Assembly (NCBI GenBank): GCA_016713965.1 | Contig: JADJOC010000005.1 | Coordinates: 637 to 64,636, forward strand | Source of the DNA: Chitinophagaceae bacterium | GTDB taxonomy: Bacteria > Bacteroidota > Bacteroidia > Chitinophagales > Chitinophagaceae | DNA length: 64,000 nt | Direction of reading: 5' to 3' | Shown here: positions 1 to 64,000 of the stretch, piece after piece | Numbering within the stretch: position 1 is the first letter of the stretch | Layout: each line of letters starts with the position of its first letter | Translations under genes and position numbers: made by a program | The notes under the pieces: model-generated | Seen by the model: the letters and a program-made list of their open reading frames with translations, nothing else | Told to the model about the DNA's origin: nothing | The model's database searches: none

Positions 1-393
1 TCCCCATTGGTGGTTTTTAAGTCTATGTAATCTTATTTGTCATCTTTTTATTTAAATTGATACCGTGCCATAACCTACGATTCTGGATACTTATATTCCC
101 TGTTAGTTGGCCATTTGGAATATCGTAAATATCGTAGCATCCCGTAACGTAATTGTAGAATTTACCTTAATTCTTAATTTTTTAAATAAGGAGGCAGCCA
201 AACAACTAACCACCTCTAAGTATTAACAACTGAAAAACAACTTATTTTAAAATACTTTTACCTAATGATTGTAATGCTGATTAATCAAAATTTCAACCGT
301 TTCACAAATTTGGAGAAAAATTATCCAAAACAAAAGAACCTTCCACCCTTTGCTACTCTGACATCCTTTAATTGAATACTCCTGTAACCTTTT

Positions 394-558
394 CTAATTC
401 GTTGTGTAGTTAATGTTGTTGTTCATTGGATTGACTTTTAAGTATTCTTCAAACACATCATCATTTGAAATAATGTTTATTATCATCTTCATTTTCACAT
501 CTAATAAAAAAAACTTGCCTTCTATATCACTAACAAAAAATGAAAAATCCGGTTTCAT
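394..558 (-). CDS. hypothetical small protein (54 aa)
   Basis: ATG-started ORF MKPDFSFF... It is the only sizeable intact ORF in the first 2 kb. Its frame stays open across in-frame TAG codons on both sides (see findings). Confidence 0.3.
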   Translation of the reverse strand: MKPDFSFFVSDIEGKFFLLDVKMKMIINIISNDDVFEEYLKVNPMNNNINYTTN

Positions 559-1974
559 GAAACAATGTGTAAAAATCAATAGCTACCTCTTTGGCGTGTT
601 CATCTACTTTGCTGATTTTATTTCACCAAACCTCCCATTCAACGCATTCGAACCACTATACAAACTATTATTGGATAATACTTTTAGTTTAGTTTCATCA
701 TAGATTGTATTTAATTTTTTGAAATTCAATATATTTTCATCATCCATTAAAAAATTGAGCCATTATTTTCTCTTGAATAAGTTAATCTTTATGTAATACA
801 TCTTTTGTATAAATTTTGTTAAATGTTTCATCTGTTACTCCTTCCAAAGATGTCTCTAAACGAACACCTCTTGCATATCCTACCAAACCCATATAATAAC
901 TTTCTTTTACTTTGCATGATATGTATACCTTTAACCACTATACTTTCTTTACCTATTTTTAAAAAGTCTCTGTATATATGGGAGAATAATCGTGGAAGTT
1001 AATTTCTTCTTTAGTCATCATCAACTATTTTGTATTTTTTCTTGGATTTTACCTCCACAGTATCACTCGTAAACATTTACTTAAATTAATTTGATAATTA
1101 AATATTGTTTTTCTGTCATTCCAACACTTGTATATAGATGAAGAAATTTATATTCTCTCTTTCTTCTTCCTTTAGTTTAAACCATCCAGGATTGTTTCTA
1201 ATTACATCAACGGATAATTATTCTCATTTTGTTTATGAAGATAACCCATTGAGTTAGTACCAGTTCTATAAATTCATCTCCAGCTTTAAACGAAAAATAT
1301 ATCTTTTTGTAGTAGCTGTAAGTCCTTGGTTTCATGGTTGTTAATTATAGTTTCTGCAAAAAAATAAATTGATCCAATAGAAAATAACATGCAAAAATCC
1401 AAGCAGATAAAGTAAATATTTTATTAAATGGCATTATCCACAATATATATTTAAAAGAAAAACCCAAGGCAAAAAAACAAACTTGTATTTTTATACAGCC
1501 CCCCCATATTTTGTTTAACTTACTTTCTCAATACAGTTTCTTCTTCATCAAGTAACCCTAATCCAATCCCCAATCATTTCTATATAGGGTACTTTCTTAA
1601 CCTTTACTTTCATTAGTATTTTTTATTTAAGTAATTATAATGTCGTACTGGAACAACATCATTTCTTTACCATACACAACAAAAAACCCAATTGAGGTTA
1701 TCGCACCACCAAGTTTTTTTTGTTTTTCGTTTAATGGGCCAAATCACATGGTGTGCAGCATATATCATTATTTTCATTTTAAAAGTTGGTTTATATGTTT
1801 TTAGTACAGCTTTTTTCTACCAATTTTAACAATGGTATTCCTGTTTCTTTTCGTTCCCGTAGAATTTTATATGGATTGATAAACCAATGGTGTTTCCCAA
1901 CAAACTGTTTTTCTTCATGGTGTAAAGATTAACACTTATTTCTACACGTTTCCAAATTATTTCTCAAATATTTT

Positions 1975-2011
1975 TAAATAAAAAGCCCCGCCAAGTAGAA
2001 ACTTGCAGGGG
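1975..2011 (-). terminator. intrinsic terminator-like hairpin
   Basis: Minus strand reads CCCCTGC-loop-GCGGGG followed by CTTTTTATTT, about 50 nt 3' of the tRNA-like element. Confidence 0.45.
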
Positions 2012-2062
2012 ATGTAATTATTATTTTAACCTAAAACTAACAAAACAATATAAGATTATTTG

Positions 2063-2133
2063 CAAAGGTTAAAGAAATCGAACCTCTTCCATGCAAGGTT
2101 TTGGAGACCTGCTGCTTCCTTAAACCAACCCCT
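2063..2133 (-). ncRNA. tRNA-like element, non-canonical (anticodon loop CUCCAAA would read CCA/Trp)
   Basis: Minus strand has a 7-bp acceptor AGGGGTT/AACCTTT (2 G.U), a T-arm AGAGG-TTCGATT-TCTTT and an anticodon stem AGGT/ACCT. The D-arm is about 4 nt too short, the variable region is 7 nt, and G53 pairs with U61. Confidence 0.25.
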
Positions 2134-2340
2134 ATATCACGGGACAAATTCTTAACTACTCTTAGATTTGGCAATACATAAAAAAAGATTAACCTTAAAA
2201 GATGTTTTACTGTACCTTTTACACAAAATGTTGTGTATTCACAATTGCATAGGAGTGAGTGTAAATAAAAAACCACATTAATCAGCCACACGCTTACTTC
2301 CCATATTATATAGCTTTTACAAAAAAAGCCATTTAAACAT

Positions 2341-2830
2341 TCTTTCACGCTTCCCCCGTGTTTATGCGAGGCCTACGTTGTTGGGGTTTCGTTTTTTTAG
2401 AAAAGGGGGTGGGTCGCTTTTTTTGTTTGTATTAGCCTGTTAGTCAATTAGTTGCGCTGCTTATGGGTGATGGGATAAGGGCATGAGTAGTTAGTTATGT
2501 TGATGTGCTGGGGCTGGGTATTGGCATTGGTTGGGGTATCATACTACTACTTAATAGCGGTGTGGGGTAATAGGGTTTGATTTAAGGCAGGGTAATGGTG
2601 GGTGTAGTAGGGTAGGCAGGGGGAGTGAATTATCGGGGCGTGGTGTGGCTGCAATTGCGTTGTTGGTCATTAGGTTGGGTAATGGGCATGGTGATAGCCT
2701 GTGGTATAGCGTGAACTGGTAAACATTAATTGATAGTTGGGGCAACTGTGTGGAATTTCCAGACTGTTCGGGGTCTTGGATTGGTATCTCCTAATCTAGG
2801 GGATATTGGGTGATTCTATGTTGATGGGAA
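2341..2830 (+). other. G/T-rich, C-poor non-coding tract with G-quadruplex-type runs
   Basis: Many GGG/GGGG runs on the + strand, e.g. GGGtaatggtGGGtgtagtaGGGtaggcaGGGGG at 2590-2623. GGGTAAT recurs 3 times. The only ORF is a Pro-rich antisense artefact. Confidence 0.6.
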
Positions 2831-2848
2831 TTTTACGATCGAGAAAAT

Positions 2849-2894
2849 AGGGTATTTCTACTCTTGTTTGTAGCTACATTTCGCCTTATCTTTG
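2849..2894 (+). promoter_or_regulatory. phage promoter family copy P1 (hairpin box + CTTG-N20-TATCTTTG)
   Basis: AGGGTA-tttc-TACTCTTG (2849-2866), a 20-nt spacer, then TATCTTTG (2887-2894), 33 nt upstream of the ATG at 2927. Confidence 0.55.
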
Positions 2895-2926
2895 CTCTAT
2901 CATTAACAACTAAACAACAACGCAAA

Positions 2927-3166
2927 ATGAAAACAGTACTAATTATTATCGCTCTATTGGTTAGCTTACAATCTATCGCATGTGGGGATCATGGGAAAAA
3001 AGGGAAAAAAAATAAACACTCTAAATTGCCTCCTCTAGAATTAAGATGTACGGAATGTAATAAATGGAGCGTAAAAGATGAAGAATATTGCTGGACGCAT
3101 AGCCCGTATAAATTAGAATTAAAAGAATTGAGAGAGAAAGCAGCAAAATTACGCATCAAAAAATAG
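2927..3166 (+). CDS. putative lipoprotein (79 aa)
   Basis: MKTVLIIIALLVSLQSIAC: signal peptide with a lipobox-like Cys. The ATG at 2927 is preferred over the upstream TTG of the ORF track. Confidence 0.6.
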   Translation: MKTVLIIIALLVSLQSIACGDHGKKGKKNKHSKLPPLELRCTECNKWSVKDEEYCWTHSPYKLELKELREKAAKLRIKK

Positions 3167-3210
3167 AGTAGTTTTGCTCTATTAAGTTCAGAACTTTTGC
3201 ACTACCTTTG
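3163..3210 (+). promoter_or_regulatory. phage promoter family copy P2 (variant hairpin + TACCTTTG)
   Basis: ATAGAG-tagttttg-CTCTAT hairpin, then the 20-nt spacer TAAGTTCAGAACTTTTGCAC, then TACCTTTG (3203-3210). Confidence 0.5.
3184..3196 (+). promoter_or_regulatory. 13-bp palindromic operator-like site AAGTTCaGAACTT inside the promoter spacer
   Basis: Perfect 6-bp half sites. Identical copy at 5372-5384 and near-identical copy at 5100-5112. Confidence 0.45.
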
Positions 3211-3234
3211 ATTTATCAATTTAAAATAACAAAC

Positions 3235-3456
3235 ATGAAAAATAAAATAACTCTTTTGGAAATTGAAGCCAACGCTGCTAATAGCCTATTAACAGAAGAA
3301 GAATATAGTTTAGCCCTTTGGATTTTCTTATTGAATAAAGAAAATAAGAAAAATGTTTTAAGCCTTGCCAAAAACCTAAACATATACCCAAAACCTGCAA
3401 ATGTTCATTATTCAATAATGAAAGAATTAACGATCCACATTAGTAATAACAATTAA
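3235..3456 (+). CDS. hypothetical phage protein (73 aa)
   Basis: ATG after an A/C-rich leader, in the co-oriented early block. Confidence 0.55.
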   Translation: MKNKITLLEIEANAANSLLTEEEYSLALWIFLLNKENKKNVLSLAKNLNIYPKPANVHYSIMKELTIHISNNN

Positions 3457-3482
3457 ACAACAACAATTAAACAACAACAATT

Positions 3483-3632
3483 ATGAAAACAACATTATTA
3501 GCATTTCAAGAATTTAGACAACAATTTTTAGACAAACTTAAAATTGTAAGCCCTAGCCAACCGAATAAATGGTATGAATTTCAAGCCGAATACGCTTATG
3601 AAGTTTATTTGAAAAGAGAAAACAGGATATAA
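3483..3632 (+). CDS. hypothetical small protein (49 aa)
   Basis: Hand-translated MKTTLLAFQEFRQQF...RENRI. It fills the gap between track ORFs and has the same aacaacaa leader style. Confidence 0.45.
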   Translation: MKTTLLAFQEFRQQFLDKLKIVSPSQPNKWYEFQAEYAYEVYLKRENRI

Positions 3633-3672
3633 TTATAACAATAACAATTAAAACGTTTAAATCGTAACAACA

Positions 3673-3801
3673 ATGAAACTATTAAATTTAAAAACAGATT
3701 TACCATACTTAGCTAGGAAAAGCAAAGATGTAAATGAATTTTTAGAACATTGGAACATTACCCGTGAAAAATTAAATATCTTAAAAAATAATACATTTTA
3801 A
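3673..3801 (+). CDS. hypothetical small protein (42 aa)
   Basis: Hand-translated MKLLNLKTDLPYLARKSKDV...; tight packing. Confidence 0.4.
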   Translation: MKLLNLKTDLPYLARKSKDVNEFLEHWNITREKLNILKNNTF

Positions 3802-3821
3802 AAATAAAAAACATATATAAA

Positions 3822-4241
3822 ATGAAAACAACAAAAGACTACACAATACGCCTTATTTGCGGAATGATTTTATTTGCAGCACTATTTAGCTGTAAGGGTA
3901 ATGGAACTACGGATACCCCATTATCTGAGATAACTGGCGAAGATAATTTTCACACTAAAATTATAGACGGTTGTGAATATATATATAAATATTGTGGCTA
4001 TCAGCGTGGTTATGTATTTACACACAAAGGAAATTGCAAAAACCATGACAATAAATACACACTTATACAATCAGATTCACCACACTTACCTAATTATCAC
4101 CCTGAAATAGATTTAATCAGCAATGATACAATCTATGTTAATTGGTATAGTAATGATAAAGCGCCGTTTTATGATGGTGAAGGAAATGTAATACCTGACA
4201 AAATAGTTAGGCTATTCGTACAATCAATCACAATTCGTTAA
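3822..4241 (+). CDS. putative lipoprotein (139 aa)
   Basis: N-terminus ...MILFAALFSCKGNG has a signal peptide and lipobox Cys. Confidence 0.6.
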   Translation: MKTTKDYTIRLICGMILFAALFSCKGNGTTDTPLSEITGEDNFHTKIIDGCEYIYKYCGYQRGYVFTHKGNCKNHDNKYTLIQSDSPHLPNYHPEIDLISNDTIYVNWYSNDKAPFYDGEGNVIPDKIVRLFVQSITIR

Positions 4242-4300
4242 AATGACTAAGCCTGATACTGATTCTGTTAATAAATACTTTTACTTTAATAAATAATAAT

Positions 4301-4516
4301 ATGAAAAATTGTGTAGATAATAGATTAATTAAATATATGGAAGACAAACACAAACAAGACCTAGAAAACAATAAAAAAACAGATGTTATAATTGTTGATT
4401 TTGAATGTGAAGAAAATGGATACTATAAATACAGATTTTTACTCACAAAAAAGATTGATTCAGGTGATAAAATGAGTGAGATTTATGATGCAATATTAAA
4501 AATAGTCAATTCGTAA
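4301..4516 (+). CDS. hypothetical phage protein (71 aa)
   Basis: Intact ORF in the early block. Confidence 0.55.
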   Translation: MKNCVDNRLIKYMEDKHKQDLENNKKTDVIIVDFECEENGYYKYRFLLTKKIDSGDKMSEIYDAILKIVNS

Positions 4517-4519
4517 ATC

Positions 4520-4564
4520 GAGTAGAAATACTCTTGTTTAAATAAAAAGCAGATATTATTTTTG
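4520..4564 (+). promoter_or_regulatory. phage promoter family copy P3
   Basis: GAGTA-gaaa-TACTCTTG (4520-4536), a 20-nt spacer, then TATTTTTG (4557-4564). There is no ATG for the next 230 nt. Confidence 0.5.
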
Positions 4565-4570
4565 CTTAAT

Positions 4571-4773
4571 CAAAATATTCTTTTTAGAAACACATAGGAA
4601 TTAAGGTCAAAATATTTTCTTGTTGCCGAAAACTGGTAATTTTTAACAACAATCGAGAAAATAGTAGGAAGCCATCCACGTTAAAAAGCGTAGGTTTCAC
4701 ATTATTCTATCGGTTGTGGGTATACCAGTACCTCGGCATCTGTAGGATTTGTGGCCTGCGCTTTTTAATTTTT
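4571..4773 (+). ncRNA. candidate small non-coding RNA (about 200 nt) between P3 and a terminator-like stem
   Basis: No ATG anywhere in the interval. A 12-bp stem AAAAAGCGTAGG (4683-4694) / CCTGCGCTTTTT (4755-4766) is followed by AATTTTT. Confidence 0.35.
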
Positions 4774-4794
4774 AAACCCTAATCCCATACTAAA

Positions 4795-4980
4795 ATGAAA
4801 TTATTACAAGAATTAAGAGAAGGCAAATCAGTCCCAAATTTAGATCAGTACATTTCTAATAATGTATTAAAGCAATTCGCTAAATCCAAATTCCACATAC
4901 TTAATACTAGTCGAAGAGAACGTGTATTAGTATGGCAGGATTTGTATATAGATTACATTAACAAAAGAAATTCAAACTAA
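4795..4980 (+). CDS. hypothetical phage protein (61 aa)
   Basis: Intact ORF. Confidence 0.5.
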   Translation: MKLLQELREGKSVPNLDQYISNNVLKQFAKSKFHILNTSRRERVLVWQDLYIDYINKRNSN

Positions 4981-4994
4981 TAAACCTTATTGTT

Positions 4995-5102
4995 ATGAAT
5001 TACTTTAATAAACTTAAAAATAAACTGGCATTTTCAACAATACAACTCACTTGTATTCTTATTATTATTTTAGCAATATTTATTTTTGTTTTAATTTTTT
5101 AG
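4995..5102 (+). CDS. hypothetical small membrane protein (35 aa)
   Basis: Hand-translated MNYFNKLKNKLAFSTIQLTCILIIILAIFIFVLIF, with one hydrophobic helix. Confidence 0.3.
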   Translation: MNYFNKLKNKLAFSTIQLTCILIIILAIFIFVLIF

Positions 5103-5126
5103 TTCAGAACTTTTGCGCTATATTTA
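5095..5126 (+). promoter_or_regulatory. promoter variant with the AGTTCAGAACT operator and TATATTTA box
   Basis: Same spacer sequence as P2/P4 (tAGTTCAGAACTTTTGCGC), then TATATTTA (5119-5126). The ATG at 5131 implies a very short leader. Confidence 0.4.
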
Positions 5127-5130
5127 CAAT

Positions 5131-5334
5131 ATGAAAAAGAAAAAACAACTTTATGCTGGTACTTATATCTCAGTAAGGGAATTTGTCAATTCAGGTAAAT
5201 TACTTAATAATAATCAACAACCAGTAACTGAAACTTATGTTTACAGGCTTATACGTAACTTCCAAGAAGGTAAAAGAGATAACCTGCCTTTTGAATATAT
5301 AAGACTAGGGCAAATAATTAGGATTAAACAGTAA
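5131..5334 (+). CDS. excisionase/AlpA-type HTH DNA-binding protein (67 aa)
   Basis: YISVREFV...VTETYVYRLIRNFQEG...LPFEYIRLGQIIRI resembles the HTH_17/Xis family pattern. Confidence 0.45.
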   Translation: MKKKKQLYAGTYISVREFVNSGKLLNNNQQPVTETYVYRLIRNFQEGKRDNLPFEYIRLGQIIRIKQ

Positions 5335-5352
5335 TATTACTATTAATAAAAT

Positions 5353-5398
5353 AGGGTAAACATACTCTTGTAAGTTCAGAACTTTTGCACTACCTTTG
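5353..5398 (+). promoter_or_regulatory. phage promoter family copy P4
   Basis: AGGGTA-aaca-TACTCTTG (5353-5370), the spacer TAAGTTCAGAACTTTTGCAC, then TACCTTTG (5391-5398). Confidence 0.55.
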
Positions 5399-5453
5399 AT
5401 TTATCAAACTGAAATAATAACAACAATTTTTAAACAACTAAAAATAACAAACA

Positions 5454-5684
5454 ATGAAAACTTACGAAGGAACAATGACAATAAAATGGTATAAAAATCA
5501 TAGTGGAGATTGCAGACCATTAACAATTGATTGCAAAGACAAAATAGAATTAAATAAAGAGTTAAAAAGAATTACAGAAGCATACAAAACTCTTGGCGAT
5601 TCTCCCGAATATCATCTTGCTAAATCTTGCAACATTGGTACTCCTGCATTTAGTGTGAATTTTGATTTATCTCAAAGAAAATAA
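5454..5684 (+). CDS. hypothetical phage protein (76 aa)
   Basis: Intact ORF. Its leader ttttaaacaactaaaaa(t/a)aacaaacaATG is shared with the next gene. Confidence 0.55.
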   Translation: MKTYEGTMTIKWYKNHSGDCRPLTIDCKDKIELNKELKRITEAYKTLGDSPEYHLAKSCNIGTPAFSVNFDLSQRK

Positions 5685-5741
5685 CACCAATTTATTAAAT
5701 AAAAACAACAATAATTTTAAACAACTAAAAAACAACAAACA

Positions 5742-6032
5742 ATGAAAAAAGTAATCTTAACAATCGCAGTAGCTTTATTCTCAATCGTAGGAGTAAACGC
5801 TCAAAAAGTAACAACTGATGCTAATGGTAATTATGTAGCAGTTAAAAGTGAAAGAGTAAAAGCAGAGGCAAAAGAAACTGGCAAAACTTATACAGATGCA
5901 AAAGGTGTAGTGTATAATGTAATGCAATCAGCAAATGGTAAACTATTTGTTATCAAAACCAGCAAAAATACTGGTAATGAATATAAAATGTACTTAAAAA
6001 CAGAGGAAGAACAAACAACGGCTAAAAACTAG
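5742..6032 (+). CDS. secreted protein with signal peptide (96 aa)
   Basis: MKKVILTIAVALFSIVGVNAQ is a signal peptide with a typical AQ cleavage context. Confidence 0.6.
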   Translation: MKKVILTIAVALFSIVGVNAQKVTTDANGNYVAVKSERVKAEAKETGKTYTDAKGVVYNVMQSANGKLFVIKTSKNTGNEYKMYLKTEEEQTTAKN

Positions 6033-6105
6033 TTTTCATAGAGCAATCCCCTCTTAAATGTTTCTACATTATGGGGGCTTATTTTAAATCATTAATCAAA
6101 TTATT

Positions 6106-6282
6106 ATGGAAAATAAAATAACAAAAATAACTTTAGAGGATTATAAAACATTTCAATCTTTACATATTTGTGGAGATGCCGAAACAATATCAAAAATATT
6201 GCAATATATAAGCGTGTTAAACAATATTAATAATACGCAAATAATTATGCCTAACATTAATGCTGCCATAACCAAAAATTAA
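6106..6282 (+). CDS. hypothetical small protein (58 aa)
   Basis: Hand-translated MENKITKITLEDYKTF...; fills a gap in the block. Confidence 0.45.
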   Translation: MENKITKITLEDYKTFQSLHICGDAETISKILQYISVLNNINNTQIIMPNINAAITKN

Positions 6283-6287
6283 TAATC

Positions 6288-6527
6288 ATGGATACCCTAC
6301 AAAAAGCAATTAAAGAACTTAAAAAAGTAAAAAAAGAAAAACAATTAGGGGTATTTAATTACTTGGACACCGAATTTACTTTAAAATTTATAGCCCAACA
6401 GGCTTTGGATATTGATGCAAATGGGAATAGCTATGGCACTAAAACACAAAAAATAGCTTACCATAGTGCTATTAATCAATTTGGAGAACCTTTAGTTAAT
6501 GCAGCTATTGAACTTTACAACTCTTAA
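6288..6527 (+). CDS. hypothetical phage protein (79 aa)
   Basis: Intact ORF. Confidence 0.55.
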   Translation: MDTLQKAIKELKKVKKEKQLGVFNYLDTEFTLKFIAQQALDIDANGNSYGTKTQKIAYHSAINQFGEPLVNAAIELYNS

Positions 6528-6539
6528 AATTATAATAAA

Positions 6540-6761
6540 ATGCAAGATCCAAGAGACAAAAGGATATATATAGATGACAATGGTAATGAATGGCTTACAA
6601 ATGAAAATGGTGAGTTATTAAAAGACGAAAATGGGAATAATATACCACCATCTAAAACAAATAAAACATATTCCTCATCTGGTTGGACTTTTTATGATTC
6701 TAGTAAAGGTCATTGTCCTTTATGCGGCAATATATCTTGCAGAGGTACTTGTTTTAAATAA
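6540..6761 (+). CDS. hypothetical protein with C-terminal Cys cluster (73 aa)
   Basis: C-terminus is HCPLCGNISCRGTC. Confidence 0.55.
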   Translation: MQDPRDKRIYIDDNGNEWLTNENGELLKDENGNNIPPSKTNKTYSSSGWTFYDSSKGHCPLCGNISCRGTCFK

Positions 6762-6770
6762 TATTAATTT

Positions 6771-6965
6771 ATGGAAACTTTAATAATAAAAGCAATATAT
6801 AAAGGGGATCATTCCATGTTTGAAAAAGGCAAAGAATATTCTATTATAGTAACTAAAATAGAAAAAGGCTGGCAATTGATAACAATTGATAATGATAAAA
6901 AAACACATTACTACCATTCACTTAAAGAATTTATAGGAGAATGGGGGAATATTTCAAACCTTTAA
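6771..6965 (+). CDS. hypothetical phage protein (64 aa)
   Basis: Intact ORF. Confidence 0.5.
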   Translation: METLIIKAIYKGDHSMFEKGKEYSIIVTKIEKGWQLITIDNDKKTHYYHSLKEFIGEWGNISNL

Positions 6966-6971
6966 CGGCTG

Positions 6972-7045
6972 AGGGTTGGCGATAGTGCCGCTAACCGAAA
7001 ACTCAATATTTAGCACCAAACTTGAAGCGGCATTTTGCCAACCCT
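6972..7045 (+). repeat. intercistronic long hairpin E1
   Basis: AGGGTTGGC-gatag-TGCCGCT pairs with AGCGGCA-tttt-GCCAACCCT across a 33-nt loop. Confidence 0.6.
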
Positions 7046-7099
7046 ATATTAGCTTTAGGTTTTAAAAATTTTAGGGAGGGCTTTCATTGAACAATTAAA

Positions 7100-7546
7100 A
7101 TGAGTGTAATAAACAATTTAAAAGGACATATAGTAAAAGACGGAAAAGTAGTTTACTCAGAGCAAATAGAGAACGGTTTACATTTTGCTGTTATATTGAT
7201 GTATGAACCATTTTATGATGGAAAGAATAGTACCAATCATCAAAACTCATCTCAATTAATATGCGAGGCAACAATGACAACTGGCAACAAGCATACTTGG
7301 GGAAACGGAGTAATGAGTTTAGATGAAGCAAGTTGGATTGAGAAAATAGAGGTAACAGAAAAATGGAAGCCATTAAGGGAAGAACTTGAAACCAAAGACG
7401 GATTTAGAGTATGGCAAAAAGATTACCAATACAATGAATACGAAGAAGAAAAAGACGGCAAAAAAGTGAAAATAAAAACGAGAAGGGTTAGTTGGTTAGT
7501 TGAAGTTCCGAAACTTGATTTGCTCCGATATTGTAAAATTGATTAA
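7100..7546 (+). CDS. hypothetical phage protein (148 aa)
   Basis: Intact ORF. Confidence 0.6.
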   Translation: MSVINNLKGHIVKDGKVVYSEQIENGLHFAVILMYEPFYDGKNSTNHQNSSQLICEATMTTGNKHTWGNGVMSLDEASWIEKIEVTEKWKPLREELETKDGFRVWQKDYQYNEYEEEKDGKKVKIKTRRVSWLVEVPKLDLLRYCKID

Positions 7547-7588
7547 TTGTGTGTCGGAAAAATTTTTAAAACTTGAAGCTAACATATT

Positions 7589-7664
7589 GGGGCTTTGCGT
7601 AGTAGCCCTTAGTAGAAACTTAAAATTAACCAGGACACTTGATAGGGCTATTACGCAAAACCCT
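7589..7664 (+). repeat. intercistronic long hairpin E2
   Basis: GGGGCTTTGCGTAGTAGCCCT pairs with AGGGCTATTACGCAAAACCCT: 21 positions with 2 G.T and 1 mismatch. Confidence 0.6.
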
Positions 7665-7690
7665 TGCTATGTGCCGTTATTTCAAACGAT

Positions 7691-7999
7691 ATGGACATAA
7701 TAGAAAAAAAATTATCAGAAAAGTTGAAGAAAACAGGTGAACTCGAAGGTGGTTTATTTGCTGAAATATCATTGCAATATTGTGGTAGGGATTTCGTAGC
7801 AAGAAAAGACTTGTACACAGTAAAAAATGGATTGGTTTACAGTATAAATAAAGACGGTAGCCTATATGCTACTGGTGATTGTTTATATAACGTTCAAAGA
7901 GATTGTCATAGAATTGGGAAGTATAACCATGACGATAACAATCAATTTAAAAGTAGTACATTTAGCTACTCTCAAATAAAGAAGTTGCTCAAACTATAA
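7691..7999 (+). CDS. hypothetical phage protein (102 aa)
   Basis: ATG at 7691 (MDIIEKKLSEK...). The upstream part of the track ORF lies in the E2 repeat. Confidence 0.55.
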   Translation: MDIIEKKLSEKLKKTGELEGGLFAEISLQYCGRDFVARKDLYTVKNGLVYSINKDGSLYATGDCLYNVQRDCHRIGKYNHDDNNQFKSSTFSYSQIKKLLKL

Positions 8000-8003
8000 C
8001 GTG

Positions 8004-8123
8004 ATTGCTTGCTGAAGTGCAGGTATTTGAAAATATCTCGTTTGGTAGCTTAATATTCTAAAGATGAGTAAAGAAAAAAATGTTGATAGCGGTTCCGTCC
8101 AGCCTGCATTGCAGCAAGCAAAT
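8004..8123 (+). repeat. intercistronic long hairpin E3 (loop contains the methyltransferase start codon)
   Basis: ATTGCTTGCTGAAGTGCAGG (8004-8023) pairs with CCTGCATTGCAGCAAGCAAAT (8103-8123): 20 positions with 1 G.T and 1 mismatch. Confidence 0.6.
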
Positions 8124-8768
8124 TGTTGTGTGCCGTTACGGGTACTAAATCTTTATGCTGGCATAGGGGGTAATCGCAAACTTTGGGAGAATGTCCAGGT
8201 AACAGCAATAGAGTACACCGATGAAATTGCAGAGGTTTATAAAAGCAACTTTAAAGATGATACTGTAATAGTTACCGATGCTCACCAGTACCTTTTAGAA
8301 AACTTTGAAAACTTTGATTTTGTTTGGAGTTCGCCGCCTTGCCAATCACATAGCAAAATGATAAGAAGCGGCAGGAATAGAAAACCACGTTACCCGGATT
8401 TGAAACTGTATGAAGAAATACTTTTTTTGAAGCACAACTTTAAAGGCAAGTGGTTGGTTGAAAATGTGATACCATACTATGAGCCTTTAATACCTGGAAA
8501 GAAAATAGGGCGGCATTTATTTTGGGCTAATTATCCATTGACTGAAATAGAAGTGCCGGAATTTAAAAACATGATGAACAGGCAAAATTTAACTGCAAAA
8601 AAGCAGTTGCAGGATTGGCTGGGGATTTATTACGAAAAGAATATTTACTATGAGGGAAACCATTGTGCAACACAGATTTTAAGAAATTGTGTTCACCCGG
8701 TATTAGGTAACCATGTTTTTAAATGTCAAAACAATGTCGTTACGCAGCCTGAATTATTTGGGTGGTAG
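8064..8768 (+). CDS. DNA (cytosine-5) methyltransferase, short form (234 aa)
   Basis: Motif I LNLYAGIGG, motif IV SSPPCQSHS and motif VI LVENV are present. The C-terminal motifs and TRD look reduced. Confidence 0.7.
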   Translation: MSKEKNVDSGSVQPALQQANCCVPLRVLNLYAGIGGNRKLWENVQVTAIEYTDEIAEVYKSNFKDDTVIVTDAHQYLLENFENFDFVWSSPPCQSHSKMIRSGRNRKPRYPDLKLYEEILFLKHNFKGKWLVENVIPYYEPLIPGKKIGRHLFWANYPLTEIEVPEFKNMMNRQNLTAKKQLQDWLGIYYEKNIYYEGNHCATQILRNCVHPVLGNHVFKCQNNVVTQPELFGW

Positions 8769-8787
8769 TAATGGCACACAACGAACA

Positions 8788-8960
8788 GGGCTTGCTTGCA
8801 GTAGCGGCAATAGAATTACGTCTGCTGAGGCAAATGCCCAATAAAGAACCAAAGTTTAAATAATATTTAAAAGCTAAATTTATAACGTCCAGATGGAACA
8901 AAAGAACAACAACGAACCGCAGCCGATTGAAACCACGCCTGCCGCTATTGCAGCAAACCC
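8788..8960 (+). repeat. intercistronic long hairpin E4
   Basis: GGGCTTGCTTGCAGTAGCGGC pairs with GCCGCTATTGCAGCAAACCC. It shares CAACGAACAGGGCTT with E5. Confidence 0.55.
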
Positions 8961-9165
8961 CATGTTGGCAGCAGGTGTGGTCTTGTTTGATGGCAAAAAG
9001 GTTATAATTCAGGAAGCAAATTATATAGAGCATGGTTGGTACATAGAAATAATACACAACGAAATTACTCTATGGGAAATTCCTTATGGCGGTGGTGAAC
9101 CGATAAGAATAAGTGACTTCTTAACTGTTGCTGGTGCTATTCACGCAGCAGGTCGTCTTACGTAA
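8893..9165 (+). CDS. hypothetical phage protein (90 aa; alternative start 8962)
   Basis: Intact ORF. The first 23 codons lie in the E4 loop and right arm, so the ATG at 8962 (MLAAGVV...) is an alternative start. Confidence 0.5.
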   Translation: MEQKNNNEPQPIETTPAAIAANPMLAAGVVLFDGKKVIIQEANYIEHGWYIEIIHNEITLWEIPYGGGEPIRISDFLTVAGAIHAAGRLT

Positions 9166-9185
9166 CACTTGACGGCCAACGAACA

Positions 9186-9359
9186 GGGCTTTGTGCAGGT
9201 GGGGAACTTGAAAAACGTCTGCTGAAACCGCTGTTGGGCTTTGATTAAAAGATAAAAATAAATTCTCTGTTTGGCTTTGTTCGTCAAGCCCACGACTAAA
9301 GCTAAATAGAATTACCAATGCTCATTGTGAGTTGTGTCAGCCCCACTTGCACAAAACCC
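9186..9359 (+). repeat. intercistronic long hairpin E5
   Basis: GGGCTTTGTGCAGGTGGGG pairs with CCCCACTTGCACAAAACCC: 19 positions with 1 G.T and 1 mismatch, and a loop of about 136 nt. Confidence 0.6.
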
Positions 9360-9385
9360 AATGTTGGCTGCATACCTTTCTTTTT

Positions 9386-9697
9386 ATGTCAAACGAGATG
9401 TTAGAAAAATTAAAAAAGTTGCGTCCTTTGTCGCCCACAGTAAATCAAAAGTATGTTGATGTAAGTCTTAAAATATTGGATGCGTCCAAAGTCTTACACC
9501 CAACATATACATTAGAAGAATTACACGACTTTGTATTTTTTAAAGAAGTCCCACAAAGAAAAATTAGTCCCGAAAGATTAAATACTCACTTGTGGGAAAT
9601 CGTTAAAGAGCATTGGTCAGCAACAAAGTCTGATGGTGAACTTGCTGAAATTTTGGTTAGTCCAATCTTTCAACAAAAACTCCAATCTGACAGTTAA
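9386..9697 (+). CDS. hypothetical phage protein (103 aa)
   Basis: ATG at 9386 (MSNEMLEKL...). The upstream track extension lies in the E5 repeat. Confidence 0.55.
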   Translation: MSNEMLEKLKKLRPLSPTVNQKYVDVSLKILDASKVLHPTYTLEELHDFVFFKEVPQRKISPERLNTHLWEIVKEHWSATKSDGELAEILVSPIFQQKLQSDS

Positions 9698-9992
9698 AGT
9701 CTGTTGGGTCGGTAGGTGAAAGAAGATTAATTCCGTAACCACCACTCATATCGTTTAAGTGGTCGTCTAATTTGAAATTAATCTCAACAACTTTACATCT
9801 ATAACCTTCAAGAGTTAGAATGTTTCCAACTTCAATAAATTGAGAATTGTCCCACTTTTGACGTTCAATATTTAATTCGTCTAAAGTTTCTCTGTTGTAG
9901 ATATAGGCAATTTCTCTGCCTTCTCTGTCGCCTTGTGAAGCATACTTAAAAAGTATTCTTGCAAAAAACCTTTCTAGCTTTGGTTGTGTCAT
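9657..9992 (-). CDS. hypothetical protein on the opposite strand (111 aa)
   Basis: Intact ATG ORF convergent with 9386-9697, with a 41-nt 3' overlap. One of only three minus-strand ORFs in the + strand early arm (with 14612-15166 and the tentative 15535-15702). Confidence 0.5.
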   Translation of the reverse strand: MTQPKLERFFARILFKYASQGDREGREIAYIYNRETLDELNIERQKWDNSQFIEVGNILTLEGYRCKVVEINFKLDDHLNDMSGGYGINLLSPTDPTDFNCQIGVFVERLD

Positions 9993-10054
9993 ACTGTAAA
10001 AATTAAATTATAAAATAAAAGCTGTGTCCAAATAAGGTTGCAGCCAACGTCAAA

Positions 10055-10162
10055 GCATTGCCGAAGTTGGGGATTTTGAAAACCAAATGTTCAATTTAGC
10101 AATGAAGTTTAATAGTAGTACAAAAGTTCAATTAACCACGTCTGCCCCAATTTTGGCAATGC
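10055..10162 (+). repeat. intercistronic long hairpin E6
   Basis: GCATTGCCGAAGTTGGGG pairs with CCCCAATTTTGGCAATGC: 18 bp, 16 Watson-Crick plus 2 G.T. Confidence 0.65.
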
Positions 10163-10208
10163 AATGTTAGCAGTAGCCTTTTTGGTCAGTCGTACAAAAC
10201 AAATAAAA

Positions 10209-10613
10209 ATGGATAAAATTCAAAAATTGACAGACTTAATAAAGTCAAACATTAAAGAACTTACTAAAATAGAAGTAGGACAAGTTTTTAACTCAAAATA
10301 CTATGGGCATATAGTAGCAACAAAGGTTACTCATTTATCAGAAGGCAAATATTCAATTTACGGATTTGATATAAAAGAAGGTTTGCCAAGAGATAATTAT
10401 TATCCGAGAGATTTAGATTTAGTTGGTAAAGAACCAATGCTTAATAATGTTTTACATTTTTTTGTTGAAAGTTTGTATTCAACTTCAAAAGAAGATAAGC
10501 ACCTTTCTGTTTTGGATATGATTTTGTCAGAATGGGATTACTCAAAAACGTACCTTAAAGACCAAAGTGAAGCAACTATAAATTATCTTTTCGATTTAGC
10601 AGGGTGTTCGTAA
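10209..10613 (+). CDS. hypothetical phage protein (134 aa)
   Basis: ATG at 10209 (MDKIQKL...). The ORF is bracketed by GTTAGCAGTAGCC (10166-10178) and GGTTACTGCTAAC (10614-10626). Confidence 0.55.
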   Translation: MDKIQKLTDLIKSNIKELTKIEVGQVFNSKYYGHIVATKVTHLSEGKYSIYGFDIKEGLPRDNYYPRDLDLVGKEPMLNNVLHFFVESLYSTSKEDKHLSVLDMILSEWDYSKTYLKDQSEATINYLFDLAGCS

Positions 10614-10631
10614 GGTTACTGCTAACGATTG

Positions 10632-10741
10632 AGTATTGGCGAAGAAGCGGACTTTTACCACTAAAGTTGATACGAAGAACTAATGTTGATGTTACTACAA
10701 ACGTTCATACGAAGCACTAAAACCGCTTTTTTGCCAATACT
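10632..10741 (+). repeat. intercistronic long hairpin E7
   Basis: AGTATTGGCGAAGAAGCGG pairs with CCGCTTTTTTGCCAATACT: 19 bp, 17 Watson-Crick plus 2 G.T. The loop holds the direct repeat GTTSATACGAAGMACTAA twice. Confidence 0.65.
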
Positions 10742-10829
10742 TTGTTATGCGTTCGCCTTATTTTTTCGTGTTGATTTTCAGTAAGTTAGAAAATATTTTG
10801 AAAATAAATCCAAAATACTTTGAAAAAAG

Positions 10830-10860
10830 TTTGCAGTTATCAAAATAGGTTGTATATTTG
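10830..10860 (+). promoter_or_regulatory. canonical Bacteroidota sigma-A type promoter
   Basis: TTTG (10830-10833), N19, TATATTTG (10853-10860), preceded by the direct repeat AAAATAyTTTGAAAA twice. Confidence 0.6.
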
Positions 10861-10901
10861 TATCAGCAATAAAGCAAAAAACAATCTTAAAAATAAATAA
10901 A

Positions 10902-11087
10902 ATGACAACTTCAATTAAACTTCAAATTAAATCAGTTTACGGAAATGAAATGATTTATCCAGCTTGTGAAACTTCTAAAACTCTTGCAAATTTGACAAGA
11001 AAAAAAACGTTAGATGGCAGAGATTTAGAAATGATAAAATCTCTTGGATATACAATTGAATGGGTAAACGCATATCAAATGGCATAA
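10902..11087 (+). CDS. hypothetical protein (61 aa)
   Basis: First gene after the canonical promoter; TAATG overlap with the next gene. Confidence 0.55.
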   Translation: MTTSIKLQIKSVYGNEMIYPACETSKTLANLTRKKTLDGRDLEMIKSLGYTIEWVNAYQMA

Positions 11088-11257
11088 TGGCAAATAAAAA
11101 ATTAAAAACGCAAGGCGGTAAACGTGTTGGCTCTGGTCGTAAAAAAGCAGATTACGAAACTAAAACGATTGCCTTTCGTGTTCGGGTAGAATTTGTCGAA
11201 CCGATTAAAAAGATGGTTAAGGATTATGTTTCGGAGCGTCTTAAAGGTGACGCATAA
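11087..11257 (+). CDS. small basic DNA-binding-like protein (56 aa)
   Basis: MANKKLKTQGGKRVGSGRKKADYETKTIAFRVRVEF...: basic N-terminus followed by a beta-strand-like segment. The RHH-like assignment is tentative. Confidence 0.45.
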   Translation: MANKKLKTQGGKRVGSGRKKADYETKTIAFRVRVEFVEPIKKMVKDYVSERLKGDA

Positions 11258-11309
11258 CGGGTATATGTAAGAAATATTTGTAATTAATTGATAAATAAGA
11301 TATTATAAT

Positions 11310-12146
11310 ATGGAAATTCCTAAGTATATAGAAATGTATAGGAAAGATTTATTGCTTAAAAATTATGCTTTATCAAGTATAGATAATTATGTTTCGCAGG
11401 TTAAATTATTTTTGCATGACCATAATAGATTATTTACTGAACCTGCAAAAGTCAATGAAAAGACAATAAAAGAATGGTTATTAAAAGCTAAATCTATAAA
11501 TAGCAGAAAACATAAGTTATCTGCTTTGAAACTCTTTTACCATTTAACAATTAAGCAGCCAATGAAATTCAAGTATATTGAATACCCTAAAGCTGATAAA
11601 AAACTGCCAATAGTTTTAAGTGTTGAAGAAATACAGAAAATGTTTTCAGTTTGCGAGAACTTAAAGCACAAGGTTATTTTATCACTTCTTTATTCCGCAG
11701 GATTAAGAGTATCTGAACTTATTAATTTAAAGTGGCAGCATATTGATAGAAGCAGACTGGTTATAAATATCATTGCTGCTAAAGGGAATAAAGATAGACA
11801 AGTTATGCTTACACCTTCAATTGTACCATTGCTGGAAAAGTATTGGAATGAATATAAAAGCAAGGAGTATGTTTTAAATGGATGGAAAAATGAATTGCAA
11901 TATTCAGATAGAAGTGTAGGTGAAGTAATAAAACAATTGGCAGATAAAGCAGGAATAAATAAAAGAGTATATACGCATTTAATTAGGCATTGTTCATTTA
12001 CTCATTTAGTTGAAGCAGGATGCGATATAAATTTGGTACAAAGATTAGCTGGACATTCAAGCATAAAAACTACTAACCTATATTTACATACTTCACATAC
12101 TTTAATAAGCAAAATACAATCACCACTATCACAAATTAAAATGTAA
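11310..12146 (+). CDS. int: tyrosine site-specific recombinase / integrase, XerC/D-like (278 aa)
   Basis: Catalytic pattern R (AGLRVSEL), K (AAKGNKDR), HxxR (THLIRHCSF), H (LAGHSSIKTT), Y (NLYLHTS), plus an N-terminal SAM-like core-binding region. Confidence 0.85.
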   Translation: MEIPKYIEMYRKDLLLKNYALSSIDNYVSQVKLFLHDHNRLFTEPAKVNEKTIKEWLLKAKSINSRKHKLSALKLFYHLTIKQPMKFKYIEYPKADKKLPIVLSVEEIQKMFSVCENLKHKVILSLLYSAGLRVSELINLKWQHIDRSRLVINIIAAKGNKDRQVMLTPSIVPLLEKYWNEYKSKEYVLNGWKNELQYSDRSVGEVIKQLADKAGINKRVYTHLIRHCSFTHLVEAGCDINLVQRLAGHSSIKTTNLYLHTSHTLISKIQSPLSQIKM

Positions 12147-12158
12147 AAACATAAATAA

Positions 12159-12320
12159 ATGGTAGAAGAGATAAAACTAAATATTCATTTAACTTTAGAG
12201 ATAGATTCTGGATTAAATATAAAAGACCTTAAAGAATATATTGAAAATAATTTAAAACTAAAACCACACCCATTTATAGATATAATTTCTAAACATATAC
12301 AAATAAAAAATAATAAATAA
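12159..12320 (+). CDS. hypothetical small protein (53 aa)
   Basis: Hand-translated MVEEIKLNIHLTLEID... Confidence 0.4.
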   Translation: MVEEIKLNIHLTLEIDSGLNIKDLKEYIENNLKLKPHPFIDIISKHIQIKNNK

Positions 12321-12338
12321 CCCTTTAATCCCTACTTT

Positions 12339-12512
12339 ATGATTTGCGAAAAATTTAATCAATTAACCCCTTTTGAAAAAGTTATCTACATAGGTAAACT
12401 AGTACATGCTGTAGAAAATGATGATATTCTTTTTGATGCAGGAAATGAAATAATAGAACTTGCTAATAATAAAGGAATTTTTAAAGGAATAACAATTTTC
12501 CCAACAAAATAA
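12339..12512 (+). CDS. hypothetical small protein (57 aa)
   Basis: Hand-translated MICEKFNQLTPFEKVIY... Confidence 0.4.
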   Translation: MICEKFNQLTPFEKVIYIGKLVHAVENDDILFDAGNEIIELANNKGIFKGITIFPTK

Positions 12513-12535
12513 ATATAACTTTTATAAAAAGAAAT

Positions 12536-12919
12536 ATGAATATAAATGAAAAAGGCATTTCTCTTTTAAATAAACAGATTTGCGATATTATAGGCGAAGT
12601 TGAAGTTGATTATGAGCCAGGTGGTGGCTTATGGCTTGATTCAAGTAGTATATTAGATGCTGCAAATGAAGTTGAAAAATTGATATTTGAAGAAGTAAAA
12701 AGGGTATCTATCGAATACGCTCAATTTAGAGACACTTATCCAAGATATGAAAGCCAAAAGATGCACATTCATCATCAAAAACTTGGGGGGCTTACTACTT
12801 GGCGTGGCACGTCTGATGAAAGTATTTACGAAGCATATTTGAAAGGTGAGCAACATTACAACCCATTAATTAAAGAAATGGAAGATTTAAAGTTGAAGGG
12901 TGGTAGTGCTAACCAATAG
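12536..12919 (+). CDS. hypothetical phage protein (127 aa)
   Basis: Intact ORF. Confidence 0.6.
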   Translation: MNINEKGISLLNKQICDIIGEVEVDYEPGGGLWLDSSSILDAANEVEKLIFEEVKRVSIEYAQFRDTYPRYESQKMHIHHQKLGGLTTWRGTSDESIYEAYLKGEQHYNPLIKEMEDLKLKGGSANQ

Positions 12920-12955
12920 TATAAAATATACTACACAATATTTAATATATAAACA

Positions 12956-13273
12956 ATGGCAAAAATAACAACACTACAAAAGTTAAAATTAAAGGCAGAT
13001 GGCTGCGCTAGGATGCCTTCTTTGAAGAGAATATCTAGGATGTTGCACGACTATAATATTCCACACACCCTTACAGAAAGTTTTAATACCGTAGAGCATA
13101 AAACAAAAGGGAGGAATTATGTAAACCATAGGCATATAGGCCGAGATGGTTATTTTCTTCATATTGACGGCACCAATATACGTCTAAATACATCTAGCAG
13201 TTACTACTCCTTTGATTCAAAGGGGTATGCTCAAGAAATTGTTGAATATTTAAACGAAAAACAAATAAAATGA
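12956..13273 (+). CDS. hypothetical phage protein (105 aa)
   Basis: Intact ORF. Confidence 0.6.
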   Translation: MAKITTLQKLKLKADGCARMPSLKRISRMLHDYNIPHTLTESFNTVEHKTKGRNYVNHRHIGRDGYFLHIDGTNIRLNTSSSYYSFDSKGYAQEIVEYLNEKQIK

Positions 13274-13380
13274 CAACAGAAGAAATTTTAAAACAACTTA
13301 ACTTAAAATGCAAATAAGCATATTAATTATAAATCTTACACAATGGGACTACGATTAAATCAAATTTAAAAACTAAAAAT

Positions 13381-13683
13381 ATGGATATTAAAGAAATATT
13401 AGATACAATAAAGTCTGTAAAATTATGCCTAATGGCTCACCCTGATAATGAGGAAGGCTCAGAGTTTGCAGATAGAATAGATGATTTAACAGATATTGAG
13501 GTTAAACTTGATAGGCTAGAATCCTACGAATTGCAGGAATTTTTAGATGATAACATTGAAAGATCGAAATGCTTATCCAATATTAAAACCGATAATGGAG
13601 ATAATCCTTTATTCATGGCTGGGTGGATAGCTGCCTTAATGCATGTAAAGTTAAATTACCTACAACAGTTGAATAATAAATAA
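13381..13683 (+). CDS. hypothetical acidic protein (100 aa)
   Basis: Intact ORF. Confidence 0.55.
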   Translation: MDIKEILDTIKSVKLCLMAHPDNEEGSEFADRIDDLTDIEVKLDRLESYELQEFLDDNIERSKCLSNIKTDNGDNPLFMAGWIAALMHVKLNYLQQLNNK

Positions 13684-13703
13684 AAGCCAGTAAATTAATA
13701 AAA

Positions 13704-13925
13704 ATGCAAATAGAAACAAGATTAGCAGACGAAGATGTAAAAATAAAACTTAGCCTTTGCCAAAAATGCAATGGTATTATTAGAGCTGCTGTTGAACACG
13801 AAATGGATACTAAAAGTAAAAATGAGTTTTTAAAAGAAGTAATGAGATATGATTTGTCAGTAAAAACTATCCCGTTGCTTGAATATAAGGAAGTAAAAAA
13901 TCGTTGGTGCAAATGTATATCATAG
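13704..13925 (+). CDS. hypothetical Cys-cluster protein (73 aa)
   Basis: CQKC...CKC pattern. Confidence 0.5.
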   Translation: MQIETRLADEDVKIKLSLCQKCNGIIRAAVEHEMDTKSKNEFLKEVMRYDLSVKTIPLLEYKEVKNRWCKCIS

Positions 13926-13994
13926 CGTTGAAGCCAACGTGTTGATGGATACTATGCCCCTCTCTTTAGGTATTGGTATTAAAAAATTTTTAAA

Positions 13995-14210
13995 ATGGCT
14001 GAAATTGAAAAAAAATGTAATGATGCCAAAGCGTGGATAAGGTATTCGGGTGGCAGCGAAGGTGATATTTGCGTTTACCGCAGATGCCCAGAATGTGGCA
14101 AATATTTGAAATCTGGCGAAGTGCTTACTAATATGGCAGGTGAGGCAAAAGTAAAAGGATATACTTGTAAAAAACATGGCGAAGTAGAGCCTTTTTATTT
14201 AAGAGATTAG
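13995..14210 (+). CDS. Zn-ribbon-like protein (71 aa)
   Basis: CPECGKY...CKKHG pattern. Confidence 0.55.
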   Translation: MAEIEKKCNDAKAWIRYSGGSEGDICVYRRCPECGKYLKSGEVLTNMAGEAKVKGYTCKKHGEVEPFYLRD

Positions 14211-14264
14211 GTCGTTTAGCGGTTCGTTGCGGTTAATTAGTATAAACTTTTAAATAACAATAAA

Positions 14265-14573
14265 ATGAAAATAGATACAAAAAAAATAGGAACATTCCTA
14301 AAATCAATTGATGATGCTGAATACATTTATATGCAGCATTGTATGGAAATGCGTAACGGAATAAACAACCTAATCAAAAGGCATAATTTGTCAAAGCAAG
14401 ATGTTTGCGAAAGGTTTAAAATCAAGCCTGCTAAATACAATGATTATGTAAAAGGCAATTACAACTATTCCGTTATGGATATGGCTTGTTTAAATGCTGC
14501 ATTTATGGAATTAGAAGCCGAAAAGCTAAAAGATAATGTTCCTGTTCAGGTCGCTGGTAGCAATGACCGCTAA
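14265..14573 (+). CDS. putative XRE-like HTH protein (102 aa)
   Basis: LSKQDVCERFKIKPAKYNDYVKGN resembles an HTH_XRE helix-turn-helix. The assignment is weak. Confidence 0.4.
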   Translation: MKIDTKKIGTFLKSIDDAEYIYMQHCMEMRNGINNLIKRHNLSKQDVCERFKIKPAKYNDYVKGNYNYSVMDMACLNAAFMELEAEKLKDNVPVQVAGSNDR

Positions 14574-14611
14574 CGGTGTCCTAAAATAGCACACCACTTT
14601 AAGGAAAATGA

Positions 14612-15166
14612 TTACTGTTCTAATAACACATAATCAACATCTTTCATTTTATATAAATCCATTTGTGAATATGTGTTAGTTATAAATTCATCCCATTGCG
14701 ATTTGAAAATGGTTTGACATCCTAAACTAGATGGTGAATTTAAGCTGCCTTTATGTATGTTTATTGCTATTCCTGTACTGTCTTTTCCATCTCTGGTTAC
14801 AGGTAGTTCCTCTTTTGGATTTGCAGGTCTTAATGCAGGGTAACCACCGCTAGGTTTACTTAAACCGTGCTTCCCTTTCTTATATTCATGAATACCTGCC
14901 TTTAGTACTGCTACACCTTTTTTAAAGGTAGAAGGGTCTGTATTGGCGTTGAATGCGGCAAAATAATCTTTACTACCTATCAAAAATATAGCATCGTCAT
15001 AAATCATCCTGTCATTCTTTGTAGGGTCTCCCATTGTTTTTTTATAATATCCCCTTACTCCCACTATAAAAAAATCAGGTATTACAAATTCAGGATAAAT
15101 ACTTTTAACTAAAGACAATACTTCTTTTTTAGTCATTTTGGGCTTAGACGGTGGTACTATATTCAT
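14612..15166 (-). CDS. putative cell-wall hydrolase / endolysin-like protein (184 aa from the ATG at 15166)
   Basis: Pattern GVRGYY...NDRMYDDAIFL...FNANTDPS...VTRDG...INIHKG...SSLGCQT resembles phage peptidoglycan-hydrolase / YkuD-like H...SxGC motifs. Confidence 0.4.
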   Translation of the reverse strand: MNIVPPSKPKMTKKEVLSLVKSIYPEFVIPDFFIVGVRGYYKKTMGDPTKNDRMIYDDAIFLIGSKDYFAAFNANTDPSTFKKGVAVLKAGIHEYKKGKHGLSKPSGGYPALRPANPKEELPVTRDGKDSTGIAINIHKGSLNSPSSLGCQTIFKSQWDEFITNTYSQMDLYKMKDVDYVLLEQ

Positions 15167-15365
15167 ATTATAAAGATAATAAAAACCACCCACCACACAA
15201 AGCCTTAGCTTCTTATTATGTATTGCTGTTGAAGGCAATGAAAAAGTGCCTATAATTCGACGTTATGCTAAACAGGCAGCTACACAGCTAAGCTGCAAGT
15301 GCGATTTAATTGTTTTTGCCCTAGCCACTGGCGAAGATTTTAGCGAAGATTAAAATATATAAAAA

Positions 15366-15560
15366 ATGGGTGATGATTACAGTTATTTAGAAGATTTAAT
15401 TTCTGGATTAACAGGCAGGATTGAAGAACTTGAATCCGAAATATCTTCTTTAAAAGAAACCATAGCTAAAAGTGAAAAGAAAATAAATGAAAGGATTGAT
15501 AGCACAAATAGTGAAATAGACGACATCAAAAGTTCTATTGATGATTTAGAGAACCCCTAA
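15366..15560 (+). CDS. coiled-coil acidic protein (64 aa)
   Basis: Heptad-like LEDLISGLTGRIEELESEISSLKETIAK. Confidence 0.5.
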   Translation: MGDDYSYLEDLISGLTGRIEELESEISSLKETIAKSEKKINERIDSTNSEIDDIKSSIDDLENP

Positions 15561-15702
15561 AATCCAACTCCCTATTAATAGTCCAAATTATTTTTTTTAT
15601 ATCAGATATAGTCGAGCCACTCAAAAATGAAATAATAGCATCAACTGTATTTTTTTGTTCTTGTGATAAACGATTGTATGTTTCACTATGTCCGTTTTCC
15701 AT
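15535..15702 (-). CDS. hypothetical small protein (55 aa)
   Basis: Hand-translated MENGHSETYNRLSQEQKNTVDAIISF...; convergent 26-nt overlap with 15366-15560. Confidence 0.3.
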   Translation of the reverse strand: MENGHSETYNRLSQEQKNTVDAIISFLSGSTISDIKKIIWTINRELDFRGSLNHQ

Positions 15703-15733
15703 ACTCAAATATACAAAATAATACCCTTAAAAT

Positions 15734-15982
15734 ATGAAAATAATATCTACAAACCAAGAAATTAAATGGTACATAATGTCAAAAATAATTTCACTAAAAA
15801 GTGAAATTGACATAGAAGAAATTGTAGGTGGTGATAAAGGTATTATAGTTGATCTTGAAAACAAATCTATCTACCCTAAAGGATATACAGAAAAACTTAC
15901 TGAAAAAATAAATGAGTGTTTATTAATAGAAGAAACTAAACAAATTTTTGAAAACAAAAATTCCCTTTATGATACTATTTGA
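15734..15982 (+). CDS. hypothetical phage protein (82 aa)
   Basis: Intact ORF. Confidence 0.5.
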   Translation: MKIISTNQEIKWYIMSKIISLKSEIDIEEIVGGDKGIIVDLENKSIYPKGYTEKLTEKINECLLIEETKQIFENKNSLYDTI

Positions 15983-16289
15983 TATAAATGAAGCCTTTAA
16001 AATTAAAAACCATTATAAAGATATAATAATAGGAACTCCCTTAACAATCGGGAAGGATGATGATATTTCAGGAATTTTGGTATGCCACAAAGGCAATGTA
16101 AATAAAGCAATAGAAATAATGCTATCTACTAATTTTGATGAGGAACAACATTTGATTGCTTCATTTAGTGAAAATGCTAAAGAATTTGAAATTTATGTAT
16201 ATCATTATGATGGAGCGGATATTTTATATCATGAATTAGATAAATTCATTACAGAAAGAAATTTGCAAAAAATATATTCTGTAAACTAA
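15969..16289 (+). CDS. hypothetical phage protein (106 aa)
   Basis: The ATG at 15969 is preferred over the TTG at 15948. This is the last gene of the + arm. Confidence 0.5.
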   Translation: MILFDINEAFKIKNHYKDIIIGTPLTIGKDDDISGILVCHKGNVNKAIEIMLSTNFDEEQHLIASFSENAKEFEIYVYHYDGADILYHELDKFITERNLQKIYSVN

Positions 16290-16504
16290 ATACCCCAATC
16301 TATTACTCCAGTATTTTTAAATTTCTCAATAGTCATAGTATTTGTTATAATCTCACCCCTTTGATTAAAGAAAGTAACTTCTCGGCTATCGCCTCGATGC
16401 TCCGCAGCTTTAAAACAATTAAAACCGCACTTTGCCAACACACGCTTGCACACAAAGGCTAACCTGTTTAACATAACGCTTATAACATTATAGGACTTTT
16501 TCAT
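16286..16504 (-). CDS. hypothetical protein (72 aa)
   Basis: ATG at 16504. This is the last gene of the minus arm, with a 4-nt convergent overlap with 15969-16289. Confidence 0.45.
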   Translation of the reverse strand: MKKSYNVISVMLNRLAFVCKRVLAKCGFNCFKAAEHRGDSREVTFFNQRGEIITNTMTIEKFKNTGVIDWGI

Positions 16505-16533
16505 TTTTCTTATTGATTTGAGCAACAGCAATA

Positions 16534-16580
16534 TTGCGATTTTTTAATAATTATTTTTTTATTTGAATAAAAAATCGCAA
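16534..16580. repeat. perfect 13-bp inverted repeat TTGCGATTTTTTA / TAAAAAATCGCAA
   Basis: 21-nt AT loop between two minus-strand genes; could be an operator or a terminator. Confidence 0.5.
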
Positions 16581-16607
16581 ACATCAACTTTTGTACATCA
16601 AATATAC

Positions 16608-16757
16608 TTATTTAATTTTGTTATCCAAAAATTCTTTCCCCTTACTTTCTGCAATTCTTTCTATCAAATTTATAATACGCTGTACCCACCATTTTTTCCA
16701 AAAAGAACCTTTCTCTTTCTGTACTTTAAGTTCTTCTATTAGTTGATTTACTTGCAT
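16608..16757 (-). CDS. hypothetical small protein (49 aa)
   Basis: Hand-translated MQVNQLIEELKVQKEKGSFWKKWW... Confidence 0.35.
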   Translation of the reverse strand: MQVNQLIEELKVQKEKGSFWKKWWVQRIINLIERIAESKGKEFLDNKIK

Positions 16758-16760
16758 ATA

Positions 16761-16997
16761 TTATGATTTTTCAGTTTCGTTATAATCTTCTTTATCCGAT
16801 AAAAGGGCTTCCATACTTTCCAAAAATCCTGATACTCCAGTTCTAACTATCAACATTACAAAACTATCTTGTAAATAACCTCTAGCAAGCAATATTATAG
16901 AAGCAGTATCAGCCAATAATGTTATTGCTCTTTTTAACCTCCTAAACCATTTTGGAGCAAGAGACTTTATGTTTTTAATTCCAAAAGTAGTTGTCAT
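16761..16997 (-). CDS. small membrane protein, holin-like candidate (78 aa)
   Basis: Hydrophobic segments and a charged acidic C-terminus. Confidence 0.4.
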   Translation of the reverse strand: MTTTFGIKNIKSLAPKWFRRLKRAITLLADTASIILLARGYLQDSFVMLIVRTGVSGFLESMEALLSDKEDYNETEKS

Positions 16998-17024
16998 TTT
17001 TTTATTAAATTTAATAAATTTATT

Positions 17025-17528
17025 TTATAATTCCACTATAATACCTACTATTTGTACAAATTTATCATGCTTATTCTTTTCAACTACGGCTTTACAGCTT
17101 ACTAAAAGCTGTTTATTATTAGAGGTAATAGTAAATTTCTCGTCAAAAAATATTTTTTTAGTAACCATCTCTTGCCATGAATAACGTATTTTATCAGCTT
17201 CTAGTATGTGTTTATACCAGCCTTGCGCCGCCTCTTGTGTTAAATCAAACATTTCACACCAAGCTGGATTAACATAGATAATGTTACCTGTTTCGTGGTC
17301 TGCCATGAATATAGCGAAAGGGGATAGTTTTATGAGAGAGCCTATTTTTAATTCGTGGGTGTGAACAACATTATCTAAAGTATTAAATTTTTTAGATAAT
17401 CCTAATTGATTTTTACACCAAAGGTAAGCTGGTTTGATAAATTTTTGATAGCCCTTCCATGCTCCTATGATGGCAGTTCCAGCTACGCCGTAATTTACTA
17501 TGAGTTGTTTTATATAACCCCAATCCAT
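17025..17528 (-). CDS. membrane-anchored PAS-domain protein (167 aa)
   Basis: N-terminal hydrophobic helix, then a PAS-like core FAIFMADHETGNIIYVNPAWCEMFDLTQEAAQGW... Confidence 0.5.
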   Translation of the reverse strand: MDWGYIKQLIVNYGVAGTAIIGAWKGYQKFIKPAYLWCKNQLGLSKKFNTLDNVVHTHELKIGSLIKLSPFAIFMADHETGNIIYVNPAWCEMFDLTQEAAQGWYKHILEADKIRYSWQEMVTKKIFFDEKFTITSNNKQLLVSCKAVVEKNKHDKFVQIVGIIVEL

Positions 17529-17557
17529 CTATTTAGTTTTCGGTACGATATTAAATT

Positions 17558-17794
17558 TTAGGATTTTATCCCATTTTTCTTGCTTTTACCTATATCCTTA
17601 TATACTAATCCATAAAATAAAGCCCATCCTACTAATGTTAGGAAAGACCCTATGGTAATATTAGTAAATGATAAATCATATATTGATGTGCCGCAATACA
17701 AACCAAAAGCCGACCCTAGTACAAACCAAAATGATTCTTTTCTTGTCATAATTTTGATATTATGAAGTACATAAATAGTTTTATTGCTGCCCAT
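17558..17794 (-). CDS. small membrane protein (78 aa)
   Basis: Two hydrophobic helices. Confidence 0.5.
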   Translation of the reverse strand: MGSNKTIYVLHNIKIMTRKESFWFVLGSAFGLYCGTSIYDLSFTNITIGSFLTLVGWALFYGLVYKDIGKSKKNGIKS

Positions 17795-17858
17795 AATTTA
17801 ATTATTATATATCCTACTAAAAACCCAGATAAACTTAACTCTGCTTTTCTTTTGCATT

Positions 17859-18215
17859 TCACTTCTTTTTATTTGAACGGTAATATAAAACAATTATAGC
17901 TAATACTAATCCCCAAAATTCACTAATTTGATATTCTAAAGGATTTAAAATACATTGGGTAAACAATTTAGACCAGCTTAATGTTAAGAAAAAATCACTC
18001 ACTAAATAAAATGAAAAAGATTTATTTTTAAAGTACTCTTTGCAAATTGTAATGAAACAAACAGTACCCAAAAATAAACCAAAAAAATAAAGCCATTCCC
18101 CTACATTTTTATTAGGGATCAGCTTCCAAAAAACATTTGTTGTCAAGTAAATTAATCCACCTAACAACATAATAACTCCAAAAAAATTATGATTAAGCTC
18201 TTTCTTATGATTCAT
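17859..18215 (-). CDS. multi-pass membrane protein (118 aa)
   Basis: 3-4 hydrophobic helices. Confidence 0.5.
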   Translation of the reverse strand: MNHKKELNHNFFGVIMLLGGLIYLTTNVFWKLIPNKNVGEWLYFFGLFLGTVCFITICKEYFKNKSFSFYLVSDFFLTLSWSKLFTQCILNPLEYQISEFWGLVLAIIVLYYRSNKKK

Positions 18216-18339
18216 CTTTATTAGTTTGTGGAGGATGTGGAGGATGTGGCCCTACAAAAGCAGAAGATTCATCTTCATTAATGACTGCCAATATTTGAGC
18301 AACTGCTTTTCTAATTTCTTTTTTTTGTTCTTCTGTCAT
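18205..18339 (-). CDS. hypothetical small protein (44 aa)
   Basis: Hand-translated MTEEQKKEIRKAVAQILAVINEDE...PHPPHPPQTNKDES; overlaps the next gene's start. Confidence 0.35.
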   Translation of the reverse strand: MTEEQKKEIRKAVAQILAVINEDESSAFVGPHPPHPPQTNKDES

Positions 18340-18345
18340 AAATAT

Positions 18346-18771
18346 TTAATTTTCTGGTTCTACTATCCACCATTTTAAAATGCTATTATCATTTTCATTT
18401 ACTAAATTAAAAGGCTCTGGATAAGCCAGTTCACTTCTTATTATAAAAGAAACTCCATCAACAATATCTTCTTCACGTACTATTAAAACAAATGGTTCTA
18501 ATGTTCCAAAATTAGGTTTTTTATACGAAAAAAACACTACACTTTTTTTAGTTATTTTTTTAGTAAAAACGTTTGCTAATCCTGCCACTAATGTAGCCTC
18601 TCCTAGTGATGAATTTAACCCATTTTTTACATATAACTTATCCCTAATTAACAAATCCCCATTTATATCTAAGGTTTTTTGGGGATTTGTTGTATTAATC
18701 CCTACCATTTTTTGGGCATAAATATTAAATGATACACAAAACAAGAGTGTATATAAAATGGCTATTCTCAT
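18346..18771 (-). CDS. secreted protein with signal peptide (141 aa)
   Basis: MRIAILYTLLFCVSFNIYAQ signal peptide from the ATG at 18771. Confidence 0.5.
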   Translation of the reverse strand: MRIAILYTLLFCVSFNIYAQKMVGINTTNPQKTLDINGDLLIRDKLYVKNGLNSSLGEATLVAGLANVFTKKITKKSVVFFSYKKPNFGTLEPFVLIVREEDIVDGVSFIIRSELAYPEPFNLVNENDNSILKWWIVEPEN

Positions 18772-18772
18772 A

Positions 18773-20461
18773 TTAATTGGCAGGATAATATTTAACAATC
18801 ATTAAATTCTGATTAATGTCATTATTTCCCACTCCTATTCCTGTCGCCTTTAAGGCTAAATTAGTGGTAAAATCTTCTGCACCTCCTGCATATTCGGATT
18901 GAGTTGAAAATAATGAACTACTACCAACAATTTGTTCTATAGTAATTAATTGTGTATTAGATGCTGTTCGGACAATAGTTCCTTTCAAAAGAATACTGCC
19001 ATCATTTTGATTTTGCGCTCCAGTTGTATAAAAATCTGTTCCGCCAAGATATAATATAATTTGTTTGCTGTTAGCATTGGAAGCAAAGAAAAAATGCATA
19101 TAAAATTCAATATAATCCCCATTAGAAGAAAGGGTATTGGCTGGGATTGTATCTACCATTAAATCATCTATTCCCCCTCCTACATTGCCTACCTGTGTAG
19201 TATTAGTATTTATATTTCGTCCAAATTTTTGATTTGCCCAGCTTGTCGTTGCTATTTGCCTACTGTTATCACTAGCTGATATACTCCCTTGATATACAGC
19301 ACTGTCTTGTGCATTTAAATATAAACTTTGAACACCTGTAATTGTTAAATCATTGCCATCTCCTGTAATTACCCTATCTCCTGTTAATATGCCATTACTA
19401 TTATAAATATTTTTTATCCCTACCCCCCATGTGCTTGTTTTGCGAACATTACCATCGGCATCCATTACCATTGGTTTAAAAGTAGTAGTATCTGTAGTAG
19501 TAGTAATGCCTGATGAAAATTTTGTAGCCCCATTACGTAGCATTTGAAAGGCATTTGCTCTAACTCCTACCCCAATACCATTACCAATGGTAAATATAGG
19601 ATCGGTGGCTACTTGTGTTGATGTATTGTTAAGATAGTAATTTGTAGTATCATTATAAGCCCCAAAAACAACCCCATTTAAAGTATTCATATAAGTTCCT
19701 ACGCCTGTAGAAAGCGAATTGTTTCCTACTGCTTTTGTGAAATTCCCTATCGCTGTAGATACTACACCACTTGCTGTATTTGTTGTGCCAAAAGAAGTTG
19801 AATTATTTCCACTTGCTGTAAGGGATTCTCCTGCTGCGAATGAAGATGCGCCACTAGCGGTAGAACCACTTCCTATAGCAGTAGCATAAAGACTACTAGC
19901 AATATTACCTGCACCAATAGTTGCGGAATAATTGCCACTTGATTCATTTACAGACCCTATAGAAAAAGAGCCTGTTCCACTAGCGATATTATTTTGCCCT
20001 CCCGAAAAAGAGTATTGTCCTATATTAGCCACATCCCATTGTGTTCCGCTTACCTCACCAGCCCTAAAAGCCGCCAAATCATATATCCATTGAAATTTAG
20101 TACCTGCTCCTTCTACTGTATCTGTTAAACGGATTACATCCCCTGTAATTATTTTAACTCCCCTATCTGCTGTATAAACTGGAGCGTTCCCATTAGAAAG
20201 TAATACCCATTTTTTGGGGCTATTTTGCCTATACCATATAGAGTTTACATCATAAGTATAAATAATTGCACCTGCTGTATCAATGCCTTTTTCTAAGTTA
20301 GCTGCCACAGTATCTACGTACCTAGGCATAAAAGCATTATATAACCACATACCCCTACCATCTTGTGTTGTGTTTGCCGAACCTGCCCTATTAATAATAG
20401 GTTGGGAAAATGAGCCATAAAACAGAAATATAATAAAAATACTTAGTAATAGTTTTTTCAT
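18773..20461 (-). CDS. fibre/adhesin-like protein with YadA-head-type 14-residue repeats and an N-terminal signal-like peptide (562 aa)
   Basis: MKKLLLSIFIIFLFYGSFSQ, then about 7 consecutive 14-aa repeats (GxxNxASGxxSxxx, about aa 163-262, nt 19675-19975). Confidence 0.6.
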   Translation of the reverse strand: MKKLLLSIFIIFLFYGSFSQPIINRAGSANTTQDGRGMWLYNAFMPRYVDTVAANLEKGIDTAGAIIYTYDVNSIWYRQNSPKKWVLLSNGNAPVYTADRGVKIITGDVIRLTDTVEGAGTKFQWIYDLAAFRAGEVSGTQWDVANIGQYSFSGGQNNIASGTGSFSIGSVNESSGNYSATIGAGNIASSLYATAIGSGSTASGASSFAAGESLTASGNNSTSFGTTNTASGVVSTAIGNFTKAVGNNSLSTGVGTYMNTLNGVVFGAYNDTTNYYLNNTSTQVATDPIFTIGNGIGVGVRANAFQMLRNGATKFSSGITTTTDTTTFKPMVMDADGNVRKTSTWGVGIKNIYNSNGILTGDRVITGDGNDLTITGVQSLYLNAQDSAVYQGSISASDNSRQIATTSWANQKFGRNINTNTTQVGNVGGGIDDLMVDTIPANTLSSNGDYIEFYMHFFFASNANSKQIILYLGGTDFYTTGAQNQNDGSILLKGTIVRTASNTQLITIEQIVGSSSLFSTQSEYAGGAEDFTTNLALKATGIGVGNNDINQNLMIVKYYPAN

Positions 20462-20507
20462 TTGTTGTTTGTTGGGTTTTAATGTTTAATAAAAAGCAGA
20501 ATACGGA

Positions 20508-21047
20508 TTAAACATTTTTAACTATGTATATATTAAGTAAAACTTTGTTCGGATCAAAAACAGCCGCATCAAATCCGTCAATTGTTATATTTATACCATC
20601 TACGGTAGTAACATATTCATCAGGATTATCCAAATACTTAGGAATAAAATTTGCAAATATTTGTAAATTTTCCCCAGCAATATATGGATTATTATAAGCT
20701 GTAGCAGTTGCAAAATCCCCTGGATAAACTGGTATTAAATAAGGTGCATTATCATTATTAGGGTTATTAGGATCGACTACTACTCCTCCACCTCCTAAAT
20801 TTAATATTTGTGCCGCTTTTTTAGCATTATTACAAAGTGATAACAAGTAATTTGAAGTTCCGAAAAGAGTGGAATCAGCAGGATTTTTATCAAATGCCCA
20901 TTCTACTGATTTTCTTTCTATGTATAGTATTTCGGGTAAAATCGGGTTAAGAGTAGCACCAAATAAACTGCCATTCCTTACATCACTAGCAGTTAAGTAT
21001 TGACATATTTTAGCGATATTTATTTTTTCTTCGGTTGTATATGCCAT
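20508..21047 (-). CDS. virion-associated hypothetical protein (179 aa)
   Basis: Intact ORF with ATGA-type coupling to its neighbour. Confidence 0.55.
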   Translation of the reverse strand: MAYTTEEKINIAKICQYLTASDVRNGSLFGATLNPILPEILYIERKSVEWAFDKNPADSTLFGTSNYLLSLCNNAKKAAQILNLGGGGVVVDPNNPNNDNAPYLIPVYPGDFATATAYNNPYIAGENLQIFANFIPKYLDNPDEYVTTVDGINITIDGFDAAVFDPNKVLLNIYIVKNV

Positions 21048-21559
21048 TAGAAAAATAAATTTTCGTTTAATCTAAAATAAGAGGCTGCATCATAATTTTC
21101 CTGTGCATTGGTTATATCATTTCCCCAAACAATTGCTTGATCGCCCGAATCTATTAAAACTCGTGTTTTACTTTTGTTGTTAAAGTAGTTAGTATCTTGT
21201 AATACATCAGGGTTATTTTGTTGGTATTGAGTTAAGGAGTACAGGAAATTTTCATTGTACCAAGTAAAGCCATACAAATCACTTTTACTATATAAAACAA
21301 TATTCCCCACATTAAGCCATTGCACTAAAATCAGCAAGGCGTAATCTGTATTTAAAACATCAATATCAATACTAGCATCTAAATAATTCCACTCAATATA
21401 ATCAGTAAGCGTTCCTGTTGGTACTAAATAACTTCCATCTGCTTGTTGTAAATAAGCCCTTCTTTGTGTTATGGCTGCATCTGCTCCTGTTGAAGTATCA
21501 GTAAGCCTAATAGTAGTTGCATTAGGTTGAGAAACAGTAAATAATGGAGTTAGTGGCAT
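21047..21559 (-). CDS. virion-associated hypothetical protein (170 aa)
   Basis: Intact ORF downstream of the giant gene. Confidence 0.55.
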   Translation of the reverse strand: MPLTPLFTVSQPNATTIRLTDTSTGADAAITQRRAYLQQADGSYLVPTGTLTDYIEWNYLDASIDIDVLNTDYALLILVQWLNVGNIVLYSKSDLYGFTWYNENFLYSLTQYQQNNPDVLQDTNYFNNKSKTRVLIDSGDQAIVWGNDITNAQENYDAASYFRLNENLFF

Positions 21560-21639
21560 CTGTTATTTTGTTATATCAAAAATATAAAATTTATTTGGAT
21601 ATACAAGCATTATATTTTTTTACATTACTTTTTTAAAAT

Positions 21640-21685
21640 AGAGTAAAAGTACTCTTGTTTCATTTGATTACGCACAGTAATTTTA
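21640..21685 (+). promoter_or_regulatory. phage promoter family copy P5
   Basis: AGAGTA-aaag-TACTCTTG (21640-21657), a 20-nt spacer, then TAATTTTA (21678-21685), upstream of the lone + strand gene. Confidence 0.5.
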
Positions 21686-21715
21686 CCATATTAATTAATC
21701 TTTTAAAAATATTAC

Positions 21716-21940
21716 ATGCTTATTTTAGAATATACTTGTAGAATATTATTTATGTTAGCAGCACTTTCTATCGCACTAACTTTTATTGTATTAATACTTC
21801 AAAAAATATTTATCAAAAAAAATAAAAAACTTGATAAAATTAATGATAAAATAGCATATATGGGAGGTATTTGTATTGGATTATTAATATTAAATGGAAT
21901 ATTAGTTGTTGTATATATGGTTATCAGTAAATCTATTTAG
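21716..21940 (+). CDS. two-pass membrane protein, moron-like (74 aa)
   Basis: Two hydrophobic helices. It is the only + strand gene inside the minus-strand tail module and has its own P5 promoter. Confidence 0.5.
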   Translation: MLILEYTCRILFMLAALSIALTFIVLILQKIFIKKNKKLDKINDKIAYMGGICIGLLILNGILVVVYMVISKSI

Positions 21941-24900
21941 ACTTCTCTGGCCTATATCCAAGATATTCAATGAACCCTCCTTTAAATATCCCGTTCCACA
22001 CACCTTGTGATGGGCTAAAATCTCCACTATAAGGGTCTTTCCCAGTTATTCCTTGATATAATACTTTCCCATCTTTTACTAATCGCCAAGGAAGCGGTAA
22101 ATTAAACTTAGAACCTACCACTTCTCCTAATGACCCCCACATTTTACCTTTATCTCCTTTTTCAGCATAATCTATAGCTTTTATAGCTTTTGTAGTAGCA
22201 TCAAAAGAATCATTTTTATTTAAAATATTTTTAAAATAATACCCTAATTCTTCATTTTCAGCAGCCATTTGTGTAAGTAAAAATTCTGGTGTAAATGTAT
22301 CTAAATAACGCTTAGACCATTTATTTTTGTTTCTCCACTCTCTATAATCATCTGTACTTGCTACCCCCATAAAGGCAAGGTATGTTAATAATGAAGCCCC
22401 CCCACCTATTGCGCCACGCATATATTTATCTTTATAACGGGCTTGATTATACAATGCTCTTTCTAAATATTTCATACCTGATTCACTAGCTAAATCAATC
22501 CTAGACCTTTTGCCACCAGATGCCAATTGATAACCTAATCCTGTAAATAGCCCTAATCCTGTTTTTTCTAATTTAAGTACTAGCCAGTTCGTCCCACCAC
22601 CAACAAATGGATTAATCATATTTCTCCATATAGAGGATTTATAAGTTAAATAAGCACCTCTATTCCAATCTTTTTCTTTAACTGCTTCTTGTATTTTCTT
22701 TTCTATAGAGCCTGTATATCCAGTTACCATTGCTGATAATGGATTATTAGCTTCATGCCCCAAGCCTTCACCTGCTGCTTTATATGCTGCTTTATATGCT
22801 GCTTCAATTTGTTCAGTAGTTAATTTTTCTCCCATCTCTAGTGCAGATTTAACTATATCATTTGCAAACCTGTCAATAGATGTTTGTGTAGTGGGGACTA
22901 ATTCCTCTTTAGCATCTTTATTTATTTTTTCTATAACCTCTTTTGCTGTTACCTGTGCATCCTTAAAAGTTTGACCTGTTAATTTTTCTGAAACAAATTT
23001 AACAGCTTCATCCTTTGACATTCTATTTTTATTAGTTTCGTGTGTGAGTATTTTAATAAGATTATGAGCAAATTTCTTCTCTGTAATAGATTGCTTAAAC
23101 ATTGCATCCATCGCATCTAATGTTGCCTTCCCTGTTAATACAGAAGCTATACCTTGATATAATTGATTGTCGGATAATTTATTTACATAATCATCTAATT
23201 TAGCCCGATTTGTAAATTGGTGATTAACATCCCCATAACCAACCCCACCATTTACTAACATATCTTTATATATTGTCTTCATCATAGCATTTCTATGTTT
23301 AGCCATTTGCTTAGTACCAATACCTTCTTTACTTAATTCGCCTCCTATTTTTTCAAAGGCATTCTGTATTGCACCAGAAAAAGGATTTTCTACAGTTTGC
23401 TTTAAATTATTAAGTACCATTGTTTGGCTTATATCCATATAACTCCTAACTATATTTGCCATTTTAAAATTATTGTTCCCTTGCATTTTTGCCTCTTTAG
23501 ATAATAATAACCTTAAATTGTTTTCTAATTGCTGCATAGCAGCCTTAGAACTAACATCATTTAATTTCACTCCTTTAAAACTACTAGAATATAAAGTTTG
23601 CATTGCATTGGCTATTTTTTTAGCTTGCTCAAACCCCTGTGGGCTTATACTTGACCCTATGGCTGTATTAATAAGTTTATCATACTCTGCCGTATCTTTA
23701 TCAAATAATCCATAGTTGTATAATTCAGCTAATTTTTTAGCTGCTCCTTTTTGTTCAGGTGATACACTTTCTTTATTTCTTTTAGCCAATTCGTTCATTG
23801 ATTTTTCAATAATTGAAGCACGCAGAGTATTGTATTCTTCAATTAATTCTCCCTGCATTTTTTGCACTTCCTCTTTACTCATACCTTTATCTAGTAAAGC
23901 CTTTTCTACATTAGATTTTATTTTATCAATACTTCCTTCTTCGCCAGCCAATTTCTTCCAATCTAATATTTTTCTTTTCTCCCCTTTTATAGTAGTAGTC
24001 CTATTAAAACCAGCATCAATTAAAGCCTCTTTTACTGTTTGTTGTATAGACTTATCATTTTCTTTTACATTGACTTTGTTTTCTTCAAACCCTTTTAAAT
24101 AATCTTTTCTAAATTCATCTTCTTTTTCCCAGTTTTTACCATACTTCTCTTTTATTTTTTTAATACCTAATTCTATTGCATCAGCAACTTTAACACCTGC
24201 TTTAATGGCATTTTTTATTGTTGTTATACCTGCATCAATTATAGCCACAGGAACACCTAACCCAGCATCATACAATTTGCTCCTTAATTTCTTTTGTATA
24301 GATTCTAAAGCTGCAATTGCCTTGTCTGCTTTTTTTCTTCTTTCAGTAGGTAATTCTTTATAAATTTTATCAATCTCTTTTGCAACACCCTCCTCAACCA
24401 TTTTTTCTATTTGAGCATTTTTATCTAAATTAACCTGCTCATTTTCTACCTCTTTAACTTCCGATTCTTTATTAATAATATCCGCATCAGCTTCTAATGC
24501 TTTTTCAATATCTGATTTTTTTTCTAATTCTTTACTTGAAAAAAAGCTATCAGTTATTTTTGAAGTATCATAACCAACTTCTGCTATTTTCCTTAACCTA
24601 GCCATATTTAAGGCTAATGAATTTTCCCTAGAAAATGCCTGCGATTTTTCATAAACCAATTTCTGTAATTTATTTATACGTTCAACATTTGGGCTTTCTA
24701 ATTTTTCTTTTGCTAAAGCATTTTCCAAACTTATATAAATAAGTGCTTTATTTGGGATAGGTAAATTTTCTTTCCCTACATATTCTAATAATTTTTCTAC
24801 ATATTCATCACCAAAAACCTCTTTTGATTTTTCAATTACTTTTTCACCATGCAATAACGCTGGCAATAATTCTTGTTTGATTATTTCCTGATTATTTTGT

Positions 24901-27900
24901 GGAGTTTCATTGGTATATTTTTCAATCGTATCTTTACTCATATACTCCCTTATCACGCCTTGATTGGGAATATTTGCAGCCATTTTATCCAATCCTTTTT
25001 TATCTCCACCACCTTCACCATCACTCATAGGTTTATCACCGCCCTTTGGCGGTTCTACTGGCGGCTTTTGCCCTCCTTCTTTTGCTGGCGGCTCAACTTC
25101 ACCAGCTTTTGCATTAACAGCACCTTCGCTCTCTGCTTGGATAGTATTTTTGGGAACTTCTGCTTTGGCTTCATTTTTTATCTCTGGTTTAGTAGATAGG
25201 TATTGTTCTTTGGGATTATTTAGTTCCGCTAAGTTTTCTGTATGATGAAAAATGTCGTCTAAAATAGTTGGGTCTTTTAATCCTAACATTTTTGCAACTG
25301 CATCTAAGAATTGCTTAAATACATTTGGTTTTTTGCCTTCGCTTTTAAACTTTGAAAGTATGTCTTGAAATTCAGGATTAGCCATTGCCTCTGCAACAAA
25401 TTCATCCAAATTTTTAAATACGTTATAATTGGTGTCAATTCCATTCTTTTCAAATATGCCTTTAACCTTGTGGTAAATTCTGTTTAGATTATTTAATGCT
25501 TCTAAATCGGTATCTGTTAAGTGATGTAACTGGTCTTTATCAAAGAATGTAATCTTCATTGAAGTTAATTGGTGAATAGCTTCATGTAAAAATGTCTTTA
25601 CCCTATCAGGGGCTTCTTTACTAAGCGTAATGCCATTTAATTTACTACTCTTACCAAATGCCTGTTTACCTTTTTCGTTTACCAACTTATCTACAAAATT
25701 TGTTTTAACCCCTTTTAGTTTATCCCTTATAAGTTTTGCTAATTCAGCAAATGCACCGCCTCTGTTTTCTGCTTCATTAAGTAAATTCTCTGTATGTTGT
25801 TCTGGAGTTGGTTCGGCTTTACTATTGGCTAACTCATGGTCTTTTTTAAGTGCTTCAAATTTATCAATAGCTTTTTGCGAATATGCTTTGGTATTAGCAT
25901 CCTTACCTTTCATATTTTCTTGGTGATGCTCAATAAGTTTATTCAAAGCAACAATCGGATCTGTCAAAGCCAACTTATGCAATTCAGGATTAGTTTCAGC
26001 CAACCCACTAACAAAACTATCAACCCGTCCTTTTGCATCCTTCTGCTCCTGTGTCAATTCCACATTTTCCCCTACACCACTACCTTCTCCCCTACCATTT
26101 ACTTCTATTGGTGGTGGCACATTATCACCTTCTGGTATTCCTGTGGCTTGGTCAATACCTTCAATCTTTTCTGATTGGCTGGTATCTTCTTCTTTTGGTT
26201 TGTTTTCTATAATATCATTAATAGCTTCCAGTTCTGCCTTGGATTCCTTAACCTCTTTTTCATTTGGTTCAATAGTTTTACCTTCAGCATCTTTTTTAGG
26301 CTCTAGCGATTTTTCCAACGAATTTTTTCTTGATTCTAATTGTTTATCGGTTTTAGGTTCAAGTATGTAATCATTTTTAAAATCAGCTACTAAGGCTGTA
26401 TGTTCTGCTTTTTCTTTTTGACGTGGTGGGAGTTGTTTTTTTAGCGCTTCGTTTTTAACCGCTTCGTTATATAAATAATCACCTTTTTCTTTTTCAGACA
26501 AAGGTTGCCCTTTTGAATTTGTTGTAGGTAAATTTTTATAAGCGGCTGCGGAACTTTCAATGCTGTTTTTTACTTGCTCAAAATCAGTTGTAGATAAATT
26601 GCCATCCTTTACCATTTGTCTAGCCTGCTCAATAAATTCAGTAGGATTTTTACCTGTTTCTAAAAATGAACTTTTCTGTAATTCAGTTGGCGATTTATAA
26701 CCAATATGCCCTAATCCTGCGCCTAAAATACCAAAATTCAAAACTCCTATTAATGATTGTTTGAAATTTTGCTCCCTGTCAATTGGTGTGCCTAATACTT
26801 GGTTTTTTAACTCATTACCAGCCGCCATAAAACCCTCAAATTTTGCACCTGCTTTTGCACCTTCTGCAAACATTTTAGGAGTAGCTTTTACCCTTTCTGC
26901 AATTCCACGCAATGCCTTTGGAGTTTTAGACATCATTGCTGATATTTCACTATCAGTCATTTTGTTGATTATCTTTCCTGCGGATGTTTCCATGCCAGCC
27001 ATTTTCTTTATTGCCTCTGCTGTTCCTGCGCCTGCCATTGCAAAAGAACTTATAGCAGTTGAAGCCATAGCATATTTGTAGGCTTCGGATTGTGGCTTGC
27101 CATCCATTATTGCGGCGGCATATTCATCATGGAAACTTGTTGCGGCAGCAGCAGTAAATGTTGATATAAATTTTCTTGCTGCCCCTGCGCTTGCGCCGCC
27201 ACCTGTTACTGATTCCAAAGCAATAAAAGGCACTAAAGTTGCTGCAATATCAGTAACTCCATATAATATTGAAGATGGGGAAACATCAAATTTTCCTCCC
27301 TTTATAGGAACTCTGCCAAATTTGTCTAAATTGTTTTTTAATAGGCTTGTTACCTGCTTTTCTTTTTGCTCATCACTTAATGATTTATTATTTTTTACAA
27401 TATCTATTTGTGATTGCAATTCAGGCTGTATCAATAACTGGCTATCATTAATACTTTTATTTTTATCTGTTTTATGAAAGGTATATTGCTCTTTTAAATT
27501 TTCTCCCATGATAGCCAACTCACGCATATTATTACTTGCATCAGACATAAAAGGACTGCTAACAGCTTCCCAAACGCCTTCTGCTGTATGGGCTACAGAA
27601 GTAAATAACTTCCCTGCTAAATACCCACCAAAATTAGCACGTTGCCCTAAAACTTCTTGGAGGGCATCATCTACCTTATTATCTACTCTATCAGGATATT
27701 TGCTATCTAATTCATTATTATAAGTTGTTAATTCATTATATTTTTTTTCTAATTGTTCAGCTTTTGATAATTGTTCAGGGGATAAGCCACCACCATTATT
27801 TTTTGCCTCTTTGTTTAAACTATTTAAATCTTCATTGATGGCATTTAGTTGAAGATTAACTCCCGTTTCTTCTAAAGTTTGCATCAAATGATTGTATCCT

Positions 27901-28925
27901 TTTTGTTCATTTGGTTTATCCTTTAGTGATTTAGCATCAATAAAAAGCCTTTCATATTGCTTGGCTTTTTCGGGAGATAGGTCTTTTATATATTGATACC
28001 CCAATAAAGCGTTATTACTTAAATACTTACTTTCTTCTGAATCTTTAACTATATTATCAAACCCATTTTTATAAGCATCTCCATAAACTTTTGAACGCTC
28101 TGTGGCTAAAGCAGATTTTAACTTTTCTGCATCTTCCCCACCTACCTGATCGATTAAAGCTGCCTGCCCTTTAACTATTCCTCTTTGTTGGTTATAATCA
28201 CCTACATTATAATTATTTGTATTGCTTTTTGATGAATTTATTAAATATTGGCGGGTTTCTTCATCAATATTACCATCTGCAAATTGCTGGTTGATTTTAT
28301 CCCGTAACCCTACCTGCACTTTTGCAGTAGCAATACGCCTTTGGTAATTTTGTGGATTGTCTTTTTTTATTTGTATTAATTCCTCTGGTGTAAACCCTTT
28401 TTGAGTATAGGCTATTTCAGGCAACCCTTCTATTTCGCTAGAAAATTCATCAGCATCAATACCATACAATTCTTTAAATTGTTCTTTTTTCTTTTTGGCT
28501 TCACCAATAGAAACATCATCAGGTGCTTTCACAACAATATTTCCCCCCTTACCACTAGAGGGCATTGGAATATCTTTTGTCCTACTTTCTAAATCTTTTA
28601 TTTGCGTTATTTCACCTAATATCGGATTTATGCTACCGCTTTCTTCCGAAGGTAATGGAGAAGGTGATTGTGATTGGGATAAATCGTTGCCAGATTGCAA
28701 TGAGGATTTCTCGAAATTGATAGAACCGACTTTTTTTTTTACTCCACCTAAGCGTTTTTCATATTCATCAAAATCTCCCAAATCAAAACCTTTCTCTCCT
28801 ACTGCATTATAGAAGTTTTTTCTATCATCAGGAGTTCGCATTTTTGATTTAAAAGTATCGTAATCCCCTATATCAAATTGTTGAGATAATGCCTTATACA
28901 AGGCTTCTAATTCTTTTTCGTCCAT
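21933..28925 (-). CDS. giant virion/ejection-type protein with HEXXH zincin motif (2330 aa)
   Basis: Uninterrupted 6.99-kb ORF. LHEAIHQL is at aa 1113-1120, with HEAIH at nt 25572-25586. It also has Gly/Ala-rich hydrophobic stretches and a position equivalent to podovirus internal core proteins. Confidence 0.75.
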   Translation of the reverse strand: MDEKELEALYKALSQQFDIGDYDTFKSKMRTPDDRKNFYNAVGEKGFDLGDFDEYEKRLGGVKKKVGSINFEKSSLQSGNDLSQSQSPSPLPSEESGSINPILGEITQIKDLESRTKDIPMPSSGKGGNIVVKAPDDVSIGEAKKKKEQFKELYGIDADEFSSEIEGLPEIAYTQKGFTPEELIQIKKDNPQNYQRRIATAKVQVGLRDKINQQFADGNIDEETRQYLINSSKSNTNNYNVGDYNQQRGIVKGQAALIDQVGGEDAEKLKSALATERSKVYGDAYKNGFDNIVKDSEESKYLSNNALLGYQYIKDLSPEKAKQYERLFIDAKSLKDKPNEQKGYNHLMQTLEETGVNLQLNAINEDLNSLNKEAKNNGGGLSPEQLSKAEQLEKKYNELTTYNNELDSKYPDRVDNKVDDALQEVLGQRANFGGYLAGKLFTSVAHTAEGVWEAVSSPFMSDASNNMRELAIMGENLKEQYTFHKTDKNKSINDSQLLIQPELQSQIDIVKNNKSLSDEQKEKQVTSLLKNNLDKFGRVPIKGGKFDVSPSSILYGVTDIAATLVPFIALESVTGGGASAGAARKFISTFTAAAATSFHDEYAAAIMDGKPQSEAYKYAMASTAISSFAMAGAGTAEAIKKMAGMETSAGKIINKMTDSEISAMMSKTPKALRGIAERVKATPKMFAEGAKAGAKFEGFMAAGNELKNQVLGTPIDREQNFKQSLIGVLNFGILGAGLGHIGYKSPTELQKSSFLETGKNPTEFIEQARQMVKDGNLSTTDFEQVKNSIESSAAAYKNLPTTNSKGQPLSEKEKGDYLYNEAVKNEALKKQLPPRQKEKAEHTALVADFKNDYILEPKTDKQLESRKNSLEKSLEPKKDAEGKTIEPNEKEVKESKAELEAINDIIENKPKEEDTSQSEKIEGIDQATGIPEGDNVPPPIEVNGRGEGSGVGENVELTQEQKDAKGRVDSFVSGLAETNPELHKLALTDPIVALNKLIEHHQENMKGKDANTKAYSQKAIDKFEALKKDHELANSKAEPTPEQHTENLLNEAENRGGAFAELAKLIRDKLKGVKTNFVDKLVNEKGKQAFGKSSKLNGITLSKEAPDRVKTFLHEAIHQLTSMKITFFDKDQLHHLTDTDLEALNNLNRIYHKVKGIFEKNGIDTNYNVFKNLDEFVAEAMANPEFQDILSKFKSEGKKPNVFKQFLDAVAKMLGLKDPTILDDIFHHTENLAELNNPKEQYLSTKPEIKNEAKAEVPKNTIQAESEGAVNAKAGEVEPPAKEGGQKPPVEPPKGGDKPMSDGEGGGDKKGLDKMAANIPNQGVIREYMSKDTIEKYTNETPQNNQEIIKQELLPALLHGEKVIEKSKEVFGDEYVEKLLEYVGKENLPIPNKALIYISLENALAKEKLESPNVERINKLQKLVYEKSQAFSRENSLALNMARLRKIAEVGYDTSKITDSFFSSKELEKKSDIEKALEADADIINKESEVKEVENEQVNLDKNAQIEKMVEEGVAKEIDKIYKELPTERRKKADKAIAALESIQKKLRSKLYDAGLGVPVAIIDAGITTIKNAIKAGVKVADAIELGIKKIKEKYGKNWEKEDEFRKDYLKGFEENKVNVKENDKSIQQTVKEALIDAGFNRTTTIKGEKRKILDWKKLAGEEGSIDKIKSNVEKALLDKGMSKEEVQKMQGELIEEYNTLRASIIEKSMNELAKRNKESVSPEQKGAAKKLAELYNYGLFDKDTAEYDKLINTAIGSSISPQGFEQAKKIANAMQTLYSSSFKGVKLNDVSSKAAMQQLENNLRLLLSKEAKMQGNNNFKMANIVRSYMDISQTMVLNNLKQTVENPFSGAIQNAFEKIGGELSKEGIGTKQMAKHRNAMMKTIYKDMLVNGGVGYGDVNHQFTNRAKLDDYVNKLSDNQLYQGIASVLTGKATLDAMDAMFKQSITEKKFAHNLIKILTHETNKNRMSKDEAVKFVSEKLTGQTFKDAQVTAKEVIEKINKDAKEELVPTTQTSIDRFANDIVKSALEMGEKLTTEQIEAAYKAAYKAAGEGLGHEANNPLSAMVTGYTGSIEKKIQEAVKEKDWNRGAYLTYKSSIWRNMINPFVGGGTNWLVLKLEKTGLGLFTGLGYQLASGGKRSRIDLASESGMKYLERALYNQARYKDKYMRGAIGGGASLLTYLAFMGVASTDDYREWRNKNKWSKRYLDTFTPEFLLTQMAAENEELGYYFKNILNKNDSFDATTKAIKAIDYAEKGDKGKMWGSLGEVVGSKFNLPLPWRLVKDGKVLYQGITGKDPYSGDFSPSQGVWNGIFKGGFIEYLGYRPEKSK

Positions 28926-30436
28926 TACCAGCTAATTTTTGTTTTTGATTTTGGCAAATTAGGTCGATCAGATTTACTAGAACTAGCACTACTTTTCTTA
29001 CCTTCTTTTGTTCCACCTGACTTAACCCCACCTCCAGATAACATATTTATTTTTGGTGTTGTATTAGCAGCACCATTAACATACGATACTAACCAACCAT
29101 CTTTTTTAAACTTATTCCCCATATACCCATCTACTACAGGAGTGTACTCTTCCGTTTTCGTATTATAGAAAATATCTTTTGCTTTGCTTTTTGTCAATAA
29201 AGGCTTGCCATTTTTGTCTGTTTTTGGTTTACCATCTTCATCAACAACTGGAATTTCTACATCAAAATTATCTAGATCAGTTGGCGATACATTTAATTTA
29301 ATGGTGTTATCAGTATCGATCCCAAGATTCCCAAACATAGACGGCAACTTGCTGCCATTTTTAATTTGATTAAGACGATAATCTTCAAGATTATTGTATG
29401 CTTCATTTTGTTTATATTCAGAATCGGCTCTTCTAATTTTAGAATATATATTTGCTAATGCTACTTGATGTGGGAATTTATGATTATCCTCAAAATCAAC
29501 TTGATTAGCATATCTTTTTTCCATTTGGTATTTCCAATCAGTTTTAACTTCTTCTCCTCTTTTAGCATAACTAGCGGCTTTCATCATATAATCTGCTTTT
29601 GCAAGTTTTGCTGGTGTATCTACGACAGCATTTTTCCCTTCAACTCCTTGTAAAAACCCTGTGGCTTTTGCTACTAATTCTGGGTCGTTATGCAATAAAT
29701 CATTATATGCTTTTCGCATTGATTTATCAGAAGACACCGCCCTTTCAGCATTATTTCCTATTTGTTCTATATTTTCTGTAGAATATGTTTCTACATATGG
29801 CATAATTACCTGCCCTGTTTTTTTATCATTTATTGCATTTTTTTCATCATAAGTTTTACCCCCTTTAATATTGCCAAATATTAACTTATCTGCTTTAGCC
29901 TGTCTTACTGTATCAAATTCAGGTGTATTAAATGAAATATTAGTTAAATCTACATCTCTGCCTAATTCATCATATCTTGAAGGATCATATATCGATTTCC
30001 CTTTTCTATCAATAAGTACCATATCATCATCATCTGGATTCCATTTACCAGATACCCTTTGCTCATTGAGCATATTTTCATCTTTCAATTCCTGCTTTGA
30101 TCTTTCTGCATCACTTAATAATTTTGTATGCCGCCTGTTAAATTCGGTAACAGTTTTATGCCCATCTAAAGAAGGATTTAAAAGATACTTTTTGTTTTCA
30201 GGATTCATTCCGAAATTCTTAAACTCCTCTAGCTGTTGAGACCATCCCCCAACTATATCTTTGTTACGCATTCCTGCTGGGGTAACATCTTGCAACGATT
30301 TCCCATAATAAGCCTCCAAAGCATCTTCTTTAGCCTTTTTTTTAGCCATTAAATTTGCTTGAAACATCAACACAGGTCTGCTATCAAAAACTCCCTGCCC
30401 CCCTGAATATAAATTTGGTGGATTTTGTAGTGCCAT
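28925..30436 (-). CDS. internal virion-type protein (503 aa)
   Basis: Intact ORF coupled to the giant gene by a 1-nt overlap. Confidence 0.6.
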   Translation of the reverse strand: MALQNPPNLYSGGQGVFDSRPVLMFQANLMAKKKAKEDALEAYYGKSLQDVTPAGMRNKDIVGGWSQQLEEFKNFGMNPENKKYLLNPSLDGHKTVTEFNRRHTKLLSDAERSKQELKDENMLNEQRVSGKWNPDDDDMVLIDRKGKSIYDPSRYDELGRDVDLTNISFNTPEFDTVRQAKADKLIFGNIKGGKTYDEKNAINDKKTGQVIMPYVETYSTENIEQIGNNAERAVSSDKSMRKAYNDLLHNDPELVAKATGFLQGVEGKNAVVDTPAKLAKADYMMKAASYAKRGEEVKTDWKYQMEKRYANQVDFEDNHKFPHQVALANIYSKIRRADSEYKQNEAYNNLEDYRLNQIKNGSKLPSMFGNLGIDTDNTIKLNVSPTDLDNFDVEIPVVDEDGKPKTDKNGKPLLTKSKAKDIFYNTKTEEYTPVVDGYMGNKFKKDGWLVSYVNGAANTTPKINMLSGGGVKSGGTKEGKKSSASSSKSDRPNLPKSKTKISW

Positions 30437-30474
30437 TTTATAAATTAAAAAATGTATTTTATATTACTGATTTA

Positions 30475-31092
30475 TTAAAACATATATGGTTGCATGGCTA
30501 ATTCTTGCCCACCACCTCCACTACTTTTTGAACCTTGCCCTAATTGATAACCTCCTGCCATTGTCCCTAACCCATTAAAAATGTTTTTCAAACCATCGTT
30601 TGCTGTTCTTGCATTAGCCCCAGCTTTCATAGCAAGCAAATTGTATTTTCTTTCAAAAGGCTGCATTTTATTAATATTAAAAGCCTGTCTATCTTCACCA
30701 GCTTTCATTTGTGTTGCACCCCCTAATTGTGAAAATCTTTGGTCTTTTTGATTTTCTGCGGCAATACCTGCTTTTAATAATGAATCATTTTGCCCTTGTA
30801 TCAAACTGGAAATACCAGCAAGACCGCTTCTTCTATTATTTAATGCACCAATACCTTGATTAACTCCTCTACCTATATTTTGTTGTTGAGTTTTGTAAAG
30901 GGTGCTATTGTAAGGATTTACATTATAACGTTGTAAAGCATTGTTATAATAGGATAATACATATTCATTAGGGTTATAGGTAGGGCTTTGTAAATTCTCT
31001 AATTCTTTTTGTGATTTTTTAGCTTTTCGCCCTCCAAAAAAACTTTGCAATAACCCTGCCCCTGCTGTTACCGCTCCAATTGTTACTGGCAT
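30475..31092 (-). CDS. Gly/Gln/Asn-rich virion-type protein (205 aa)
   Basis: Intact ORF with a hydrophobic Gly-rich N-terminus. Confidence 0.55.
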   Translation of the reverse strand: MPVTIGAVTAGAGLLQSFFGGRKAKKSQKELENLQSPTYNPNEYVLSYYNNALQRYNVNPYNSTLYKTQQQNIGRGVNQGIGALNNRRSGLAGISSLIQGQNDSLLKAGIAAENQKDQRFSQLGGATQMKAGEDRQAFNINKMQPFERKYNLLAMKAGANARTANDGLKNIFNGLGTMAGGYQLGQGSKSSGGGGQELAMQPYMF

Positions 31093-31508
31093 ATTAATTC
31101 AGTTATATTGTTATCAAAATAATTTATTCTCATATTTTTCTTTTGCAGCCATTTTATAGCCCTTGTATTTGTATTCCATAAACAGCATATAAATAAACCC
31201 AATTCTTTTTTTATGCTATCATATAAAAAATCTAGCCATTCCTTTACCCTATATTTAATATTTAAAGCAAAGCTGATTAAAGCATTATCTATGTACACAA
31301 AATATCCAATCAATTTATCCTCATCAAAAATACCTTTATATAAACTCCCTTCATATTCTAATATTTTACTGCCTATATCTTCAACAATATCGTCAATATT
31401 TTTAGGGTTCTCGTTTGGGTCATAAAACTTAAAAATATCCATATCATTTTCAAAAGCCACTTTTATAGCTTGTAATAATAAATTATATGAAATATTTTTT
31501 ATTGTCAA
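31083..31508 (-). CDS. possible GNAT-like acetyltransferase (141 aa)
   Basis: The C-terminal LWNTNTRAIKWLQKKNMRI resembles the GNAT N..RAi..yek.GF segment. The assignment is weak. Confidence 0.35.
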   Translation of the reverse strand: MTIKNISYNLLLQAIKVAFENDMDIFKFYDPNENPKNIDDIVEDIGSKILEYEGSLYKGIFDEDKLIGYFVYIDNALISFALNIKYRVKEWLDFLYDSIKKELGLFICCLWNTNTRAIKWLQKKNMRINYFDNNITELICQ

Positions 31509-34500
31509 TCATCTGTTTGTTAGTGGACTATCCACAAATTTAACTGAAATTTCGCTTAGATACACTAAGGTATTGGCATTTGTTTTTTGAAAGGTTATGG
31601 TGATGTATTCCCCTTTTAAACTATCCCCATCAATAATTCCTCCTAAAGAATTAATATCTCTAAGAAAAGCTGCATGAAACTGGTTTTCCAACCTTTCAAA
31701 ATCTTCTGTTATTAATTCGCTTTGCTGATTGGTTGTACCGTAGCTGGTAGTTTGTGTTTCTATTTGTGGACATTCAAACAAATCACTGGCTACTTCGGTT
31801 AAACTCAACCATGTTTTCTTTTCTAAAAGTGGGTTGGTAAAAACAAGCGTAATACTGCAATCATATTGCTTTCCAAAAAAATTACAATATGTGTTACTAT
31901 TATGCACATACATTTGTCCATCTTTCCATGAATATAAAACGTCTTCTGCACTTAGCATCCATTCAGGATAAACGGTATAAAAACTGCAATACCCATTTCT
32001 TTTTTCATTGAAGGAAAAGGTGTAGTTGTCAATGGTAGTTTCTCCATTTATTCCTCCCTGTAAAATACAGATGTATTCTTCATCAAAGAAATTGTATGCC
32101 CCTAATATTTTTGCTGTGCCTCCTGTTGGACGTTCAAAAGTTTTATTATAAGGCGTGAGTAAGGAACGGATATAAAATTGCCCTTTGTACAATTCACTGA
32201 TTGGTGTTAGCCCATCTTGTGCAAGCCTTACCTGATAACCACGTACAGGATCAGCAAAATAAAATTGATTTGCTCCAACTACTACACTTGTGTATTGATC
32301 TCCTACCCCATAATCGCCTTTAGCATAATCTATATTATTAGTCGTTATAATTTCATTGGTAGTTACTAATTGAGATTGCCCTGAATTGTTTTGAATAAAC
32401 CTTGCATAAATTCCATACTTCCCTACTGCACGATTTTGAAAAACTACTAACAGCCTACCCCAAACCTTAAACATTTGTATATCCCCTTTCGCCCTGTCTA
32501 TTTCATCAAAATTGGAAGAAAAAAATCGGTTGGTTTGATTGATATTGGTATTTTGCTGGTACTCTAAACTCCATCTGGATTGTGTAGAATAAAATGTTTT
32601 TTTAGCATACTCATCCACCAAAAACGGCCTGCCTATATTGGTAACTTTACTAAGATATTTATCGGATACCGATTCGTCAATAATCCATATTAATGCAGTG
32701 GTTTGCAGATTATCTGTTATAGGCTGGTTTCTTTGCCTAATATAATAATCCCCTCTGGCAAAGTTAAATATCGCTGGTTGTATAGCGGTTTGGTTTTGTA
32801 CATTCCCTTCATGATACCTCTCTGCTGTTCCCCAATTAATTACATTATAGGATTCCCCAAATTCATAAAATACCAACTGGCTTTCTTCGGAATTTAAAAC
32901 TGGTGTATATTGTTCACAATACCAATTATTATTTCCGCCTGTTCCAAAAACAGCCATATAAGCAGCATCATAAGGAACTTTTAACCATTGACCTGTTAAG
33001 GTTACTGCATTATTTTGTATTTTTTCATCAATTACCAAATCAATTAATGGCACATCTAAAACACTTACAGCAGCACCGTATTTACCTACCAATCTTATCC
33101 TGTCTCCTTTTGTAAATCCATAAGCAGGATAATTATTGGTATTGGTATTAAAAGCGGTAATATCTAAATAACCATACCCTGTTGTAGTATCTTTATTTGT
33201 TCCACTGGAAACAAAATAAAAAGAAGATTTTGCGGTAAGGTTTTCTGCCCTTACCCATGAAAAAGACTTTGCCCAAATGGGAGGTTGATGGTTGACATCA
33301 AAAGTGATTAAAGTATTTAGCGGCTGCGTACTTCCTGTGGTATCAATTTCCTCAGTTATTACATTCATCACATCGGTAGTCAATACCCCATTAGTTTTTC
33401 CAAATTCATCAAAGTACACTAAACCAAAAGCATACCTACTTTTTGGCCTCCAACAAGCAATAGAAATATCAAAAACATCTGGTGGAGTGCCATATACTAT
33501 AGAGTAGCCCATACCAAAAACCATAGTCCAAGGATCGACTTGTATAGTAGTACCAAAAAGTGTTGTCGCATCAGACCCAGCTATTTCAGGAAGCCCTAAT
33601 GATATATAGTAAGCAATAATATCTGCGATCGTGCCGCCAGGCAAAACAGTATATTCATAATCAGTAGTTATATCATTATAAGTTACCGATATAGTTACCT
33701 TATCGCCAGTTTTAGGGTCTCCTGCAAAAATAAAATCATAGGAATCTAAATCATATAAATATACATCATCATTATATACTTCTTCATGGTGGTATATTTT
33801 GGTAATAGTTAACCCTACCCCTGCATCCCCATTTAAAAAAGTAGAAATGGAAGATTCTACATCCAGTACCGTATCTTTATCATATCCCAAAGTAATCCCT
33901 CCATAAATAATAACATTCCCATTTAATAATTCTTGTGTATTGGCGATATCAGGCACATAATCAAATAACTGTAAAGATTCTTGTATATCTGTAGGAGGAT
34001 AAGAACTGTCATTGTAAAAATAATAATCTACGGAGGAATTATCCCCTATGCTTTCTGCTACTTTATCAATCACTTTTATCAAAAGGTCATCACTAAAGAC
34101 ATCGTTGGCTACAAGTACCCTTCCTGCTATTTGTATTTTAGTTACATCTGCATTTCCTGAATCGGGAATGGTAAGCAGGATATTGTTATTTTTAGTAGGG
34201 TCAACATCGGAGGCTAAGTCGTCTGGATTGACAGGGCTTGGTATTTTAGAATAAGAAGACCATGTGCTTAATGTATTATCCTTGTTTTGAAACCTATACC
34301 TAAACTGGTAGAGGGAACTTCTAAGGTTATTGATATTTACCAGTGCATCATCTTGGTAAGACACCACAATTGGCGGTATAGATACCTGCCTTGCTACAGT
34401 AAGATAGCTGGTAAGCCATGTATTATTGTAAATATTATTTAAGGCATCTTTAATATTTAATTTCATAGGACGGTTATTTCTGGCGCACCAGTGAATAATA

Positions 34501-34907
34501 TCCCCGTCATCTTCTGTAGTGTATAAAATATTGATAGAAGCTACAGGATAGTTCCTATCAAAATCAAAAATATCAGTAACGCTGTTTACAAATGATATGA
34601 GTAATGGAGTTACTACTCCTAATTTAATTTCATATTGATAAACCCCATTATAGCCATTACTATTCCAGTTAAACCAAATTATTCTTTGTTTTAACTGGTC
34701 ATAAAAAGAGCCTATACATTCATTCTGCCCCTCTGGTAAATCCTCGTTTTGAATAAGTACATTGCCCGGTATATTCTGAAACCGTAACCCTTGTTGCGTA
34801 CCATAAAACCTGCCATTTAAAGCGTGTTTATGATTAGGAGGTAGGATAAAATCCTGACCTGAATCGGTATCCATTACCCCATTAAATAACTTATTGATTA
34901 TTGGCAT
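31509..34907 (-). CDS. large tail structural protein, nozzle/tubular-B-like by position (1132 aa)
   Basis: Intact 3.4-kb ORF following the 259-aa protein, as in the T7 gp11/gp12 order. Confidence 0.6.
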   Translation of the reverse strand: MPIINKLFNGVMDTDSGQDFILPPNHKHALNGRFYGTQQGLRFQNIPGNVLIQNEDLPEGQNECIGSFYDQLKQRIIWFNWNSNGYNGVYQYEIKLGVVTPLLISFVNSVTDIFDFDRNYPVASINILYTTEDDGDIIHWCARNNRPMKLNIKDALNNIYNNTWLTSYLTVARQVSIPPIVVSYQDDALVNINNLRSSLYQFRYRFQNKDNTLSTWSSYSKIPSPVNPDDLASDVDPTKNNNILLTIPDSGNADVTKIQIAGRVLVANDVFSDDLLIKVIDKVAESIGDNSSVDYYFYNDSSYPPTDIQESLQLFDYVPDIANTQELLNGNVIIYGGITLGYDKDTVLDVESSISTFLNGDAGVGLTITKIYHHEEVYNDDVYLYDLDSYDFIFAGDPKTGDKVTISVTYNDITTDYEYTVLPGGTIADIIAYYISLGLPEIAGSDATTLFGTTIQVDPWTMVFGMGYSIVYGTPPDVFDISIACWRPKSRYAFGLVYFDEFGKTNGVLTTDVMNVITEEIDTTGSTQPLNTLITFDVNHQPPIWAKSFSWVRAENLTAKSSFYFVSSGTNKDTTTGYGYLDITAFNTNTNNYPAYGFTKGDRIRLVGKYGAAVSVLDVPLIDLVIDEKIQNNAVTLTGQWLKVPYDAAYMAVFGTGGNNNWYCEQYTPVLNSEESQLVFYEFGESYNVINWGTAERYHEGNVQNQTAIQPAIFNFARGDYYIRQRNQPITDNLQTTALIWIIDESVSDKYLSKVTNIGRPFLVDEYAKKTFYSTQSRWSLEYQQNTNINQTNRFFSSNFDEIDRAKGDIQMFKVWGRLLVVFQNRAVGKYGIYARFIQNNSGQSQLVTTNEIITTNNIDYAKGDYGVGDQYTSVVVGANQFYFADPVRGYQVRLAQDGLTPISELYKGQFYIRSLLTPYNKTFERPTGGTAKILGAYNFFDEEYICILQGGINGETTIDNYTFSFNEKRNGYCSFYTVYPEWMLSAEDVLYSWKDGQMYVHNSNTYCNFFGKQYDCSITLVFTNPLLEKKTWLSLTEVASDLFECPQIETQTTSYGTTNQQSELITEDFERLENQFHAAFLRDINSLGGIIDGDSLKGEYITITFQKTNANTLVYLSEISVKFVDSPLTNR

Positions 34908-35073
34908 CTTGCTCTTTTGTTAATTTGTATTCTTCACAACGATATTCACTTTCATTATCAAACCCATATTTTTTAGCACAGGCATCACAAACAGTTATTC
35001 TTGAACCTTTTTTATTAAAATAGGATTTTATTTTATCCATCAATCTGCCACATCTACAACTGTATTTACTCAT
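34891..35073 (-). CDS. Zn-ribbon protein (60 aa)
   Basis: CRCG...CDAC pattern. Confidence 0.5.
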   Translation of the reverse strand: MSKYSCRCGRLMDKIKSYFNKKGSRITVCDACAKKYGFDNESEYRCEEYKLTKEQDANNQ

Positions 35074-35076
35074 ATA

Positions 35077-35856
35077 TTATACTTTTACAGTTAATCTTTG
35101 CATTTTTAAATTGGCATCGTATGCTTCGCTGATCGTTGTTGTTTTCCATCTAGCCAGTGCCAGCCTCCTATCATTAAAAAACTCTGCCCTTCTTTGTGCT
35201 TTATCGCCTAAAGTGCCACGCCTTGTGTTGGGTAAACTGATTATATCTTTCCAACGCAGGTAAGAAATAATTGCCTCTTTAAATTGTATAGGCACATAAA
35301 ATTGCTCTCCTTCTTTTGGGCTTGCCAAATATTCTAAAATAATATAATCCCATTGATAATTTACATTTAAAACTATTACCCCATTATCATTATCAATTTT
35401 AAAACTTCCGATAAACGGTGCGCCACTTGGTACACCAAACAAATTATAACATCCTGCTCCATCCCAATAATTATAATAACAATTACCATTTACATTTCCC
35501 AAAGCACCCAATTGCCCTAAATATTCTCCTTGTACATCTTCTAACCTATTTGGCAATAAGTCTGCATAGGTAGTAAGGTTATTGTTATAAGTTAGCGTTG
35601 CTACTTCACCTGTGCTGTTTATTATTCCTACTTTACAGTAGTTTAAATAATCGGCAGGCAGGTTTACAGTATTGTTAGCATTAACAGGTAGCTTTACAGA
35701 TTTTATTTGATAAAATGCATCGAGGCCAAGTTCGGCCATAACTCTAAAAGCCAATCTGTATAATTTAAAATATTTATGATTACTTTGCTCTGATTCATCT
35801 ATGTAATCATAAATACATTCATCTAAATCTATATATTGCCTGTTTTGTGCTGACAT
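35077..35856 (-). CDS. tail structural protein, adaptor/tubular-A-like by position (259 aa)
   Basis: Intact ORF; function is inferred from synteny only. Confidence 0.5.
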   Translation of the reverse strand: MSAQNRQYIDLDECIYDYIDESEQSNHKYFKLYRLAFRVMAELGLDAFYQIKSVKLPVNANNTVNLPADYLNYCKVGIINSTGEVATLTYNNNLTTYADLLPNRLEDVQGEYLGQLGALGNVNGNCYYNYWDGAGCYNLFGVPSGAPFIGSFKIDNDNGVIVLNVNYQWDYIILEYLASPKEGEQFYVPIQFKEAIISYLRWKDIISLPNTRRGTLGDKAQRRAEFFNDRRLALARWKTTTISEAYDANLKMQRLTVKV

Positions 35857-35867
35857 TTTTTATTGTT

Positions 35868-36134
35868 TTATTCTACTGCTATAATTGCATCTGCATCCAT
35901 TACATAAAATTTTTCTCCATTTTCTTCAAATGGCAAACCCCAATCCATTACCCTATAACCTATTTGTCCTGCTTTTAACTTCATGGGGCGTTTTTTTGTT
36001 CCTTTCCCTACTGCTACAATAGTAACACGGTTAGAATCTTTTTTTGCTGAATCGGGTACAAAAATTCCTCCTAAAGATATTTCATCAGGGAGGAAACATT
36101 TTACCATAATTTGATTTTTGATTGGGGCTGCCAT
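35868..36134 (-). CDS. GroES/Cpn10-fold protein inside the virion module (88 aa)
   Basis: IMVKCFLPDEISLGGIFVPDSAKKDSNRVTIVAVGKG...KAGQIGY...GEKFYVMDADAIIAV is co-linear with the GroES consensus. Confidence 0.6.
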   Translation of the reverse strand: MAAPIKNQIMVKCFLPDEISLGGIFVPDSAKKDSNRVTIVAVGKGTKKRPMKLKAGQIGYRVMDWGLPFEENGEKFYVMDADAIIAVE

Positions 36135-36144
36135 AATTTATTTT

Positions 36145-36771
36145 TTATTTATTATCTACACCATCCGCAGTTATGTCTTGCGGTTGCGCTCTTTCTAACA
36201 TTAGCATTTTTGATACATAATCTATTACAATATTTACAAAATCGTCTGGTATGTTTAACACACTTGTCAAATCCGAACTATCACCGCCTGACACCATTCC
36301 AACTGTTGCTGTATAATTACTTAATATTATTGTTGAAAGTGCATACAAAAATGTCCCTTCGGGATAAAACAAAATAACATTTGGTATTGGGCGCATTCTT
36401 TGATAATATCCCTTTTGATTTTCACTTAAAGGAATACATGGTAAAGAAACTTTATTATTGGCATCCTTAAATTGTAAAGTAGCAATACCTTCATTTCTTC
36501 CTATTCCAAAAGGTAATTGTGGTAATGTTATTTTCCACGTGAAACTCTCGTCTGGCTCAACTTCTAAACCTTTAAAGGTGGTATAAAAAGAGTTGTTTAC
36601 ATACCCTATCCCATCTAATTGTATGGCTTCTTTATAGTTTTGTTTTGCCGCTATCCCAATGCCTGTATTCATCCACTCATTAACCAAATTATAGGTAATG
36701 CTGGAATCATCACGAGGTTGGTCTCCGTAAACTTGCCTTAATATCCTTTCTATTAAATGTTGCCTTGTCAT
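36145..36771 (-). CDS. virion structural hypothetical protein (208 aa)
   Basis: Intact ORF. Confidence 0.55.
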   Translation of the reverse strand: MTRQHLIERILRQVYGDQPRDDSSITYNLVNEWMNTGIGIAAKQNYKEAIQLDGIGYVNNSFYTTFKGLEVEPDESFTWKITLPQLPFGIGRNEGIATLQFKDANNKVSLPCIPLSENQKGYYQRMRPIPNVILFYPEGTFLYALSTIILSNYTATVGMVSGGDSSDLTSVLNIPDDFVNIVIDYVSKMLMLERAQPQDITADGVDNK

Positions 36772-37079
36772 TATTGTTCAGTTATTTTTACACCTGCTAT
36801 ATCATTAAAAACAGATGATGCCATAAACTCTAAATCACTATCAGTAGAATTTAGATTTATATCAGTATTATTAGAAACAATAGCATCAGCAAAAATATTT
36901 GTCATATTTCCATTTAATACTTGTGTTCCCAACTTATGCCGCTTATCAAATAAACTCTCTTTATTTTTATCAAAAATTTCTCCAATTACATTTGTAGCTG
37001 TCTTTTTAATAGCTATTTTTATTCTTTTTAAAAAATCTTCATTATCTAATAATTGCGCTTGCTCTAAAAAAGTTCCCAT
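36771..37079 (-). CDS. virion structural hypothetical protein (102 aa)
   Basis: Intact ORF. Confidence 0.5.
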   Translation of the reverse strand: MGTFLEQAQLLDNEDFLKRIKIAIKKTATNVIGEIFDKNKESLFDKRHKLGTQVLNGNMTNIFADAIVSNNTDINLNSTDSDLEFMASSVFNDIAGVKITEQ

Positions 37080-37091
37080 TTTTATTAATTT

Positions 37092-39407
37092 TTATATATT
37101 TTTTATAACTGTTACCTTAAATGTTGCACCTAAAGGATTTATTGCCAAAGCAGAATAATTACTGAATCTTACTGTAACTGTATTTGCGGCACTTACCCAT
37201 GCTGTATAACAACTATTTGCATTTACAGCACCATTTGGAACACCCAACGATACTGAATCCCCATTTACTGCTCCTGTAACTGTAATAGTTAAATCACTAC
37301 TGGTTTGAGCCAATGTATTCGGAAAATTTAATGAAGCTGAACCAGTTAAAACTCTTGCGATTTCATACCTTGTAGTACCAACACAAGCGTAATAATTTGT
37401 CCCATCATAATCTACTGCACCATCTGATGCGGTACTTAATGTACCTGATGGTATTTTTAAGGAGGAATTATTTGCGCCTGATGTACAAGGTTGTAAGTGC
37501 AATTTAGCTGTTGGTGATTCATTAGCTAAACCAATGGAATTAGAACTATTAATAAATAATGCTGCTGTGCCTCCATAAGTAGAGACCCTCATATAAATAC
37601 CATTCTTGCCATAAATTTCCATTGCATCACTATCTGTTCCCCCATTCTCTCCAATACAAACATAAGGAGTAGTACCACCAGCGAAAGAATCGCCAAAAAA
37701 AATAAATCCATTAGACCCATTAAACCCATCTCCGTAAATGTGTAATGTAGATTGTGGACTAGAATGATTTAATGCTATTCTTTTATTTGTTTGGGCATAT
37801 ATAGTAGGAATTGAATTTGTAATTAGGCTTAATGCATTATTATCGGTTGTGCCAATTGTTAATGTTGCCCCAATTGAATCGCCACCCTTAGTTACTTTAG
37901 TATCAATTTGCGTTTGAATAGGACTTATTACCCCATCTAAATATTGAAATTCTGTATTTGAAACAGACCCATCTGCTATTTTTGTTGCATCAATTGCGGC
38001 ACTAGCATTTACATCAGCGTTTACAATTACACCTGCACTAATAGCCGTAACTCCTGTATTATTAATAGTTACATCCCCACTCATAGCAACATCTGTGGCT
38101 ATGTTAGAACCATTACCTACAAAAATATGGCTATCAGTCAAACTGGAAGATGCCTTACTATCCAATTGAGTTTGGATAGCAGATGTAACGCCTTTAACAT
38201 AACTCAATTCTGTTAAACTAGGATATGTAGCTGTATCTGCGGCTAATATAAATCCCGACCCATCTGTAATAACTATTCGGCTAGCAGTAAGAGCGGCTAA
38301 TTTATTTACGGCTATTGCTGCTGCCGCTTTTATATCAGCATCTTCAATATTAGTAATAGTATTTAAATCTGCATCAATAGTTTTATTAGTAAGAATTTCT
38401 ACCCCTGCAAGTGTGGCTAATGTCCCCGTTGTTGGAAGTGTAACATTTGTAGTATTTGTTAGTGTAAGTGTAAGGCTAAAAGCACCAGATGTAACTAAAT
38501 TCCCACCTAGAGTTATTGTTCCCGTATTTGATACTCCTGTTCCACCCCTTGATGGTGCAAGTGTCCCTGTCCATCCTAAAGTTAATGAGGATGCTTTTAA
38601 CAAAGCCGTTGCTGGCGTACCACCCAAAGTAAGGGTTACGTTGGTATCGTCTATTTTTGTCAAAGCCTCACCGCCCCCAACATCACCTGCTGTTACTACT
38701 TCCCAAACAGGGGCAGCAGATATTACACCTGTTCCTGTTTGGCTTAAAAACTGTTTTGCAACTGTAATTTGACCTGCAAGCCTTACATTGTTTGTTCCGT
38801 TATGGTATAGCAAATCCCCTAAAGTAGTAAGCGGGGAAAGTGCATTAAATCCTAAAATAGCCGTAGCCTGACCTGTTCCACCTCTTGTAATAGATAATTG
38901 CCCAGTCCACCCCAAAGTTAAACTTACGGCCTGTAATAATGCAGTTGCAGGTGTGCCACCTAATGTTGCAGTTACATTAGTATCATCAGACTTGGTTAAT
39001 GCTGCTGGAGTTAATGCTGCTTGTTTATTATTAAATATATTCCAATCTGTTGCTGATAAATAACCATCATCAGTTGTATTGGATTGTTGTATTTGTACAA
39101 TAGGATTGTTAGGGTCTGTATTATCAATAATAATAGGTGAATCTCCTGTAACAGAATTAACAGCACCGCCACCGCCTCCTTGGTTTACCCATTCTGTATC
39201 ATAATCAGTATCACTAGCTTTTGCAAGTACTTGCCCTGTTGTTCCTCCTACGGGAATGCCATTAATAACAATACCACCCCCCCCCTCACTACCAGTATTT
39301 ATTTTTAATACTAAAATATCTTGTGGCTTTATGGATAGCTTCAGCTTACTGCTTGGAAGAACAGTAAGTTTTAATAATTCAATATTTTTATTTATTATTA
39401 ATTTCAT
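37092..39407 (-). CDS. fibre/spike protein with an internal 45-aa duplication (771 aa)
   Basis: Two copies of ALTKxDDTNVTxTLGGTPATALLxAxSLTLGWTGxLxxxRGGTG; Thr/Gly/Asn-rich beta-type sequence. Confidence 0.65.
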   Translation of the reverse strand: MKLIINKNIELLKLTVLPSSKLKLSIKPQDILVLKINTGSEGGGGIVINGIPVGGTTGQVLAKASDTDYDTEWVNQGGGGGAVNSVTGDSPIIIDNTDPNNPIVQIQQSNTTDDGYLSATDWNIFNNKQAALTPAALTKSDDTNVTATLGGTPATALLQAVSLTLGWTGQLSITRGGTGQATAILGFNALSPLTTLGDLLYHNGTNNVRLAGQITVAKQFLSQTGTGVISAAPVWEVVTAGDVGGGEALTKIDDTNVTLTLGGTPATALLKASSLTLGWTGTLAPSRGGTGVSNTGTITLGGNLVTSGAFSLTLTLTNTTNVTLPTTGTLATLAGVEILTNKTIDADLNTITNIEDADIKAAAAIAVNKLAALTASRIVITDGSGFILAADTATYPSLTELSYVKGVTSAIQTQLDSKASSSLTDSHIFVGNGSNIATDVAMSGDVTINNTGVTAISAGVIVNADVNASAAIDATKIADGSVSNTEFQYLDGVISPIQTQIDTKVTKGGDSIGATLTIGTTDNNALSLITNSIPTIYAQTNKRIALNHSSPQSTLHIYGDGFNGSNGFIFFGDSFAGGTTPYVCIGENGGTDSDAMEIYGKNGIYMRVSTYGGTAALFINSSNSIGLANESPTAKLHLQPCTSGANNSSLKIPSGTLSTASDGAVDYDGTNYYACVGTTRYEIARVLTGSASLNFPNTLAQTSSDLTITVTGAVNGDSVSLGVPNGAVNANSCYTAWVSAANTVTVRFSNYSALAINPLGATFKVTVIKNI

Positions 39408-39733
39408 TTAAAAGCCCATGTTCCTTTTAATATTTCATTGTTCACCCATTCATTATTTGGTTTGGTAACTAATAATGAAATATTATAATTCCCTACATTT
39501 ACAGCTTCTACTTCTGCTTGTGTTTTTTCAAAATATATACTATATATTGTAGGTCGAGTAAATTCTGCATTAGTTACTTCCCAAACAATATCTCCTAAAC
39601 TGGTTTTTAAAGTAAAATTAAATTCCCAGTCTGAAACATCTGTAGGAACATCGTTGTCATCCGAGAATTCCATGTCAAAAACATATATTTCATTCCGATC
39701 TACTTCATTAGTATATACTTCTGGTTTAGCCAT
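39404..39733 (-). CDS. virion hypothetical protein (109 aa)
   Basis: Intact ORF with a 4-nt overlap. Confidence 0.55.
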   Translation of the reverse strand: MAKPEVYTNEVDRNEIYVFDMEFSDDNDVPTDVSDWEFNFTLKTSLGDIVWEVTNAEFTRPTIYSIYFEKTQAEVEAVNVGNYNISLLVTKPNNEWVNNEILKGTWAFK

Positions 39734-39738
39734 TTTTA

Positions 39739-40191
39739 TTAAGTTGATGCTATAAAATATTCAATATCTACATCTGCGGTATCAGCTTGTGCGCTGATGC
39801 TGTCAATATTCACAAAAGCCACAAATGCTGCTTCCGTTTCAGATACGCTTTCTTTATTATTTCCTAAAATGAAAATTTTACCTGCTTCTAGCTTTATATC
39901 AAAAGTTTGTCCTGTTGTTTTCGCTACTCTAATACGTACAAAATTTGCACTATCCTTATTTGTAATTTGAAAATATTTTACATTCGCTCCAATAAAAGTT
40001 CCTGCACCAACGCCTGTACTGAAATTAACTATTTCCACTTCGCTTGCAAAAGGGATAGAAAAAATACGTTTGTCTGCGTGATCAATATTGGTTATGGTTA
40101 ATTTATTACTCGTATTAAAATTTTCAGTATTCAATACAAGTGTTGTATTTAACTCTACTACTAAAGTCCCTGTTGTAATTGTTGATGGCAT
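39739..40191 (-). CDS. virion hypothetical protein (150 aa)
   Basis: Intact ORF. Confidence 0.55.
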   Translation of the reverse strand: MPSTITTGTLVVELNTTLVLNTENFNTSNKLTITNIDHADKRIFSIPFASEVEIVNFSTGVGAGTFIGANVKYFQITNKDSANFVRIRVAKTTGQTFDIKLEAGKIFILGNNKESVSETEAAFVAFVNIDSISAQADTADVDIEYFIAST

Positions 40192-40192
40192 A

Positions 40193-40864
40193 TTATTGTC
40201 CTCCTTTTGTTATTTGATTCGCATATTGAATTACTGCTGCTGATTGAAGGTTTACTCCAACCATAGCCAAAGCCCTTGTTATAATTTCCAAACAATCCAC
40301 ATCATTCCATAAAGGATCAACACTATTTCCTGCATCATAAATAGCCCTACCTTTATCATCTAATATAAATGCCCATATAATTTCAGGTGGTGTTTTTACA
40401 TAACTAATTTTGGCATTACCGAGTGTTATCGGATAAAACTGAAATCCATTATTTTGAATAGAATAAATAGGATTGGTTGCCACTGGATCAATTACACTAT
40501 TTGCTAAAGAATATATTTTATCTTTCTCTGCGTACCTTATTCTTTGTAAGCCTGTATTGGTAAACATGGCTACTATTTGCTCGTAGTTTGGTGGATAAGG
40601 TGCTACCCCACTTCCATTAATGGTTAAGGTATATATAGGATCAACAAATGGAGCAAGCCTTTGCGCTAAAATTTCATTCATACCTAATTCAACACGGGCT
40701 ATCGGTCTGCCTGGTGAATATTGTTGGGTTTGCCCGAATAGAAAACTCATGTAGCTGATGGAAGATTGATTAATATAATTATTAAAACCAGCAGGGGGTA
40801 AATATCCCTGCTGATTTTTGTTTATAATCTCAAGCATCAATTTATACATGAAATCTACTGTCAT
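40193..40864 (-). CDS. virion hypothetical protein (223 aa)
   Basis: Intact ORF. Confidence 0.55.
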   Translation of the reverse strand: MTVDFMYKLMLEIINKNQQGYLPPAGFNNYINQSSISYMSFLFGQTQQYSPGRPIARVELGMNEILAQRLAPFVDPIYTLTINGSGVAPYPPNYEQIVAMFTNTGLQRIRYAEKDKIYSLANSVIDPVATNPIYSIQNNGFQFYPITLGNAKISYVKTPPEIIWAFILDDKGRAIYDAGNSVDPLWNDVDCLEIITRALAMVGVNLQSAAVIQYANQITKGGQ

Positions 40865-40867
40865 TCC

Positions 40868-41761
40868 TTAACTTGTTAAACTGCTTAATTGTGATTTAAA
40901 AGCCAACCCTTCTGCTGTTGTACTCATTGCTAATTCTAATAAAACATCATGTGGGTTTTTAGTTGCTGGCTTCCTGCATATAAAAGCACTTGTCCCAGCC
41001 CACGTAACATTACCATTTGAACCCCCTATGTCTATTTTAGCATCACTTATTGCTTTTTTAATTAAATAAGATACTTCAACAACTGGCGACCCAAAAGATT
41101 CGTCAAATAATTTAGGGTTACGTTTTGCTGCTACAATATATTCAGAACGTATTCCTGATTCTTGTTTTTGAAATCCTAAGTCATCAGCCATTTTAATACC
41201 TAAATAAATAGCATGTTTTTTCATTTGTTCCACTGGAGCATATCTGGCTTTATCTGCCATATCTAATTCATATAAATCTTTTTTAAGCCCTTCAGCTTGT
41301 ATTCTAGCTGGATTGTATTCTTCAAACTCTATCCTAGTTTCTCCGATTAATCTTGTAGGATTATCTAGATTTGCTGGATGATGTGTAAGAAAATCAATAG
41401 CAAGCGTATCAGTTTTTCTTATTCTTGTTCTTTTTTTGTCAAACTTAATAATCCCCCTTTTGCTTACTACTGCTTTATCCTTTAACCTTTCAACTAACTC
41501 TGACTGCCAAATACTATCCTCTCCAGGTATATACCAAATGGCTTCTTTTCTTTTTGTCTTTGGATTAATGGCACTTGATTGTCCATTTAGATTATACTTC
41601 CCTTTACTATTGTAATTCTTCAATACAAATGTTACAAATTCGCTATTTGGATCAGTTGTATTAAAACTTACTTTTGGTGCTAAAAATAATTCAGCATTAC
41701 CCACATCTTGTTTTAGAGTTAATTCTTCTTTTACTAACTCATCTGTTTTTTTTGCGCTCAT
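40868..41761 (-). CDS. virion hypothetical protein (297 aa)
   Basis: Intact ORF downstream of the capsid gene. Confidence 0.55.
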   Translation of the reverse strand: MSAKKTDELVKEELTLKQDVGNAELFLAPKVSFNTTDPNSEFVTFVLKNYNSKGKYNLNGQSSAINPKTKRKEAIWYIPGEDSIWQSELVERLKDKAVVSKRGIIKFDKKRTRIRKTDTLAIDFLTHHPANLDNPTRLIGETRIEFEEYNPARIQAEGLKKDLYELDMADKARYAPVEQMKKHAIYLGIKMADDLGFQKQESGIRSEYIVAAKRNPKLFDESFGSPVVEVSYLIKKAISDAKIDIGGSNGNVTWAGTSAFICRKPATKNPHDVLLELAMSTTAEGLAFKSQLSSLTS

Positions 41762-41823
41762 TTTATTTGTTTATTTTGAGTGAATTAAGGCATTGCCACC
41801 AACATTGCGCTGGTTTATGAATA

Positions 41824-41849
41824 AGCACCCTTATATTTCAAAGGGTGCT
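41824..41849 (-). terminator. perfect 9-bp hairpin just 3' of the capsid gene
   Basis: AGCACCCTT-N8-AAGGGTGCT sits 10 nt after the stop of 41859-43301. The U-tract is weak. Confidence 0.45.
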
Positions 41850-41858
41850 ATATTTTAA

Positions 41859-43301
41859 TTATGGTTTTTGTACTAATATGAATTGATTAGCAGCAGAAAC
41901 ACGAGTACCTTTATAAGTGATAAACTCGACATTATCTACCATCTGACCATTAGTAGGATTTAAAGAACCACCACCATGTAACCATGTACGAATACCATTA
42001 CCGTAAGTACCCCCTTTAGGTGCATCTTGATACATAATAGTGATATTTTTGATGTTGGTAACTTTATCTTCCCCCTTAGCTTGATATTTTGGAGATGTTC
42101 CCAAAGGGCATATCATACCAAAGTTTTCATAAGCAGGATTAGCAGGAGAAATACCCCATTCTACTTCTGGATTGAATCGCTTGTATTTTTTTGTGCTAAG
42201 CATATATCCATCAATCCTCATAGTTTGAGTACCATAAGTTACCATAGCTTCTTCCGAAGTTTCATTTTTACCCCACACATAAGCACCAGCAGGGAAAGCA
42301 GCAAATATTCCATCGTTAAAATCCTGATTTTGGTAAATATCTTGCAACCATAAGCATTCTTTTGCACAACCATTAACATCGGCTATACGTGTAATTTCAT
42401 GCAATTTTGCAATATCTAAATTACCTGGATTGTAAGTAACGGTTTCGCCATCTTGTAATACTTTTGGCAAAATACCTTGCGAACCTAATGAATTGGTAGA
42501 AGCCAACCCTGTATTAGTAACTACATCACCAAACATTAATTTACCATCACAGTTATTAGCATAACGCTGTTCTGACCTAGTAAGGTTTTTGAAAGTATAG
42601 AAACTTGGCCCTGCTAATTGTGCGCCAGACATCCCAGCACCAGCACCACCTGCAATACCATCATAAAACACCTGTGTCATTTCACCTAAATCTGTTGCAG
42701 AGTAAGTTTCCCTCATCTCTGTAATGCTATTGGTGTATTTAACATCCAAATCTTGTTGTGCTATAATAGAGTTGGAAGCCTCACCAGCATCCATGTAACC
42801 AGCAAATTGCAAACCTTCACCAGCTAATAAATTAGCTGAATTGGCTGAAACAAATGCTTGTGTACTTTGTTTTGGACGAACGGTGTATTGGAAAGCAAAA
42901 GGGGTTTCATCTACAATAGCCAAAATTTGACCTTCAATTTGTGAAGAAGAAATCCTCACAGTTTCTAAAGGGCGTATTGGTGTTTGTGTACCATTGTTAA
43001 AGTGAAATTCAGCAGGCAATGTCAAAGTAACCGTTGCGCCTACTGCTGGTCCTACTATTTCGGTTTGGTTATAAACACCCTGCATTAATTTACCCCTGTT
43101 TTCAAACCAGAAGTATTCACGGTTTTTTACTTGCTCCATACCTGCGTATGTACTTAACCAGCCAGTAAAATCTTCCTGACCATATTTTAAAACATATTCT
43201 TTTTTGTATTGTGGAGTTAATAATTGTAGCCCAGATAGTAAAGCAATATTTGCTTGTGTTGCTATTGAACCTGGCTGCAATATATTCGATGTTGGTATCA
43301 T
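41859..43301 (-). CDS. major capsid protein candidate (480 aa)
   Basis: It lies directly after the scaffold-like gene and is followed by a strong hairpin. No motif check was possible. Confidence 0.55.
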   Translation of the reverse strand: MIPTSNILQPGSIATQANIALLSGLQLLTPQYKKEYVLKYGQEDFTGWLSTYAGMEQVKNREYFWFENRGKLMQGVYNQTEIVGPAVGATVTLTLPAEFHFNNGTQTPIRPLETVRISSSQIEGQILAIVDETPFAFQYTVRPKQSTQAFVSANSANLLAGEGLQFAGYMDAGEASNSIIAQQDLDVKYTNSITEMRETYSATDLGEMTQVFYDGIAGGAGAGMSGAQLAGPSFYTFKNLTRSEQRYANNCDGKLMFGDVVTNTGLASTNSLGSQGILPKVLQDGETVTYNPGNLDIAKLHEITRIADVNGCAKECLWLQDIYQNQDFNDGIFAAFPAGAYVWGKNETSEEAMVTYGTQTMRIDGYMLSTKKYKRFNPEVEWGISPANPAYENFGMICPLGTSPKYQAKGEDKVTNIKNITIMYQDAPKGGTYGNGIRTWLHGGGSLNPTNGQMVDNVEFITYKGTRVSAANQFILVQKP

Positions 43302-43325
43302 TTTTTTTAATTAATTTGTTAATAA

Positions 43326-44528
43326 TTAGTTTGTTTCTGCAAAGAAATGCTTGGCTAATTCATCTATTTGGGATTGTCCTCCTTGTGGATTAAACGTTCC
43401 TGATGAATTACCATTTACATTAATGTTGCTTTTCTCTTGTATATATTTCAATTTTATTTTTGAAGCAGCATCATTGGATAGTTTTTGGATTGCTTTATCC
43501 CCACTATTTAGTAATGCTAAATCTTTAGCGATTTGATTGACATTTACCACGCCATCTTTTGACCATCTTTTATCAAAAAATTTAGTAACATCAAAATCTA
43601 AATCAGCTATTTCTTTTAATTGAGAAGCAACAAGATTTTTTTCTTCAACTGAATAGGTATATGATAATGGCACATCGACATCTTCGTCTTTTACCGTTAT
43701 GCTTAACTCATTCAGTTCTTTTATAACTGCATCGGCAGATTTAAAATAAGCATCTTTAACTTTAGCATAATTATCCAATTCTTCTTGGGTAGGTTGCTGT
43801 GTTTGAGATTCTTTTGGTTGTATATCTGGTAATACGAGTTCACTTTTTAATTTTTCCAGTTCAGGTTTTAAAATTTGGGCTTCTAAAAGCAAATCATTTT
43901 TTAAATCCGCTACATTTTCTTTCCATGCTGCATACCTTTCTTCAAATTCGGTTTCATCTTCTGTATCTCTTTGAACTGGCTCTTTAGGAATACCAAATTG
44001 TTTATTGAATTTATAATCAATCAACTCATCCGATAATCCTTTGTATTTTTGTTGGAATGACATTTTTATAATTTCTGCTGCTGTTTTTTCATTTACATCG
44101 GCAGCAATTAATTTATCCAATTTTTTCTTTTCAGCAAGTACAGCATATACATCATCCTCTTTCCCTTCTTTCAAAAGGTCAAATAGTTTTTTACTTTGCT
44201 CATTGGCAAATTTTATTTCCTCTTTTGTTGATGCTGTTTCCTTTAAATTTTTAAGTTCTTCAAATTGCTTTTTTGCATCATCCCATGTATCAAAACCTAA
44301 ATTTGTTTTTAACTCACTATCTGGTAATGGGGCATCTACTGTAGCTGCCTTTTCCTCAGGTTTTGGATTAACATCAATAGGCGCAGCATTTGTTTCATCT
44401 GCTTTGACTTCATTTACAGGCGCATTTGCCCCACTTTCTTCTTTGAAGAAGCTACCTGCCAATCTATCAAAATCACTTTGAGGTTGTGCAGTAGTTGAAG
44501 TATCTGTTTGATTTAATTCTTGTTCCAT
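43326..44528 (-). CDS. scaffolding protein candidate (400 aa)
   Basis: Highly acidic, Lys/Glu-rich and coiled-coil-like; sits between portal and capsid. Confidence 0.55.
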   Translation of the reverse strand: MEQELNQTDTSTTAQPQSDFDRLAGSFFKEESGANAPVNEVKADETNAAPIDVNPKPEEKAATVDAPLPDSELKTNLGFDTWDDAKKQFEELKNLKETASTKEEIKFANEQSKKLFDLLKEGKEDDVYAVLAEKKKLDKLIAADVNEKTAAEIIKMSFQQKYKGLSDELIDYKFNKQFGIPKEPVQRDTEDETEFEERYAAWKENVADLKNDLLLEAQILKPELEKLKSELVLPDIQPKESQTQQPTQEELDNYAKVKDAYFKSADAVIKELNELSITVKDEDVDVPLSYTYSVEEKNLVASQLKEIADLDFDVTKFFDKRWSKDGVVNVNQIAKDLALLNSGDKAIQKLSNDAASKIKLKYIQEKSNINVNGNSSGTFNPQGGQSQIDELAKHFFAETN

Positions 44529-44545
44529 ATATAATTAATAATTGA

Positions 44546-44896
44546 TTAACAAATTTTGCTGTAATTGATTAACAGTTTACCTACGGTTTGTCCAACACTT
44601 TCAAATTGAATGAATTTACCTACTACATTGAATTTGAACATAGAGGTCGCATTTGTATTTACCGCACTTGTATTGGCTGCTAAATTCAACCCTTGTATCA
44701 CGTTCCAGTTGATAGCTGATTTAGCATCCCCCTGACTAGTTTTAGCTACCGCACCCCCGTCATTAGTCGCCTTAAATGTTACTGTTCCTGTAGGGCTTAC
44801 AAATTGTGCTACAACATAATCCCATTCACCTATATCCAATTGCACTTTTGCATTGGCATTAAATTCGGTAGTAACATCTATTAATTTACTTATCAT
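44546..44896 (-). CDS. virion hypothetical protein (116 aa)
   Basis: Intact ORF. Confidence 0.5.
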   Translation of the reverse strand: MISKLIDVTTEFNANAKVQLDIGEWDYVVAQFVSPTGTVTFKATNDGGAVAKTSQGDAKSAINWNVIQGLNLAANTSAVNTNATSMFKFNVVGKFIQFESVGQTVGKLLINYSKIC

Positions 44897-44906
44897 AATT
44901 TTTTAA

Positions 44907-45170
44907 TTAAATGGTTACGGTTTGTGCAGCTACAAAATATTGTGGTGTACTTGCAAAATCAAGTGATTGGTTTACTGGTTTAATTTTAAAACTAATCCCC
45001 TGCGTATCTATTTCAGATATGTACCCTTTTTTAGAATTAGAATCAAGTGTACACAATTGCCCTATTGTTAAAGTGGACAAATAGGTAATTGCATCTGCAC
45101 CATTAAAAGTAAATATTACATCTTGTCCCTTTTGGGCTTGCGATGTTTTTCTATTTGTAATTACTGCCAT
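44907..45170 (-). CDS. virion hypothetical protein (87 aa)
   Basis: Intact ORF. Confidence 0.5.
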   Translation of the reverse strand: MAVITNRKTSQAQKGQDVIFTFNGADAITYLSTLTIGQLCTLDSNSKKGYISEIDTQGISFKIKPVNQSLDFASTPQYFVAAQTVTI

Positions 45171-45181
45171 ATTTTTAATTT

Positions 45182-47542
45182 TTACATTGGTGGTTGAATT
45201 TCATCTTCCTGCATTTGCATTTGTTGCTGCTCTTGTTCTTGTTGCATCATCATTTCTTCTTCGCTAGGCTGTTCTTGTTCCATACCTTCTTCACCTTCCA
45301 TTTGCTCTTGTTGTGCAGCTTGCATTTGTTGAATGATAGCTTGTTGTTGTTGTTGGTTTTCTACAGCCAAAGGCAACATTAAGTTTTGCATTACAGTATC
45401 TACTAAAGGTTGAATATTAGGCGCAATTGGTAACCCTTTGCTTAATATTGAACTTACCATATTAATTACTGCACTTTTATTTTGCGCTTCTCCTTGCAAC
45501 CTTATTTCTTCTGTTTTTGATTGTGCCTCAAATTGCTTCATTTCCATATCCATCTTGCCCTTAATCATTACGGATTCCTGCTGCCCTTTTGCGTTCATTT
45601 CTGCATTTTGTTGCGCCTGCTGCATTTTGGAAGCAAGCATTTTTTTCATGCAATTGTTGTAATACAAATCTGCCAGCTTCACATTCTCACGGGCTATCCG
45701 CAATACCTTGTAAGTATCCAAATACATTACAATATCTGGATTGGAAACAATAGCCTGATTCATCTTTTCATTAAGAATCGCTATATCCTGATCAGTAGGA
45801 AGCATTTCTATTTTAGTCCCAAAAATCCTGTTATCTACATCTTCCTCTTTTAATAATTTTCTATACGTTTTAGCCCCAAACAAAACAGATTTTTGAAGCA
45901 AACAAGCTATTTTTTTAGCCGTTTCTTCTAATAATATTTTATATGCTTGATACATATAATTAGTAGAATTGTCTGCTGCTTGTTGTGAGGCATCTACATT
46001 ACCCGCTGTTACTCTAGGCTGTAAAGCCTGATTCATTAAGTCGGGATTTTCTCCTAATTCATCTTTTATTAATTGATACTGAAATCGATACATTTCCATA
46101 AGGGCCTGCATCTGCCCTACAAACCCTGTGTTTTGTAATTCAGTTATTGGAACTCCAATTGGCTTCCCCTCTGCATCATAGCCACGGTAATACATATCAC
46201 CAGTCTGGTCAAATAATGTTTTAAAATCTACATTTTTGTTATTATCGCCAGTCCCATAATCTATATTTTGTATTGCATCCCAATTTATTGCACTACCAGT
46301 TGGGCGCATTTTTGCAACTACTTGTTGCATTTTCATATCAATAATTATCAACTGTTTTAGTGGTACTGATATTTTTTCAGGAATAGCCAGATTACGCATC
46401 TGGAAGTTTTGGTACATATAAAAACTGTAAGAAAACTCTGCATTCCCTATTTCTTTAGGGTCTTGCGGACGGATCATATTTTTCTTTATGCCCCACTCTA
46501 AAATTTTCTGATTTTTTCTTATATAAACTCCACGGTATATATTCCAATAAGTATCTTCAACTGATTTTTGGTTATCCCTTATTTTTTTAGGAGTACCTTT
46601 TTGAATGATGGTACTTTTGTTTTGTTTGGTTTCAGTAACCGTATATTTTTCACAATCAACTGATTTTACTTCAAATTCAAGTACATCCACATTCCATTCA
46701 TCATAAGGACGTTGGATAGCCACTGACCATTCTGCGTTCCATCTTAATTTATCACTAAGCTGCCAGTCTTTTGATGTGGCAGCTATTTCATATAGTTCTT
46801 CTTCTGTAAGTTTGCCGCCAAATTCTACACCATACTTCCTGCGCATTTCACTTACCTTCATTGAACGGACTATGCCTCTCCAAGTAGTATCCCTAAAATC
46901 AGAAAATTCAGACCAAGAATAAATTGTATTTTCTGGTTTTTGATAATCCGCATGAATTACTCCATCTTCATCCATCCAAACATAGCTACCTACAAGACCT
47001 ACCTCTGCGCTATCATGCAGTATTTTTTCTTTTATTACATCAAACCATCCGTTAGCAGCAAGAACATCATTTACCCCCTGCTCATATAAAATTTCTTCTG
47101 GTAATTTATTAAGGCTTTTAAATAAGGCTAGTTCATCAACATCATTAGGTATTTCTTTCCCTTGCGGCATTACCTGCACACCTGATGCTTGCTGTAATTC
47201 TTCCAGCATTGCACGGTTGTACATATAAAATTCCAATTCCTGAAATTCCTCTTCTCTTTGTTTGGTGGAAAGTGAATCAGTAGCCGTTATAACTATTTTT
47301 TCCCTTTTCTGCATACTCCTACCCACCCATCCTGAAATAATACGGTTAACTATTTTAAGGCTTTCCCAGTTAAGGTTTGCGTAGTTGAACTTGCCATTAA
47401 ACCCCAACAAATCCATAAACTGCTTCATGGGTATTCTACCATTGGCAGCTAATCTATTGGAGAAAAATTGTGTATCCCGTGCAAAGTAATACCCACTATA
47501 CCCTGACTGTACAGTTCCATCAATATACTTAGCCATAGCCAA
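45182..47542 (-). CDS. portal protein candidate (786 aa)
   Basis: Its size, its position downstream of the large terminase gene (with the + strand RHH gene between them), and its Gln/Glu-rich acidic C-terminal tail all fit a portal. Confidence 0.65.
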   Translation of the reverse strand: MAMAKYIDGTVQSGYSGYYFARDTQFFSNRLAANGRIPMKQFMDLLGFNGKFNYANLNWESLKIVNRIISGWVGRSMQKREKIVITATDSLSTKQREEEFQELEFYMYNRAMLEELQQASGVQVMPQGKEIPNDVDELALFKSLNKLPEEILYEQGVNDVLAANGWFDVIKEKILHDSAEVGLVGSYVWMDEDGVIHADYQKPENTIYSWSEFSDFRDTTWRGIVRSMKVSEMRRKYGVEFGGKLTEEELYEIAATSKDWQLSDKLRWNAEWSVAIQRPYDEWNVDVLEFEVKSVDCEKYTVTETKQNKSTIIQKGTPKKIRDNQKSVEDTYWNIYRGVYIRKNQKILEWGIKKNMIRPQDPKEIGNAEFSYSFYMYQNFQMRNLAIPEKISVPLKQLIIIDMKMQQVVAKMRPTGSAINWDAIQNIDYGTGDNNKNVDFKTLFDQTGDMYYRGYDAEGKPIGVPITELQNTGFVGQMQALMEMYRFQYQLIKDELGENPDLMNQALQPRVTAGNVDASQQAADNSTNYMYQAYKILLEETAKKIACLLQKSVLFGAKTYRKLLKEEDVDNRIFGTKIEMLPTDQDIAILNEKMNQAIVSNPDIVMYLDTYKVLRIARENVKLADLYYNNCMKKMLASKMQQAQQNAEMNAKGQQESVMIKGKMDMEMKQFEAQSKTEEIRLQGEAQNKSAVINMVSSILSKGLPIAPNIQPLVDTVMQNLMLPLAVENQQQQQAIIQQMQAAQQEQMEGEEGMEQEQPSEEEMMMQQEQEQQQMQMQEDEIQPPM

Positions 47543-47629
47543 GCCATTTTCAGGTTTGGATTTTTCAGCAATAGTTAGTTTTGAAAGTTGAAAGTCTTTT
47601 AGAATATTATTGCCGCTGCTTGCTATATC

Positions 47630-47659
47630 TTTGGTAGAATCTATGGTATAGTATATTTG
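47630..47659 (+). promoter_or_regulatory. Bacteroidota-type promoter for the RHH gene
   Basis: TTTG (47630-47633), N18, TATATTTG (47652-47659). Confidence 0.4.
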
Positions 47660-47712
47660 GTAGTAAAAGTAAATTTAATACCAAGCATTTACTAGGTTGT
47701 TTAATAGAAAAT

Positions 47713-47729
47713 GGTTACCTTTGGTAACC
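47713..47729. promoter_or_regulatory. perfect palindrome GGTTACCtttGGTAACC (operator-like)
   Basis: 7-bp half sites, 19 nt upstream of the RHH-like ORF's start. Confidence 0.5.
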
Positions 47730-47747
47730 TAATAATTTGTACTTTTT

Positions 47748-47927
47748 ATGCCAACACTACCATTAAAATCCATTCCTAAAGAAGTAAATGATTATGTTTT
47801 GAAAATACAAACTCAAATAAAGATAAAAAAAGGAGTTAGCCATTATTCAAAATGCTTAACAATTTACCACATAATAAAAGAACACAAGGAGATTAAGGAA
47901 AAGGAGATGAAAGAAAAAAAAGTTTAG
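47748..47927 (+). CDS. ribbon-helix-helix-like small DNA-binding protein (59 aa)
   Basis: Hand-translated MPTLPLKSIPKEVNDYVLKIQTQIKIKKGVSHYSKCLTIYHIIKEH... It is a lone + strand ORF between portal and terminase, with a 4-nt convergent overlap with terL. Confidence 0.45.
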   Translation: MPTLPLKSIPKEVNDYVLKIQTQIKIKKGVSHYSKCLTIYHIIKEHKEIKEKEMKEKKV

Positions 47928-50026
47928 TTTGTTTTTGCTACATAGGAGTTATTAGGATATAGCTTTATTAGGGGGGTAGTCATTGGGGTAGGTTTTGGTG
48001 TTGGCTCCATTAAACAAGAAATTAGCATTAAAAAAGAAACAATAACATCATAAGCTGTTCTGTCATAAGGATCAAATACTTTTGCTGTAGTAAGCACTTC
48101 TTCAAAATCAATTAAATCACAATGATTTTCAAAATAAGCAATGCCATTATCCAATTGTTTAGTTAAACTAAATGGAGTTATTGGAGTACCTCGATGCCTT
48201 TCTGCCTTTTCTCTTTTCGTAGGGTCAATTAAACTAATAGGGTATTTCCCCAAATAGCCAATCTTACCTCTTTCCCTAAAATAACCTTCATAATCATCTG
48301 CGGTATGCTCATACCAAGTTAAATAGCCATAAAATTCACTAGCTAACATTACTTGACTGTGAAGTTCATCTTTAACTTGTGGACGACCATATAAATGTCC
48401 AATAGCTTTGCCTGTATTATAAGGGTCATTAACATCAAATTTTCTACCAATCCATGCAGACGCTTTTGAGCCGTATTTTCTACCACCTTGTGAGTTAGAA
48501 TAACTATCTACAGTAATACATCCATCTTCTATTCGATCTGGCATAGTAATTCTACCATCTCTTTTAAATTTATTATCTTGTCCACTAGGGGGGAAATAGG
48601 TTATTTTCCAATGAAAACTTTTTTCATTATTTGTAACATCACGCCATTTTACTTTTTGATCCATATCCCTATAAAATATAACTGACCTTTTATATATTTT
48701 ATGCTCTTTTAAATATTCTTCCCTTCGAGAAATGTTATGCATGTTAAATACACAATCAGTATTTGCAGCCATAAACATCTCTACTTCATTAAAAGAGTAT
48801 TTACGTATTTCTTCTTCTAAAGCTGCTCCTTTTAATTTACTTCGTCTTTTTTCTAAATATGCCTTTGCGCCAAATTTAAGTTGCCCATCATATTTTTTTT
48901 CACCATATTTTTCTATTAAATATTTTTTTTGTTCTTCTGTTGGTGGTTCAATTATTGATTCCCCATATTTACCAATAAACCCTGCAAGCCCATCATAAGC
49001 AGGGCAATAATAACGTACTAAAGTATTGGCTGTGGCTTCATTATCCATATCCAACACTTCATCAACTTCATCAATATCTATATCATCTTTTATCCAGTCG
49101 GCATCATCCCATACTTTTTTAAATTCAGCACCCCCCTTTTTTGTAAGTTCATTTACCGTACTTGGGAATTCTCCGAACCCTGTACGCTCTGCACCTTCGG
49201 TTAAAGTTTCTAAGATAATAGAAACAAATTGAGAGAAAGGAACATCTGTTGGGAACTTGCCCCCTTCATCAATGAAAGCCCATGTAAGCCTTTCCGAATC
49301 ATAGCTATTTGTTGCTGTAGGCTGGTAATCTAATATAGAATTTAGCCCTTCTACTTCATCAATTAATTGCGCTTTTTTTGTTTTCTTTGTTTTTGCCAAA
49401 GGAACATTAAAAACAAGTTCACTTTTACTATCCTTATCATTAGCTAAAGTAGGCTGTAGAAAAAATGGCAAATGTCTAAACCCAAATTGCATCCTGTAAA
49501 TAAACATTTTACGGGCATCCGCACTTGTTTTAGATACATGCCCACCCCTTGCATTTTTAGTTGTGGTTACATGACAAGTAGTATTAGATGAAGATTCAGA
49601 AGATGCACCAGAACGCCTTGATTTACCACGAATGATACCACGACACCAATAAACATTATACCAATGTTCTAAATACAAATAATATCTTCTGCTGGTATCT
49701 CTATATTCAGGATGCTTTCTATTTTCAAGTGTCCAGTATTGTAAGTAATAATAATGCCGCCCTGTTATATAAGTAGCAACCCCATTCAAAAAAAACCAAA
49801 ACCCTTTTTTTATTCTTTCCAGTTCTCTATTACAAAATTTTTCTTGTTCATTTGTTAGAACCACATTACCATCTTCATCACGTTCTAATACCTTAAATAT
49901 TTTTGGCAAAGGTTTCCTGCGCCAGTATTGTTCTTCTTTCGGAACTCCCCAATCTTCTATTTCTTCAATATGTGGTTGATTTGGTAGTGTGATTTTGGTA
50001 TGATATATTTCTATTATTTCCCCCAT
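47924..50026 (-). CDS. terL: terminase large subunit (700 aa)
   Basis: Size, the Walker-B-like WAFIDEGGKF, a P-loop-like RGKSRRSGAS, and its position upstream of the portal. Confidence 0.75.
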   Translation of the reverse strand: MGEIIEIYHTKITLPNQPHIEEIEDWGVPKEEQYWRRKPLPKIFKVLERDEDGNVVLTNEQEKFCNRELERIKKGFWFFLNGVATYITGRHYYYLQYWTLENRKHPEYRDTSRRYYLYLEHWYNVYWCRGIIRGKSRRSGASSESSSNTTCHVTTTKNARGGHVSKTSADARKMFIYRMQFGFRHLPFFLQPTLANDKDSKSELVFNVPLAKTKKTKKAQLIDEVEGLNSILDYQPTATNSYDSERLTWAFIDEGGKFPTDVPFSQFVSIILETLTEGAERTGFGEFPSTVNELTKKGGAEFKKVWDDADWIKDDIDIDEVDEVLDMDNEATANTLVRYYCPAYDGLAGFIGKYGESIIEPPTEEQKKYLIEKYGEKKYDGQLKFGAKAYLEKRRSKLKGAALEEEIRKYSFNEVEMFMAANTDCVFNMHNISRREEYLKEHKIYKRSVIFYRDMDQKVKWRDVTNNEKSFHWKITYFPPSGQDNKFKRDGRITMPDRIEDGCITVDSYSNSQGGRKYGSKASAWIGRKFDVNDPYNTGKAIGHLYGRPQVKDELHSQVMLASEFYGYLTWYEHTADDYEGYFRERGKIGYLGKYPISLIDPTKREKAERHRGTPITPFSLTKQLDNGIAYFENHCDLIDFEEVLTTAKVFDPYDRTAYDVIVSFLMLISCLMEPTPKPTPMTTPLIKLYPNNSYVAKTN

Positions 50027-50373
50027 TAAGCAATTACTTTATCTAAAAATGAACCTTTCTTTGCAACATCTTTCACTTCATCACCTGTTACCCCTGCCGC
50101 ATCTCCCAATGCTTTAATTGCTGTAGCCAAAGAAGCTGCATCTTGCCATATTATTTTAAGCCTATCAAATTTCTTTGATTTAGGGTCATCCATTTCTATT
50201 GTTTTCAAATCAGTATCATTCATCAAATCTCCCATTTCCCACGCTTTACGGGAAAGAGAATAATATAATTTGGCTATACCATTTTCTTCATACTTTTTAT
50301 TTATTTTTTCTAGCCTGCTATTTTCTTCTTTGAGTTTTTTATTCTCCTTTTGCAGTTCTTCTAGTGCATCCAT
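50026..50373 (-). CDS. terminase small subunit candidate (115 aa)
   Basis: N-terminal coiled coil; 1-nt overlap with the terL start. The call rests on position only. Confidence 0.35.
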   Translation of the reverse strand: MDALEELQKENKKLKEENSRLEKINKKYEENGIAKLYYSLSRKAWEMGDLMNDTDLKTIEMDDPKSKKFDRLKIIWQDAASLATAIKALGDAAGVTGDEVKDVAKKGSFLDKVIA

Positions 50374-50379
50374 AAAAAT

Positions 50380-50694
50380 TTATTTTGGATTTTTTATTTT
50401 CAATCTCCACTGTTCAATAGTAAGAGGATGAAATTCTTTTTGCAAGTATCTTATTTCTACATTTCCAAATTGCTTATCTGGCTTTCCCCAACCTTTATGA
50501 GAATGTTTATCCCAAGGAATATTTGAAATCTCAATATCACTATCATGTTTAATCCACTCATAATTTAATGGGAATGGTATCTCTACATCATAAATTATTC
50601 TTAAATTCCATTTTGTTTGCCAAGCAATTTTATCTATATAATAATTAAGATATTCTACCGATTCATTAATTCTACTTTCTAAGTAAACACTCAT
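50380..50694 (-). CDS. hypothetical phage protein (104 aa)
   Basis: ATG at 50694, just after the groES fusion's stop. Confidence 0.5.
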   Translation of the reverse strand: MSVYLESRINESVEYLNYYIDKIAWQTKWNLRIIYDVEIPFPLNYEWIKHDSDIEISNIPWDKHSHKGWGKPDKQFGNVEIRYLQKEFHPLTIEQWRLKIKNPK

Positions 50695-50696
50695 TT

Positions 50697-51236
50697 TTAA
50701 ACATCTTTGAGTAAACAATCAGATTCCCTCATCAGCAAATATTTTTCTTCATTAATTTCTATATATGTTCCAACACCTTGCCCAAACTTTACCCTATCTC
50801 CTTTTTTAATTTCCATTGATTCATTAAATTTTCCTTTGCCAGCAGAAATAACTAATCCCATTTGTATTTTTTCTTTTATCCCATCAGGAATTATTAAACC
50901 ACCTTTTGATTTGGTTTTAGCATCATCTAATTTTACCAAAATCCTATCTTCTAATAAGATTACTTCATCCCCATCTAAAATAATTAAAACATCAGTCTCC
51001 TTTAAAATAAAATATTTTTTACCATTTTCTTCAAACTCAATTACATTACTATAATATATAGTGTTCCCAATTTTTACAGTCATTTTTCGTCCAGTAATAC
51101 CACCACCAACTGCTATTACTTTACCACTAATATATTTTTTTTTTACTGAATCACGAATTATTATACCCCCCTTAGTTTCACTTGATACCTCAAAAGGCTC
51201 TACTATTATTCTATCTTGTAATGGCCTAATTCTCAT
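50697..51236 (-). CDS. groES: tandem-fused double co-chaperonin (two GroES/Cpn10 domains, 179 aa)
   Basis: Domain 1 is MRIRPLQDRIIVEP...TKGGIII...GKVIAVGGG...ETDVLIIL. Domain 2 is LEDRILVKLDD...SKGGLIIP...GLVISAGKG...KKGDRVKF...ESDCLLKDV. Confidence 0.8.
   Translation of the reverse strand: MRIRPLQDRIIVEPFEVSSETKGGIIIRDSVKKKYISGKVIAVGGGITGRKMTVKIGNTIYYSNVIEFEENGKKYFILKETDVLIILDGDEVILLEDRILVKLDDAKTKSKGGLIIPDGIKEKIQMGLVISAGKGKFNESMEIKKGDRVKFGQGVGTYIEINEEKYLLMRESDCLLKDV
51181..51236. repeat. direct repeat copy A (5' end of the fused groES)
   Basis: 44 of the first 45 nt are identical to 52850-52894. Confidence 0.8.
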
Positions 51237-52815
51237 TTGTTTTTATTTTTTCTAGTGAAATAATAGATTCTGTTGTTAAAAAAATTGCAGCAATAGATGA
51301 TGAGTTTTCCAAAGCTGTTCTTACTACTTTTGTTGGATCAACAATACCAGATTTAAAAAAATTCTCTATTTCATTTGTTTTTACATTATACCCAATTCCA
51401 TAATCACTTTTCATAATTTCATTTATATAAATATTAGGTTCTACATCTGCATTATATAAAATTTGTTTAAATGGAGATTCTAGTGATTTTTTAAGAATAG
51501 AAACTCCAATGCTTTCGTCTTCATTTTCACAAATAATATCAATATCTTTTAAAGCATGTAAGTATGTAACTCCACCACCAGCTACAAACCCTTCTTCTAC
51601 TGCTGCTTTGGTAGCACATAAAGCATCATCTATTCTATCCTTTTTTTCCTTAATCTCTGTTTCCGTAAACCCTCCTATACTTAACACAGCCACGCCATTT
51701 TTTAATTTAGCTAATCTTGATTTAAGGTTTTCTTTTTCATAATTAGATTCAGCTTCTTCCATTTGATTTTTTATTTGATTACACCTGCTTTCAATATCTT
51801 CCTTAATACCATGCCCGCCAACTATTGTACAACTATCTTTAGTTATTGTTATTTTATCTGCACTACCCAACATATCAATAGTAGTATTGTCCAACCTAAA
51901 CCCTTTTTCTTCTGAAATGCAAGTAGCATTTATTAATGTTGCAATATCATCCATAACAAAAAATCTATTACCCCCAAATTCAGGTAATTTTATTGCACAA
52001 ACAGATAATAATCCCCTCAATTTATTCACTACCATTGTTGCCAATGCTTCACCATCAAGGTCTTCCGAAATAATTAATAACGGACGGCCAGTTTGAGAAA
52101 CTTTTTCTAAAATATGTAAAATATCTTTAATGGCAGAAATCTTTTTATCATAAATTAGAATGTAAGGATTATTTAATTCTGCCTGCATTTTTTCACTGTT
52201 AGTTACAAAGTAGGGAGATAAATATCCCCTTTCTATTCTCATTCCTTCAACCAAATTTACAGTAGTTTCATGTCCTTGTGATTCTTCAACAGTAATCAAA
52301 CCATCCCTACCAACTTTTTCCATAGCTTCTGCAATCAATTCCCCAATAAAAGAATCATTATTTGCAGAAATGGAAGCTATTTGTTTTAATAAATCATTAT
52401 TATCAATAGGTTTAGAGATTTTATTAATGTTTTTTACTACTTCTTTAGTAGCCTTTTCGATACCTCTTTTTAAATCCATTGCATTTGCGCCTAATTCAAT
52501 AGCCTTAATTCCTGCATTTATAATGGCTTGTGCCAAAACAGTTGCCGTAGTTGTGCCATCACCCGAAACATCAACAGTCTTAGATGCTACTTCTTTGATT
52601 AAAGATGCTCCCATATTTTCAACAGGATCAGACAATTTAATTGATTTTGCCACAGTTACCCCATCTTTGGTTATATGAGGATACCCAAATTCTCTTTCAA
52701 TAATAACATTCTTCCCTTTTGCTCCTAATGTACTTTTTACAGCATCAGCAAGAATATTGATACCTTTTACTATTTTTTTTCTTCCATCTGACCCTGATGT
52801 TACGATTGTATTCAT
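51226..52815 (-). CDS. groEL: chaperonin GroEL/Cpn60 (529 aa)
   Basis: GDGTTTATVLA nucleotide-binding motif, AAVEEGFVAGGGV, and co-linearity with bacterial Cpn60 over the full length. It lacks the GGM C-terminal tail. Confidence 0.9.
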   Translation of the reverse strand: MNTIVTSGSDGRKKIVKGINILADAVKSTLGAKGKNVIIEREFGYPHITKDGVTVAKSIKLSDPVENMGASLIKEVASKTVDVSGDGTTTATVLAQAIINAGIKAIELGANAMDLKRGIEKATKEVVKNINKISKPIDNNDLLKQIASISANNDSFIGELIAEAMEKVGRDGLITVEESQGHETTVNLVEGMRIERGYLSPYFVTNSEKMQAELNNPYILIYDKKISAIKDILHILEKVSQTGRPLLIISEDLDGEALATMVVNKLRGLLSVCAIKLPEFGGNRFFVMDDIATLINATCISEEKGFRLDNTTIDMLGSADKITITKDSCTIVGGHGIKEDIESRCNQIKNQMEEAESNYEKENLKSRLAKLKNGVAVLSIGGFTETEIKEKKDRIDDALCATKAAVEEGFVAGGGVTYLHALKDIDIICENEDESIGVSILKKSLESPFKQILYNADVEPNIYINEIMKSDYGIGYNVKTNEIENFFKSGIVDPTKVVRTALENSSSIAAIFLTTESIISLEKIKTNEN

Positions 52816-52836
52816 ATTGATTTTTATATTTTATGA

Positions 52837-52905
52837 TTAATTATTTGTACTTGATACCTCAAAAGGCTCTACTATTATTCTGTCTTGTAATGGTTTTACT
52901 TTCAT
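52837..52905 (-). pseudogene. truncated groES remnant (22 codons) in the canonical position upstream of groEL
   Basis: MKVKPLQDRIIVEPFEVSS then TNN-stop. There is a 21-nt spacer to the groEL ATG, and its ATG overlaps the stop of the upstream gene (ATGA). Confidence 0.7.
52850..52905. repeat. direct repeat copy B
   Basis: See copy A; the two copies bracket groEL. Confidence 0.8.
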
Positions 52906-53501
52906 ACTGTAACTGTTTGTTTATTTAAATCTGTAATTGTTTCTCCCTCTTTTATATAAATTACTTTATCAATAATAATAAAGTGTTTATATGGAGTATT
53001 AGTATTGTATTCAATAACATTTGCAATTTCTCCAGTTGAATAAACTTGAATTTTTTTAATTGAATTTGCTGGTGATAATCTTCCCATATCAAAATGATCT
53101 TCTTTACTAAAATAAAGAATTGTAGTGTGATCTTTTTGTTCTGCTTGAATAATTGTAACAGAAATTGATAAATACCCCTTTATATCTTTATTATTTATAG
53201 TAAATAAATACCCATCAAAATATAATTGATAAAGAAAATCAGGTGTAATTTCGTTAGAAGGGGGATATTGTACTGCAATAACTTTTTTAATTTCTTCAAA
53301 ATCATCCCCATCTAAAATTAGATATGACAACCCGTCTAATTTTGGGTAATTATAAAAATCTAAATATCTGGAATATTCGTGCAATAGTTTAATTGGTTTA
53401 ATAATATCATCATTATTAAATTTGGATATTTTTTCTTCTTTATAAACATCAAGAAAAATTAATAGCCTTTTTAAATTGTCATAAATTGCTTTGTTCGTCA
53501 T
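52902..53501 (-). CDS. hypothetical phage protein (199 aa)
   Basis: ATG at 53501 avoids overlap with the upstream gene. Confidence 0.5.
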   Translation of the reverse strand: MTNKAIYDNLKRLLIFLDVYKEEKISKFNNDDIIKPIKLLHEYSRYLDFYNYPKLDGLSYLILDGDDFEEIKKVIAVQYPPSNEITPDFLYQLYFDGYLFTINNKDIKGYLSISVTIIQAEQKDHTTILYFSKEDHFDMGRLSPANSIKKIQVYSTGEIANVIEYNTNTPYKHFIIIDKVIYIKEGETITDLNKQTVTV

Positions 53502-53506
53502 ATATT

Positions 53507-54181
53507 TTATTTTATTGGTTTTGCATTTTGCGGAGTAGTACCTACCCATAATTTACCTTCATACAACTGCTCGGTTAAGTTTTCGTCTATCGCAATTATT
53601 TCCTCTCTGTCATGTGTTTCATTTTCAAAATGCCTGCACCTTACTATGTGTTCATCCACCCCTTTTTCATTTCTAAAAAGTATGTTGTAATCACATGCTT
53701 TCAATGTTTTAACTACTTTACCTTTGTATTCCCCTGTTTTTATAAATAAGGTGTCTTTGAATAGTTTTGGGGTTAAACCTACCAGCCTACCTTCGTAGGG
53801 CTTATATACCCTTTCAGCAATCGCAAATCCTTTGGTTGGCTTCCATTCTTCATCTCCCACCATCTTCCATAAAAAACACTCTGCTTCTACAAAGCTATAA
53901 ATTTTTATTCCAGATGCAATTTCTTCGCCACTTAACCCACTATGATTGGTTATTAAGTTGGAATCATGTGCGCTGTTAAAATGGAACAACAACAAAGCAT
54001 CTGTGGGGATATGCTCTGCTGATATTACTACTCCTAATATTTGTTGGGTGTAACTTCTATCCAGGTTATCATACTTACGCTCTACCCTTATAGTAGTTCC
54101 ATCTGAAAAGGTATAGAAGTTCTTTTGCTCTGTATCTACCTTTACTATTACTCTGCCTTGTACGTGTTTTAGTTTGTTCAT
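53507..54181 (-). CDS. hypothetical protein with a GroES-like N-terminus (224 aa)
   Basis: LKHVQGRVIVKVD...ILGVVISAE is weakly reminiscent of Cpn10/gp31-type co-chaperonins. Confidence 0.5.
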   Translation of the reverse strand: MNKLKHVQGRVIVKVDTEQKNFYTFSDGTTIRVERKYDNLDRSYTQQILGVVISAEHIPTDALLLFHFNSAHDSNLITNHSGLSGEEIASGIKIYSFVEAECFLWKMVGDEEWKPTKGFAIAERVYKPYEGRLVGLTPKLFKDTLFIKTGEYKGKVVKTLKACDYNILFRNEKGVDEHIVRCRHFENETHDREEIIAIDENLTEQLYEGKLWVGTTPQNAKPIK

Positions 54182-54939
54182 GGTCTGTTTTTAATCCAGT
54201 CTAACATAATTTTTGGATGTGGGTAATCAATAATACTTAAATCTGTTTTTGGGTCAAACCATAAATCAGGGTTAAATAATTCTTCCTGATCTAATTTTTT
54301 ATCGTAATCCATTCCAAAAACATCCCTTTGCATATTGATAACCTTTGATTTCATTACTTCTTTTTTTCTTACAAATCCATAATGCCAAATATCAATATCA
54401 TTTACATAATCCATTATACATTGTGCATCTATACTTTCAGCATCTCCTATTGATCGGTAACAAGTTTTTGCAAGCCTTATTATTTGAGTGCTACATGGTT
54501 TTCTTTCATGTGGAACATTCAAATAATGGTAAGGAGTTTTCCAAAGATTTATCCGTGTACACATAAATGCTTCCTTACCTGTTTTAACCGCTTTTATTAT
54601 TGCATCATAACTTTTTTCATGGATTATTTCATCTGCTTGAAGATTGAGTTGGTACTCATATCCTGCTTTTTCTGCTGCTTCAATGGCTATGTTGGTAAAG
54701 TAATTTAGTTTTTCTTTACCATGTTGCTCATGCCATGATTCAGGTAAAAGCCTTATAAAGGTTGTTTTATCATCACATAAATTAAGTAGTATATCTTTAT
54801 CTGTATCATCATCTGACCCTGCATCTAAAATAAACACATGATCGCAAAATTCTTTCAAACATTTGATTGATTCAGCATAACAATAATCAAATGTTTTTCC
54901 ATTTCGCACAAATAAAGTTCCAGCTAATTTTTTACTCAT
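54178..54939 (-). CDS. glycosyltransferase family 2-like (253 aa)
   Basis: FVRNGKTF...FILDAGSDDDT is an N-terminal GT-A nucleotide-sugar-binding pattern. Confidence 0.55.
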   Translation of the reverse strand: MSKKLAGTLFVRNGKTFDYCYAESIKCLKEFCDHVFILDAGSDDDTDKDILLNLCDDKTTFIRLLPESWHEQHGKEKLNYFTNIAIEAAEKAGYEYQLNLQADEIIHEKSYDAIIKAVKTGKEAFMCTRINLWKTPYHYLNVPHERKPCSTQIIRLAKTCYRSIGDAESIDAQCIMDYVNDIDIWHYGFVRKKEVMKSKVINMQRDVFGMDYDKKLDQEELFNPDLWFDPKTDLSIIDYPHPKIMLDWIKNRP

Positions 54940-55658
54940 ACTATAAATTTACCTTTTAAATCAATATCATCATAATCCTTTAAACGCTCCCTTATATAAT
55001 CCATACGCATATTTATTTCCCATTCCCTATCCATGTGGTTAGCTACATTCCAAGATAGTTTACCAAAGTGAATATGCGAGCCATAATCCATTCCTAATAC
55101 ATCTTTATCAATATTACCTTTCTTTCTATCAATTTGATGATGCGTAAACCCGTGTTCAAATATCTTTTCTGTCATCCAGCTTCCAACATCGTAACTCCAA
55201 TCTGTTGTATCTCTAAATGTATGTACCCCTTTTTCTTTCATCGCTTCAATATCAAACATAAAAAACCATGCTCCTATACGTGGTTTAACTGGTGCATTTA
55301 ATTGATCGCCTGTAATTAATTCCCCCGCTACCTTACATTTTTCGTTTAATAATGGCAAATACTTATCATATACATTTTCTAAAAACTCTACATCGGTATC
55401 GCACAGTAAAACATATTTTGTTTCTATATTAGTATATACAATATTAACAGATTGTTCATGCCCGTGATTAATGATAAAATCATAAAATGGTATTTTATTT
55501 TCTTTTAACCATTCTTTAGAACCGTCATCGCTCCCATTATCCACCAGTAATAATTTTAAAGGCTCTCCTTTATAGTGATGCTTAACAAAACTTTTTAACA
55601 TCAATTCCATTACCGTTTTGTTATTCCAGCTTACTGAAACTAAGGTTATATCTTGCAT
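54936..55658 (-). CDS. glycosyltransferase family 2 (240 aa)
   Basis: TLVSVSWNN...LLLVDNGSDDGS...LLCDTDVEF, with a DxD motif. Confidence 0.65.
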   Translation of the reverse strand: MQDITLVSVSWNNKTVMELMLKSFVKHHYKGEPLKLLLVDNGSDDGSKEWLKENKIPFYDFIINHGHEQSVNIVYTNIETKYVLLCDTDVEFLENVYDKYLPLLNEKCKVAGELITGDQLNAPVKPRIGAWFFMFDIEAMKEKGVHTFRDTTDWSYDVGSWMTEKIFEHGFTHHQIDRKKGNIDKDVLGMDYGSHIHFGKLSWNVANHMDREWEINMRMDYIRERLKDYDDIDLKGKFIV

Positions 55659-56285
55659 TTACATTTTTTTAATGATAACTAATCCGCAACTTGTAAAAAT
55701 CCATTCGATGTTTTTTTCAAAATAAGTGGCATCGTATTTTTTTACGGCTTCCTGCTTGTTGGCACAAATAAAACTATTGGGTATTTTGCCATTCATTTGT
55801 ACCTCTCCTACCATATCCTTTATCCTGTCTATTATTTTCACTTTTTCATTCCAGCGAGAATCATATCCGCACAAAACATCCTCGATGCAATACAAGCCTC
55901 CACTCTTTAAAAGAGGAAATAAAGTGTTAAATGAAATTAATTGATGCTCTCCTATATGTGATCCATCGTCAATAATAATATCAAATGAAGGATGTAAATC
56001 AAATAAATTCATTAATTGAGAATGAGAACTTTGGTCGCATATTATTGTTCTTATTCTTTCTGAATTAAATTGTTTTTTATCTTCAATATCAATACCTACT
56101 ACATCTGCATTTACAAAGTATTCTTTCCACATTTTTAGTGATGCCCCTTCCCAAACTCCTATTTCTAATAAATTTTTAACCTTATCTTTTAACGGGCTAA
56201 AAAACATCTCATAATATTGTAAATAATTATGACAAGTAGATGCTTTATCTGTTTGATATTTTAAACCCAATTCATCTAAACTCAT
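55659..56285 (-). CDS. class I SAM-dependent methyltransferase, sugar O-methyltransferase-like (208 aa)
   Basis: YQTDKASTCHNYLQYYE...LLEIGVWEGASLKMW...VGIDI...IIDDGSH. Confidence 0.65.
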   Translation of the reverse strand: MSLDELGLKYQTDKASTCHNYLQYYEMFFSPLKDKVKNLLEIGVWEGASLKMWKEYFVNADVVGIDIEDKKQFNSERIRTIICDQSSHSQLMNLFDLHPSFDIIIDDGSHIGEHQLISFNTLFPLLKSGGLYCIEDVLCGYDSRWNEKVKIIDRIKDMVGEVQMNGKIPNSFICANKQEAVKKYDATYFEKNIEWIFTSCGLVIIKKM

Positions 56286-57046
56286 ATTTGTTTTATTAAA
56301 TGTGAAAATTGTTCTTTATTTTTTTGTACATATTCAGGAAAACTATCATCAATCTCCACAAATGGCCATAAATCATGTGGCTCATTTGACCATAAAGACT
56401 GCCCTATTTCTAATTTATGTTTCAGCACTTCTTCATTATTAAGTTTTGGCGTGTTACATTCCTGATGTGAAAAACTATCCAACTTATTTCTTATAGCTTC
56501 CACACCACCCAAATACGACCAATGCCAGCCAGCGTGTTCTATTTGGTTATCAAAGCCACTATTTCGGACTTCATTTGGTGTTTTATCTTTCAGGTAACTA
56601 TAAGGCATAATCCTTGAAGACTTCCAACTTTGTTTCCCTTCTATACAATTTAAAAAGTAACCAAACTTATCCATTACTAATGCCGTCTGCCCCATCCCTA
56701 TATGGTAATTTTTTATGGCTTGCGCTCTAGGTATTTCGTCCGCATCGCCTATAATAACTATATCACTATCATTACAATTTTCTAATCCCAATATAATATT
56801 ATTTCTTTGGAATTTTTCATTATCCCATGCATTCCCATTGTTAGGTGGATTATTAATTATCCCATGAATAATATTGTATCCCCTAAATTCATCATAATTT
56901 TCTTTAAAAAATAGTGGTTTAGGTTTTCCCGTAAAGGAGTGAGTACATTCTACCAATACATGATTTACATTTAGTGGTTTTAATTCTTCGCACCTTATTT
57001 TTAATAAATCAAATTCCTTAAAAAAGGTAAAGCAGTCGTATATCAT
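56282..57046 (-). CDS. glycosyltransferase family 17-like (254 aa)
   Basis: MIYDCFTFFKEFDLLKIRCEEL...FTGKPKPLFF...QRNNI...IIGDADEIP matches the GT17 N-terminal signature. Confidence 0.7.
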   Translation of the reverse strand: MIYDCFTFFKEFDLLKIRCEELKPLNVNHVLVECTHSFTGKPKPLFFKENYDEFRGYNIIHGIINNPPNNGNAWDNEKFQRNNIILGLENCNDSDIVIIGDADEIPRAQAIKNYHIGMGQTALVMDKFGYFLNCIEGKQSWKSSRIMPYSYLKDKTPNEVRNSGFDNQIEHAGWHWSYLGGVEAIRNKLDSFSHQECNTPKLNNEEVLKHKLEIGQSLWSNEPHDLWPFVEIDDSFPEYVQKNKEQFSHLIKQI

Positions 57047-58458
57047 TGTTGGTGAAATTTATTAATAGTATCAATTACAGTTTCGTAATCAGTTTTGCAA
57101 CATTGCAAATGTTTTTCATCTCCAAAGTAAGCGCAGTCTTGTCCTTTTGTTCCTCCTACAATATGCCAGCATCCAGCTTTATCACAATTACTTTGTATAA
57201 TTTCTACATTGGTTAAATCAGGATGGATGTAATCAGGATTTACCGAGCCGAAAAACAATATGCAAGGTTTATTATAGGCTACGGCAATTCCCGCTGGTGC
57301 GCTATCTTCTCCAATAAAAAAATCACATCCTGCAATTAACCATTTTAACACCCCTACTTTACCAAAGGTATTGTAATGTTGCCCACATTTATTATTTCCA
57401 CTACCTATTTGTAAAACAAAATACCCTAATGCTTCCAAATGTTTTTGCACTTTCTTCCAATCAACTCCTAAAATATTTCTATGAGGTGTTGAACGATCGT
57501 CATTATGAATGACAACATATTTTTTAAAAGGTTTTGTTACTTCATCTACCAAAGGCCAAAGGATAGGGCGTGTAAGTGTGTAATCTTTAATACCACAAAA
57601 TTCAAAGTAGCTTTTTTGATAGTTTTGGCATGGCTTAACTTCGTATGCCATATCAAGATTAATTTCTTTTTCTGGCTTAATCCTGCCAATATCAAACTGT
57701 GAAATATGTTTTATAGGGAAATAATGTTGCTCAAATAACGCAAAGCAATCTGCTGGAATATCCAGCACTACATTATATCCTTGCATGTAAAAATGCCGCA
57801 TAATAGGCTCTAAAATAACAATATCTCCTATTGCACCCGAACGTTTTAAAATAACCGTAGGTTTATACGGCTCATGAAAATATCCATGAAAACCAAATGT
57901 TTTACTTGCTGGCTCTCTTAATTCATAAGCAAACCTATCAGCAACATGCTCTGGTGCAAATTTAATCCCGTGCTTACCTTTTAAATAATCACCGTATAAA
58001 ATACAAATAGACTGATCTTCGGGATGGCAAATGTCAATTAAATCATCTGTTCCTAATATTGTTTGCAGTTTTTTTGAGCGCAAAGAAAACCCACCATTCC
58101 CTACATTTCTTCCATGCTGGTACAACCACGGTGCGCCAATGTAATCATAATTTAAAAAGTAATTACCCCATACACTACCATCCAATACCCAAGCATCATG
58201 TTGTGTTACTAATACATAATCTGTATCAAAATATTTATATAACTCCTTCACCACGAAATCACTATAATCTTCTTTACTTTTTATGGATGGTATTTGCACA
58301 ACTTCAATACCTTCTATTTCTAAAGGTATATCCGTTAAAAACTTAACGGCTGCAAACTCACATTGCTTCATAGATTTTTGTAAAGAATCTACTGCTTTCC
58401 CGTAATTATAACAGTCTGCTAACACTAAACAAACATTTGGTAATTTTATTCTATTCAT
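57043..58458 (-). CDS. two-domain glycosyltransferase: DUF5672-like N-domain + GT9 (heptosyltransferase-like) C-domain (471 aa)
   Basis: N-domain has ...DYIGAPW...VGNGGFSLRSKKL. C-domain has ILKRSGAIGDIVILEPI... and FIGEDSAPAGIAVAYNKPCILFFG. Confidence 0.6.
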   Translation of the reverse strand: MNRIKLPNVCLVLADCYNYGKAVDSLQKSMKQCEFAAVKFLTDIPLEIEGIEVVQIPSIKSKEDYSDFVVKELYKYFDTDYVLVTQHDAWVLDGSVWGNYFLNYDYIGAPWLYQHGRNVGNGGFSLRSKKLQTILGTDDLIDICHPEDQSICILYGDYLKGKHGIKFAPEHVADRFAYELREPASKTFGFHGYFHEPYKPTVILKRSGAIGDIVILEPIMRHFYMQGYNVVLDIPADCFALFEQHYFPIKHISQFDIGRIKPEKEINLDMAYEVKPCQNYQKSYFEFCGIKDYTLTRPILWPLVDEVTKPFKKYVVIHNDDRSTPHRNILGVDWKKVQKHLEALGYFVLQIGSGNNKCGQHYNTFGKVGVLKWLIAGCDFFIGEDSAPAGIAVAYNKPCILFFGSVNPDYIHPDLTNVEIIQSNCDKAGCWHIVGGTKGQDCAYFGDEKHLQCCKTDYETVIDTINKFHQQ

Positions 58459-58841
58459 ACAATCATATTGTAAATAAGTTTACTTAATAAAAAAATAATA
58501 GCAAAAGAATTTAGAAAAATTAATGTCAAAATTGGTGAATTTATAAACATAAAATAATCATCATCAAAAAAAAAGGTTTTTAAATAAGAATCATCTGCCT
58601 TTTTAGTAAAAAATAAATAAAAAAACCTTATTATTAAATATAATAATAATAATATATTTAATGTTATATAAATTGTTATTAAATATTTAATTTTTTGTGA
58701 GTCAAATTCATTATTATTATTTGTAATAATTGGTATAGGCAGTACTCTTACTTGTGATTGGCAAATAAAAAAACTAAAAATCATTACTACAAATAATCCA
58801 ATTTTTGTTTTCATCATTTTATTTTTGTCTTGCTCTAGCAT
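58455..58841 (-). CDS. multi-pass membrane protein (128 aa)
   Basis: About 3 hydrophobic helices, embedded in the glycosyltransferase island. Confidence 0.5.
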   Translation of the reverse strand: MLEQDKNKMMKTKIGLFVVMIFSFFICQSQVRVLPIPIITNNNNEFDSQKIKYLITIYITLNILLLLYLIIRFFYLFFTKKADDSYLKTFFFDDDYFMFINSPILTLIFLNSFAIIFLLSKLIYNMIV

Positions 58842-59024
58842 AGCTGTTTTCTTTTATTTTCCAAATTATATCTCCGATTCTATTAATTCACCATTTTCAA
58901 TAATACTTATTACTTTATGTTATTTAGTATTAGGTGACCTGCCACCATAATCTATAAAACATATCATATCATCTAATTTTATATTAGATGCTTTTCTTTT
59001 AATAAAAAAAGGAAAATTCATATA

Positions 59025-59867
59025 TTAATTTATTAGTTTATCAAAATAATACTCCAAAGATTTTTGTTTATAAAAAGCATGTCCATTTGCCCCTGTAGGA
59101 AAGGTATTAGGAAATTGGGTACATAGTTCTAAAATGCGTGGCACTTTTTGGGCATCTGCCAAATGCCAGCAAAAACTCTGGTTACCCAAAAAGCCTGCAC
59201 TTGAATTAATTACCCTTGCGAGTTCATTAAAATCATTTACAATTAATCGTGGAACATCTAATTTCCACGCAGAGCAAAATTTTTCATGCTCATTTTCTGT
59301 TCCTGCAAATATTATTTTATGTTGGAAATTTTTCAAAAAGTAATAGGATATATAAACGTTTTGGTAACGCTCGGTACGGTTAATAATTATTTTATCACTT
59401 AAATTTATTTTGCCTTTTGTTGTTTCAGCTTCTCCCAAAGGATAACAATTTAACCATTTTTCTGATAAATCACAACTCATTTCAGGGTAAATTGTCCAAG
59501 AATAATGATGCAACAACCCTGCTGGCATCGGAATTACCTTACTATCTCTTATTAAATCAATATTATAATCAACTTCTTGCCCTTCCCAAATTTCAAATTT
59601 TTCAATATAATCTTGGCTTTCCAATAAAGGTTTTAACATCTCCCACATCCCTCTATTCATACAAACAATATTGTTTTGTAGGTCTTTAACAGGGTGAATG
59701 TCATTTATAATGTTATTTTTCTCATCATAAAAATAAGCAGGGAAGTCTAAATTTTGATAAACTATAGCTTTTTTACCCGTTTTTTTATATAAATGTTTAA
59801 GCCCAGATAGTAAAACAATCAAATCCCCACTATTAAATGAGTGTTTTACAATAATAAATTCTGACAT
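59025..59867 (-). CDS. GT9-like glycosyltransferase (280 aa)
   Basis: FNSGDLIVLLSGLKHL near the N-terminus and LGNQSFCWHLADAQKVPRI near the C-terminus parallel the heptosyltransferase motifs. Confidence 0.5.
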   Translation of the reverse strand: MSEFIIVKHSFNSGDLIVLLSGLKHLYKKTGKKAIVYQNLDFPAYFYDEKNNIINDIHPVKDLQNNIVCMNRGMWEMLKPLLESQDYIEKFEIWEGQEVDYNIDLIRDSKVIPMPAGLLHHYSWTIYPEMSCDLSEKWLNCYPLGEAETTKGKINLSDKIIINRTERYQNVYISYYFLKNFQHKIIFAGTENEHEKFCSAWKLDVPRLIVNDFNELARVINSSAGFLGNQSFCWHLADAQKVPRILELCTQFPNTFPTGANGHAFYKQKSLEYYFDKLIN

Positions 59868-59950
59868 TTTCTAAATTATATGAAAAATATTGTATTTTTA
59901 CTTTGCCAATAACACACAATATTTAAAAACAATTTAAAAAAACAAAAAAA

Positions 59951-60193
59951 ATGGCACAAATAATAACTGTATCTACCTATGCTACTGGTCCATATGATTC
60001 AGGTAGCGCAATGGGATTTTCAAAGGGCTTCCCTGTTCAAAACATTTTTCCTGAACAAATAACCCCTGAAACTCGTTCAGGAGTAGTATGTAATGCAACC
60101 ATTACACTTTTACCTACTGGTTTAAATGTAAACGGAAAGAAATTTTATACTGCAATGACATTGGCTCAAATAATTACAGCCAGTAATGCTTAG
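59951..60193 (+). CDS. small Ser/Thr/Gly-rich protein with its own strong terminator (80 aa)
   Basis: Lone + strand ORF. MAQIITVS at the N-terminus is echoed by LAQIITAS at the C-terminus. It contains an N-A-T sequon. Confidence 0.55.
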   Translation: MAQIITVSTYATGPYDSGSAMGFSKGFPVQNIFPEQITPETRSGVVCNATITLLPTGLNVNGKKFYTAMTLAQIITASNA

Positions 60194-60216
60194 AATTTTA
60201 AACTAACTTAATCCGT

Positions 60217-60242
60217 AAGCCTCATTGTGAGGCTTTTTTTAT
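60217..60242. terminator. strong intrinsic terminator (bidirectional position)
   Basis: AAGCCTC-attgt-GAGGCTT followed by TTTTTTTATT; sits between convergent genes. Confidence 0.75.
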
Positions 60243-60428
60243 TCCAAAAGTATTGTTAGAATGTACAACTACCTGTTGAGTTGAATAATGCCTAACAATA
60301 CCTCCTTCACAATGTACACAAGTCCAAATATCATTTTCAAATTGTTCGCCCGATTGAACATACAATAGATAAGCTTCTTTATTATCTTCTACGACTACTG
60401 GTATTGGATATGGTGCAAATTCAATCAA
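60222..60428 (-). CDS. hypothetical phage protein (68 aa)
   Basis: Intact ORF. Confidence 0.5.
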   Translation of the reverse strand: MIEFAPYPIPVVVEDNKEAYLLYVQSGEQFENDIWTCVHCEGGIVRHYSTQQVVVHSNNTFGIKKASQ

Positions 60429-60715
60429 TCTTTTATTTTAATAGTAAATATATACCCATCTTTTTCAAAACATGGTTTATTAGATGTCAATAAATGTATT
60501 TGCTTGTATAAGCTAGCGTAAAAATTAAAATCATTTACATCTTTATTTTTAGCAAACCCATCATTTCGAGATTGTAAAATGAACTCATTACCCAACATTA
60601 TTAACTTATTTATTGATTTTCTAGTTAAAGCAATGTTTTGATATGGACTACTCCCTAGTACATTTAACTTTTTAATATAATAATCAAACCTATGCAACAA
60701 CATTTGAAACTTCAT
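60425..60715 (-). CDS. hypothetical phage protein (96 aa)
   Basis: Intact ORF with a 4-nt overlap. Confidence 0.5.
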   Translation of the reverse strand: MKFQMLLHRFDYYIKKLNVLGSSPYQNIALTRKSINKLIMLGNEFILQSRNDGFAKNKDVNDFNFYASLYKQIHLLTSNKPCFEKDGYIFTIKIKD

Positions 60716-60721
60716 ATAATA

Positions 60722-60934
60722 TTATTTTGGCAGTTCTATCTTCATGTAATGTGTAACAGTCATAATATCTTCTCCATTTTCAACATTCCTAAACAAATAT
60801 TGTTTCCCTTCAATTTTTTCATTTTTTTCTTTTAAAAAACCAGAAAACCAAGATTTATTTTCATCCAAAAGAACATAATGATCTTCAAACTTAGGCTCTT
60901 TATCAGTTAGTTTTATCCACTTCATTTGTTTCAA
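60722..60934 (-). CDS. hypothetical phage protein, DUF551-like pattern (70 aa)
   Basis: MKWIKLTDKEPKFEDHYVLL resembles the W-x-x-x-x-D-x-x-P start of DUF551 phage proteins. The assignment is weak. Confidence 0.45.
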   Translation of the reverse strand: MKQMKWIKLTDKEPKFEDHYVLLDENKSWFSGFLKEKNEKIEGKQYLFRNVENGEDIMTVTHYMKIELPK

Positions 60935-61148
60935 TTTTTATATTACGCATTTCATTAATTATTGTTTGTTCACAAAAATTCAAAATCCCATTTAAAGAAT
61001 CTAATGGCTCTTTCGCTTTAACCCATTTCTCATTAAGTTGATTTAATTTTACTTTAGCTAAGATATATTGTTCCAATATTGGCAAAATTGCCTCTGTGAA
61101 TGATTTAGCTTTAAATTTAGTATTTTCAATTACATTATCTACATTCAT
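60903..61148 (-). CDS. hypothetical phage protein (81 aa)
   Basis: Intact ORF. Confidence 0.5.
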   Translation of the reverse strand: MNVDNVIENTKFKAKSFTEAILPILEQYILAKVKLNQLNEKWVKAKEPLDSLNGILNFCEQTIINEMRNIKIETNEVDKTN

Positions 61149-61372
61149 TTATTTTCTATTTTTGATTTTGCTAATTCTTTTATAAAAGACATTATCTCCC
61201 AATCTTTTTGTATAGTATTTTGTTGTTTTGATTTTTTGAAATTTTTTAGGGTATCATATCCAGTTATTCCATTTGACAACCCCCTACCTATTTGTTCCAG
61301 TGGAGAAATAAGAGAATTTGTATATTCTCTTACCAATTCATCAGTCCATTCAAATTTGTTTTCTATATTCAT
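61145..61372 (-). CDS. hypothetical phage protein (75 aa)
   Basis: Intact ORF with a 4-nt overlap. Confidence 0.5.
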   Translation of the reverse strand: MNIENKFEWTDELVREYTNSLISPLEQIGRGLSNGITGYDTLKNFKKSKQQNTIQKDWEIMSFIKELAKSKIENK

Positions 61373-61587
61373 AATTTATTCCATTTACAAAATCCTATAC
61401 ATTCTCCATCTTTTATATAACAATATCCAGCACTAACAAATGGTTTTTCTTCATAATCTCTATTACCACTTGAATAAATAATTTTAAAATCATATTCTTC
61501 AAATTCATCCATTTTAGTAATAAAAACTATTTCATTTTTATCCCAAACACCTGAACCAACTACTTTATAATTATAATAATCTTCCAT
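61369..61587 (-). CDS. hypothetical phage protein, first gene of the leftward operon (72 aa)
   Basis: ATG at 61587 (MEDYYNYKVVG...). The upstream track extension lies in the promoter region. Confidence 0.5.
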   Translation of the reverse strand: MEDYYNYKVVGSGVWDKNEIVFITKMDEFEEYDFKIIYSSGNRDYEEKPFVSAGYCYIKDGECIGFCKWNKL

Positions 61588-61597
61588 TATTGATGTA

Positions 61598-61627
61598 AAA
61601 ATATAAAGTATTTTTGTAACAACCAAA
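61598..61627 (-). promoter_or_regulatory. leftward promoter of the divergent switch
   Basis: Minus strand reads TTTG (61627-61624), N18, TATATTTT (61605-61598), 10 nt before the ATG at 61587. Confidence 0.4.
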
Positions 61628-61644
61628 TATTTTAGACAAAAAAA

Positions 61645-61675
61645 TTTGTACAATTAAAAATAATGTTTATATTTG
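61645..61675 (+). promoter_or_regulatory. rightward promoter of the divergent switch (near-leaderless)
   Basis: TTTG (61645-61648), N19, TATATTTG (61668-61675). The ATG at 61680 is only 4 nt after the box. Confidence 0.55.
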
Positions 61676-61679
61676 TTAA

Positions 61680-61949
61680 ATGATTTTTGAAGGATATAGA
61701 GAAATAGAATATTTTGAATTGATTAATCAATTAAAAGAATTTAGGCGTTACAATAAAAAAAGTAATGCCCATTTAGCTGTTGAATTAGGTCTTAGGGCTT
61801 CGCAAACAATAGTAAATGCACAAAATTATAATGAACAAAAAGTAAAGGATGCTAACTTAACTAAACTAATGGAATATCTAGGATTAGATGGTTTTATTGT
61901 TTGGAAAAAAGGAGTAAAGCATTACTATATTAATGATAATATAAAATAA
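61680..61949 (+). CDS. XRE/CI-Cro-type HTH transcriptional regulator (89 aa)
   Basis: KKSNAHLAVELGLRASQTIVNAQNYNEQ is a helix-turn-helix pattern. The gene is divergent from the leftward operon. Confidence 0.6.
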   Translation: MIFEGYREIEYFELINQLKEFRRYNKKSNAHLAVELGLRASQTIVNAQNYNEQKVKDANLTKLMEYLGLDGFIVWKKGVKHYYINDNIK

Positions 61950-61988
61950 TTTTTTTTCATACGTTTTATGTTTTTTTTATAAAATAAC

Positions 61989-62019
61989 GGGGTGATATTT
62001 CTATATCAGCCTCTTTTTT
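61989..62019 (+). terminator. intrinsic terminator after the HTH gene
   Basis: GGTGATAT-ttct-ATATCAGCC followed by TCTTTTTTA. Confidence 0.6.
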
Positions 62020-62020
62020 A

Positions 62021-62850
62021 AACTTATTTTTCTATTAAAAACCAAGGCAAGTAAGGCATAGTGAAGATGGTGTTTTATGAGTTTTTACGCAAAAACTCCC
62101 CTCAAAGGTTTTTACCTATATGAGGGTAAATTTACAAAAAAGTTCTTTTAAATAATTAGTGTTTGGTAGTGCTTGCAAAGGCTGCGAAAAATGATATGCA
62201 AGCAAGGAACGCAGCATCCGACTTTGGATAAGGTGATATAACAATATCGAATCTCTCATGCTATCAAACACTATACTTAATTAAGTAGGAATATGGAATA
62301 AACCTTTGTATCAGGTCGCACTTTTACAAATGGTATCTAAACTATATCCTACTTATGTTTTAATTGTGATGTTCTCCTCTTGTGTATATGGCGGAATTAG
62401 ACGCTAAAGGACAGAAATAGACAAAGTTGCTATTGTAGGAGTAAGTGGGCATTAAATCATGTATATTAATACGCAATAGTAAAAAGTTGGTTTCCTAAGA
62501 TACTCCCTGAATTGAATAAAATCTAAGTAGGGTATTGCTAAAGGTTACGGAAAAAATCAGGTTGTGCAGGTAATACAGGCGTTCTTGTCGCCCGCAAAGC
62601 GGCAAGTATCTTCCTTAAATCCTGCTATACACATGGAGACATCATAATATTGAAAAACACCCAATTAAAGTTCAAACTCCTTAGTAAAAATACCGTAATA
62701 TAACGCATTAACACTCAATCTTTTAAGATATTTTCACAAATGCTTTGAAGTCTCAAATATTTTCACAAAATTTACACCACAAATTCATAATTTGCTTTTA
62801 TAGGGTGTAAGATATACAAGCAATCAAAATATAATTCTTTTTATATTTTT
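62021..62850. other. ORF-free, hairpin-dense region (candidate large structured RNA or origin-associated region)
   Basis: No ORF of 60 aa or more in any frame over about 0.9 kb of an otherwise gene-dense genome. It has many 6-11 bp helices with G.U pairs and is bounded by terminator-like hairpins. Confidence 0.4.
62728..62769 (+). repeat. direct repeat ATATTTTCACAAA x2 (DnaA-box-like core aTTTTCACA)
   Basis: Copies at 62728-62740 and 62757-62769, 29-nt period. Confidence 0.5.
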
Positions 62851-62894
62851 AATCCCCCAACTTTTCCTTACACAATTGTTGGGATTTTTATTTT
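62851..62894 (+). terminator. terminator/attenuator-like hairpin just upstream of the replication genes
   Basis: AATCCCCCAAC-N16-GTTGGGATT followed by TTTTATTTT, ending 10 nt before the ATG at 62904. Confidence 0.5.

Positions 62895-64000: not shown

What the first reader, a model, noticed from the sequence alone, without database searches (positions are those of the whole stretch)
6972..10741. Family of seven long GC-rich intercistronic hairpins with compensatory changes and G.U-only mismatches
Elements E1-E7 (6972-7045, 7589-7664, 8004-8123, 8788-8960, 9186-9359, 10055-10162, 10632-10741) each have two 18-21 nt GC-rich arms that are reverse complements. An AT-rich loop of 33-136 nt separates the arms, which stand out against the AT-rich background. 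The arms form three subfamilies. E1/E6/E7 share RTTGSCGAWG...TTTTGSCAAY, E3/E4 share CTTGCTTGC...ATTGCAGCAA, and E2/E5 share GGGCTTTG...GCAMAAAACCC. The inner stem differs between copies yet stays complementary: E6 TTGGGG/CCCCAA, E7 AAGCGG/CCGCTT, E1 TGCCGCT/AGCGGCA, E3 TGCAGG/CCTGCA, E4 TAGCGGC/GCCGCTA. Most non-Watson-Crick positions are G on the left arm opposite T on the right arm (E6 x2, E7 x2, E2 x2, E5 x1, E3 x1), alongside single true mismatches in E2, E3, E4 and E5. These pair as G.U only in + sense RNA. In E3 and E4 the loop holds the downstream start codon. Possible roles are RNase III-type processing or stability sites as in T7 early mRNA, translational control, or PeSL-like recombination boundaries as in T4-type hyperplastic regions.
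Basis: seen in the sequence. Interest (0 to 1): 0.7.

Follow-up and report, generated by a model that had tools for sequence, protein, structure and literature searches.

The report
Integron-like gene cassette array in phage
The seven hairpins are most likely DNA recombination sites of the integron attC type that bound swappable gene cassettes in a phage genome, next to their own Xer-like recombinase and a docking site, so this phage appears to carry a complete and unusual integron-like gene-capture system.

Summary
Seven long GC-rich hairpins lie at 6964-10746, and nothing similar occurs elsewhere in the 64 kb.

They are more than hairpins. Each is AAC, a 4-6 nt spacer, an 18-21 bp stem, a loop, the stem's other arm, a 2-3 nt spacer, then GTT. 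This is the anatomy of integron attC sites.

A 278-aa tyrosine recombinase (11310-12146) lies 570 bp downstream of E7. It is Xer-like and lacks the IntI-specific insertion. A conserved attI-like site, AAC-NNN-TATATGTAAG (AAC at 11256-11258), precedes it.

Phages whose recombinase is at least 97.5% identical carry 11 different sequences left of that AAC. They include exact filled and empty site pairs.

The flank after each GTT is the reverse complement of the flank before the next AAC, not of its own. This marks cassette ends.

A covariance model finds 172 such elements in 74 other viral contigs. All are co-oriented with the recombinase and 169 lie upstream of it.

The same elements form chromosomal arrays in Bacteroidota, where genes lie on the opposite strand yet the G.T bias keeps the element's polarity. 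The bias therefore reflects single-stranded DNA folding, not mRNA.

Phage cassettes are inverted. The hairpin precedes the gene and often holds its start codon. The cargo is mainly DNA-modification enzymes.

I rate this a new variant of a known kind.

The parts
6964..7050 (+). E1, most distal attC-like element: AAC, GGCTG, stem, 33-nt loop, stem, then ATT. The R' box is degenerate (ATT instead of GTT).
   Evidence: covariance model 39.1 bits, E 2e-7
7581..7668 (+). E2, attC-like element. Its R' box is degenerate (GCT) and the loop is 34 nt.
   Evidence: covariance model 56.3 bits
7998..8127 (+). E3, attC-like element with a 77-nt loop. The loop holds ATG 8064, in frame with the C5 methyltransferase gene.
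   Evidence: (48.1 bits)
8780..8966 (+). E4, attC-like element with a 130-nt loop that holds ATG 8893.
   Evidence: (50.5 bits)
9178..9365 (+). E5, attC-like element with a 136-nt loop.
   Evidence: 44.7 bits
10046..10168 (+). E6, attC-like element with a 72-nt loop. The same module is found next to attI in relative L102.
   Evidence: (117.1 bits)
10624..10746 (+). E7, attC-like element with a 72-nt loop. It starts the cassette nearest attI.
   Evidence: (107.2 bits)
11246..11275 (+). attI-like site, GGTGACGCATAAC|GGGTATATGTAAG..., with AAC at 11256-11258. There is no hairpin here. It is the junction between the variable array and the conserved platform.
11310..12146 (+). Tyrosine recombinase of 278 aa. 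It is Xer/IntI-like without the IntI insertion, and its catalytic R, H-x-x-R, H and Y residues are conserved.
6966..11257 (+). Array of seven cassettes, each an element plus the gene(s) that follow it. ORFs: 7100-7546; 7691-7999; 8064/8130-8768 (C5 DNA methyltransferase); 8893/8962-9165; 9398-9697 plus 9657-9992 on the minus strand; 10164/10209-10613; 10902-11087 plus 11060-11257.
6771..6965 (+). Conserved phage gene that bounds the array on the distal side. Homology to relatives L020 and L106 ends at about 6958.
10830..10860 (+). Bacteroidetes-type promoter-like site (TTTG-N19-TATATTTG) inside the E7 cassette, upstream of ORF 10902.
   Evidence: The window-wide count is not above chance, so this is only a lead.

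Best explanation
The region 6964-11258 is an integron-like array of seven gene cassettes in a phage genome.

Each 'hairpin' is an attC-type recombination site. It has an R box (flank plus AAC on the left, GTT plus flank on the right), unpaired spacers of unequal length, a long stem that varies in sequence but stays paired, and a loop.

The adjacent 278-aa Xer-like tyrosine recombinase is inferred to insert and excise cassettes. The crossover would lie within AACG on the + strand, between the ds attI-like site beside its own gene and attC sites that fold as single-stranded + strand DNA. New cassettes enter next to the recombinase and older ones decay at the far end.

Unlike bacterial arrays, the gene lies downstream of its own attC on the strand that folds. 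The attC loop therefore also serves as 5' leader and often supplies the start codon.

Shown here: the anatomy, the covariation, the polarity, the association with the recombinase, the exact junctions and the cassette turnover.

Inferred: catalysis by this enzyme, the single-stranded substrate and the exact cleavage bond.
For: 1. Anatomy. AAC and GTT are invariant in 45 of 45 aligned elements. The left spacer is 4-7 nt, usually starts with G, and the right spacer is 0-4 nt.

2. Covariation. 93.4% of cells are paired against 63.2% in shuffles, and the score is 0.72 against 0.18.

3. Cassette ends. The 12 nt after GTT of element i match the reverse complement of the 12 nt before AAC of element i+1, or of attI. 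The mean is 9.08 of 12, and 29 of 39 pairs reach 9 or more. Against an element's own flank the mean is 5.58 (1 of 40). Against random flanks it is 5.42 (2%).

4. A conserved attI-like motif, AAC-N3-4-TATATGTA, lies 45-60 bp upstream of the recombinase ATG in nearly all relatives.

5. Turnover in close relatives (recombinase at least 97.5% identical):
- Homology to the window starts exactly at the attI AAC, or at E7.
- 11 different sequences abut the same attI.
- Filled and empty pairs exist. L106 has ...GCAGCTAACG|TATATATG where L020 has the same left side followed by nine more cassettes. L102 has ...TACTGCTAACG|TATATATG where the window has the E7 cassette inserted.

6. Association. In 74 further viral contigs the model gives 172 hits. 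All are on the recombinase strand and 169 are upstream. 46 of 57 loci with at least 1 kb upstream have one or more. The only gene the window (positions 1-17000) shares with the first twelve of these phage loci (L001-L012) is the recombinase.

7. Strand. G.T wobbles outnumber C.A 68 to 17 in phage elements and 92 to 5 in bacterial elements, on the same element polarity. Genes lie on that strand in phages (34 of 36) and on the other strand in bacteria (21 of 22). One G.T position is nearly invariant (43 of 45).

8. Enzyme. The best solved relative is integron integrase IntI4 (2a3v, E 9e-30). The best NCBIfam model is 'site-specific tyrosine recombinase/integron integrase'.

9. Precedent. attC sites of the same element type in Polaribacter phage P12002L were reported as a CALIN, and one of them recombined with IntI1 (PMC9892861).
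Against: - No experiment or read-level evidence shows excision. Two searches of metagenome contigs for predicted circular-cassette junctions found nothing.
- The recombinase lacks the roughly 40-aa IntI-specific insertion thought to be needed for single-stranded attC recombination.
- No extrahelical bases are evident in the stems.
- The E7 spacer differs at 3 of 5 positions between the window and L013-15, although the rest of that cassette is 98.9% identical. A simple crossover at AAC does not predict this.
- Hairpin cores, or whole attC modules, are sometimes shared between cassettes whose genes are unrelated. Some additional process must therefore act.
- 11 of 57 loci with enough upstream sequence gave no hit with default filters.
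Confidence: 0.85

Rival explanations
1. The hairpins act mainly in RNA. They would be + sense mRNA structures that serve as RNase III or other processing, stability or translational control sites between cistrons, as in T7 early mRNA.
For: - In phages the elements are on the coding strand (34 of 36 ORFs).
- RNA folding z-scores are -1.9 to -5.5, and the + strand is more stable than the - strand in 5 of 7.
- Start codons lie in the loop in 26 of 39 cassettes, with a mode at -45 from the end of GTT. The reading frame stays open for a median of 63 nt upstream, against 34.5 nt in the other frames.
Against: - Homologous bacterial elements keep the same G.T polarity although genes are on the other strand.
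- The outer flanks pair with the neighbouring element's flank, not with their own. A local RNA hairpin does not need this.
- Homology breakpoints fall exactly at AAC, and cassettes turn over next to a recombinase.
- An RNA role can still be a second function.
Confidence: 0.06
2. The elements are integron attC sites, but a fossil or passively acquired cluster (CALIN). The neighbouring recombinase would be an ordinary phage integrase or Xer-type resolvase unrelated to them, and any movement would be carried out by host integrases.
For: - CALINs without an integrase occur in phages, including P12002L, which has this element type and no recombinase (PMC9892861).
- The recombinase lacks the IntI insertion.
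- E1 and E2 have degenerate R' boxes.
Against: - The recombinase, the attI motif and a co-oriented upstream array travel together through phages that share no other gene from window positions 1-17000.
- The variable/conserved junction lies at the AAC 50 bp upstream of the recombinase gene.
- Bacterial arrays of the same elements also sit next to relatives of this recombinase.
Confidence: 0.06
3. The elements are PeSL-like or repeat-mediated shuffling sites. They would be dispersed repeats that promote homologous or illegitimate recombination between phages, as in T4-type hyperplastic regions.
For: - Elements, loops included, are 75-80% alike between unrelated cassettes.
- One attC module is identical around two unrelated ORFs.
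Against: - Neighbouring elements differ in arm sequence.
- Junctions are precise to within AACG even where the sequences on either side are unrelated.
- The structure is conserved rather than the sequence.
- No early-promoter motif is associated with the elements.
Confidence: 0.02
4. The elements are miniature inverted-repeat transposable elements, or REP/IS200-type hairpins moved by a transposase.
For: Inverted repeats, several copies and subfamilies.
Against: - They are confined to one array per genome, all in one orientation, next to a tyrosine recombinase.
- No HUH or DDE transposase was seen among the proteins scanned in this region.
- There are no target-site duplications. Instead each flank pairs with the next element's flank.
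Confidence: 0.01

Closest known systems
Classical integrons (IntI, attI, attC cassette arrays; for example class 1 integrons and the Vibrio cholerae superintegron)
   Same: - A tyrosine recombinase next to a docking site, followed by an array of cassettes each bounded by an imperfect palindrome.
- Only the AAC and GTT triplets are invariant, the spacers are unpaired, and the structure is conserved rather than the sequence.
- The flank beyond GTT belongs to the next cassette.
- Insertion occurs at the recombinase-proximal end.
- One strand folds better than the other. In the bacterial arrays this is the strand opposite the genes.
   Different: - The recombinase is 278 aa and lacks the IntI-specific insertion. 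The TIGR02249 match is split and below its cut-off.
- No extrahelical bases are present. Instead there is a fixed G.T wobble and, in one subfamily, a fixed C.A mismatch.
- Stems are about 20 bp, with loops of roughly 34, 72 or 135 nt.
- Genes in phage cassettes are inverted relative to attC polarity and point towards attI and the recombinase. The attC is therefore a 5' leader that often holds the start codon.
- The host is a phage.
[quoted passage not shown] 2023, PMC9892861), notably Polaribacter phage P12002L
   Same: The same element type lies between methyltransferase genes in P12002L. The cargo is rich in DNA methyltransferases. The paper reports that one P12002L site recombined with IntI1.
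   Different: That paper reports clusters without an integrase in such phages, and complete integrons only of the classical IntI type. Here a dedicated non-IntI recombinase and an attI-like site accompany the array, and cassette turnover between near-identical phages is documented.
Xer/dif recombination, including single-stranded hairpin substrates (CTX phage) and pdif modules of Acinetobacter plasmids
   Same: The recombinase aligns end to end with XerA, XerC and XerD. That Xer enzymes can use a folded single-stranded phage site rests on established knowledge, not on a test here.
   Different: No dif-like 11-6-11 duplex site is present. The arms covary freely, which shows pairing rather than fixed protein-binding sequence. 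Arrays hold many sites, all in one orientation.
T4-type PeSL (promoter-early stem-loop) modules
   Same: Stem-loops lie between small accessory genes in a hyperplastic phage region, and gene content between them varies among relatives.
   Different: PeSLs couple an early promoter to a short stem-loop and are thought to act by homologous exchange. The elements here have AAC and GTT boxes, a recombinase, an attI-like site and exact junctions.

Membership tests
Integron | attC sites: an imperfect palindrome with R''/R' boxes whose AAC and GTT triplets are conserved, and unpaired central spacers | tested here: met
   AAC and GTT are invariant in 45 of 45 elements. Spacers are 4-7 nt on the left and 0-4 nt on the right.
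Integron | attC structure is conserved while its sequence is not | tested here: met
   17 of the 18 pairs in the main helix (19 of 23 pairs overall) show double changes, and 93.4% of cells are paired. Left arms against other elements' right arms pair at only 48%, against 95% for an element's own arms.
Integron | Extrahelical bases in the L box that give strand selectivity | tested here: not met
   Five of the seven stems are gapless. A near-invariant G.T wobble and a G.T over C.A bias are found instead.
Integron | Integron integrase IntI: a tyrosine recombinase with the additional domain near patch III | tested here: not met
   TIGR02249 scores 159 bits in two stretches against a cut-off of 265. 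Against IntI4 (2a3v) the linking segment is 26 aa where IntI4 has 68 aa.
Integron | attI site next to the integrase gene where cassettes are inserted | tested here: met
   The AAC-N3-4-TATATGTA motif is conserved. 11 different cassettes abut it in near-identical platforms, and filled/empty pairs exist.
Integron | The sequence beyond the crossover in R' belongs to the following cassette, so cassette ends are complementary | tested here: met
   Mean match to the next element's flank is 9.08 of 12, against 5.58 for an element's own flank.
Integron | Cassette ORFs are oriented away from attI and read from a platform promoter Pc, with attC 3' of the ORF | tested here: not met
   In phage arrays 34 of 36 ORFs point towards attI and the attC lies 5' of the ORF. 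Bacterial relatives have the classical ORF-then-attC order.
Integron | Recombination of the folded bottom strand by the integrase | not testable with these tools
   Only indirect support: the wobble polarity and the lower folding energy of the + strand in 5 of 7 elements.
CALIN (cluster of attC sites lacking an integron integrase) | At least two attC sites with no IntI nearby | tested here: inconclusive
   Formally met, because the neighbour is not an IntI by HMM cut-off. However, a cognate-looking recombinase and an attI-like site are present.
T4-type PeSL | Early promoter plus a short stem-loop, with exchange by homology | tested here: not met
   There is no promoter motif at the elements. 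Junctions are fixed at AAC between unrelated sequences.
RNase III processing sites (T7 early mRNA type) | An RNA hairpin with an internal loop that is cleaved in the transcript | not testable with these tools
   There are no RNA data. No Rfam family matches the window. Wobble polarity in bacterial homologues argues against RNA as the constraint.
Xer/dif | A duplex site of two 11-bp arms around a 6-8 bp centre, one per replicon, used for dimer resolution | tested here: not met
   There are many sites per genome, the arms covary and hairpin geometry is present.

The most novel reading that the evidence does not exclude
Bacteroidota and their phages carry a widespread, so far unrecognised class of integrons. 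It would run on Xer-like recombinases without the IntI domain, and strand choice would be set by fixed wobble pairs rather than extrahelical bases.

In the phage version, cassettes are inverted so that the attC doubles as a portable translation-initiation leader. The array would work as an exchangeable bank of counter-defence genes (DNA methylases, Mom, glycosyltransferase).

Identical attC modules wrapped around unrelated ORFs, with junctions exactly at the start and stop codons, would give a first direct view of how cassettes are made.
Probability: 0.5. Interest if true: 0.9.

Novelty: new variant of a known kind. Interest (0 to 1): 0.78.

Why it matters
Integrons are known as bacterial gene-capture devices that depend on a specialised integrase. 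Surveys based on that integrase report almost none in Bacteroidetes and only remnants in phages (PMC9024848, PMC9892861).

If this system is active, three things follow:
- Lytic or temperate phages own a complete cassette-exchange machine and use it to swap anti-restriction and DNA-modification genes. That would explain part of the hyperplastic regions of phage genomes.
- The IntI-specific domain is not required for attC-type recombination. This bears on how integron integrases evolved from Xer enzymes.
- Current integron finders miss a large class of platforms.

The constant attC module around unrelated ORFs also makes the old question of cassette origin directly testable.

Tried and rejected
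- Rfam at gathering threshold: no family in the window. tRNA scan: none.
- DNA search of GenBank phages with the region: only methyltransferase-gene matches at 65-73% identity.
- tblastn of the recombinase against GenBank phages: best hit 32% identity, so there is no cultured close relative.
- Exact-protein look-up of the recombinase: not on record. I used 98-99% identical relatives instead.
- Cassette proteins against Pfam, PHROGs and NCBIfam: only the C5 methyltransferase is recognisable in the window.
- Bacteroidetes promoter pattern: 11 hits against 7.4 expected, so not informative. No promoter is associated with the loops.
- Predicted circular-cassette junctions for the E7 and E6 cassettes in metagenome contigs: no hits in either search. 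This is weak negative evidence, because small circles are rarely assembled.
I did not pursue it, since the sequence alignments to 2a3v and 4a8e already settle whether the insertion is present.
- One Pfam call failed on a wrong coordinate and was repeated.
- Six literature searches found no description of a non-IntI integron platform in phages or Bacteroidota. The library is incomplete, so prior publication cannot be excluded.
- Considered and rejected: intrinsic terminators (no T run, loops too long), MITEs and PeSLs.

Full report
**1. The observation**

They are not a chance feature of an AT-rich sequence. A scan of the whole 64-kb window for stems with at least 14 Watson-Crick pairs, at least 7 of them G-C, returns five hits. 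All five lie in 7590-10741. E1 and E4 need one bulge and are found once bulges are allowed. Two hundred dinucleotide shuffles of 6900-11300 give 0.055 such stems on average.

Folding energies are below those of shuffles. RNA z-scores are -1.9 to -5.5, and DNA z-scores are 0 to -4.5.

**2.

Every element sits between two boxes: flank-AAC, a 4-6 nt spacer that nearly always starts with G, an 18-21 bp arm, the loop, the other arm, a 2-3 nt spacer, then GTT-flank. E1 has ATT and E2 has GCT in place of GTT.

Two boxes with AAC and GTT, unpaired spacers and a stem of free sequence are the layout of integron attC sites. This comparison rests on established knowledge of integrons and on PMC9892861.

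**3. Context**

The window is a phage:
- portal protein at 45182-47542
- large terminase at 47924-50026
- virion proteins and a GroEL homologue
- about 30% G+C

A 278-aa tyrosine recombinase lies at 11310-12146, 570 bp downstream of E7 on the same strand (Pfam Phage_integrase, E 1e-33).
- Its best NCBIfam model is NF040815, 'site-specific tyrosine recombinase/integron integrase' (185 bits, cut-off 220).
- The integron-integrase model TIGR02249 matches in two pieces and stays below its cut-off.
- The best solved relative is the Vibrio integron integrase IntI4 (2a3v, E 9e-30). There the segment between the two aligned blocks is 26 aa in the phage protein and 68 aa in IntI4.
- The protein aligns without a break to the archaeal Xer-like recombinase 4a8e over residues 58-263.
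- The catalytic R, H-x-x-R, H and Y residues are invariant in twelve relatives.

It is therefore a Xer-like enzyme close to IntI but without the IntI-specific insertion.

**4. A docking site**

In the window and in relatives whose recombinase is 48-73% identical, the last cassette ends in ...YAAC. A conserved N3-4-TATATGTA follows directly, 45-60 bp upstream of the recombinase ATG, and no hairpin is present there. In the window this reads GGTGACGCATAAC|GGGTATATGTAAG, with AAC at 11256-11258.

**5. Cassette ends**

The 12 nt after GTT of one element are the reverse complement of the 12 nt before AAC of the next element, or of the attI-like site.

| Comparison | Mean match (of 12) | Pairs reaching 9 or more |
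|---|---|---|
| Next element or attI | 9.08 | 29 of 39 |
| Element's own left flank | 5.58 | 1 of 40 |
| Flanks from other loci | 5.42 | 2% |

In the window:
- E3 to E4: 14 of 15 over the full box (GTT plus 12 nt); 11 of 12 on the table's scale
- E5 to E6: 15 of 16 with one indel allowed (11 of 12)
- E6 to E7: 14 of 15 (11 of 12)
- E1 to E2: 22 of 25 when the comparison is extended to 25 nt (10 of 12)

Site-specific crossover at the boxes produces exactly this pattern. A local RNA hairpin has no need for it. A T.G wobble recurs at position 11 of this outer helix (left AT-N7-AAC, right GTT-N7-GT).

**6. Turnover between near-identical phages**

I recovered contigs whose recombinase is 97.5-99% identical.
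- Their homology to the window begins at 11255/11256, the attI AAC, in L017, L018, L020, L021 and L022.
- It begins at 10631, the left arm of E7, in L013-L015. The hairpin therefore travels with the genes to its right.
- Eleven different sequences abut the same attI.

Two filled/empty pairs are exact:
- L106 reads ...AAATTGCAGCTAACG|TATATATGTAAG. L020 reads ...AAATTGCAGCTAACG|GTGGGCATTT..., followed by nine further cassettes, and then ...GACCGCTAACG|TATATATGTAAG.
- L102 reads ...TAAGGTTACTGCTAACG|TATATATG. The window reads ...TAAGGTTACTGCTAACG|ATTGAGTATTGG (the E7 cassette) ...GACGCATAACG|GGTATATG.

The crossover therefore lies within AACG on the + strand, and new cassettes enter at the recombinase-proximal end.

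Further points fit this picture:
- The distal boundary of the array is the conserved gene 6771-6965.
- The two most distal elements, E1 and E2, have degenerate R' boxes, and cassette 2 has mismatched ends (5 of 12). This fits older cassettes decaying.
- Many contigs of this lineage stop 55-750 bp upstream of the recombinase. That is expected if populations are heterogeneous there.

**7. Generality**

An alignment of 45 elements from phage and bacterial loci gives a consensus of 23 pairs, 19 of them with compensatory changes.

| Measure | Observed | Shuffled | Partners slid |
|---|---|---|---|
| Cells paired | 93.4% | 63.2% (0 of 500 reach observed) | 34.6-46.4% |
| Covariation score | 0.72 | 0.18 | at most 0.13 |

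A covariance model built from this alignment gave the following:
- In the window it finds E1-E7, all on the + strand. The minus strand of the same elements scores at most 16 bits, and nothing else is found.
- In the first set of related loci it gives 51 hits at E up to 0.01. Fifty are on the + strand; the other is the minus strand of an element already counted.
- In 74 further viral contigs it gives 172 hits, all on the recombinase strand and 169 upstream of the gene. 46 of 57 loci with at least 1 kb of upstream sequence have at least one, and arrays reach ten elements.
- Between the window (positions 1-17000) and the first twelve related loci, the recombinase is the only shared gene.

The recombinase, the attI motif and the array therefore move together as a unit.

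**8. Which strand, and DNA or RNA**

| Set (40 non-redundant elements each) | G.T or T.G | C.A or A.C | p |
|---|---|---|---|
| Phage | 68 | 17 | 2e-8 |
| Bacterial | 92 | 5 | 9e-22 |

One G.T position is kept in 43 of 45 sequences.

The same element type forms arrays in chromosomes of Bacteroidota: Asprobacillus, Polaribacter irgensii and P. ponticola, Algibacter, Saccharicrinis, Bacteroidales, Cytophagales and others. These arrays lie just downstream of recombinases of about 400 aa that are 32-46% identical to the phage enzyme, and the two scanned (L042, L059) score above the NF040815 cut-off.

In those arrays each ORF is followed by its element, and the ORFs lie on the strand opposite to the element's '+' polarity in 21 of 22 cases. 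The wobble bias still follows the element's polarity. The constraint therefore cannot be mRNA folding. It is the folding of one DNA strand, the one called the bottom strand in integrons.

In phage arrays the genes lie on that same strand in 34 of 36 cases.

**9. A second role in phages**

Because the cassettes are inverted, each attC lies 5' of its gene.
- In 26 of 39 phage cassettes the first in-frame ATG of the following ORF is inside the loop, 44-83 nt before the end of GTT. The mode is -45, so GTT is read as valine.
- The frame stays open for a median of 63 nt upstream, against 34.5 nt in the other two frames.
- In the window this applies to E3 (ATG 8064) and E4 (ATG 8893). In E6 the first in-frame ATG (10164) overlaps the GTT box rather than lying in the loop.
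- The 72-nt loops contain three copies, spaced about 19 nt apart, of a unit such as AAATGTTCAATTTA.

I infer that the loop is a portable leader for translation initiation, held open between the arms. This has not been tested.

**10. Cargo**

- Window: a C5 DNA methyltransferase.
- Relatives: C5, MT-A70 and N6/N4 methyltransferases, two Mom proteins, a TET-associated glycosyltransferase, a dATP/dGTP diphosphohydrolase domain, an RNA ligase and an HNH endonuclease.

The common theme is DNA modification and counter-defence. Qi et al. noted the same for phage CALINs (PMC9892861).

**11. Comparison with what is known**

The system works like an integron. It meets the attC, attI, cassette-end and turnover criteria. 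It fails three membership criteria: the IntI insertion, extrahelical bases, and cassette orientation with a platform promoter.

The literature held here reports the following:
- CALINs in phages, including Polaribacter phage P12002L (PMC9892861). I confirmed that P12002L carries this element type between its methylase genes and has no recombinase.
- Almost no integrons in Bacteroidetes (PMC9024848).

I found no description of this recombinase-attI-array platform. On that basis I rate it a new variant of a known kind.

**12. Open points**

- The E7 spacer differs between the window and L013-15 (GATTG against GGACG) inside a cassette that is otherwise 98.9% identical.
- The window's E6 cassette and the last cassette of L102 are identical from AAC through the hairpin to the ATG, and again over the last 16 nt (TAAGGTTACTGCTAAC). 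The ORFs between them are unrelated.
- No circular junctions were found in assemblies.
- Catalysis by this enzyme, the single-stranded substrate and the exact bond cleaved are all inferred.

Noticed in passing
window 10046-10625 compared with L102 6282-6893: Two cassettes share an identical attC module. It runs from AAC through the hairpin and R' flank to the ATG, and includes the last 16 nt with the stop codon. The ORFs inside are unrelated (BLASTP E 0.04). The swap is precise to the start and stop codons.
   Followed up: partly
window 10627-10631 compared with L013 1860-1864 and L014 2532-2536: The 5-nt spacer of E7 is GATTG in the window and GGACG in relatives whose E7 cassette is otherwise 98.9% identical. 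A crossover at AAC does not explain this.
   Followed up: no
loops of E6 (10073-10144) and E7 (10651-10722), and many related elements: Loops come in length classes of about 34, 72 and 135 nt. The 72-nt loops hold three units, spaced about 19 nt apart, resembling AAA(T/A)GTT(C/G)AAT. The unit is also conserved in bacterial elements, and the third unit often carries the start codon.
   Followed up: partly
L042, L047, L051, L054, L058, L059, L070, L071 and L075 (bacterial genome contigs): Chromosomal arrays of the same attC-like elements occur in Bacteroidota, for example at least 10 in Polaribacter irgensii 23-P. They lie directly downstream of recombinases related to the phage enzyme (32-46% identity; about 400 aa in the two read in full and scanned, L042 and L059, which carry no IntI insertion). 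The first cassette starts within 7-620 nt of the recombinase stop codon. These look like unannotated integron-type platforms.
   Followed up: partly
L020 5782-6101: One element has a 259-nt loop that contains a complete 68-aa ORF, so a gene sits inside the hairpin.
   Followed up: no
window 9398-9697 (+) and 9657-9992 (-): Cassette 5 holds two convergent ORFs that overlap by 41 nt. The minus-strand ORF is the only array ORF over 100 aa on that strand. Neither has a recognisable family.
   Followed up: no
window 11060-11257: A 65-aa ORF in the E7 cassette has a basic N-terminus (GGKRVGSGRKK...TIAFRV) that resembles ribbon-helix-helix DNA-binding proteins. It belongs to a cassette and not to the platform, because close relatives lack it.
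   Followed up: no
L101 (Polaribacter phage P12002L), reverse strand of 29166-29247 and 37200-37304: Both methyltransferase clusters of P12002L end with the same roughly 70-nt sequence right after a ...TAAC box (AACGGATAAAACAAGTTTTACC...). This may be a remnant docking site in a phage without a recombinase.
   Followed up: no
window 51226-52815 (-) and 21933-28925 (-): The phage encodes a GroEL-type chaperonin (PHROG 5725, E 8e-167) and a 2330-aa ORF.
   Followed up: no
L103 1546-2409, L105 1373-2236, and L104 4022-6896: Downstream of the recombinase, close relatives differ by insertions, such as a DndB-family gene or a block of sugar epimerase/dehydratase genes. The right flank is therefore also plastic, but has no attC-like elements.
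   Followed up: no

Follow-up and report, generated by a model that had tools for sequence, protein, structure and literature searches.

Integrons are the textbook bacterial gene-capture device. An integron cassette consists of an ORF followed by an attC site, the promoter stands at the attI end, and strands are cut at G↓TT, where the arrow marks the joint. In the integration of CTX phage, XerCD acts on a folded single-stranded hairpin which mimics a dif-like site, and this Xer-type recombinase, which lacks the I2 helix, performs one strand exchange that is resolved by replication. Xer/dif sites themselves span about 28 bp, with two 11-bp inverted arms around a centre of 6-8 bp.

Attachment-site clusters in virulent phages are already published. 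CALINs (attC clusters without an integrase) have been described from virulent phages, Polaribacter phage P12002L among them (Qi et al. 2023, PMC9892861), and IntI1 recombined a predicted attC of this phage at G↓TT; the same paper mentions neither a phage recombinase that would belong to these sites nor a terminal site nor extended arms. In Acinetobacter, pdif modules form strings with inverted Xer-type arms as brackets, in many combinations (PMC6449649, PMC13141974). The early regions of T4-type phages are hyperplastic, with small ORFs flanked by PeSLs, each an early promoter plus a terminator-like stem-loop; these recombine via shared sequence, and close relatives differ by entire ORF units (PMC2839356, PMC4122927). 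For phages, the literature that we found goes no further than borrowed fragments of integrons and orphan clusters of attC sites. Here we describe an array of boxed hairpins and small genes beside a tyrosine recombinase gene in a 64,000-nt stretch of DNA from a Chitinophagaceae assembly (GCA_016713965.1), hereafter the window.

Structure of the array

We found seven units arranged head to tail at positions 6967-11258 (Table 1), the middle of which is the span (8777-10750) where an earlier note had seen attC-like boxes around hairpins. On the + strand each unit opens with a G, a 3-5 nt spacer and a GC-rich hairpin, whose stem of 16-24 bp encloses an A-rich loop of 35-136 nt. A TGTTR box follows 1-3 nt after the stem and leads into the left arm; then come a leader, the ORF(s), a right arm complementary to the left one, and a YAAC box. 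Neighbouring units join at AAC↓G. The last unit adjoins a conserved hairpin-less site ~50-55 nt upstream of the recombinase gene, at which only YAAC plus TACTATATGTA is conserved; the window and loci L001-L011 all have this motif, ~55 nt ahead of the recombinase gene.

The boxes that the earlier note had placed around E4 to E7, the inverted pair around ORF 10209-10613, a further pair (TTAGCGGT / ACCGCTAA) around ORF 14265-14573, the recombinase ORF and three ATGTTRGC potential starts (8962, 9361 and 10164) are all present. A large family of elements proved to share, as its conserved architecture, the attC-like order of box, spacer, stem, loop, stem, spacer and box, and the bracketing of an ORF by inverted cores turned out to be the rule for most units of the window, with the arm after one hairpin pairing with the arm before the next.

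Table 1 Features of the array and the adjoining recombinase gene (positions in the window; E values and bit scores of hairpin elements are from the covariance model).
Feature	Position	Strand	Details
E1 hairpin element	6953..7065	+	E=1.3e-6, outside training set; 5' box TTTAAC 6961-6966, containing the stop codon of ORF 6771-6965; stem 6973-6992 / 7026-7044; 3' box ATTAGC 7048-7053
Unit 1 body	7045..7586	+	ORF 7100-7546, 148 aa, no Pfam or PHROG match; left arm 7045-7072, right arm 7559-7586 ending GCTAAC; 28-nt inverted repeat, 25/28 (89%) complementary
E2 hairpin element	7570..7681	+	E=5.5e-7; stem 7589-7609 / 7644-7664; 3' box degenerate, GCTATGTGCC, then GTTAT at 7676-7680
Unit 2 ORF	7692..8000	+	~102 aa from ATG 7692; stop inside TATAAC box 7995-8000; bracket weak, CGTTAT / ATAACG only
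E3 hairpin element	7987..8140	+	E=2.8e-6; stem 8005-8024 / 8102-8121; 3' box and left arm GTTGTGTGCC 8125-8134, in which GTG 8130 is the likely methyltransferase start
Unit 3	8130..8782	+	C5 DNA methyltransferase to 8768 (PF00145, 3.7e-11); right arm GGCACACAAC 8773-8782, 10/10 complementary to 8125-8134; extended arms 8125-8138 / 8769-8782, 13/14
E4 hairpin element	8769..8981	+	E=3.3e-9; 5' box CACAAC 8777-8782; stem 8788-8809 / 8940-8961; 3' box ATGTTGGC 8962-8969, with GTTGGC at 8964-8969
Unit 4	8962..9180	+	small ORF (8962 or 8893 to 9165); right box GCCAAC 9175-9180; bracket of box only, 6/6, 12/17 on extension
E5 hairpin element	9167..9378	+	E=6.6e-7; boxes GCCAAC 9175-9180 / GTTGGC 9363-9368; stem 9186-9204 / 9341-9359; left arm GTTGGCTGCA 9363-9372
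Unit 5	9392..10048		ORF 9392-9697 (+); convergent overlapping ORF 9657-9992 (-); right arm TGCAGCCAAC 10039-10048, 10/10 complementary to 9363-9372
E6 hairpin element	10035..10183	+	124 bits on + vs 17 bits on -; boxes GCCAAC 10043-10048 / GTTAGC 10166-10171; stem 10055-10072 / 10145-10162; left arm GTTAGCAGTAGCC 10166-10178
Unit 6	10209..10626	+	ORF 10209-10613, 134 aa, no Pfam or PHROG family; right arm GGTTACTGCTAAC 10614-10626, 12/13 complementary to 10166-10178, single mismatch G:T
E7 hairpin element	10613..10761	+	E=5e-19; boxes GCTAAC 10621-10626 / GTTATGC 10744-10750; stem 10627-10650 / 10723-10746; left arm GTTATGCGT 10744-10752
Unit 7	10753..11258	+	Bacteroidetes-type promoter ~10830-10862, the sole clear promoter; ORF 10902-11087; small basic ORF 11087-11257, stop codon in box; right arm ACGCATAAC 11250-11258, 9/9 complementary to 10744-10752
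Terminal hairpin-less site	11259..11271	+	GGGTATATGTAAG, after last AAC box; array end
Tyrosine recombinase	11310..12146	+	278 aa; PF00589, 1e-33

Conservation of the hairpin family

We trained a covariance model on 43 related elements, E6 and E7 among them but not E1-E5; in the window it picked out seven elements and no others, each on the + strand. In 43/43 aligned relatives AAC and TGTT were invariant, with TAAC and GTTA nearly so, and compensatory changes were seen in 16/16 consensus stem pairs. Taken alone, the box motifs occur in the window at about the level of chance (GCYAACG: 8 matches vs 3.8 expected; ATGTTRGC: 6 vs 5.25), but the ensemble of boxes and hairpins is far above it. Beyond AAC/GTT the box consensus is ATTGCnnnTAAC / GTTAnnnGCAGTA, unlike the RYYYAAC ... 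GTTRRRY of attC. The elements have an asymmetric internal loop of 4-6 nt by 1-3 nt, and no clear extrahelical bases were found in the aligned elements, which have only fixed G:T and C:A positions. Terminal loops keep their length (~70 nt) and short repeats across relatives; when the sequences were read by eye, the loops contained no Bacteroidetes -33/-7 consensus and no T-run followed the stems. A search of Rfam 15 gave no match at gathering score or at E<=5.

Using strand-symmetric detection, we counted 111 G:T and 35 A:C mismatches in the stems as read on the + strand, and one stem pair was G:U in 37/43 elements. Folding is favoured on the + strand; with the recombinase gene taken as reference, this strand is the equivalent of the bottom strand in integrons, the recombinogenic one. 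P12002S, the sister phage of P12002L, also has boxed hairpins and cassette-spanning repeats resembling those of the window, which are too divergent for the family covariance model and went undetected by it at E<=1; no tyrosine recombinase is annotated in this cultured virulent Polaribacter phage.

Complementarity of the arms

Duplex energies of the 3' flank of each element were compared for 61 neighbouring pairs from ~37 loci. The 3' flank of element n paired with the 5' flank of element n+1 at a mean of -14.7 kcal/mol (51% at <= -15), against -8.3 kcal/mol with its own 5' flank, -8.9 with element n+2 and -7.7 with random flanks from other loci (p=2e-10 vs random flanks, 7e-7 vs own flank). 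Own-flank energies equalled random ones, so the two arms at one junction are not complementary. The pairing persisted over gaps of up to 2.1 kb and did not weaken with distance. That the arm after a hairpin pairs with the arm before the next hairpin, and not with its own partner, is a specific signature of integrons, where the start of a cassette is complementary to its own far-end box as the mark of the G↓TT crossover.

The same was found for a single hairpin type: where an E2-type hairpin carries the left arm GTTATGTGCC, the matching right arm ATGGCACATAAC lay 133-2259 nt downstream in 66/68 independent contexts, compared with 9/68 in the upstream control. Arm positions 12-16 covary among E2-type cassettes. 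Position 11 is fixed, being G:T in 21 and A:C in 0 of 22 arm helices, and this asymmetry is kept in 66 E2-type cassettes. Arms such as GGCACATAAC / GTTATGTGCC have what we take to be a likeness to the CATAA/TTATG inner arms of dif.

Portability and cargo of the units

Identical units recur in unrelated viral contigs. A unit of 420 nt is common to four contigs at 97-100% identity; it starts at TAACG and ends at CATAACG, with unrelated upstream flanks and four different hairpins downstream, and two further contig groups repeat this pattern of exact boundaries. Locus L132 is 96-97% identical on both sides of a different array, and its homology returns at the last TAAC. Homology of close relatives resumes at 11250-11255; among contigs of public sludge metagenome runs, strains break at 11250/11255, one being without unit 7, and homology to E5 breaks at 9178/9186 and at 9366-9375; no circle or excision junction was seen on these contigs. 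One relative retains E6 with its arm and leader up to the ATG at 10211 and then has a different ORF. A hairpin and the ORF that follows it move together. One type of site serves many unrelated ORFs, which is also the case in chromosomal integrons. Gene order in relatives is not strictly collinear, given these portable units and the different array in a 96-97% identical phage, and the cassette-shuffling platform that the earlier note had suggested is supported by these observations.

A Pfam survey of 148 neighbouring ORFs was dominated by methyltransferases (~43) and included 3 tyrosine recombinases; there was no HUH or serine recombinase among 25 listed of the 49 matched families. An IS200/IS605-type hairpin element was considered and rejected because of the single hairpin per unit and the lack of HUH among those 25 families. 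Methyltransferase start codons sit in the 3' box, and in the long unit 3 ORF the match to Pfam DNA_methylase starts only at residue 26. The E2 element is 93-96% identical in L141 and L135, and a 19-mer from it has 98 exact matches among viral contigs. Hairpin types are 93-100% identical across phages whose recombinases are ~65% identical, hairpin depth in sludge metagenomes is 20-100 times recombinase depth, and the unit 7 region is abundant there. The array appears to let uncultured Bacteroidota phages swap DNA methyltransferases and small early genes.

The tyrosine recombinase

The recombinase comprises a SAM-like core-binding domain (PF13495) and a catalytic domain (PF00589), the two-domain architecture of Xer/dif systems, and has no arm-binding domain. 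Its best match among solved structures was IntI4 (2a3v; 9e-30, phmmer), in two stretches: residues 11-177 align with 10-179 of IntI4 and 204-275 with 248-319. IntI4 residues 180-247 are skipped, so that 26 aa of the query (178-203) replace 68 aa of IntI4. The protein scored below the cut-offs of the integron integrase family (TIGR02249: 159 bits vs 265, in two stretches) and of XerD (157 vs 330), XerC (146 vs 335) and XerA (185 vs 220), and it weakly matches tyrosine-type invertases. The alignment with IntI, which the earlier note had proposed as a check, shows no IntI-specific insertion. This insertion (the I2 helix) has been linked to the shift from double- to single-stranded DNA recombination (PMC4792948, PMC7790495).

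Boxed hairpins were concentrated upstream of close homologues of this recombinase: 0.27/kb upstream vs 0.02/kb downstream at identities of at least 60%, and 0.17/kb vs 0.00/kb at 50-60%, with no enrichment near homologues of 25-40% identity. It should be noted that a homologue was present in only 6/98 E2-type loci, that among 41 loci whose downstream sequence extends for 5 kb or more only 3 carry a homologue downstream on the same strand, and that the gene is deleted in an abundant sludge strain.

Discussion

Like an integron, the array adjoins a tyrosine recombinase gene and ends at a simple site beside it. Its imperfect hairpins, for which folding is favoured on one strand, broadly resemble attC sites: ..YAAC and GTTR.. 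boxes flank a spacer that appears unpaired, and inside it lie a stem and a loop that varies. However, the recombinase lacks the I2 helix and misses the integron-integrase cut-off; the ORFs lie on the folded strand with each hairpin before its ORF in the coding sense; and transcription of the array runs in the direction of the recombinase gene, giving integron geometry only on the opposite strand and not the order of ORF, then attC, with a promoter at the attI end. The outer helix is also longer (10-28 bp vs 7 bp), the loops are long with conserved repeats, and the hosts are Bacteroidota phages. The integron-like reading of the earlier note stands in layout, brackets and shuffling, and falls short in the IntI insertion and the hairpin-ORF order.

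The CALIN of P12002L likewise lies in a phage early region, with DNA methyltransferase genes separated by attC-like hairpins, but the array described here is physically coupled to an Xer/IntI-like recombinase clade. A pdif site is a contiguous 28-bp double-stranded site with the same two arms throughout and is served by host XerC/D, whereas here the junction arms stand a hairpin of 80-190 nt apart, vary between cassettes and accompany a phage-encoded enzyme; the ~28-bp Xer/dif site was not found. Unlike CTX phage, the locus has many small cassettes inside a double-stranded DNA phage. It resembles PeSLs in its small ORFs flanked by stem-loops in a hyperplastic early region and in relatives that differ by entire ORF units, but its hairpins, read by eye, contain no promoter consensus, and it differs further in that its AAC/TGTT boxes are invariant, its complementary arms are specific to each cassette, and its boundaries are exact although the flanks share no homology.

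On balance we think it somewhat more likely than not that the phage carries here an integron-like array of gene cassettes that are mobile. We infer that a unit would circularise, bringing right arm, AAC, G, hairpin, T, GTT and left arm into contiguity, and that the + strand of this site would fold as single-stranded DNA into a single long, imperfect hairpin. Both arms would form its outer helix, a putative counterpart of the attC R box; the asymmetric internal loop would correspond to the unpaired central spacer, and the inner stem and loop to the L box together with the variable terminal structure of attC. A simple Xer/IntI-type tyrosine recombinase, here presumably the product of 11310-12146 and elsewhere perhaps one supplied in trans by a co-infecting phage or the host, would cut and rejoin within TAACG (CGTTA on the other strand). 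Units between two boxes would be excised and their circles inserted at the terminal site or at other boxes. The cargo consists of DNA methyltransferases and small early genes.

The main rival, which we consider unlikely, is that the hairpins and ORF-spanning helices act in an early polycistronic mRNA and that the recombinase is an unrelated integrase or resolvase. The structures might then punctuate the operon, for example by endonuclease processing at UAAC↓G and U↓GUUA, which would release hairpin RNAs that are stable, along with mRNAs whose ends are paired, or might control translation starts in the 3' box. This fits the folding of the sense strand with its excess of G:T over A:C, the invariable G opposite T at arm position 11, the start codons of methyltransferases in the 3' box, the constant loop length and the elements in phages without a recombinase; a conserved G:U pair and conserved loop repeats are typical of functional RNA. 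However, a 15-bp helix would hardly form across up to 2.1 kb of translated mRNA, and yet complementarity is undiminished by distance; no Rfam family matches, and identical units that end exactly at TAACG in unrelated contexts are left unexplained, as are arrays replaced up to the last box in near-identical phages. Both functions could coexist.

Less probable still is shuffling of the PeSL kind without a dedicated recombinase, in which hairpins serve as portable homology or replication-stall sites and co-infecting phages swap cassettes by homologous, microhomology-mediated or template-switch recombination at hairpin bases. T4-type phages do shuffle ORFs flanked by promoter and stem-loop motifs (PMC2839356, PMC4122927), most cassettes here have no recombinase nearby, and hairpins outdo recombinases in both sequence identity and metagenomic depth. 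The right boundary of shared units is, however, exact at CATAAC↓G and the sequence beyond is unrelated, which leaves only 5-14 nt of identity there; nor does this account explain the selected complementarity and covariation of the two arms of each cassette, the invariant boxes or the conserved terminal site beside the recombinase. Invertible segments of the shufflon or inverton type, with the repeats as double-stranded sites at which the recombinase flips ORFs on and off, were already disfavoured and deserve very little credence. Inverted repeats of 10-28 bp with a GTTR/YAAC core do flank each ORF, unit 5 has two convergent ORFs, and the recombinase weakly resembles invertases, but flipping would turn the G:T at position 11 into A:C, which none of the 22 arm helices shows, no strand-changing joints were reported on the contigs examined, and arms differ between cassettes, so that recognition by one protein could not reach past the core.

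If the array is indeed one of mobile cassettes, it may tentatively be seen as a second kind of integron native to Bacteroidota phages, with an I2-less Xer-like recombinase (or host Xer in trans), folded single-stranded sites and a shared cassette pool, although we hold this to be somewhat short of an even chance. Either the integron principle would then have arisen a second time, independently, or the system would be a surviving relative of the transition from Xer to IntI, and since the enzyme has no I2 helix it would offer a test case for the move of tyrosine recombinases to folded DNA. Because each unit is delimited by TAACG, the array would also be a ready catalogue of candidate counter-defence genes, and the abundance of the system in activated sludge and wastewater viromes makes it ecologically relevant. 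The pool, if this reading is true, would consist mainly of anti-restriction methyltransferases and small early genes traded during co-infection. A self-contained phage-encoded version, which has here a recombinase clade to itself, a site like attI and portable units by the hundred with methyltransferases and small genes on them, would explain the rapid change of hyperplastic early regions.

Seven boxed hairpins in a phage early region

The window represents a phage genome, encoding a terminase, a portal protein, structural proteins and a GroEL-like chaperonin. The chaperonin, of GroEL type (PHROG 5725, 8e−167), and a 2330-aa protein, for which there was no informative match, are encoded at 51226-52815 and 21933-28925 (minus strand). 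No close cultured relative of this phage was found by blastn and protein search against cultured phages, and blastn of the region itself against cultured phages gave only methyltransferase similarity and one promoter-like match (Flavobacterium phage FL-1). Nothing relevant was returned by Rfam, whether at gathering score or with permissive cut-offs, or by a scan for tRNA and tmRNA genes.

An earlier note, made from the sequence alone, had read positions 8777-10750 as attC-like. All of its boxes, stems and repeats were found where it had placed them and its hairpins are real, but on extending outward we found seven (E1-E7) rather than four. These span 6953-10761, between genes of a co-directional early region; G+C content is 36-44% at approximately 8000-10750 and 23-30% in most neighbouring sequence. 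It should be noted that the short boxes alone are no commoner than chance predicts in 64 kb (GCYAACG: 8 vs 3.8 expected; ATGTTRGC: 6 vs 5.25 expected).

Homologues of the 278-aa tyrosine recombinase encoded just 3′ of the array were gathered from viral contigs, metagenomes and genome bins, mostly of Chitinophagales and other Bacteroidota, and elements similar to E1-E7 were found upstream of them. Our first hairpin detector was noisy in AT-rich DNA and was replaced by another, and a 14-mer scan of viral contigs gave mostly chance matches, with approximately 5 real ones. When 43 elements belonging to the common 110-nt class were aligned, AAC and TGTT were invariant, TAAC-G and T-GTTA nearly so, and compensatory changes were present at 16 of 16 consensus stem pairs. 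The covariance model built from this alignment matched the window exactly seven times, always on the plus strand, with E = 3e−9 to 3e−6 for the five window elements outside the training set; E6 scored 124 bits, and its mirror strand 17 bits. Using a detector which treats both strands alike, stem mismatches on the gene strand were G:T in 111 cases vs A:C in 35 (P = 2e−10). Because of this bias and the restriction of matches to the plus strand, we conclude that structure is selected on one strand, of plus polarity. A folding bias on the sense strand rules out template-strand promoter hairpins of the N4 type.

The A-rich hairpin loops (e.g. 10073-10144 and 10651-10722) consist of 2-4 imperfect repeats of approximately 20 nt, of the type TTGAAAAAC / TTAGCAC / TTAACCAC plus AAAnGTTSAA, and loop length clusters around 70 nt; the repeats could be protein-binding sites or sub-hairpins. 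A further hairpin 5′ of the array (4680-4769), with 5 G:T pairs and without AAC/GTT boxes, was not detected by the family model.

Pairing arms define the cassettes

We found that the 24 nt 3′ of one stem pair with the 24 nt 5′ of the next, with a mean duplex energy of −14.7 kcal/mol and 51% of cases at or below −15. Control energies were −8.3 kcal/mol for an element's own two flanks, −8.9 for elements two apart and −7.7 for random flanks from other loci (P = 2e−10 vs random, P = 7e−7 vs own flanks). The resulting helices are typically 15-18 bp, run from a GTTA start to a TAAC end, are cassette-specific in sequence and are still strong over gaps of up to 2.1 kb. The arms of the seven window units are given in the Table. 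Such pairing is a generalised form of the integron rule, by which the opening bases of a cassette pair with the inverse core of that cassette's attC. As an element's own flanks are unpaired, miniature transposons inserted in a palindromic target were ruled out.

Table. Complementary arms of the seven cassettes (window coordinates)
Unit	Left arm	Right arm	Paired positions
1	7045-7072	7559-7586	25/28
2	weak	weak	about 6 bp
3	8125-8134	8773-8782	10/10
4	8964-8969	9175-9180	6/6
5	9363-9372	10039-10048	10/10
6	10166-10178	10614-10626	12/13
7	10744-10752	11250-11258	9/9

Two further sites lie 3′ of the recombinase gene. ORF 14265-14573 (window 14215-14600), 2 kb away, is bracketed by GTTTAGCGGTTCGTTGC and GCAATGACCGCTAAC, arms of the type seen in a cassette of locus L168 (GTTAGCGGTTCGTTG / ACAATGACCGCTAAC). 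It has no hairpin 5′, and its AAC box is followed only by a 5-bp mini-hairpin with the loop motif AAATAGCAC. The whole has the appearance of a unit, solo or decayed, that lies outside the array. At 13925-13950 (GCGTTGAAGCCAACGTGTTGATGG) two boxes abut (AACG-TGTT) with no hairpin between them, which could be either an empty site or a junction that lacks its hairpin.

Portable units with exact boundaries

The 19-mer of the E2 hairpin had 98 exact matches in IMG/VR, in approximately 90 different contexts. These E2-type cassettes share a constant block, running from TAACGTATC through the hairpin to TTGTTATGTGCCGTT; upstream of it, as far as TAAC, the contexts have unrelated sequences. The right arm that matches, ATGGCACATAAC, was found 133-2259 nt downstream in 66 of 68 contexts, compared to 9 of 68 in the upstream control. 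Arm positions 12-16 covary (GTTTT/AAAAT, GTAAT/ATTAT, GTAAG/CTTAT and GTATT/AATAT), whereas at position 11 a G always faces a T.

One 420-nt unit was common to four contigs at 97-100% identity, from a TAACG start to a CATAACG end, with unrelated upstream flanks and four different hairpins after it; two further contig groups repeat this pattern. From these limits of identity it follows that a unit comprises spacer, hairpin, left arm, ORF and right arm. Homologous recombination fails to account for the right-hand boundary, as there is no shared sequence beyond it, and the exchange point is predicted to lie inside TAACG. An all-against-all cassette search among the recombinase loci gave few shared cassettes, which were divergent, and few pairs within these loci bore on co-travel of flank and hairpin type.

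The E2-type hairpin (window 7589-7664; loci L293-L390) is almost invariant, loop included, across approximately 90 viral contigs that differ greatly in size (up to 250 kb), which is unusually strong conservation for the loop of a recombination site. Its depth in one sludge run was 1495 vs approximately 230 for the recombinase region.

Arrays differ between close relatives

On either side of the array, the related contig L132 has 96-97% identity to the window. Between window positions 6958 and 11255 it carries 1.1 kb of other sequence, at the end of which stand a single hairpin, one ORF and its right arm CAAATTGCAGCTAAC, which matches; homology returns at the last AAC. Relatives in activated sludge share 50-59% of the backbone's sampled 31-letter words (estimated identity approximately 98%), and the points at which their contigs diverge from it (11250/11255, 10046, 9178/9186 and 7580/7591) are each at an AAC box. 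Unit 7 is absent from one dominant sludge strain, and hairpin depth in the sludge runs is 20-100 times that of the ORFs between hairpins.

Other contigs show further rearrangements. In runs X3 and X1, some contigs have E5-like elements in tandem (window 9370 to 9170, going back 201), and in others GTTGGC is joined straight to GCCAAC between two hairpins (8969 to 9175), which suggests ORF-less units. Contigs with both arms of units 1 and 6 and the ORF missing were also seen (7084 to 7549, 10198 to 10608 and 10209 to 10611). The sides that match are short, at 20-35 nt. A different strain, dominant in activated sludge run X26 (depth 232), has a clean 1029-bp deletion (window 11463-12491), so that it lacks the greater part of the recombinase gene together with the small ORFs that follow; abundance therefore does not require the recombinase. 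The small ORF 3′ of the recombinase gene (12159-12320) has a longer, paralogue-like copy in the variable region of L132 (3150-3533; MVEEIKLNIHLTLEIDSGLN... vs MIEELKVNICLTLDVDSGLN...).

Cargo genes

Approximately 43 of the 148 larger ORFs beside E2-type cassettes encode DNA methyltransferases, including N6_N4 (n = 26), C5 (n = 6) and MT-A70 (n = 6) types. Unit 3 encodes a C5 methyltransferase, with a probable GTG start inside the 3′ box, and family searches found no protein family for the other window cassettes. The sole antisense gene of the array is a 111-aa ORF in unit 5 (9657-9992, minus strand), which overlaps the end of ORF 9392-9697 and has no family match. Unit 7 contains a canonical Bacteroidetes promoter (TTTG ... 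TAtaTTTG, 10830-10862), so that at least one cassette carries its own promoter; the surrounding 127 nt have 73% identity to Flavobacterium phage FL-1. We gave up an argument that unit 7 marks the oldest position, because tblastn with its small basic protein matched only itself.

The recombinase and the terminal site

The recombinase has two domains, one SAM-like and core-binding, the other catalytic. Among solved structures it matches IntI4, an integron integrase of Vibrio, best, closely followed by XerA-type and XerD proteins, and its scores do not reach the NCBIfam cut-offs for any of XerA/integron-type, integron integrase, XerD and XerC. The IntI-specific insertion, which the earlier note had named as the feature to look for, is absent, since the alignment skips IntI4 residues 180-247. 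Protein search of cultured phages found no close homologue (best identity 32%).

In the window and eleven homologous loci the array ends in a conserved hairpin-less motif, YAAC then TACTATATGTA, approximately 55 nt before the start codon. Around homologues of at least 60% and of 50-60% identity, boxed hairpins on the same strand numbered 0.27 and 0.17 per kb upstream vs 0.02 and 0.00 downstream, respectively; there was no enrichment around distant homologues. A reading of the site as a prophage end or attP was ruled out by a 141-kb contig in which the recombinase gene is part of the replication module, flanked by genes for a helicase-like protein and a DNA polymerase.

Proposed mechanism and alternatives

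The integron-like plan, the folding strand and the arm-closed site led us to propose strand exchange within TAACG. In a circular unit the two arms would pair around the hairpin and so complete an attC-like site (outer helix, asymmetric bubble, inner stem and loop), and a simple tyrosine recombinase would exchange strands within TAACG. Insertion of circles would use the terminal site or another box, and units between two boxes would be excised. We infer the folding as DNA, the identity of the catalyst and the circles.

Several points count against integron-like recombination. Two published accounts connect the I2 helix with a change from recombining double-stranded DNA to recombining single-stranded DNA (PMC4792948, PMC7790495), and our recombinase lacks this helix. 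A recombinase homologue is present at only 6 of 98 E2-type loci. In P12002S, a virulent phage of Polaribacter with no annotated recombinase, boxed hairpins and brackets of a similar kind stand beside the methyltransferase genes; these elements were not detected by the family covariance model. Finally, the strand that folds has the sense of the mRNA, and the fixed G:U positions, like the conserved repeats of the loops, are reminiscent of RNA. This last point favours our main rival explanation, that the hairpins work at the RNA level in processing or translational control, which may coexist with a role in DNA but leaves unexplained both the exact, homology-free unit boundaries and arm pairing that is independent of distance. 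The wide conservation of the hairpins would also be accounted for by PeSL-like exchange via shared hairpins, under which the arms, boxes and right-hand boundaries are unexplained. Inversion of the ORF segments is excluded by the fixed G:T polarity in the arms (G:T 21, A:C 0), to which position 11 of the E2-type arms also conforms.

Relation to known systems

Clusters of attC sites without an integrase have been described for several virulent phages, among them P12002L of Polaribacter, in which the cassettes carry methyltransferases, and IntI1 was shown to be able to recombine one such site (Qi et al. 2023, PMC9892861). In the literature searched we found no report of such arrays coupled to a dedicated Xer/IntI-like recombinase clade and terminal site, of extended cassette-specific arms, of reversed ORF polarity or of a cassette pool on this scale. 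Close analogies are the Acinetobacter pdif modules, T4-type PeSLs and the action of XerCD on the folded CTX phage genome.

The portable units and the differing arrays support the cassette-shuffling platform suggested by the earlier note. When the locus is turned so that its recombinase gene, like intI, faces away from the array, that gene is followed by a simple site ending ...TACATATAGTA|GTTA and then by the cassettes, each of which begins with GTTA and continues to ...TAAC, spacer, hairpin, spacer and CG before the next GTTA, and the best-folding strand corresponds to the integron bottom strand. Judged by this order of sequence features, the turned locus has the plan of an integron.

Follow-up and report, generated by a model that had tools for sequence, protein, structure and literature searches.

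Chloroplast Cpn20/Cpn21 and Chlamydomonas Cpn23 are co-chaperonins in which two complete Cpn10 domains, both with their mobile loops, are arranged head to tail with a very short linker. Tandem GroES has so far been treated as a chloroplast speciality, and the fit of a two-domain subunit to the seven-fold ring is still debated. The Chlamydomonas chloroplast lid is composed of two Cpn20, one Cpn23, and one Cpn11, which gives seven domains, and for activity Arabidopsis Cpn10(1) has to be part of a hetero-oligomer with Cpn20 (PMC4242682). The searchable literature describes tandem Cpn10 only for plastids, in agreement with an initial annotation of the DNA studied here, which had called doubled GroES best known from chloroplasts.

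Chaperonin components are also encoded by phages. T4 gp31 and RB49 CocO are lid proteins for morphogenesis in which the roof hairpin is lost and the chamber is expected to be larger; T4 encodes no GroEL. The Cpn60-family proteins of the jumbo phages EL (gp146), OBP, and AR9 are described as highly divergent and as working without a lid (PMC7185714, PMC9598537). Abundant viral GroEL, the reversed GroEL>GroES gene order, and deletions in the GroES roof hairpin were described by Marine et al. (2017, ISME J, PMC5649160), who also found GroES-only viruses to be commoner than GroEL-carrying ones. The initial annotation had regarded phage GroEL as rare and known from a few jumbo Pseudomonas phages. 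This was wrong not only in view of that report, since tblastn against a phage collection placed GroEL in 278 phage records, among them phages of Flavobacterium, Cellulophaga, Vibrio, and Bacteroides, and at least 594 GroEL stretches were found in IMG/VR. Phage GroEL and the GroEL>GroES order are therefore already known, and it is the doubling of GroES that is unusual at the locus described here.

The window, by which we mean the whole 64,000-nucleotide stretch analysed, carries on its minus strand a 529-aa GroEL gene (51226..52815) and a gene for a 179-aa protein (50697-51236), and the two ORFs overlap by 11 nt, exactly as first annotated. Profile matches upheld the central claim of that annotation, namely, that the phage GroEL gene is succeeded by one for a Cpn20-like GroES, doubled within a single chain. 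The 529-aa ORF matched Pfam Cpn60_TCP1 (PF00118, 2.6e-73), phrog_5725 (7.8e-167), and the NCBIfam GroEL equivalog TIGR02348 (706.5 bits against a cutoff of 582.1), and its product was 49% identical to E. coli GroEL. Aligned with the latter, it conserves the GDGTTT motif, D52, D87, and D398 together with Y199, Y203, F204, L234, L237, L259, V263, and V264; judged from this alignment, both the ATPase residues and the apical residues that bind GroES and substrate are kept. The protein is a group I chaperonin without the C-terminal Gly-Gly-Met repeat tail, which is also absent from the GroELs of two related contigs (L004 and L005) and of Flavobacterium Elemovirus. This tail is typical of the GroEL family, not defining. 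The window GroEL was 59-74% identical to a set of metagenomic GroELs of 528-535 aa, and the four contigs of this set that were examined carry phage genes or a downstream single GroES. Three longer GroEL hits (P0052, P0058, and P0059; 599-663 aa) were considered as GroEL-GroES fusions and rejected; all three are GroELs of bacteria in which segments recur within the chain, probably through chimeric assembly. Unlike EL gp146 and the OBP and AR9 chaperonins, which share with it that they are phage-encoded members of the Cpn60 family, the window GroEL is 49% identical to E. coli GroEL, has the GroES-binding apical residues, and is accompanied by co-chaperonin genes.

The 179-aa protein was then compared with Cpn10 profiles. 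Pfam Cpn10 (PF00166) matched it in two stretches (2.1e-40, 137.1 bits against a cutoff of 21.1), every one of the NCBIfam GroES models likewise matched in two stretches, and the protein belongs to the GroES family phrog_3188. With an HMM built from single-domain GroES proteins, Cpn10 domains were found at aa 1-88 (i-E 1.8e-22; HMM positions 1-95) and aa 95-175 (i-E 5.4e-22; HMM positions 6-91). The two non-overlapping matches expected from the initial annotation were consequently obtained, both full-length and with an i-E of about 1e-22 each, and all the motifs that it had quoted for this chain were present in the translation. At most six residues separate the aligned domains, and the domain junction contains neither ATG nor GTG in frame. 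The N-terminal domain (aa 1-89; 50970..51236, minus strand) is the positional counterpart of the single GroES in related cassettes; the C-terminal domain (aa 90-179) and the stop codon occupy 50697..50969 on the same strand. The mobile-loop sequences are TKGGIII in the N half and SKGGLII in the C half, and both loops (KGG-III and KGG-LII) align without gaps to GG-IVL of E. coli. In both halves the roof hairpin is five residues shorter, a deletion that is also seen in phage single GroES. Three further metagenome assemblies contain the fused ORF, with 90% identity in L003 and 80% in L001 and L002 and the junction ...ILDGDE(V/I)ILLEDR... intact in all four, and these orthologues span two different genomic backgrounds.

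Tandem or triple Cpn10 was also found on other phage-like contigs; hence, the window phage is not unique, and on two of these contigs (L007 and L023) GroEL was not among the neighbours of the tandem Cpn10. None of 80 GroEL loci from IMG/VR had a tandem Cpn10, and exact-peptide scans of IMG/VR gave no match to the tandem GroES. A tblastn search of the phage collection returned only single GroES genes, each matched by both halves of the query, and among 185,579 bacterial and archaeal species genomes we found no close relative of the tandem GroES, only single GroES genes. As a possible precedent we considered Elemovirus gp30 (180 aa, annotated as "co-chaperonin GroES"), which was rejected because it has no match to the Cpn10 HMM built from single GroES. 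A 224-aa ORF of the window (53507-54181) was also rejected as a further GroES-like protein; it showed only a weak match to phrog_13932 (E 0.004), no similarity to Elemovirus gp30, no phage matches, and no match to the Cpn10 HMM.

The chaperonin genes belong to an array of late (morphogenesis) genes in a crAss-related podophage, which is uncultured and whose host is probably a Bacteroidota bacterium. This array includes terminase, portal, and structural genes and the crAss muzzle protein. The large terminase subunit is encoded at 47924..50026 (minus strand; phrog_6681, 8.5e-80), and among isolates it comes closest to Flavobacterium Elemovirus and Cellulophaga phi38:1/phi40:1 (24-28% identity). 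A small ORF without a family match (50380..50718, minus strand), absent from L001 and L002, is likely to start at the ATG at 50694, directly after the stop codon of the tandem GroES. No DNA-level relative of positions 47000-57000 was found by megablast among isolated phages, and no tRNAs were found in the window. Counts of promoters and terminators between 49800 and 54400 were not above those in shuffled sequence, in a scan that did not cover Bacteroidota-type promoters. The locus resembles the cassettes of aquatic phages (Marine et al. 2017), including Elemovirus gp43/gp44, in its reversed gene order, in the roof-hairpin deletion of GroES, and in that its GroEL has Bacteroidota affinity, lacks the GGM tail, and occurs in a tailed phage of Bacteroidota. 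The GroES of those cassettes is, however, single and 83-89 aa long, whereas that of the window is doubled.

Comparison with related contigs suggests how this arrangement was assembled. Downstream of each of the closest GroEL relatives (74%, 68%, and 59% identity) lies one 89-aa GroES. In one of them, L108, a 74%-identical GroEL and a single 89-aa GroES meet at the same overlap junction as in the window, and the junction motif of GroEL stop and GroES start, ACAAATGA.AATTA..CCATTA, is common to both. The 11-nt overlap is shared by the window, L108/L109, and L004; in L005 the overlap is 26 nt. Furthermore, a 65-nt direct repeat (51172-51236 and 52841-52905; 86% identical, spacing 1669 nt) brackets GroEL, which indicates that GroEL is a mobile cassette. 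The left arm of this repeat is contained in a mini-ORF (MKVKPLQDRIIVEPFEVSSTNN*; 52837..52905, minus strand) immediately upstream of GroEL, which duplicates the 5' end of the tandem-GroES gene in truncated form, and this copy is 93% identical to the start of the tandem-GroES gene of L001. The terminase of L001 and L002 is 98% identical to that of the window, and these contigs keep the tandem GroES and have no GroEL in the 18.9 kb examined. The backbone of L014 has neither gene in the flanks examined, and in L005 and L004 GroEL>GroES lies at other positions near the terminase gene. A metagenome scan gave mostly short contigs, of which only L014 was useful, and an IMG/VR scan with a 400-aa structural protein gave one distant locus. 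With relatives that have no cassette, only the tandem GroES, or a single-GroES version elsewhere near the terminase, the chaperonin cassette is, by these sequence comparisons, both accessory and mobile.

The same phage has a third Cpn10 domain gene. A single-domain GroES-like protein of 88 aa is encoded in the tail module (35868..36134, minus strand), with matches to PF00166 (3e-11, 43.6 bits against a cutoff of 21.1) and phrog_3188 (1.3e-09). The gene lies between a ring-protein-2-like gene and a structural gene of phrog_13977, upstream of the crAss muzzle protein, and it occupies the same position in L010 and L014. The product was 27-33% identical to either half of the tandem protein, and exact-peptide scans of IMG/VR gave no match to it. 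The initial annotation had proposed a doubled GroES instead of a single co-chaperonin; a doubled GroES does follow GroEL, but a separate single-domain Cpn10 is present in the same phage, so that this statement was incomplete. L014 and L010 keep the single Cpn10 and have no tandem GroES in the flanks examined, the L010 stretch stopping short of the site upstream of the terminase. Given this conservation, the 88-aa Cpn10 must serve a separate function and is not necessarily the partner of the tandem GroES. The coexistence of a tandem co-chaperonin with a single-domain Cpn10 gene is itself a feature shared with plastids.

An AlphaFold2 model of the 179-aa protein was obtained with a pLDDT of 84 and a pTM of 0.76, the lowest confidence (block means 54-74) being at residues 21-40 and 101-120, which contain both mobile-loop regions. 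The best PDB structure matches of the model were Chlamydomonas Cpn20 (7EKQ_R, TMq 0.75) and Cpn23 (TMq 0.70), with both domains aligned, whereas single GroES chains cover half of the model (TMq about 0.4). The predicted two-domain geometry thus superposes on that of the chloroplast proteins, which were also the best PDB sequence matches. T4 gp31, which is single-domain and very divergent, was a weak structural match (1G31, TMq 0.36, E about 0.01, 16% identity); by this and by its membership of phrog_3188, the tandem GroES falls outside the gp31-like family. Several features also set it apart from chloroplast Cpn20. It is phage-encoded in a late operon and has no transit peptide, the first Cpn10 domain beginning at residue 1; both halves have the shortened roof hairpin; and the adjacent GroEL is of one subunit type, not a hetero-oligomeric Cpn60 alpha/beta.

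On this basis, each tandem chain would occupy two adjacent positions of the lid ring, as in chloroplast Cpn20, and both mobile loops would dock on GroEL apical domains. Since the genome also encodes a third Cpn10 domain as a separate gene, a lid of 3x2+1=7 domains is possible, in which the phage 88-aa Cpn10 or the host GroES would complete the ring. Alternatively, four tandem chains would assemble with one domain left out. With shortened roof hairpins and no GGM tail, the folding chamber is expected to offer more room for large virion proteins. A pseudo-heptamer prediction (three tandem and one single, as one chain and with no alignment) gave a pLDDT of 29.6 and a pTM of 0.19, values that carry no information on the lid. 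Taken together, the best overall explanation, and one that we hold to be probable, is a mobile phage chaperonin cassette whose tandem GroES arose by duplication and is predicted to form a Cpn20-like lid. A more far-reaching proposal is that tailed phages independently invented Cpn20-style multi-domain lids, both tandem and triple, and that here three tandem chains and one single Cpn10 (the 88-aa protein or that of the host) would form an asymmetric seven-domain lid on the GGM-less GroEL, with an enlarged chamber specialised for virion proteins; this we consider tentative and rather unlikely as a whole.

The tandem GroES may instead act mainly with host GroEL, since L001 and L002 keep it without an adjacent GroEL. 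It would then be chiefly a replacement lid, like T4 gp31, and the phage GroEL an optional extra. The tandem proteins of L001 and L002 are under purifying selection, the tandem Cpn10s of L007 and L023 have no neighbouring GroEL, and the predominance of GroES-only viruses (Marine et al., PMC5649160) is in line with the same use of host GroEL. However, the window and L003 both show translational overlap between the tandem gene and GroEL, with the junction conserved, and the L001 contig is seen in part, so that GroEL may be elsewhere in that genome. The two roles are, moreover, compatible. We therefore regard a main role with host GroEL as a serious possibility that falls short of an even chance.

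The composition of the lid can also be read otherwise, as a homo-oligomer of tandem chains, e.g., a tetramer of eight domains with one left out, the 88-aa Cpn10 having an unrelated job in tail or baseplate assembly. Arabidopsis Cpn20 indeed forms tetramers and is active as a homo-oligomer (PMC5780408), and the 88-aa Cpn10 is a backbone gene of the structural module, being found in relatives without tandem GroES in the flanks examined and only distantly similar to either half. On the other hand, in Chlamydomonas the authentic lid is built from different subunits that together supply seven domains, certain single Cpn10s show no activity unless combined with Cpn20 (PMC4242682), and the 3+1 arrangement removes the symmetry mismatch and leaves no domain unused. 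A tandem homo-oligomer is accordingly a credible minority view of the lid.

As for the origin of the doubling, the ancestral cassette would have consisted of GroEL followed by one 89-aa GroES, and the most likely event would be an in-frame tandem duplication of the entire 89-codon gene, after which the halves would have diverged to about 35% identity, both under purifying selection. The halves are 34-36% identical to each other and each is 38-48% identical to the single GroES proteins of related cassettes; in the domain alignment, the nearest single-domain GroES is about 48-56% identical to each half. As the two halves resemble single-domain GroES proteins more than they resemble each other, a fusion of two different GroES genes is also possible. 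In a neighbour-joining tree of the domains, which is poorly resolved, the two half-families were monophyletic in 193 and 198 of 200 bootstraps and were sisters in 1 of 200. In favour of a duplication, the closest GroEL relatives have a single 89-aa GroES, the five-residue roof deletion is common to both halves and the phage singles, and a 44-nt repeat between the halves (75% identical) has a spacing of 267 nt, which equals 89 codons, although this repeat falls where the conserved mobile loop is encoded and may have arisen by convergence. An origin independent of plant and algal Cpn20 is the better reading of these similarities, the nearest neighbours by identity being single-domain GroES; a shared origin with chloroplast Cpn20 was not detectable by identity or in this tree.

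The divergence of the halves could also mean that one of them is a decaying passenger domain without GroEL binding, the protein being a single GroES with a structural appendage. The halves have diverged faster than the single GroES proteins of related cassettes, which are 53-64% identical among themselves, and the N half of the window has several non-conservative substitutions relative to its orthologues, e.g., GGLIIPD to GGIIIRD. This is nevertheless improbable, as both halves are full-length Cpn10 matches of near-equal strength and keep the GG-hydrophobic-tripeptide mobile loop. Furthermore, dN/dS among the tandem-GroES orthologues is similar in the two halves (0.22-0.35), which indicates, from codon comparison, that both are under purifying selection.

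The initial annotation had also allowed for an assembly error and for a recent host copy; the 179-aa ORF was found in three further assemblies, and the genes lie a short way upstream of the terminase in the late operon of a phage. That the ORF is an assembly or sequencing error fusing two adjacent GroES genes or collapsing a repeat is extremely improbable: the window is a metagenomic assembly and the tandem gene contains an A10 run (51134-51143) of an indel-prone type, but four independent assemblies from different samples give the same 179-aa length with the junction intact, the orthologues differ by 10-20% with many synonymous changes and a dN/dS well below 1, and collapse of a repeat is impossible because the halves are so dissimilar. 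Equally negligible is the reading that GroEL was recently copied from a host or that the region is prophage-flanking bacterial DNA. In favour of it, the nearest cellular GroELs are those of Chitinophagaceae (59-61% identity) and the best PDB sequence match of GroEL is a reconstructed ancestral chaperonin of the Fibrobacteres-Chlorobi-Bacteroidetes (FCB) group, but 60% identity is far from recent, the gene lacks the GGM tail of its bacterial homologues, the protein groups with the 528-535-aa GroELs of reversed gene order, several contigs of which have homologues of the window phage terminase and neighbouring genes, the gene lies between structural/glycosyltransferase genes and the terminase in one same-strand array, and the tandem GroES has no close relative in the species genomes searched.

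These results lend further weight to the view of phage chaperonin modules as accessory cassettes that move, their sites near the terminase gene differing among relatives. The case that the tandem lid would be a recurrent solution is strengthened by natural comparison sets, namely, a single-GroES cassette, a tandem GroES without a nearby GroEL, relatives with neither gene, and a separate single Cpn10. The parts are small and expressible in E. coli, which opens the composition of the lid to a direct test. If the more far-reaching proposal is true, a tandem co-chaperonin would be known for the first time from outside plastids, and it would provide a bacterial-scale model for the symmetry-mismatch problem of Cpn20. 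An independently arisen phage version would show that the tandem lid is a recurrent architectural solution and not a plastid oddity.

The initial annotation described a phage GroEL gene followed by a doubled GroES gene, and both ORFs were recovered at the same positions on the minus strand: 51226-52815 (529 aa) and 50697-51236 (179 aa), with the ATG of the latter lying 11 nt inside the 3' end of the former. The 529-aa protein matched Pfam Cpn60_TCP1 (2.6e-73), phrog_5725 'chaperonin groEL' (7.8e-167), and the NCBIfam GroEL equivalog (706.5 bits, cutoff 582), and is a bona fide GroEL. It showed 49% identity to E. coli GroEL and kept the nucleotide-site residues (GDGTTT, D52, D87, and D398) and the apical residues for GroES mobile loops and substrates (Y199, Y203, F204, L234, L237, L259, V263, and V264). 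The C-terminal Gly-Gly-Met tail is missing, as it is from the GroELs of Elemovirus and of two metagenomic loci, L004 and L005. Three proteins of 599-663 aa from a metagenome protein database (P0052, P0058, and P0059) were bacterial GroELs with internally repeated segments, and were probably assembly chimeras, not real fusions.

The 179-aa protein matched Pfam Cpn10 in two stretches (2.1e-40), and each NCBIfam GroES model matched it twice. When a Cpn10 HMM built here from approximately 40 single-domain GroES proteins was used, the two non-overlapping matches expected by the initial annotation were observed, separate and full-length, at aa 1-88 (i-E 1.8e-22) and aa 95-175 (i-E 5.4e-22). GroEL with a doubled GroES is thus confirmed, far beyond chance, and the 179-aa protein is a bona fide member of the Cpn10/GroES family, twice over. 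The mobile loop of each half was aligned without gaps, and its Gly-Gly is followed by three hydrophobic residues (III for the N half and LII for the C half, against IVL in E. coli). In both halves, the roof hairpin is 5 residues shorter than that of E. coli GroES, a deletion common to phage single GroESs. No in-frame ATG or GTG able to yield a separate C-half product was found at the domain junction. An A10 homopolymer in the N half (51134-51143, minus strand; codons V-K-K-K-Y) is a potential hotspot of slippage or sequencing error, and the frame is intact in 4 of 4 assemblies.

In a database of 5.8 billion protein clusters, we found relatives of 179 aa with 90% (P0001) and 80% (P0002) identity, whose sources are three separate JGI metagenome assemblies (L003 and L001/L002). 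The length and the junction ...VLIILDGDE(V/I)ILLEDRILVK... were unchanged in all copies. An assembly error fusing two ORFs was not borne out, given the intact ORF of equal length in these three further assemblies and dN/dS values of 0.22-0.35 per half (Nei-Gojobori, between copies of the tandem gene), except for the C halves of the window and L003, which are almost identical, so that dN/dS is uninformative for that pair. The low values indicate that both halves are kept by selection. Nor was a recent host copy indicated: the cellular homologues closest to this GroEL belong to Chitinophagaceae and share only 59-61% identity with it, and the genes lie in a phage late array. Recent host origin of this GroEL is excluded. 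Among 185,579 species genomes, we detected ordinary single GroES genes only and no relatives of the tandem protein. It is reasonable to infer that the host belongs to Bacteroidota.

The late gene array around the two genes is long and on the same strand. In the direction of transcription, a methyltransferase and glycosyltransferases are followed by the chaperonin pair (GroEL, then the tandem GroES), the large terminase (minus strand; phrog_6681, 8.5e-80), and then the portal and virion structural proteins. The array also contains a muzzle protein of the crAss type (PF25731, 5.8e-11) and a protein with a weak match to ring protein 2. Among isolated phages, Flavobacterium Elemovirus and Cellulophaga phi38:1/phi40:1 have the most similar terminases (24-28% identity). 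The glycosyltransferase/methyltransferase cluster directly upstream (54178-58458, minus strand; GT2, PF00535, and Methyltransf_24) is common to L001 and L005, with Glyco_transf_17 and DUF5672 as well in L001, and may serve glycosylation of virion proteins or modification of the host surface. A small ORF between the tandem GroES and the gene preceding the terminase (50380-50718, minus strand; likely start ATG at 50694, approximately 104 aa) had no family match and is lacking in L001/L002, which are 94-99% identical in other respects. A 2330-aa ORF of the structural array (21933-28925, minus strand), located downstream of the muzzle gene and matching only phrog_24532, over a small N-terminal stretch, can be likened to Elemovirus giant structural proteins (gp18, approximately 3,690 aa). 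The 224-aa ORF at 53507-54181 (minus strand), a conserved backbone gene with homologues in L001, L005, and L014, weakly matched phrog_13932 'co-chaperonin GroES' (E 0.004), and RefSeq labels Elemovirus gp30 (L006 16200-16742; 180 aa, beside the terminase gene) as GroES. The Cpn10 HMM matched neither of them, and no similarity between the two was detectable. The GroES label on the 200-position phrog_13932 looks doubtful.

The structure of the tandem GroES was predicted by AlphaFold2, with 27 aligned tandem Cpn10 sequences as input (mean pLDDT 84.3, pTM 0.76). Confidence was lowest at residues 21-40 and 101-120 (block means 54-74), which contain both mobile-loop regions. When the model was searched against the PDB using Foldseek, the top match was Chlamydomonas Cpn20 (7EKQ_R; TMq 0.75 over 186 columns), followed by Chlamydomonas Cpn23 (7EKQ_Q; TMq 0.70), and single GroES chains covered half of the model (TMq approximately 0.4). 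These results suggest that the predicted chain spans two neighbouring lid-ring positions, like Cpn20. The sequence search of the PDB also gave 7EKQ_R and 7EKQ_Q as the best matches. From established chaperonin biology, the tandem protein is expected to cap a heptameric GroEL ring as its lid. With a shorter roof and no GGM tail, the folding chamber should be larger, as argued for T4 gp31, and the probable clients, judging from the place of the genes in the late operon, are virion proteins.

A six-frame Cpn10 HMM scan of the window revealed a third Cpn10 domain, in an 88-aa single-domain gene at 35868-36134 (minus strand; Pfam Cpn10 3e-11, 43.6 bits against a cutoff of 21.1; phrog_3188 1.3e-09) that scored under the NCBIfam cutoffs. 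Its neighbours in the tail module are a ring-protein-2-like gene on one side and a phrog_13977 structural gene on the other, with the muzzle protein gene downstream, and it has nine relatives of 54-92% identity. To our knowledge, no GroES gene has been described at this position in crAss-related phages. The phage thus has 2+1 Cpn10 domains in two genes, and a lid of seven domains could be made from three tandem chains and one single chain. This arithmetic matches the chloroplast lid of Chlamydomonas, the authentic form of which consists of 2 Cpn20, 1 Cpn23, and 1 Cpn11 (bioRxiv 10.1101/2021.07.26.453741), and the pairing of single and tandem proteins echoes Arabidopsis, in which Cpn10(1) is active only in hetero-oligomers with Cpn20 (PMC4242682). 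A solution of the seven-fold symmetry problem is hence already known from plastids. It is equally possible that the seventh domain is provided by host GroES, not by the phage single Cpn10. A homo-tetramer of the tandem protein with one domain idle, as for Arabidopsis Cpn20 (PMC5780408), would also be a live rival. A dedicated partnership of the tandem and single proteins is weakened by two more distantly related loci that carry the single gene at the same place, L010 (terminase 56%, Cpn10 61% identity) and L014 (terminase 51%, Cpn10 41%). In their fetched flanks, neither GroEL nor a tandem GroES was found, and in L014 only approximately 155 nt separate the homologues of the 224-aa ORF and of the window ORF w115. 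Since L014 keeps the single gene without GroEL or tandem GroES, this gene must have its own function, presumably with host GroEL. For a chain of seven concatenated domains, structure prediction with no alignment reached a pLDDT of 29.6, too low to be informative.

We scanned with the Cpn10 HMM the 80 IMG/VR loci whose GroELs are most similar to that of the window. A single GroES was located upstream in 40 and downstream or overlapping in 4, no GroES was present within 3 kb in 36, and a tandem Cpn10 was found in none of the 80. In the closest relatives, a single 89-aa Cpn10 follows GroEL: P0044 (74% identity; loci L108/L109), P0048 (68%; L004), and P0061 (59%; L005). The overlap with GroEL is 11 nt in the window, L108, and L004 and 26 nt in L005, and the junction sequence ACAAATGA.AATTA..CCATTA is common to the window and L108. 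Accordingly, the N half is the positional counterpart of the ancestral single GroES. The unit lengths also agree (89 codons in the ancestral gene and 89 residues in the N half), and a 44-nt repeat between the two halves is 75% identical at a spacing of exactly 267 nt. We infer from these sequence features that the whole gene was duplicated in tandem and in frame. The tandem gene may instead be a fusion of two different GroES genes, because its halves share 34-36% identity, each being closer to single-domain GroES (approximately 48-56% to the nearest in the domain alignment, 38-48% to singles of related cassettes), and because the half-families, monophyletic in 193/200 and 198/200 bootstraps of a neighbour-joining domain tree, were sisters in 1/200. 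The single GroESs of sister cassettes (53-64% identity among themselves) have diverged more slowly than either half.

The cassette also bears traces of exchange. A 65-nt direct repeat (51172-51236 and 52841-52905, minus strand; 86% identical) brackets GroEL. In its upstream arm, a mini-ORF of 22 codons (52837-52905, minus strand) is a truncated 5' copy of the tandem GroES that shares bases with the stop codon of the gene before it. Its sequence, ATG AAA GTA AAA CCA TTA CAA GAC AGA ATA ATA GTA GAG CCT TTT GAG GTA TCA AGT and then a stop, translates as MKVKPLQDRIIVEPFEVSSTNN*, and its first codons, MKVK, are those of the L001-type gene (93% identity), not of the window gene (MRIR). L001/L002 have a terminase 98% identical to that of the window (flanking genes 93-99%) and a tandem GroES of 80% identity that comes right behind two small, unrelated genes; their 18.9 kb contained no GroEL. 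L003, with a terminase of 52%, has a tandem GroES of 90%, and the last 40 residues of its GroEL are 100% identical. Single GroES genes follow GroEL upstream of the 224-aa ORF homologue in L005 (terminase 48%, partial) and directly after a terminase-like gene in L004 (terminase 35%). Between the tandem genes of the window (50697-51236) and L003 (114-653), dS was 0.48 in the N half and 0.02 in the C half, suggesting gene conversion or a breakpoint of recombination close to where the two domains meet. The simplest reading is that the chaperonin cassette is mobile, with repeated recombinational exchange among related phages. In the window, a GroEL and tandem-GroES segment would have been pasted into a resident tandem-GroES gene, and recombination between the 65-nt repeats would cleanly remove GroEL again; the repeat looks like both the footprint of the insertion and a substrate for GroEL deletion.

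Phage GroEL had been considered rare, which did not hold: tblastn gave 278 phage records, including 89 Vibrio, 73 Flavobacterium, 9 Cellulophaga, and 6 Bacteroides phages, and IMG/VR contains at least 594 GroEL-encoding stretches. In 2017, Marine et al. reported that viral GroEL is abundant, that the gene order is reversed (GroEL>GroES) in whole clades, that some viruses carry GroES alone, and that viral GroES can have deletions in the roof hairpin (PMC5649160); the words 'tandem' and 'fusion' are absent from that paper. The window cassette is of this already described GroEL>GroES type, as is the order in Elemovirus (gp43, then gp44 of 83 aa).

When the 179-aa protein was searched with HMMER against 1.84 billion cluster representatives, 7,657 matches were obtained at E<=0.001. 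Among the best 150 of these and two orthologues, 56 had two Cpn10 domains and 4 had three. About half of the multi-domain matches carried transit-peptide-like N-terminal extensions of 40-100 residues, and one cluster was named Polytomella chloroplast Cpn20; the other half, of 178-205 aa, had none. We inspected four contigs of the extension-free matches (L007, L023, L008/L009, and L024). L007 (80 kb) and L023 (82 kb) were phage-like (phrog_62 helicase, RecE-like exonuclease, DnaB, and VRR-NUC), and L008/L009 was viral in appearance (RF-1, PTH2, HNH, and RRM genes), possibly from a giant virus or jumbo phage. Their tandem Cpn10 genes (L007 8001-8546, L023 10001-10543, and L008 3512-4093) encode 180-193 aa without a transit peptide, and no GroEL was found near them. 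L024 has three domains in one chain (8836-9759), the N-terminal one also matching phrog_931 'head morphogenesis', and triple-Cpn10 proteins of 300-368 aa (P0166, P0173, P0189, and P0204) come from metagenomic contigs.

In the full-text literature, within an incomplete library, the papers matching tandem or double GroES or Cpn10 were on chloroplasts, apart from one on engineered stress-response systems, and a 2018 review calls the two-domain type 'chloroplast-specific' (PMC5780408). The statement of the initial annotation that doubled GroES is best known from chloroplasts, not from phages or Bacteroidota, agrees with this literature; tandem Cpn10 also occurs beyond this phage, on the phage-like L007 and L023. 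The tandem protein shares with Cpn20 the architecture, the predicted geometry, and a single Cpn10 alongside; unlike plastid Cpn20, it is phage-encoded, lacks a transit peptide, and has no detectable shared origin. In its predicted function it thus most resembles Cpn20, yet it lies outside the plastid family, and together with P0001 and P0002 forms a lineage of its own. Multi-domain Cpn10 recurs as a viral architecture that is apparently undescribed so far. Taken together, the tandem co-chaperonin of this phage is real, under selection, and probably of independent origin, and the natural controls around it are unusually informative.
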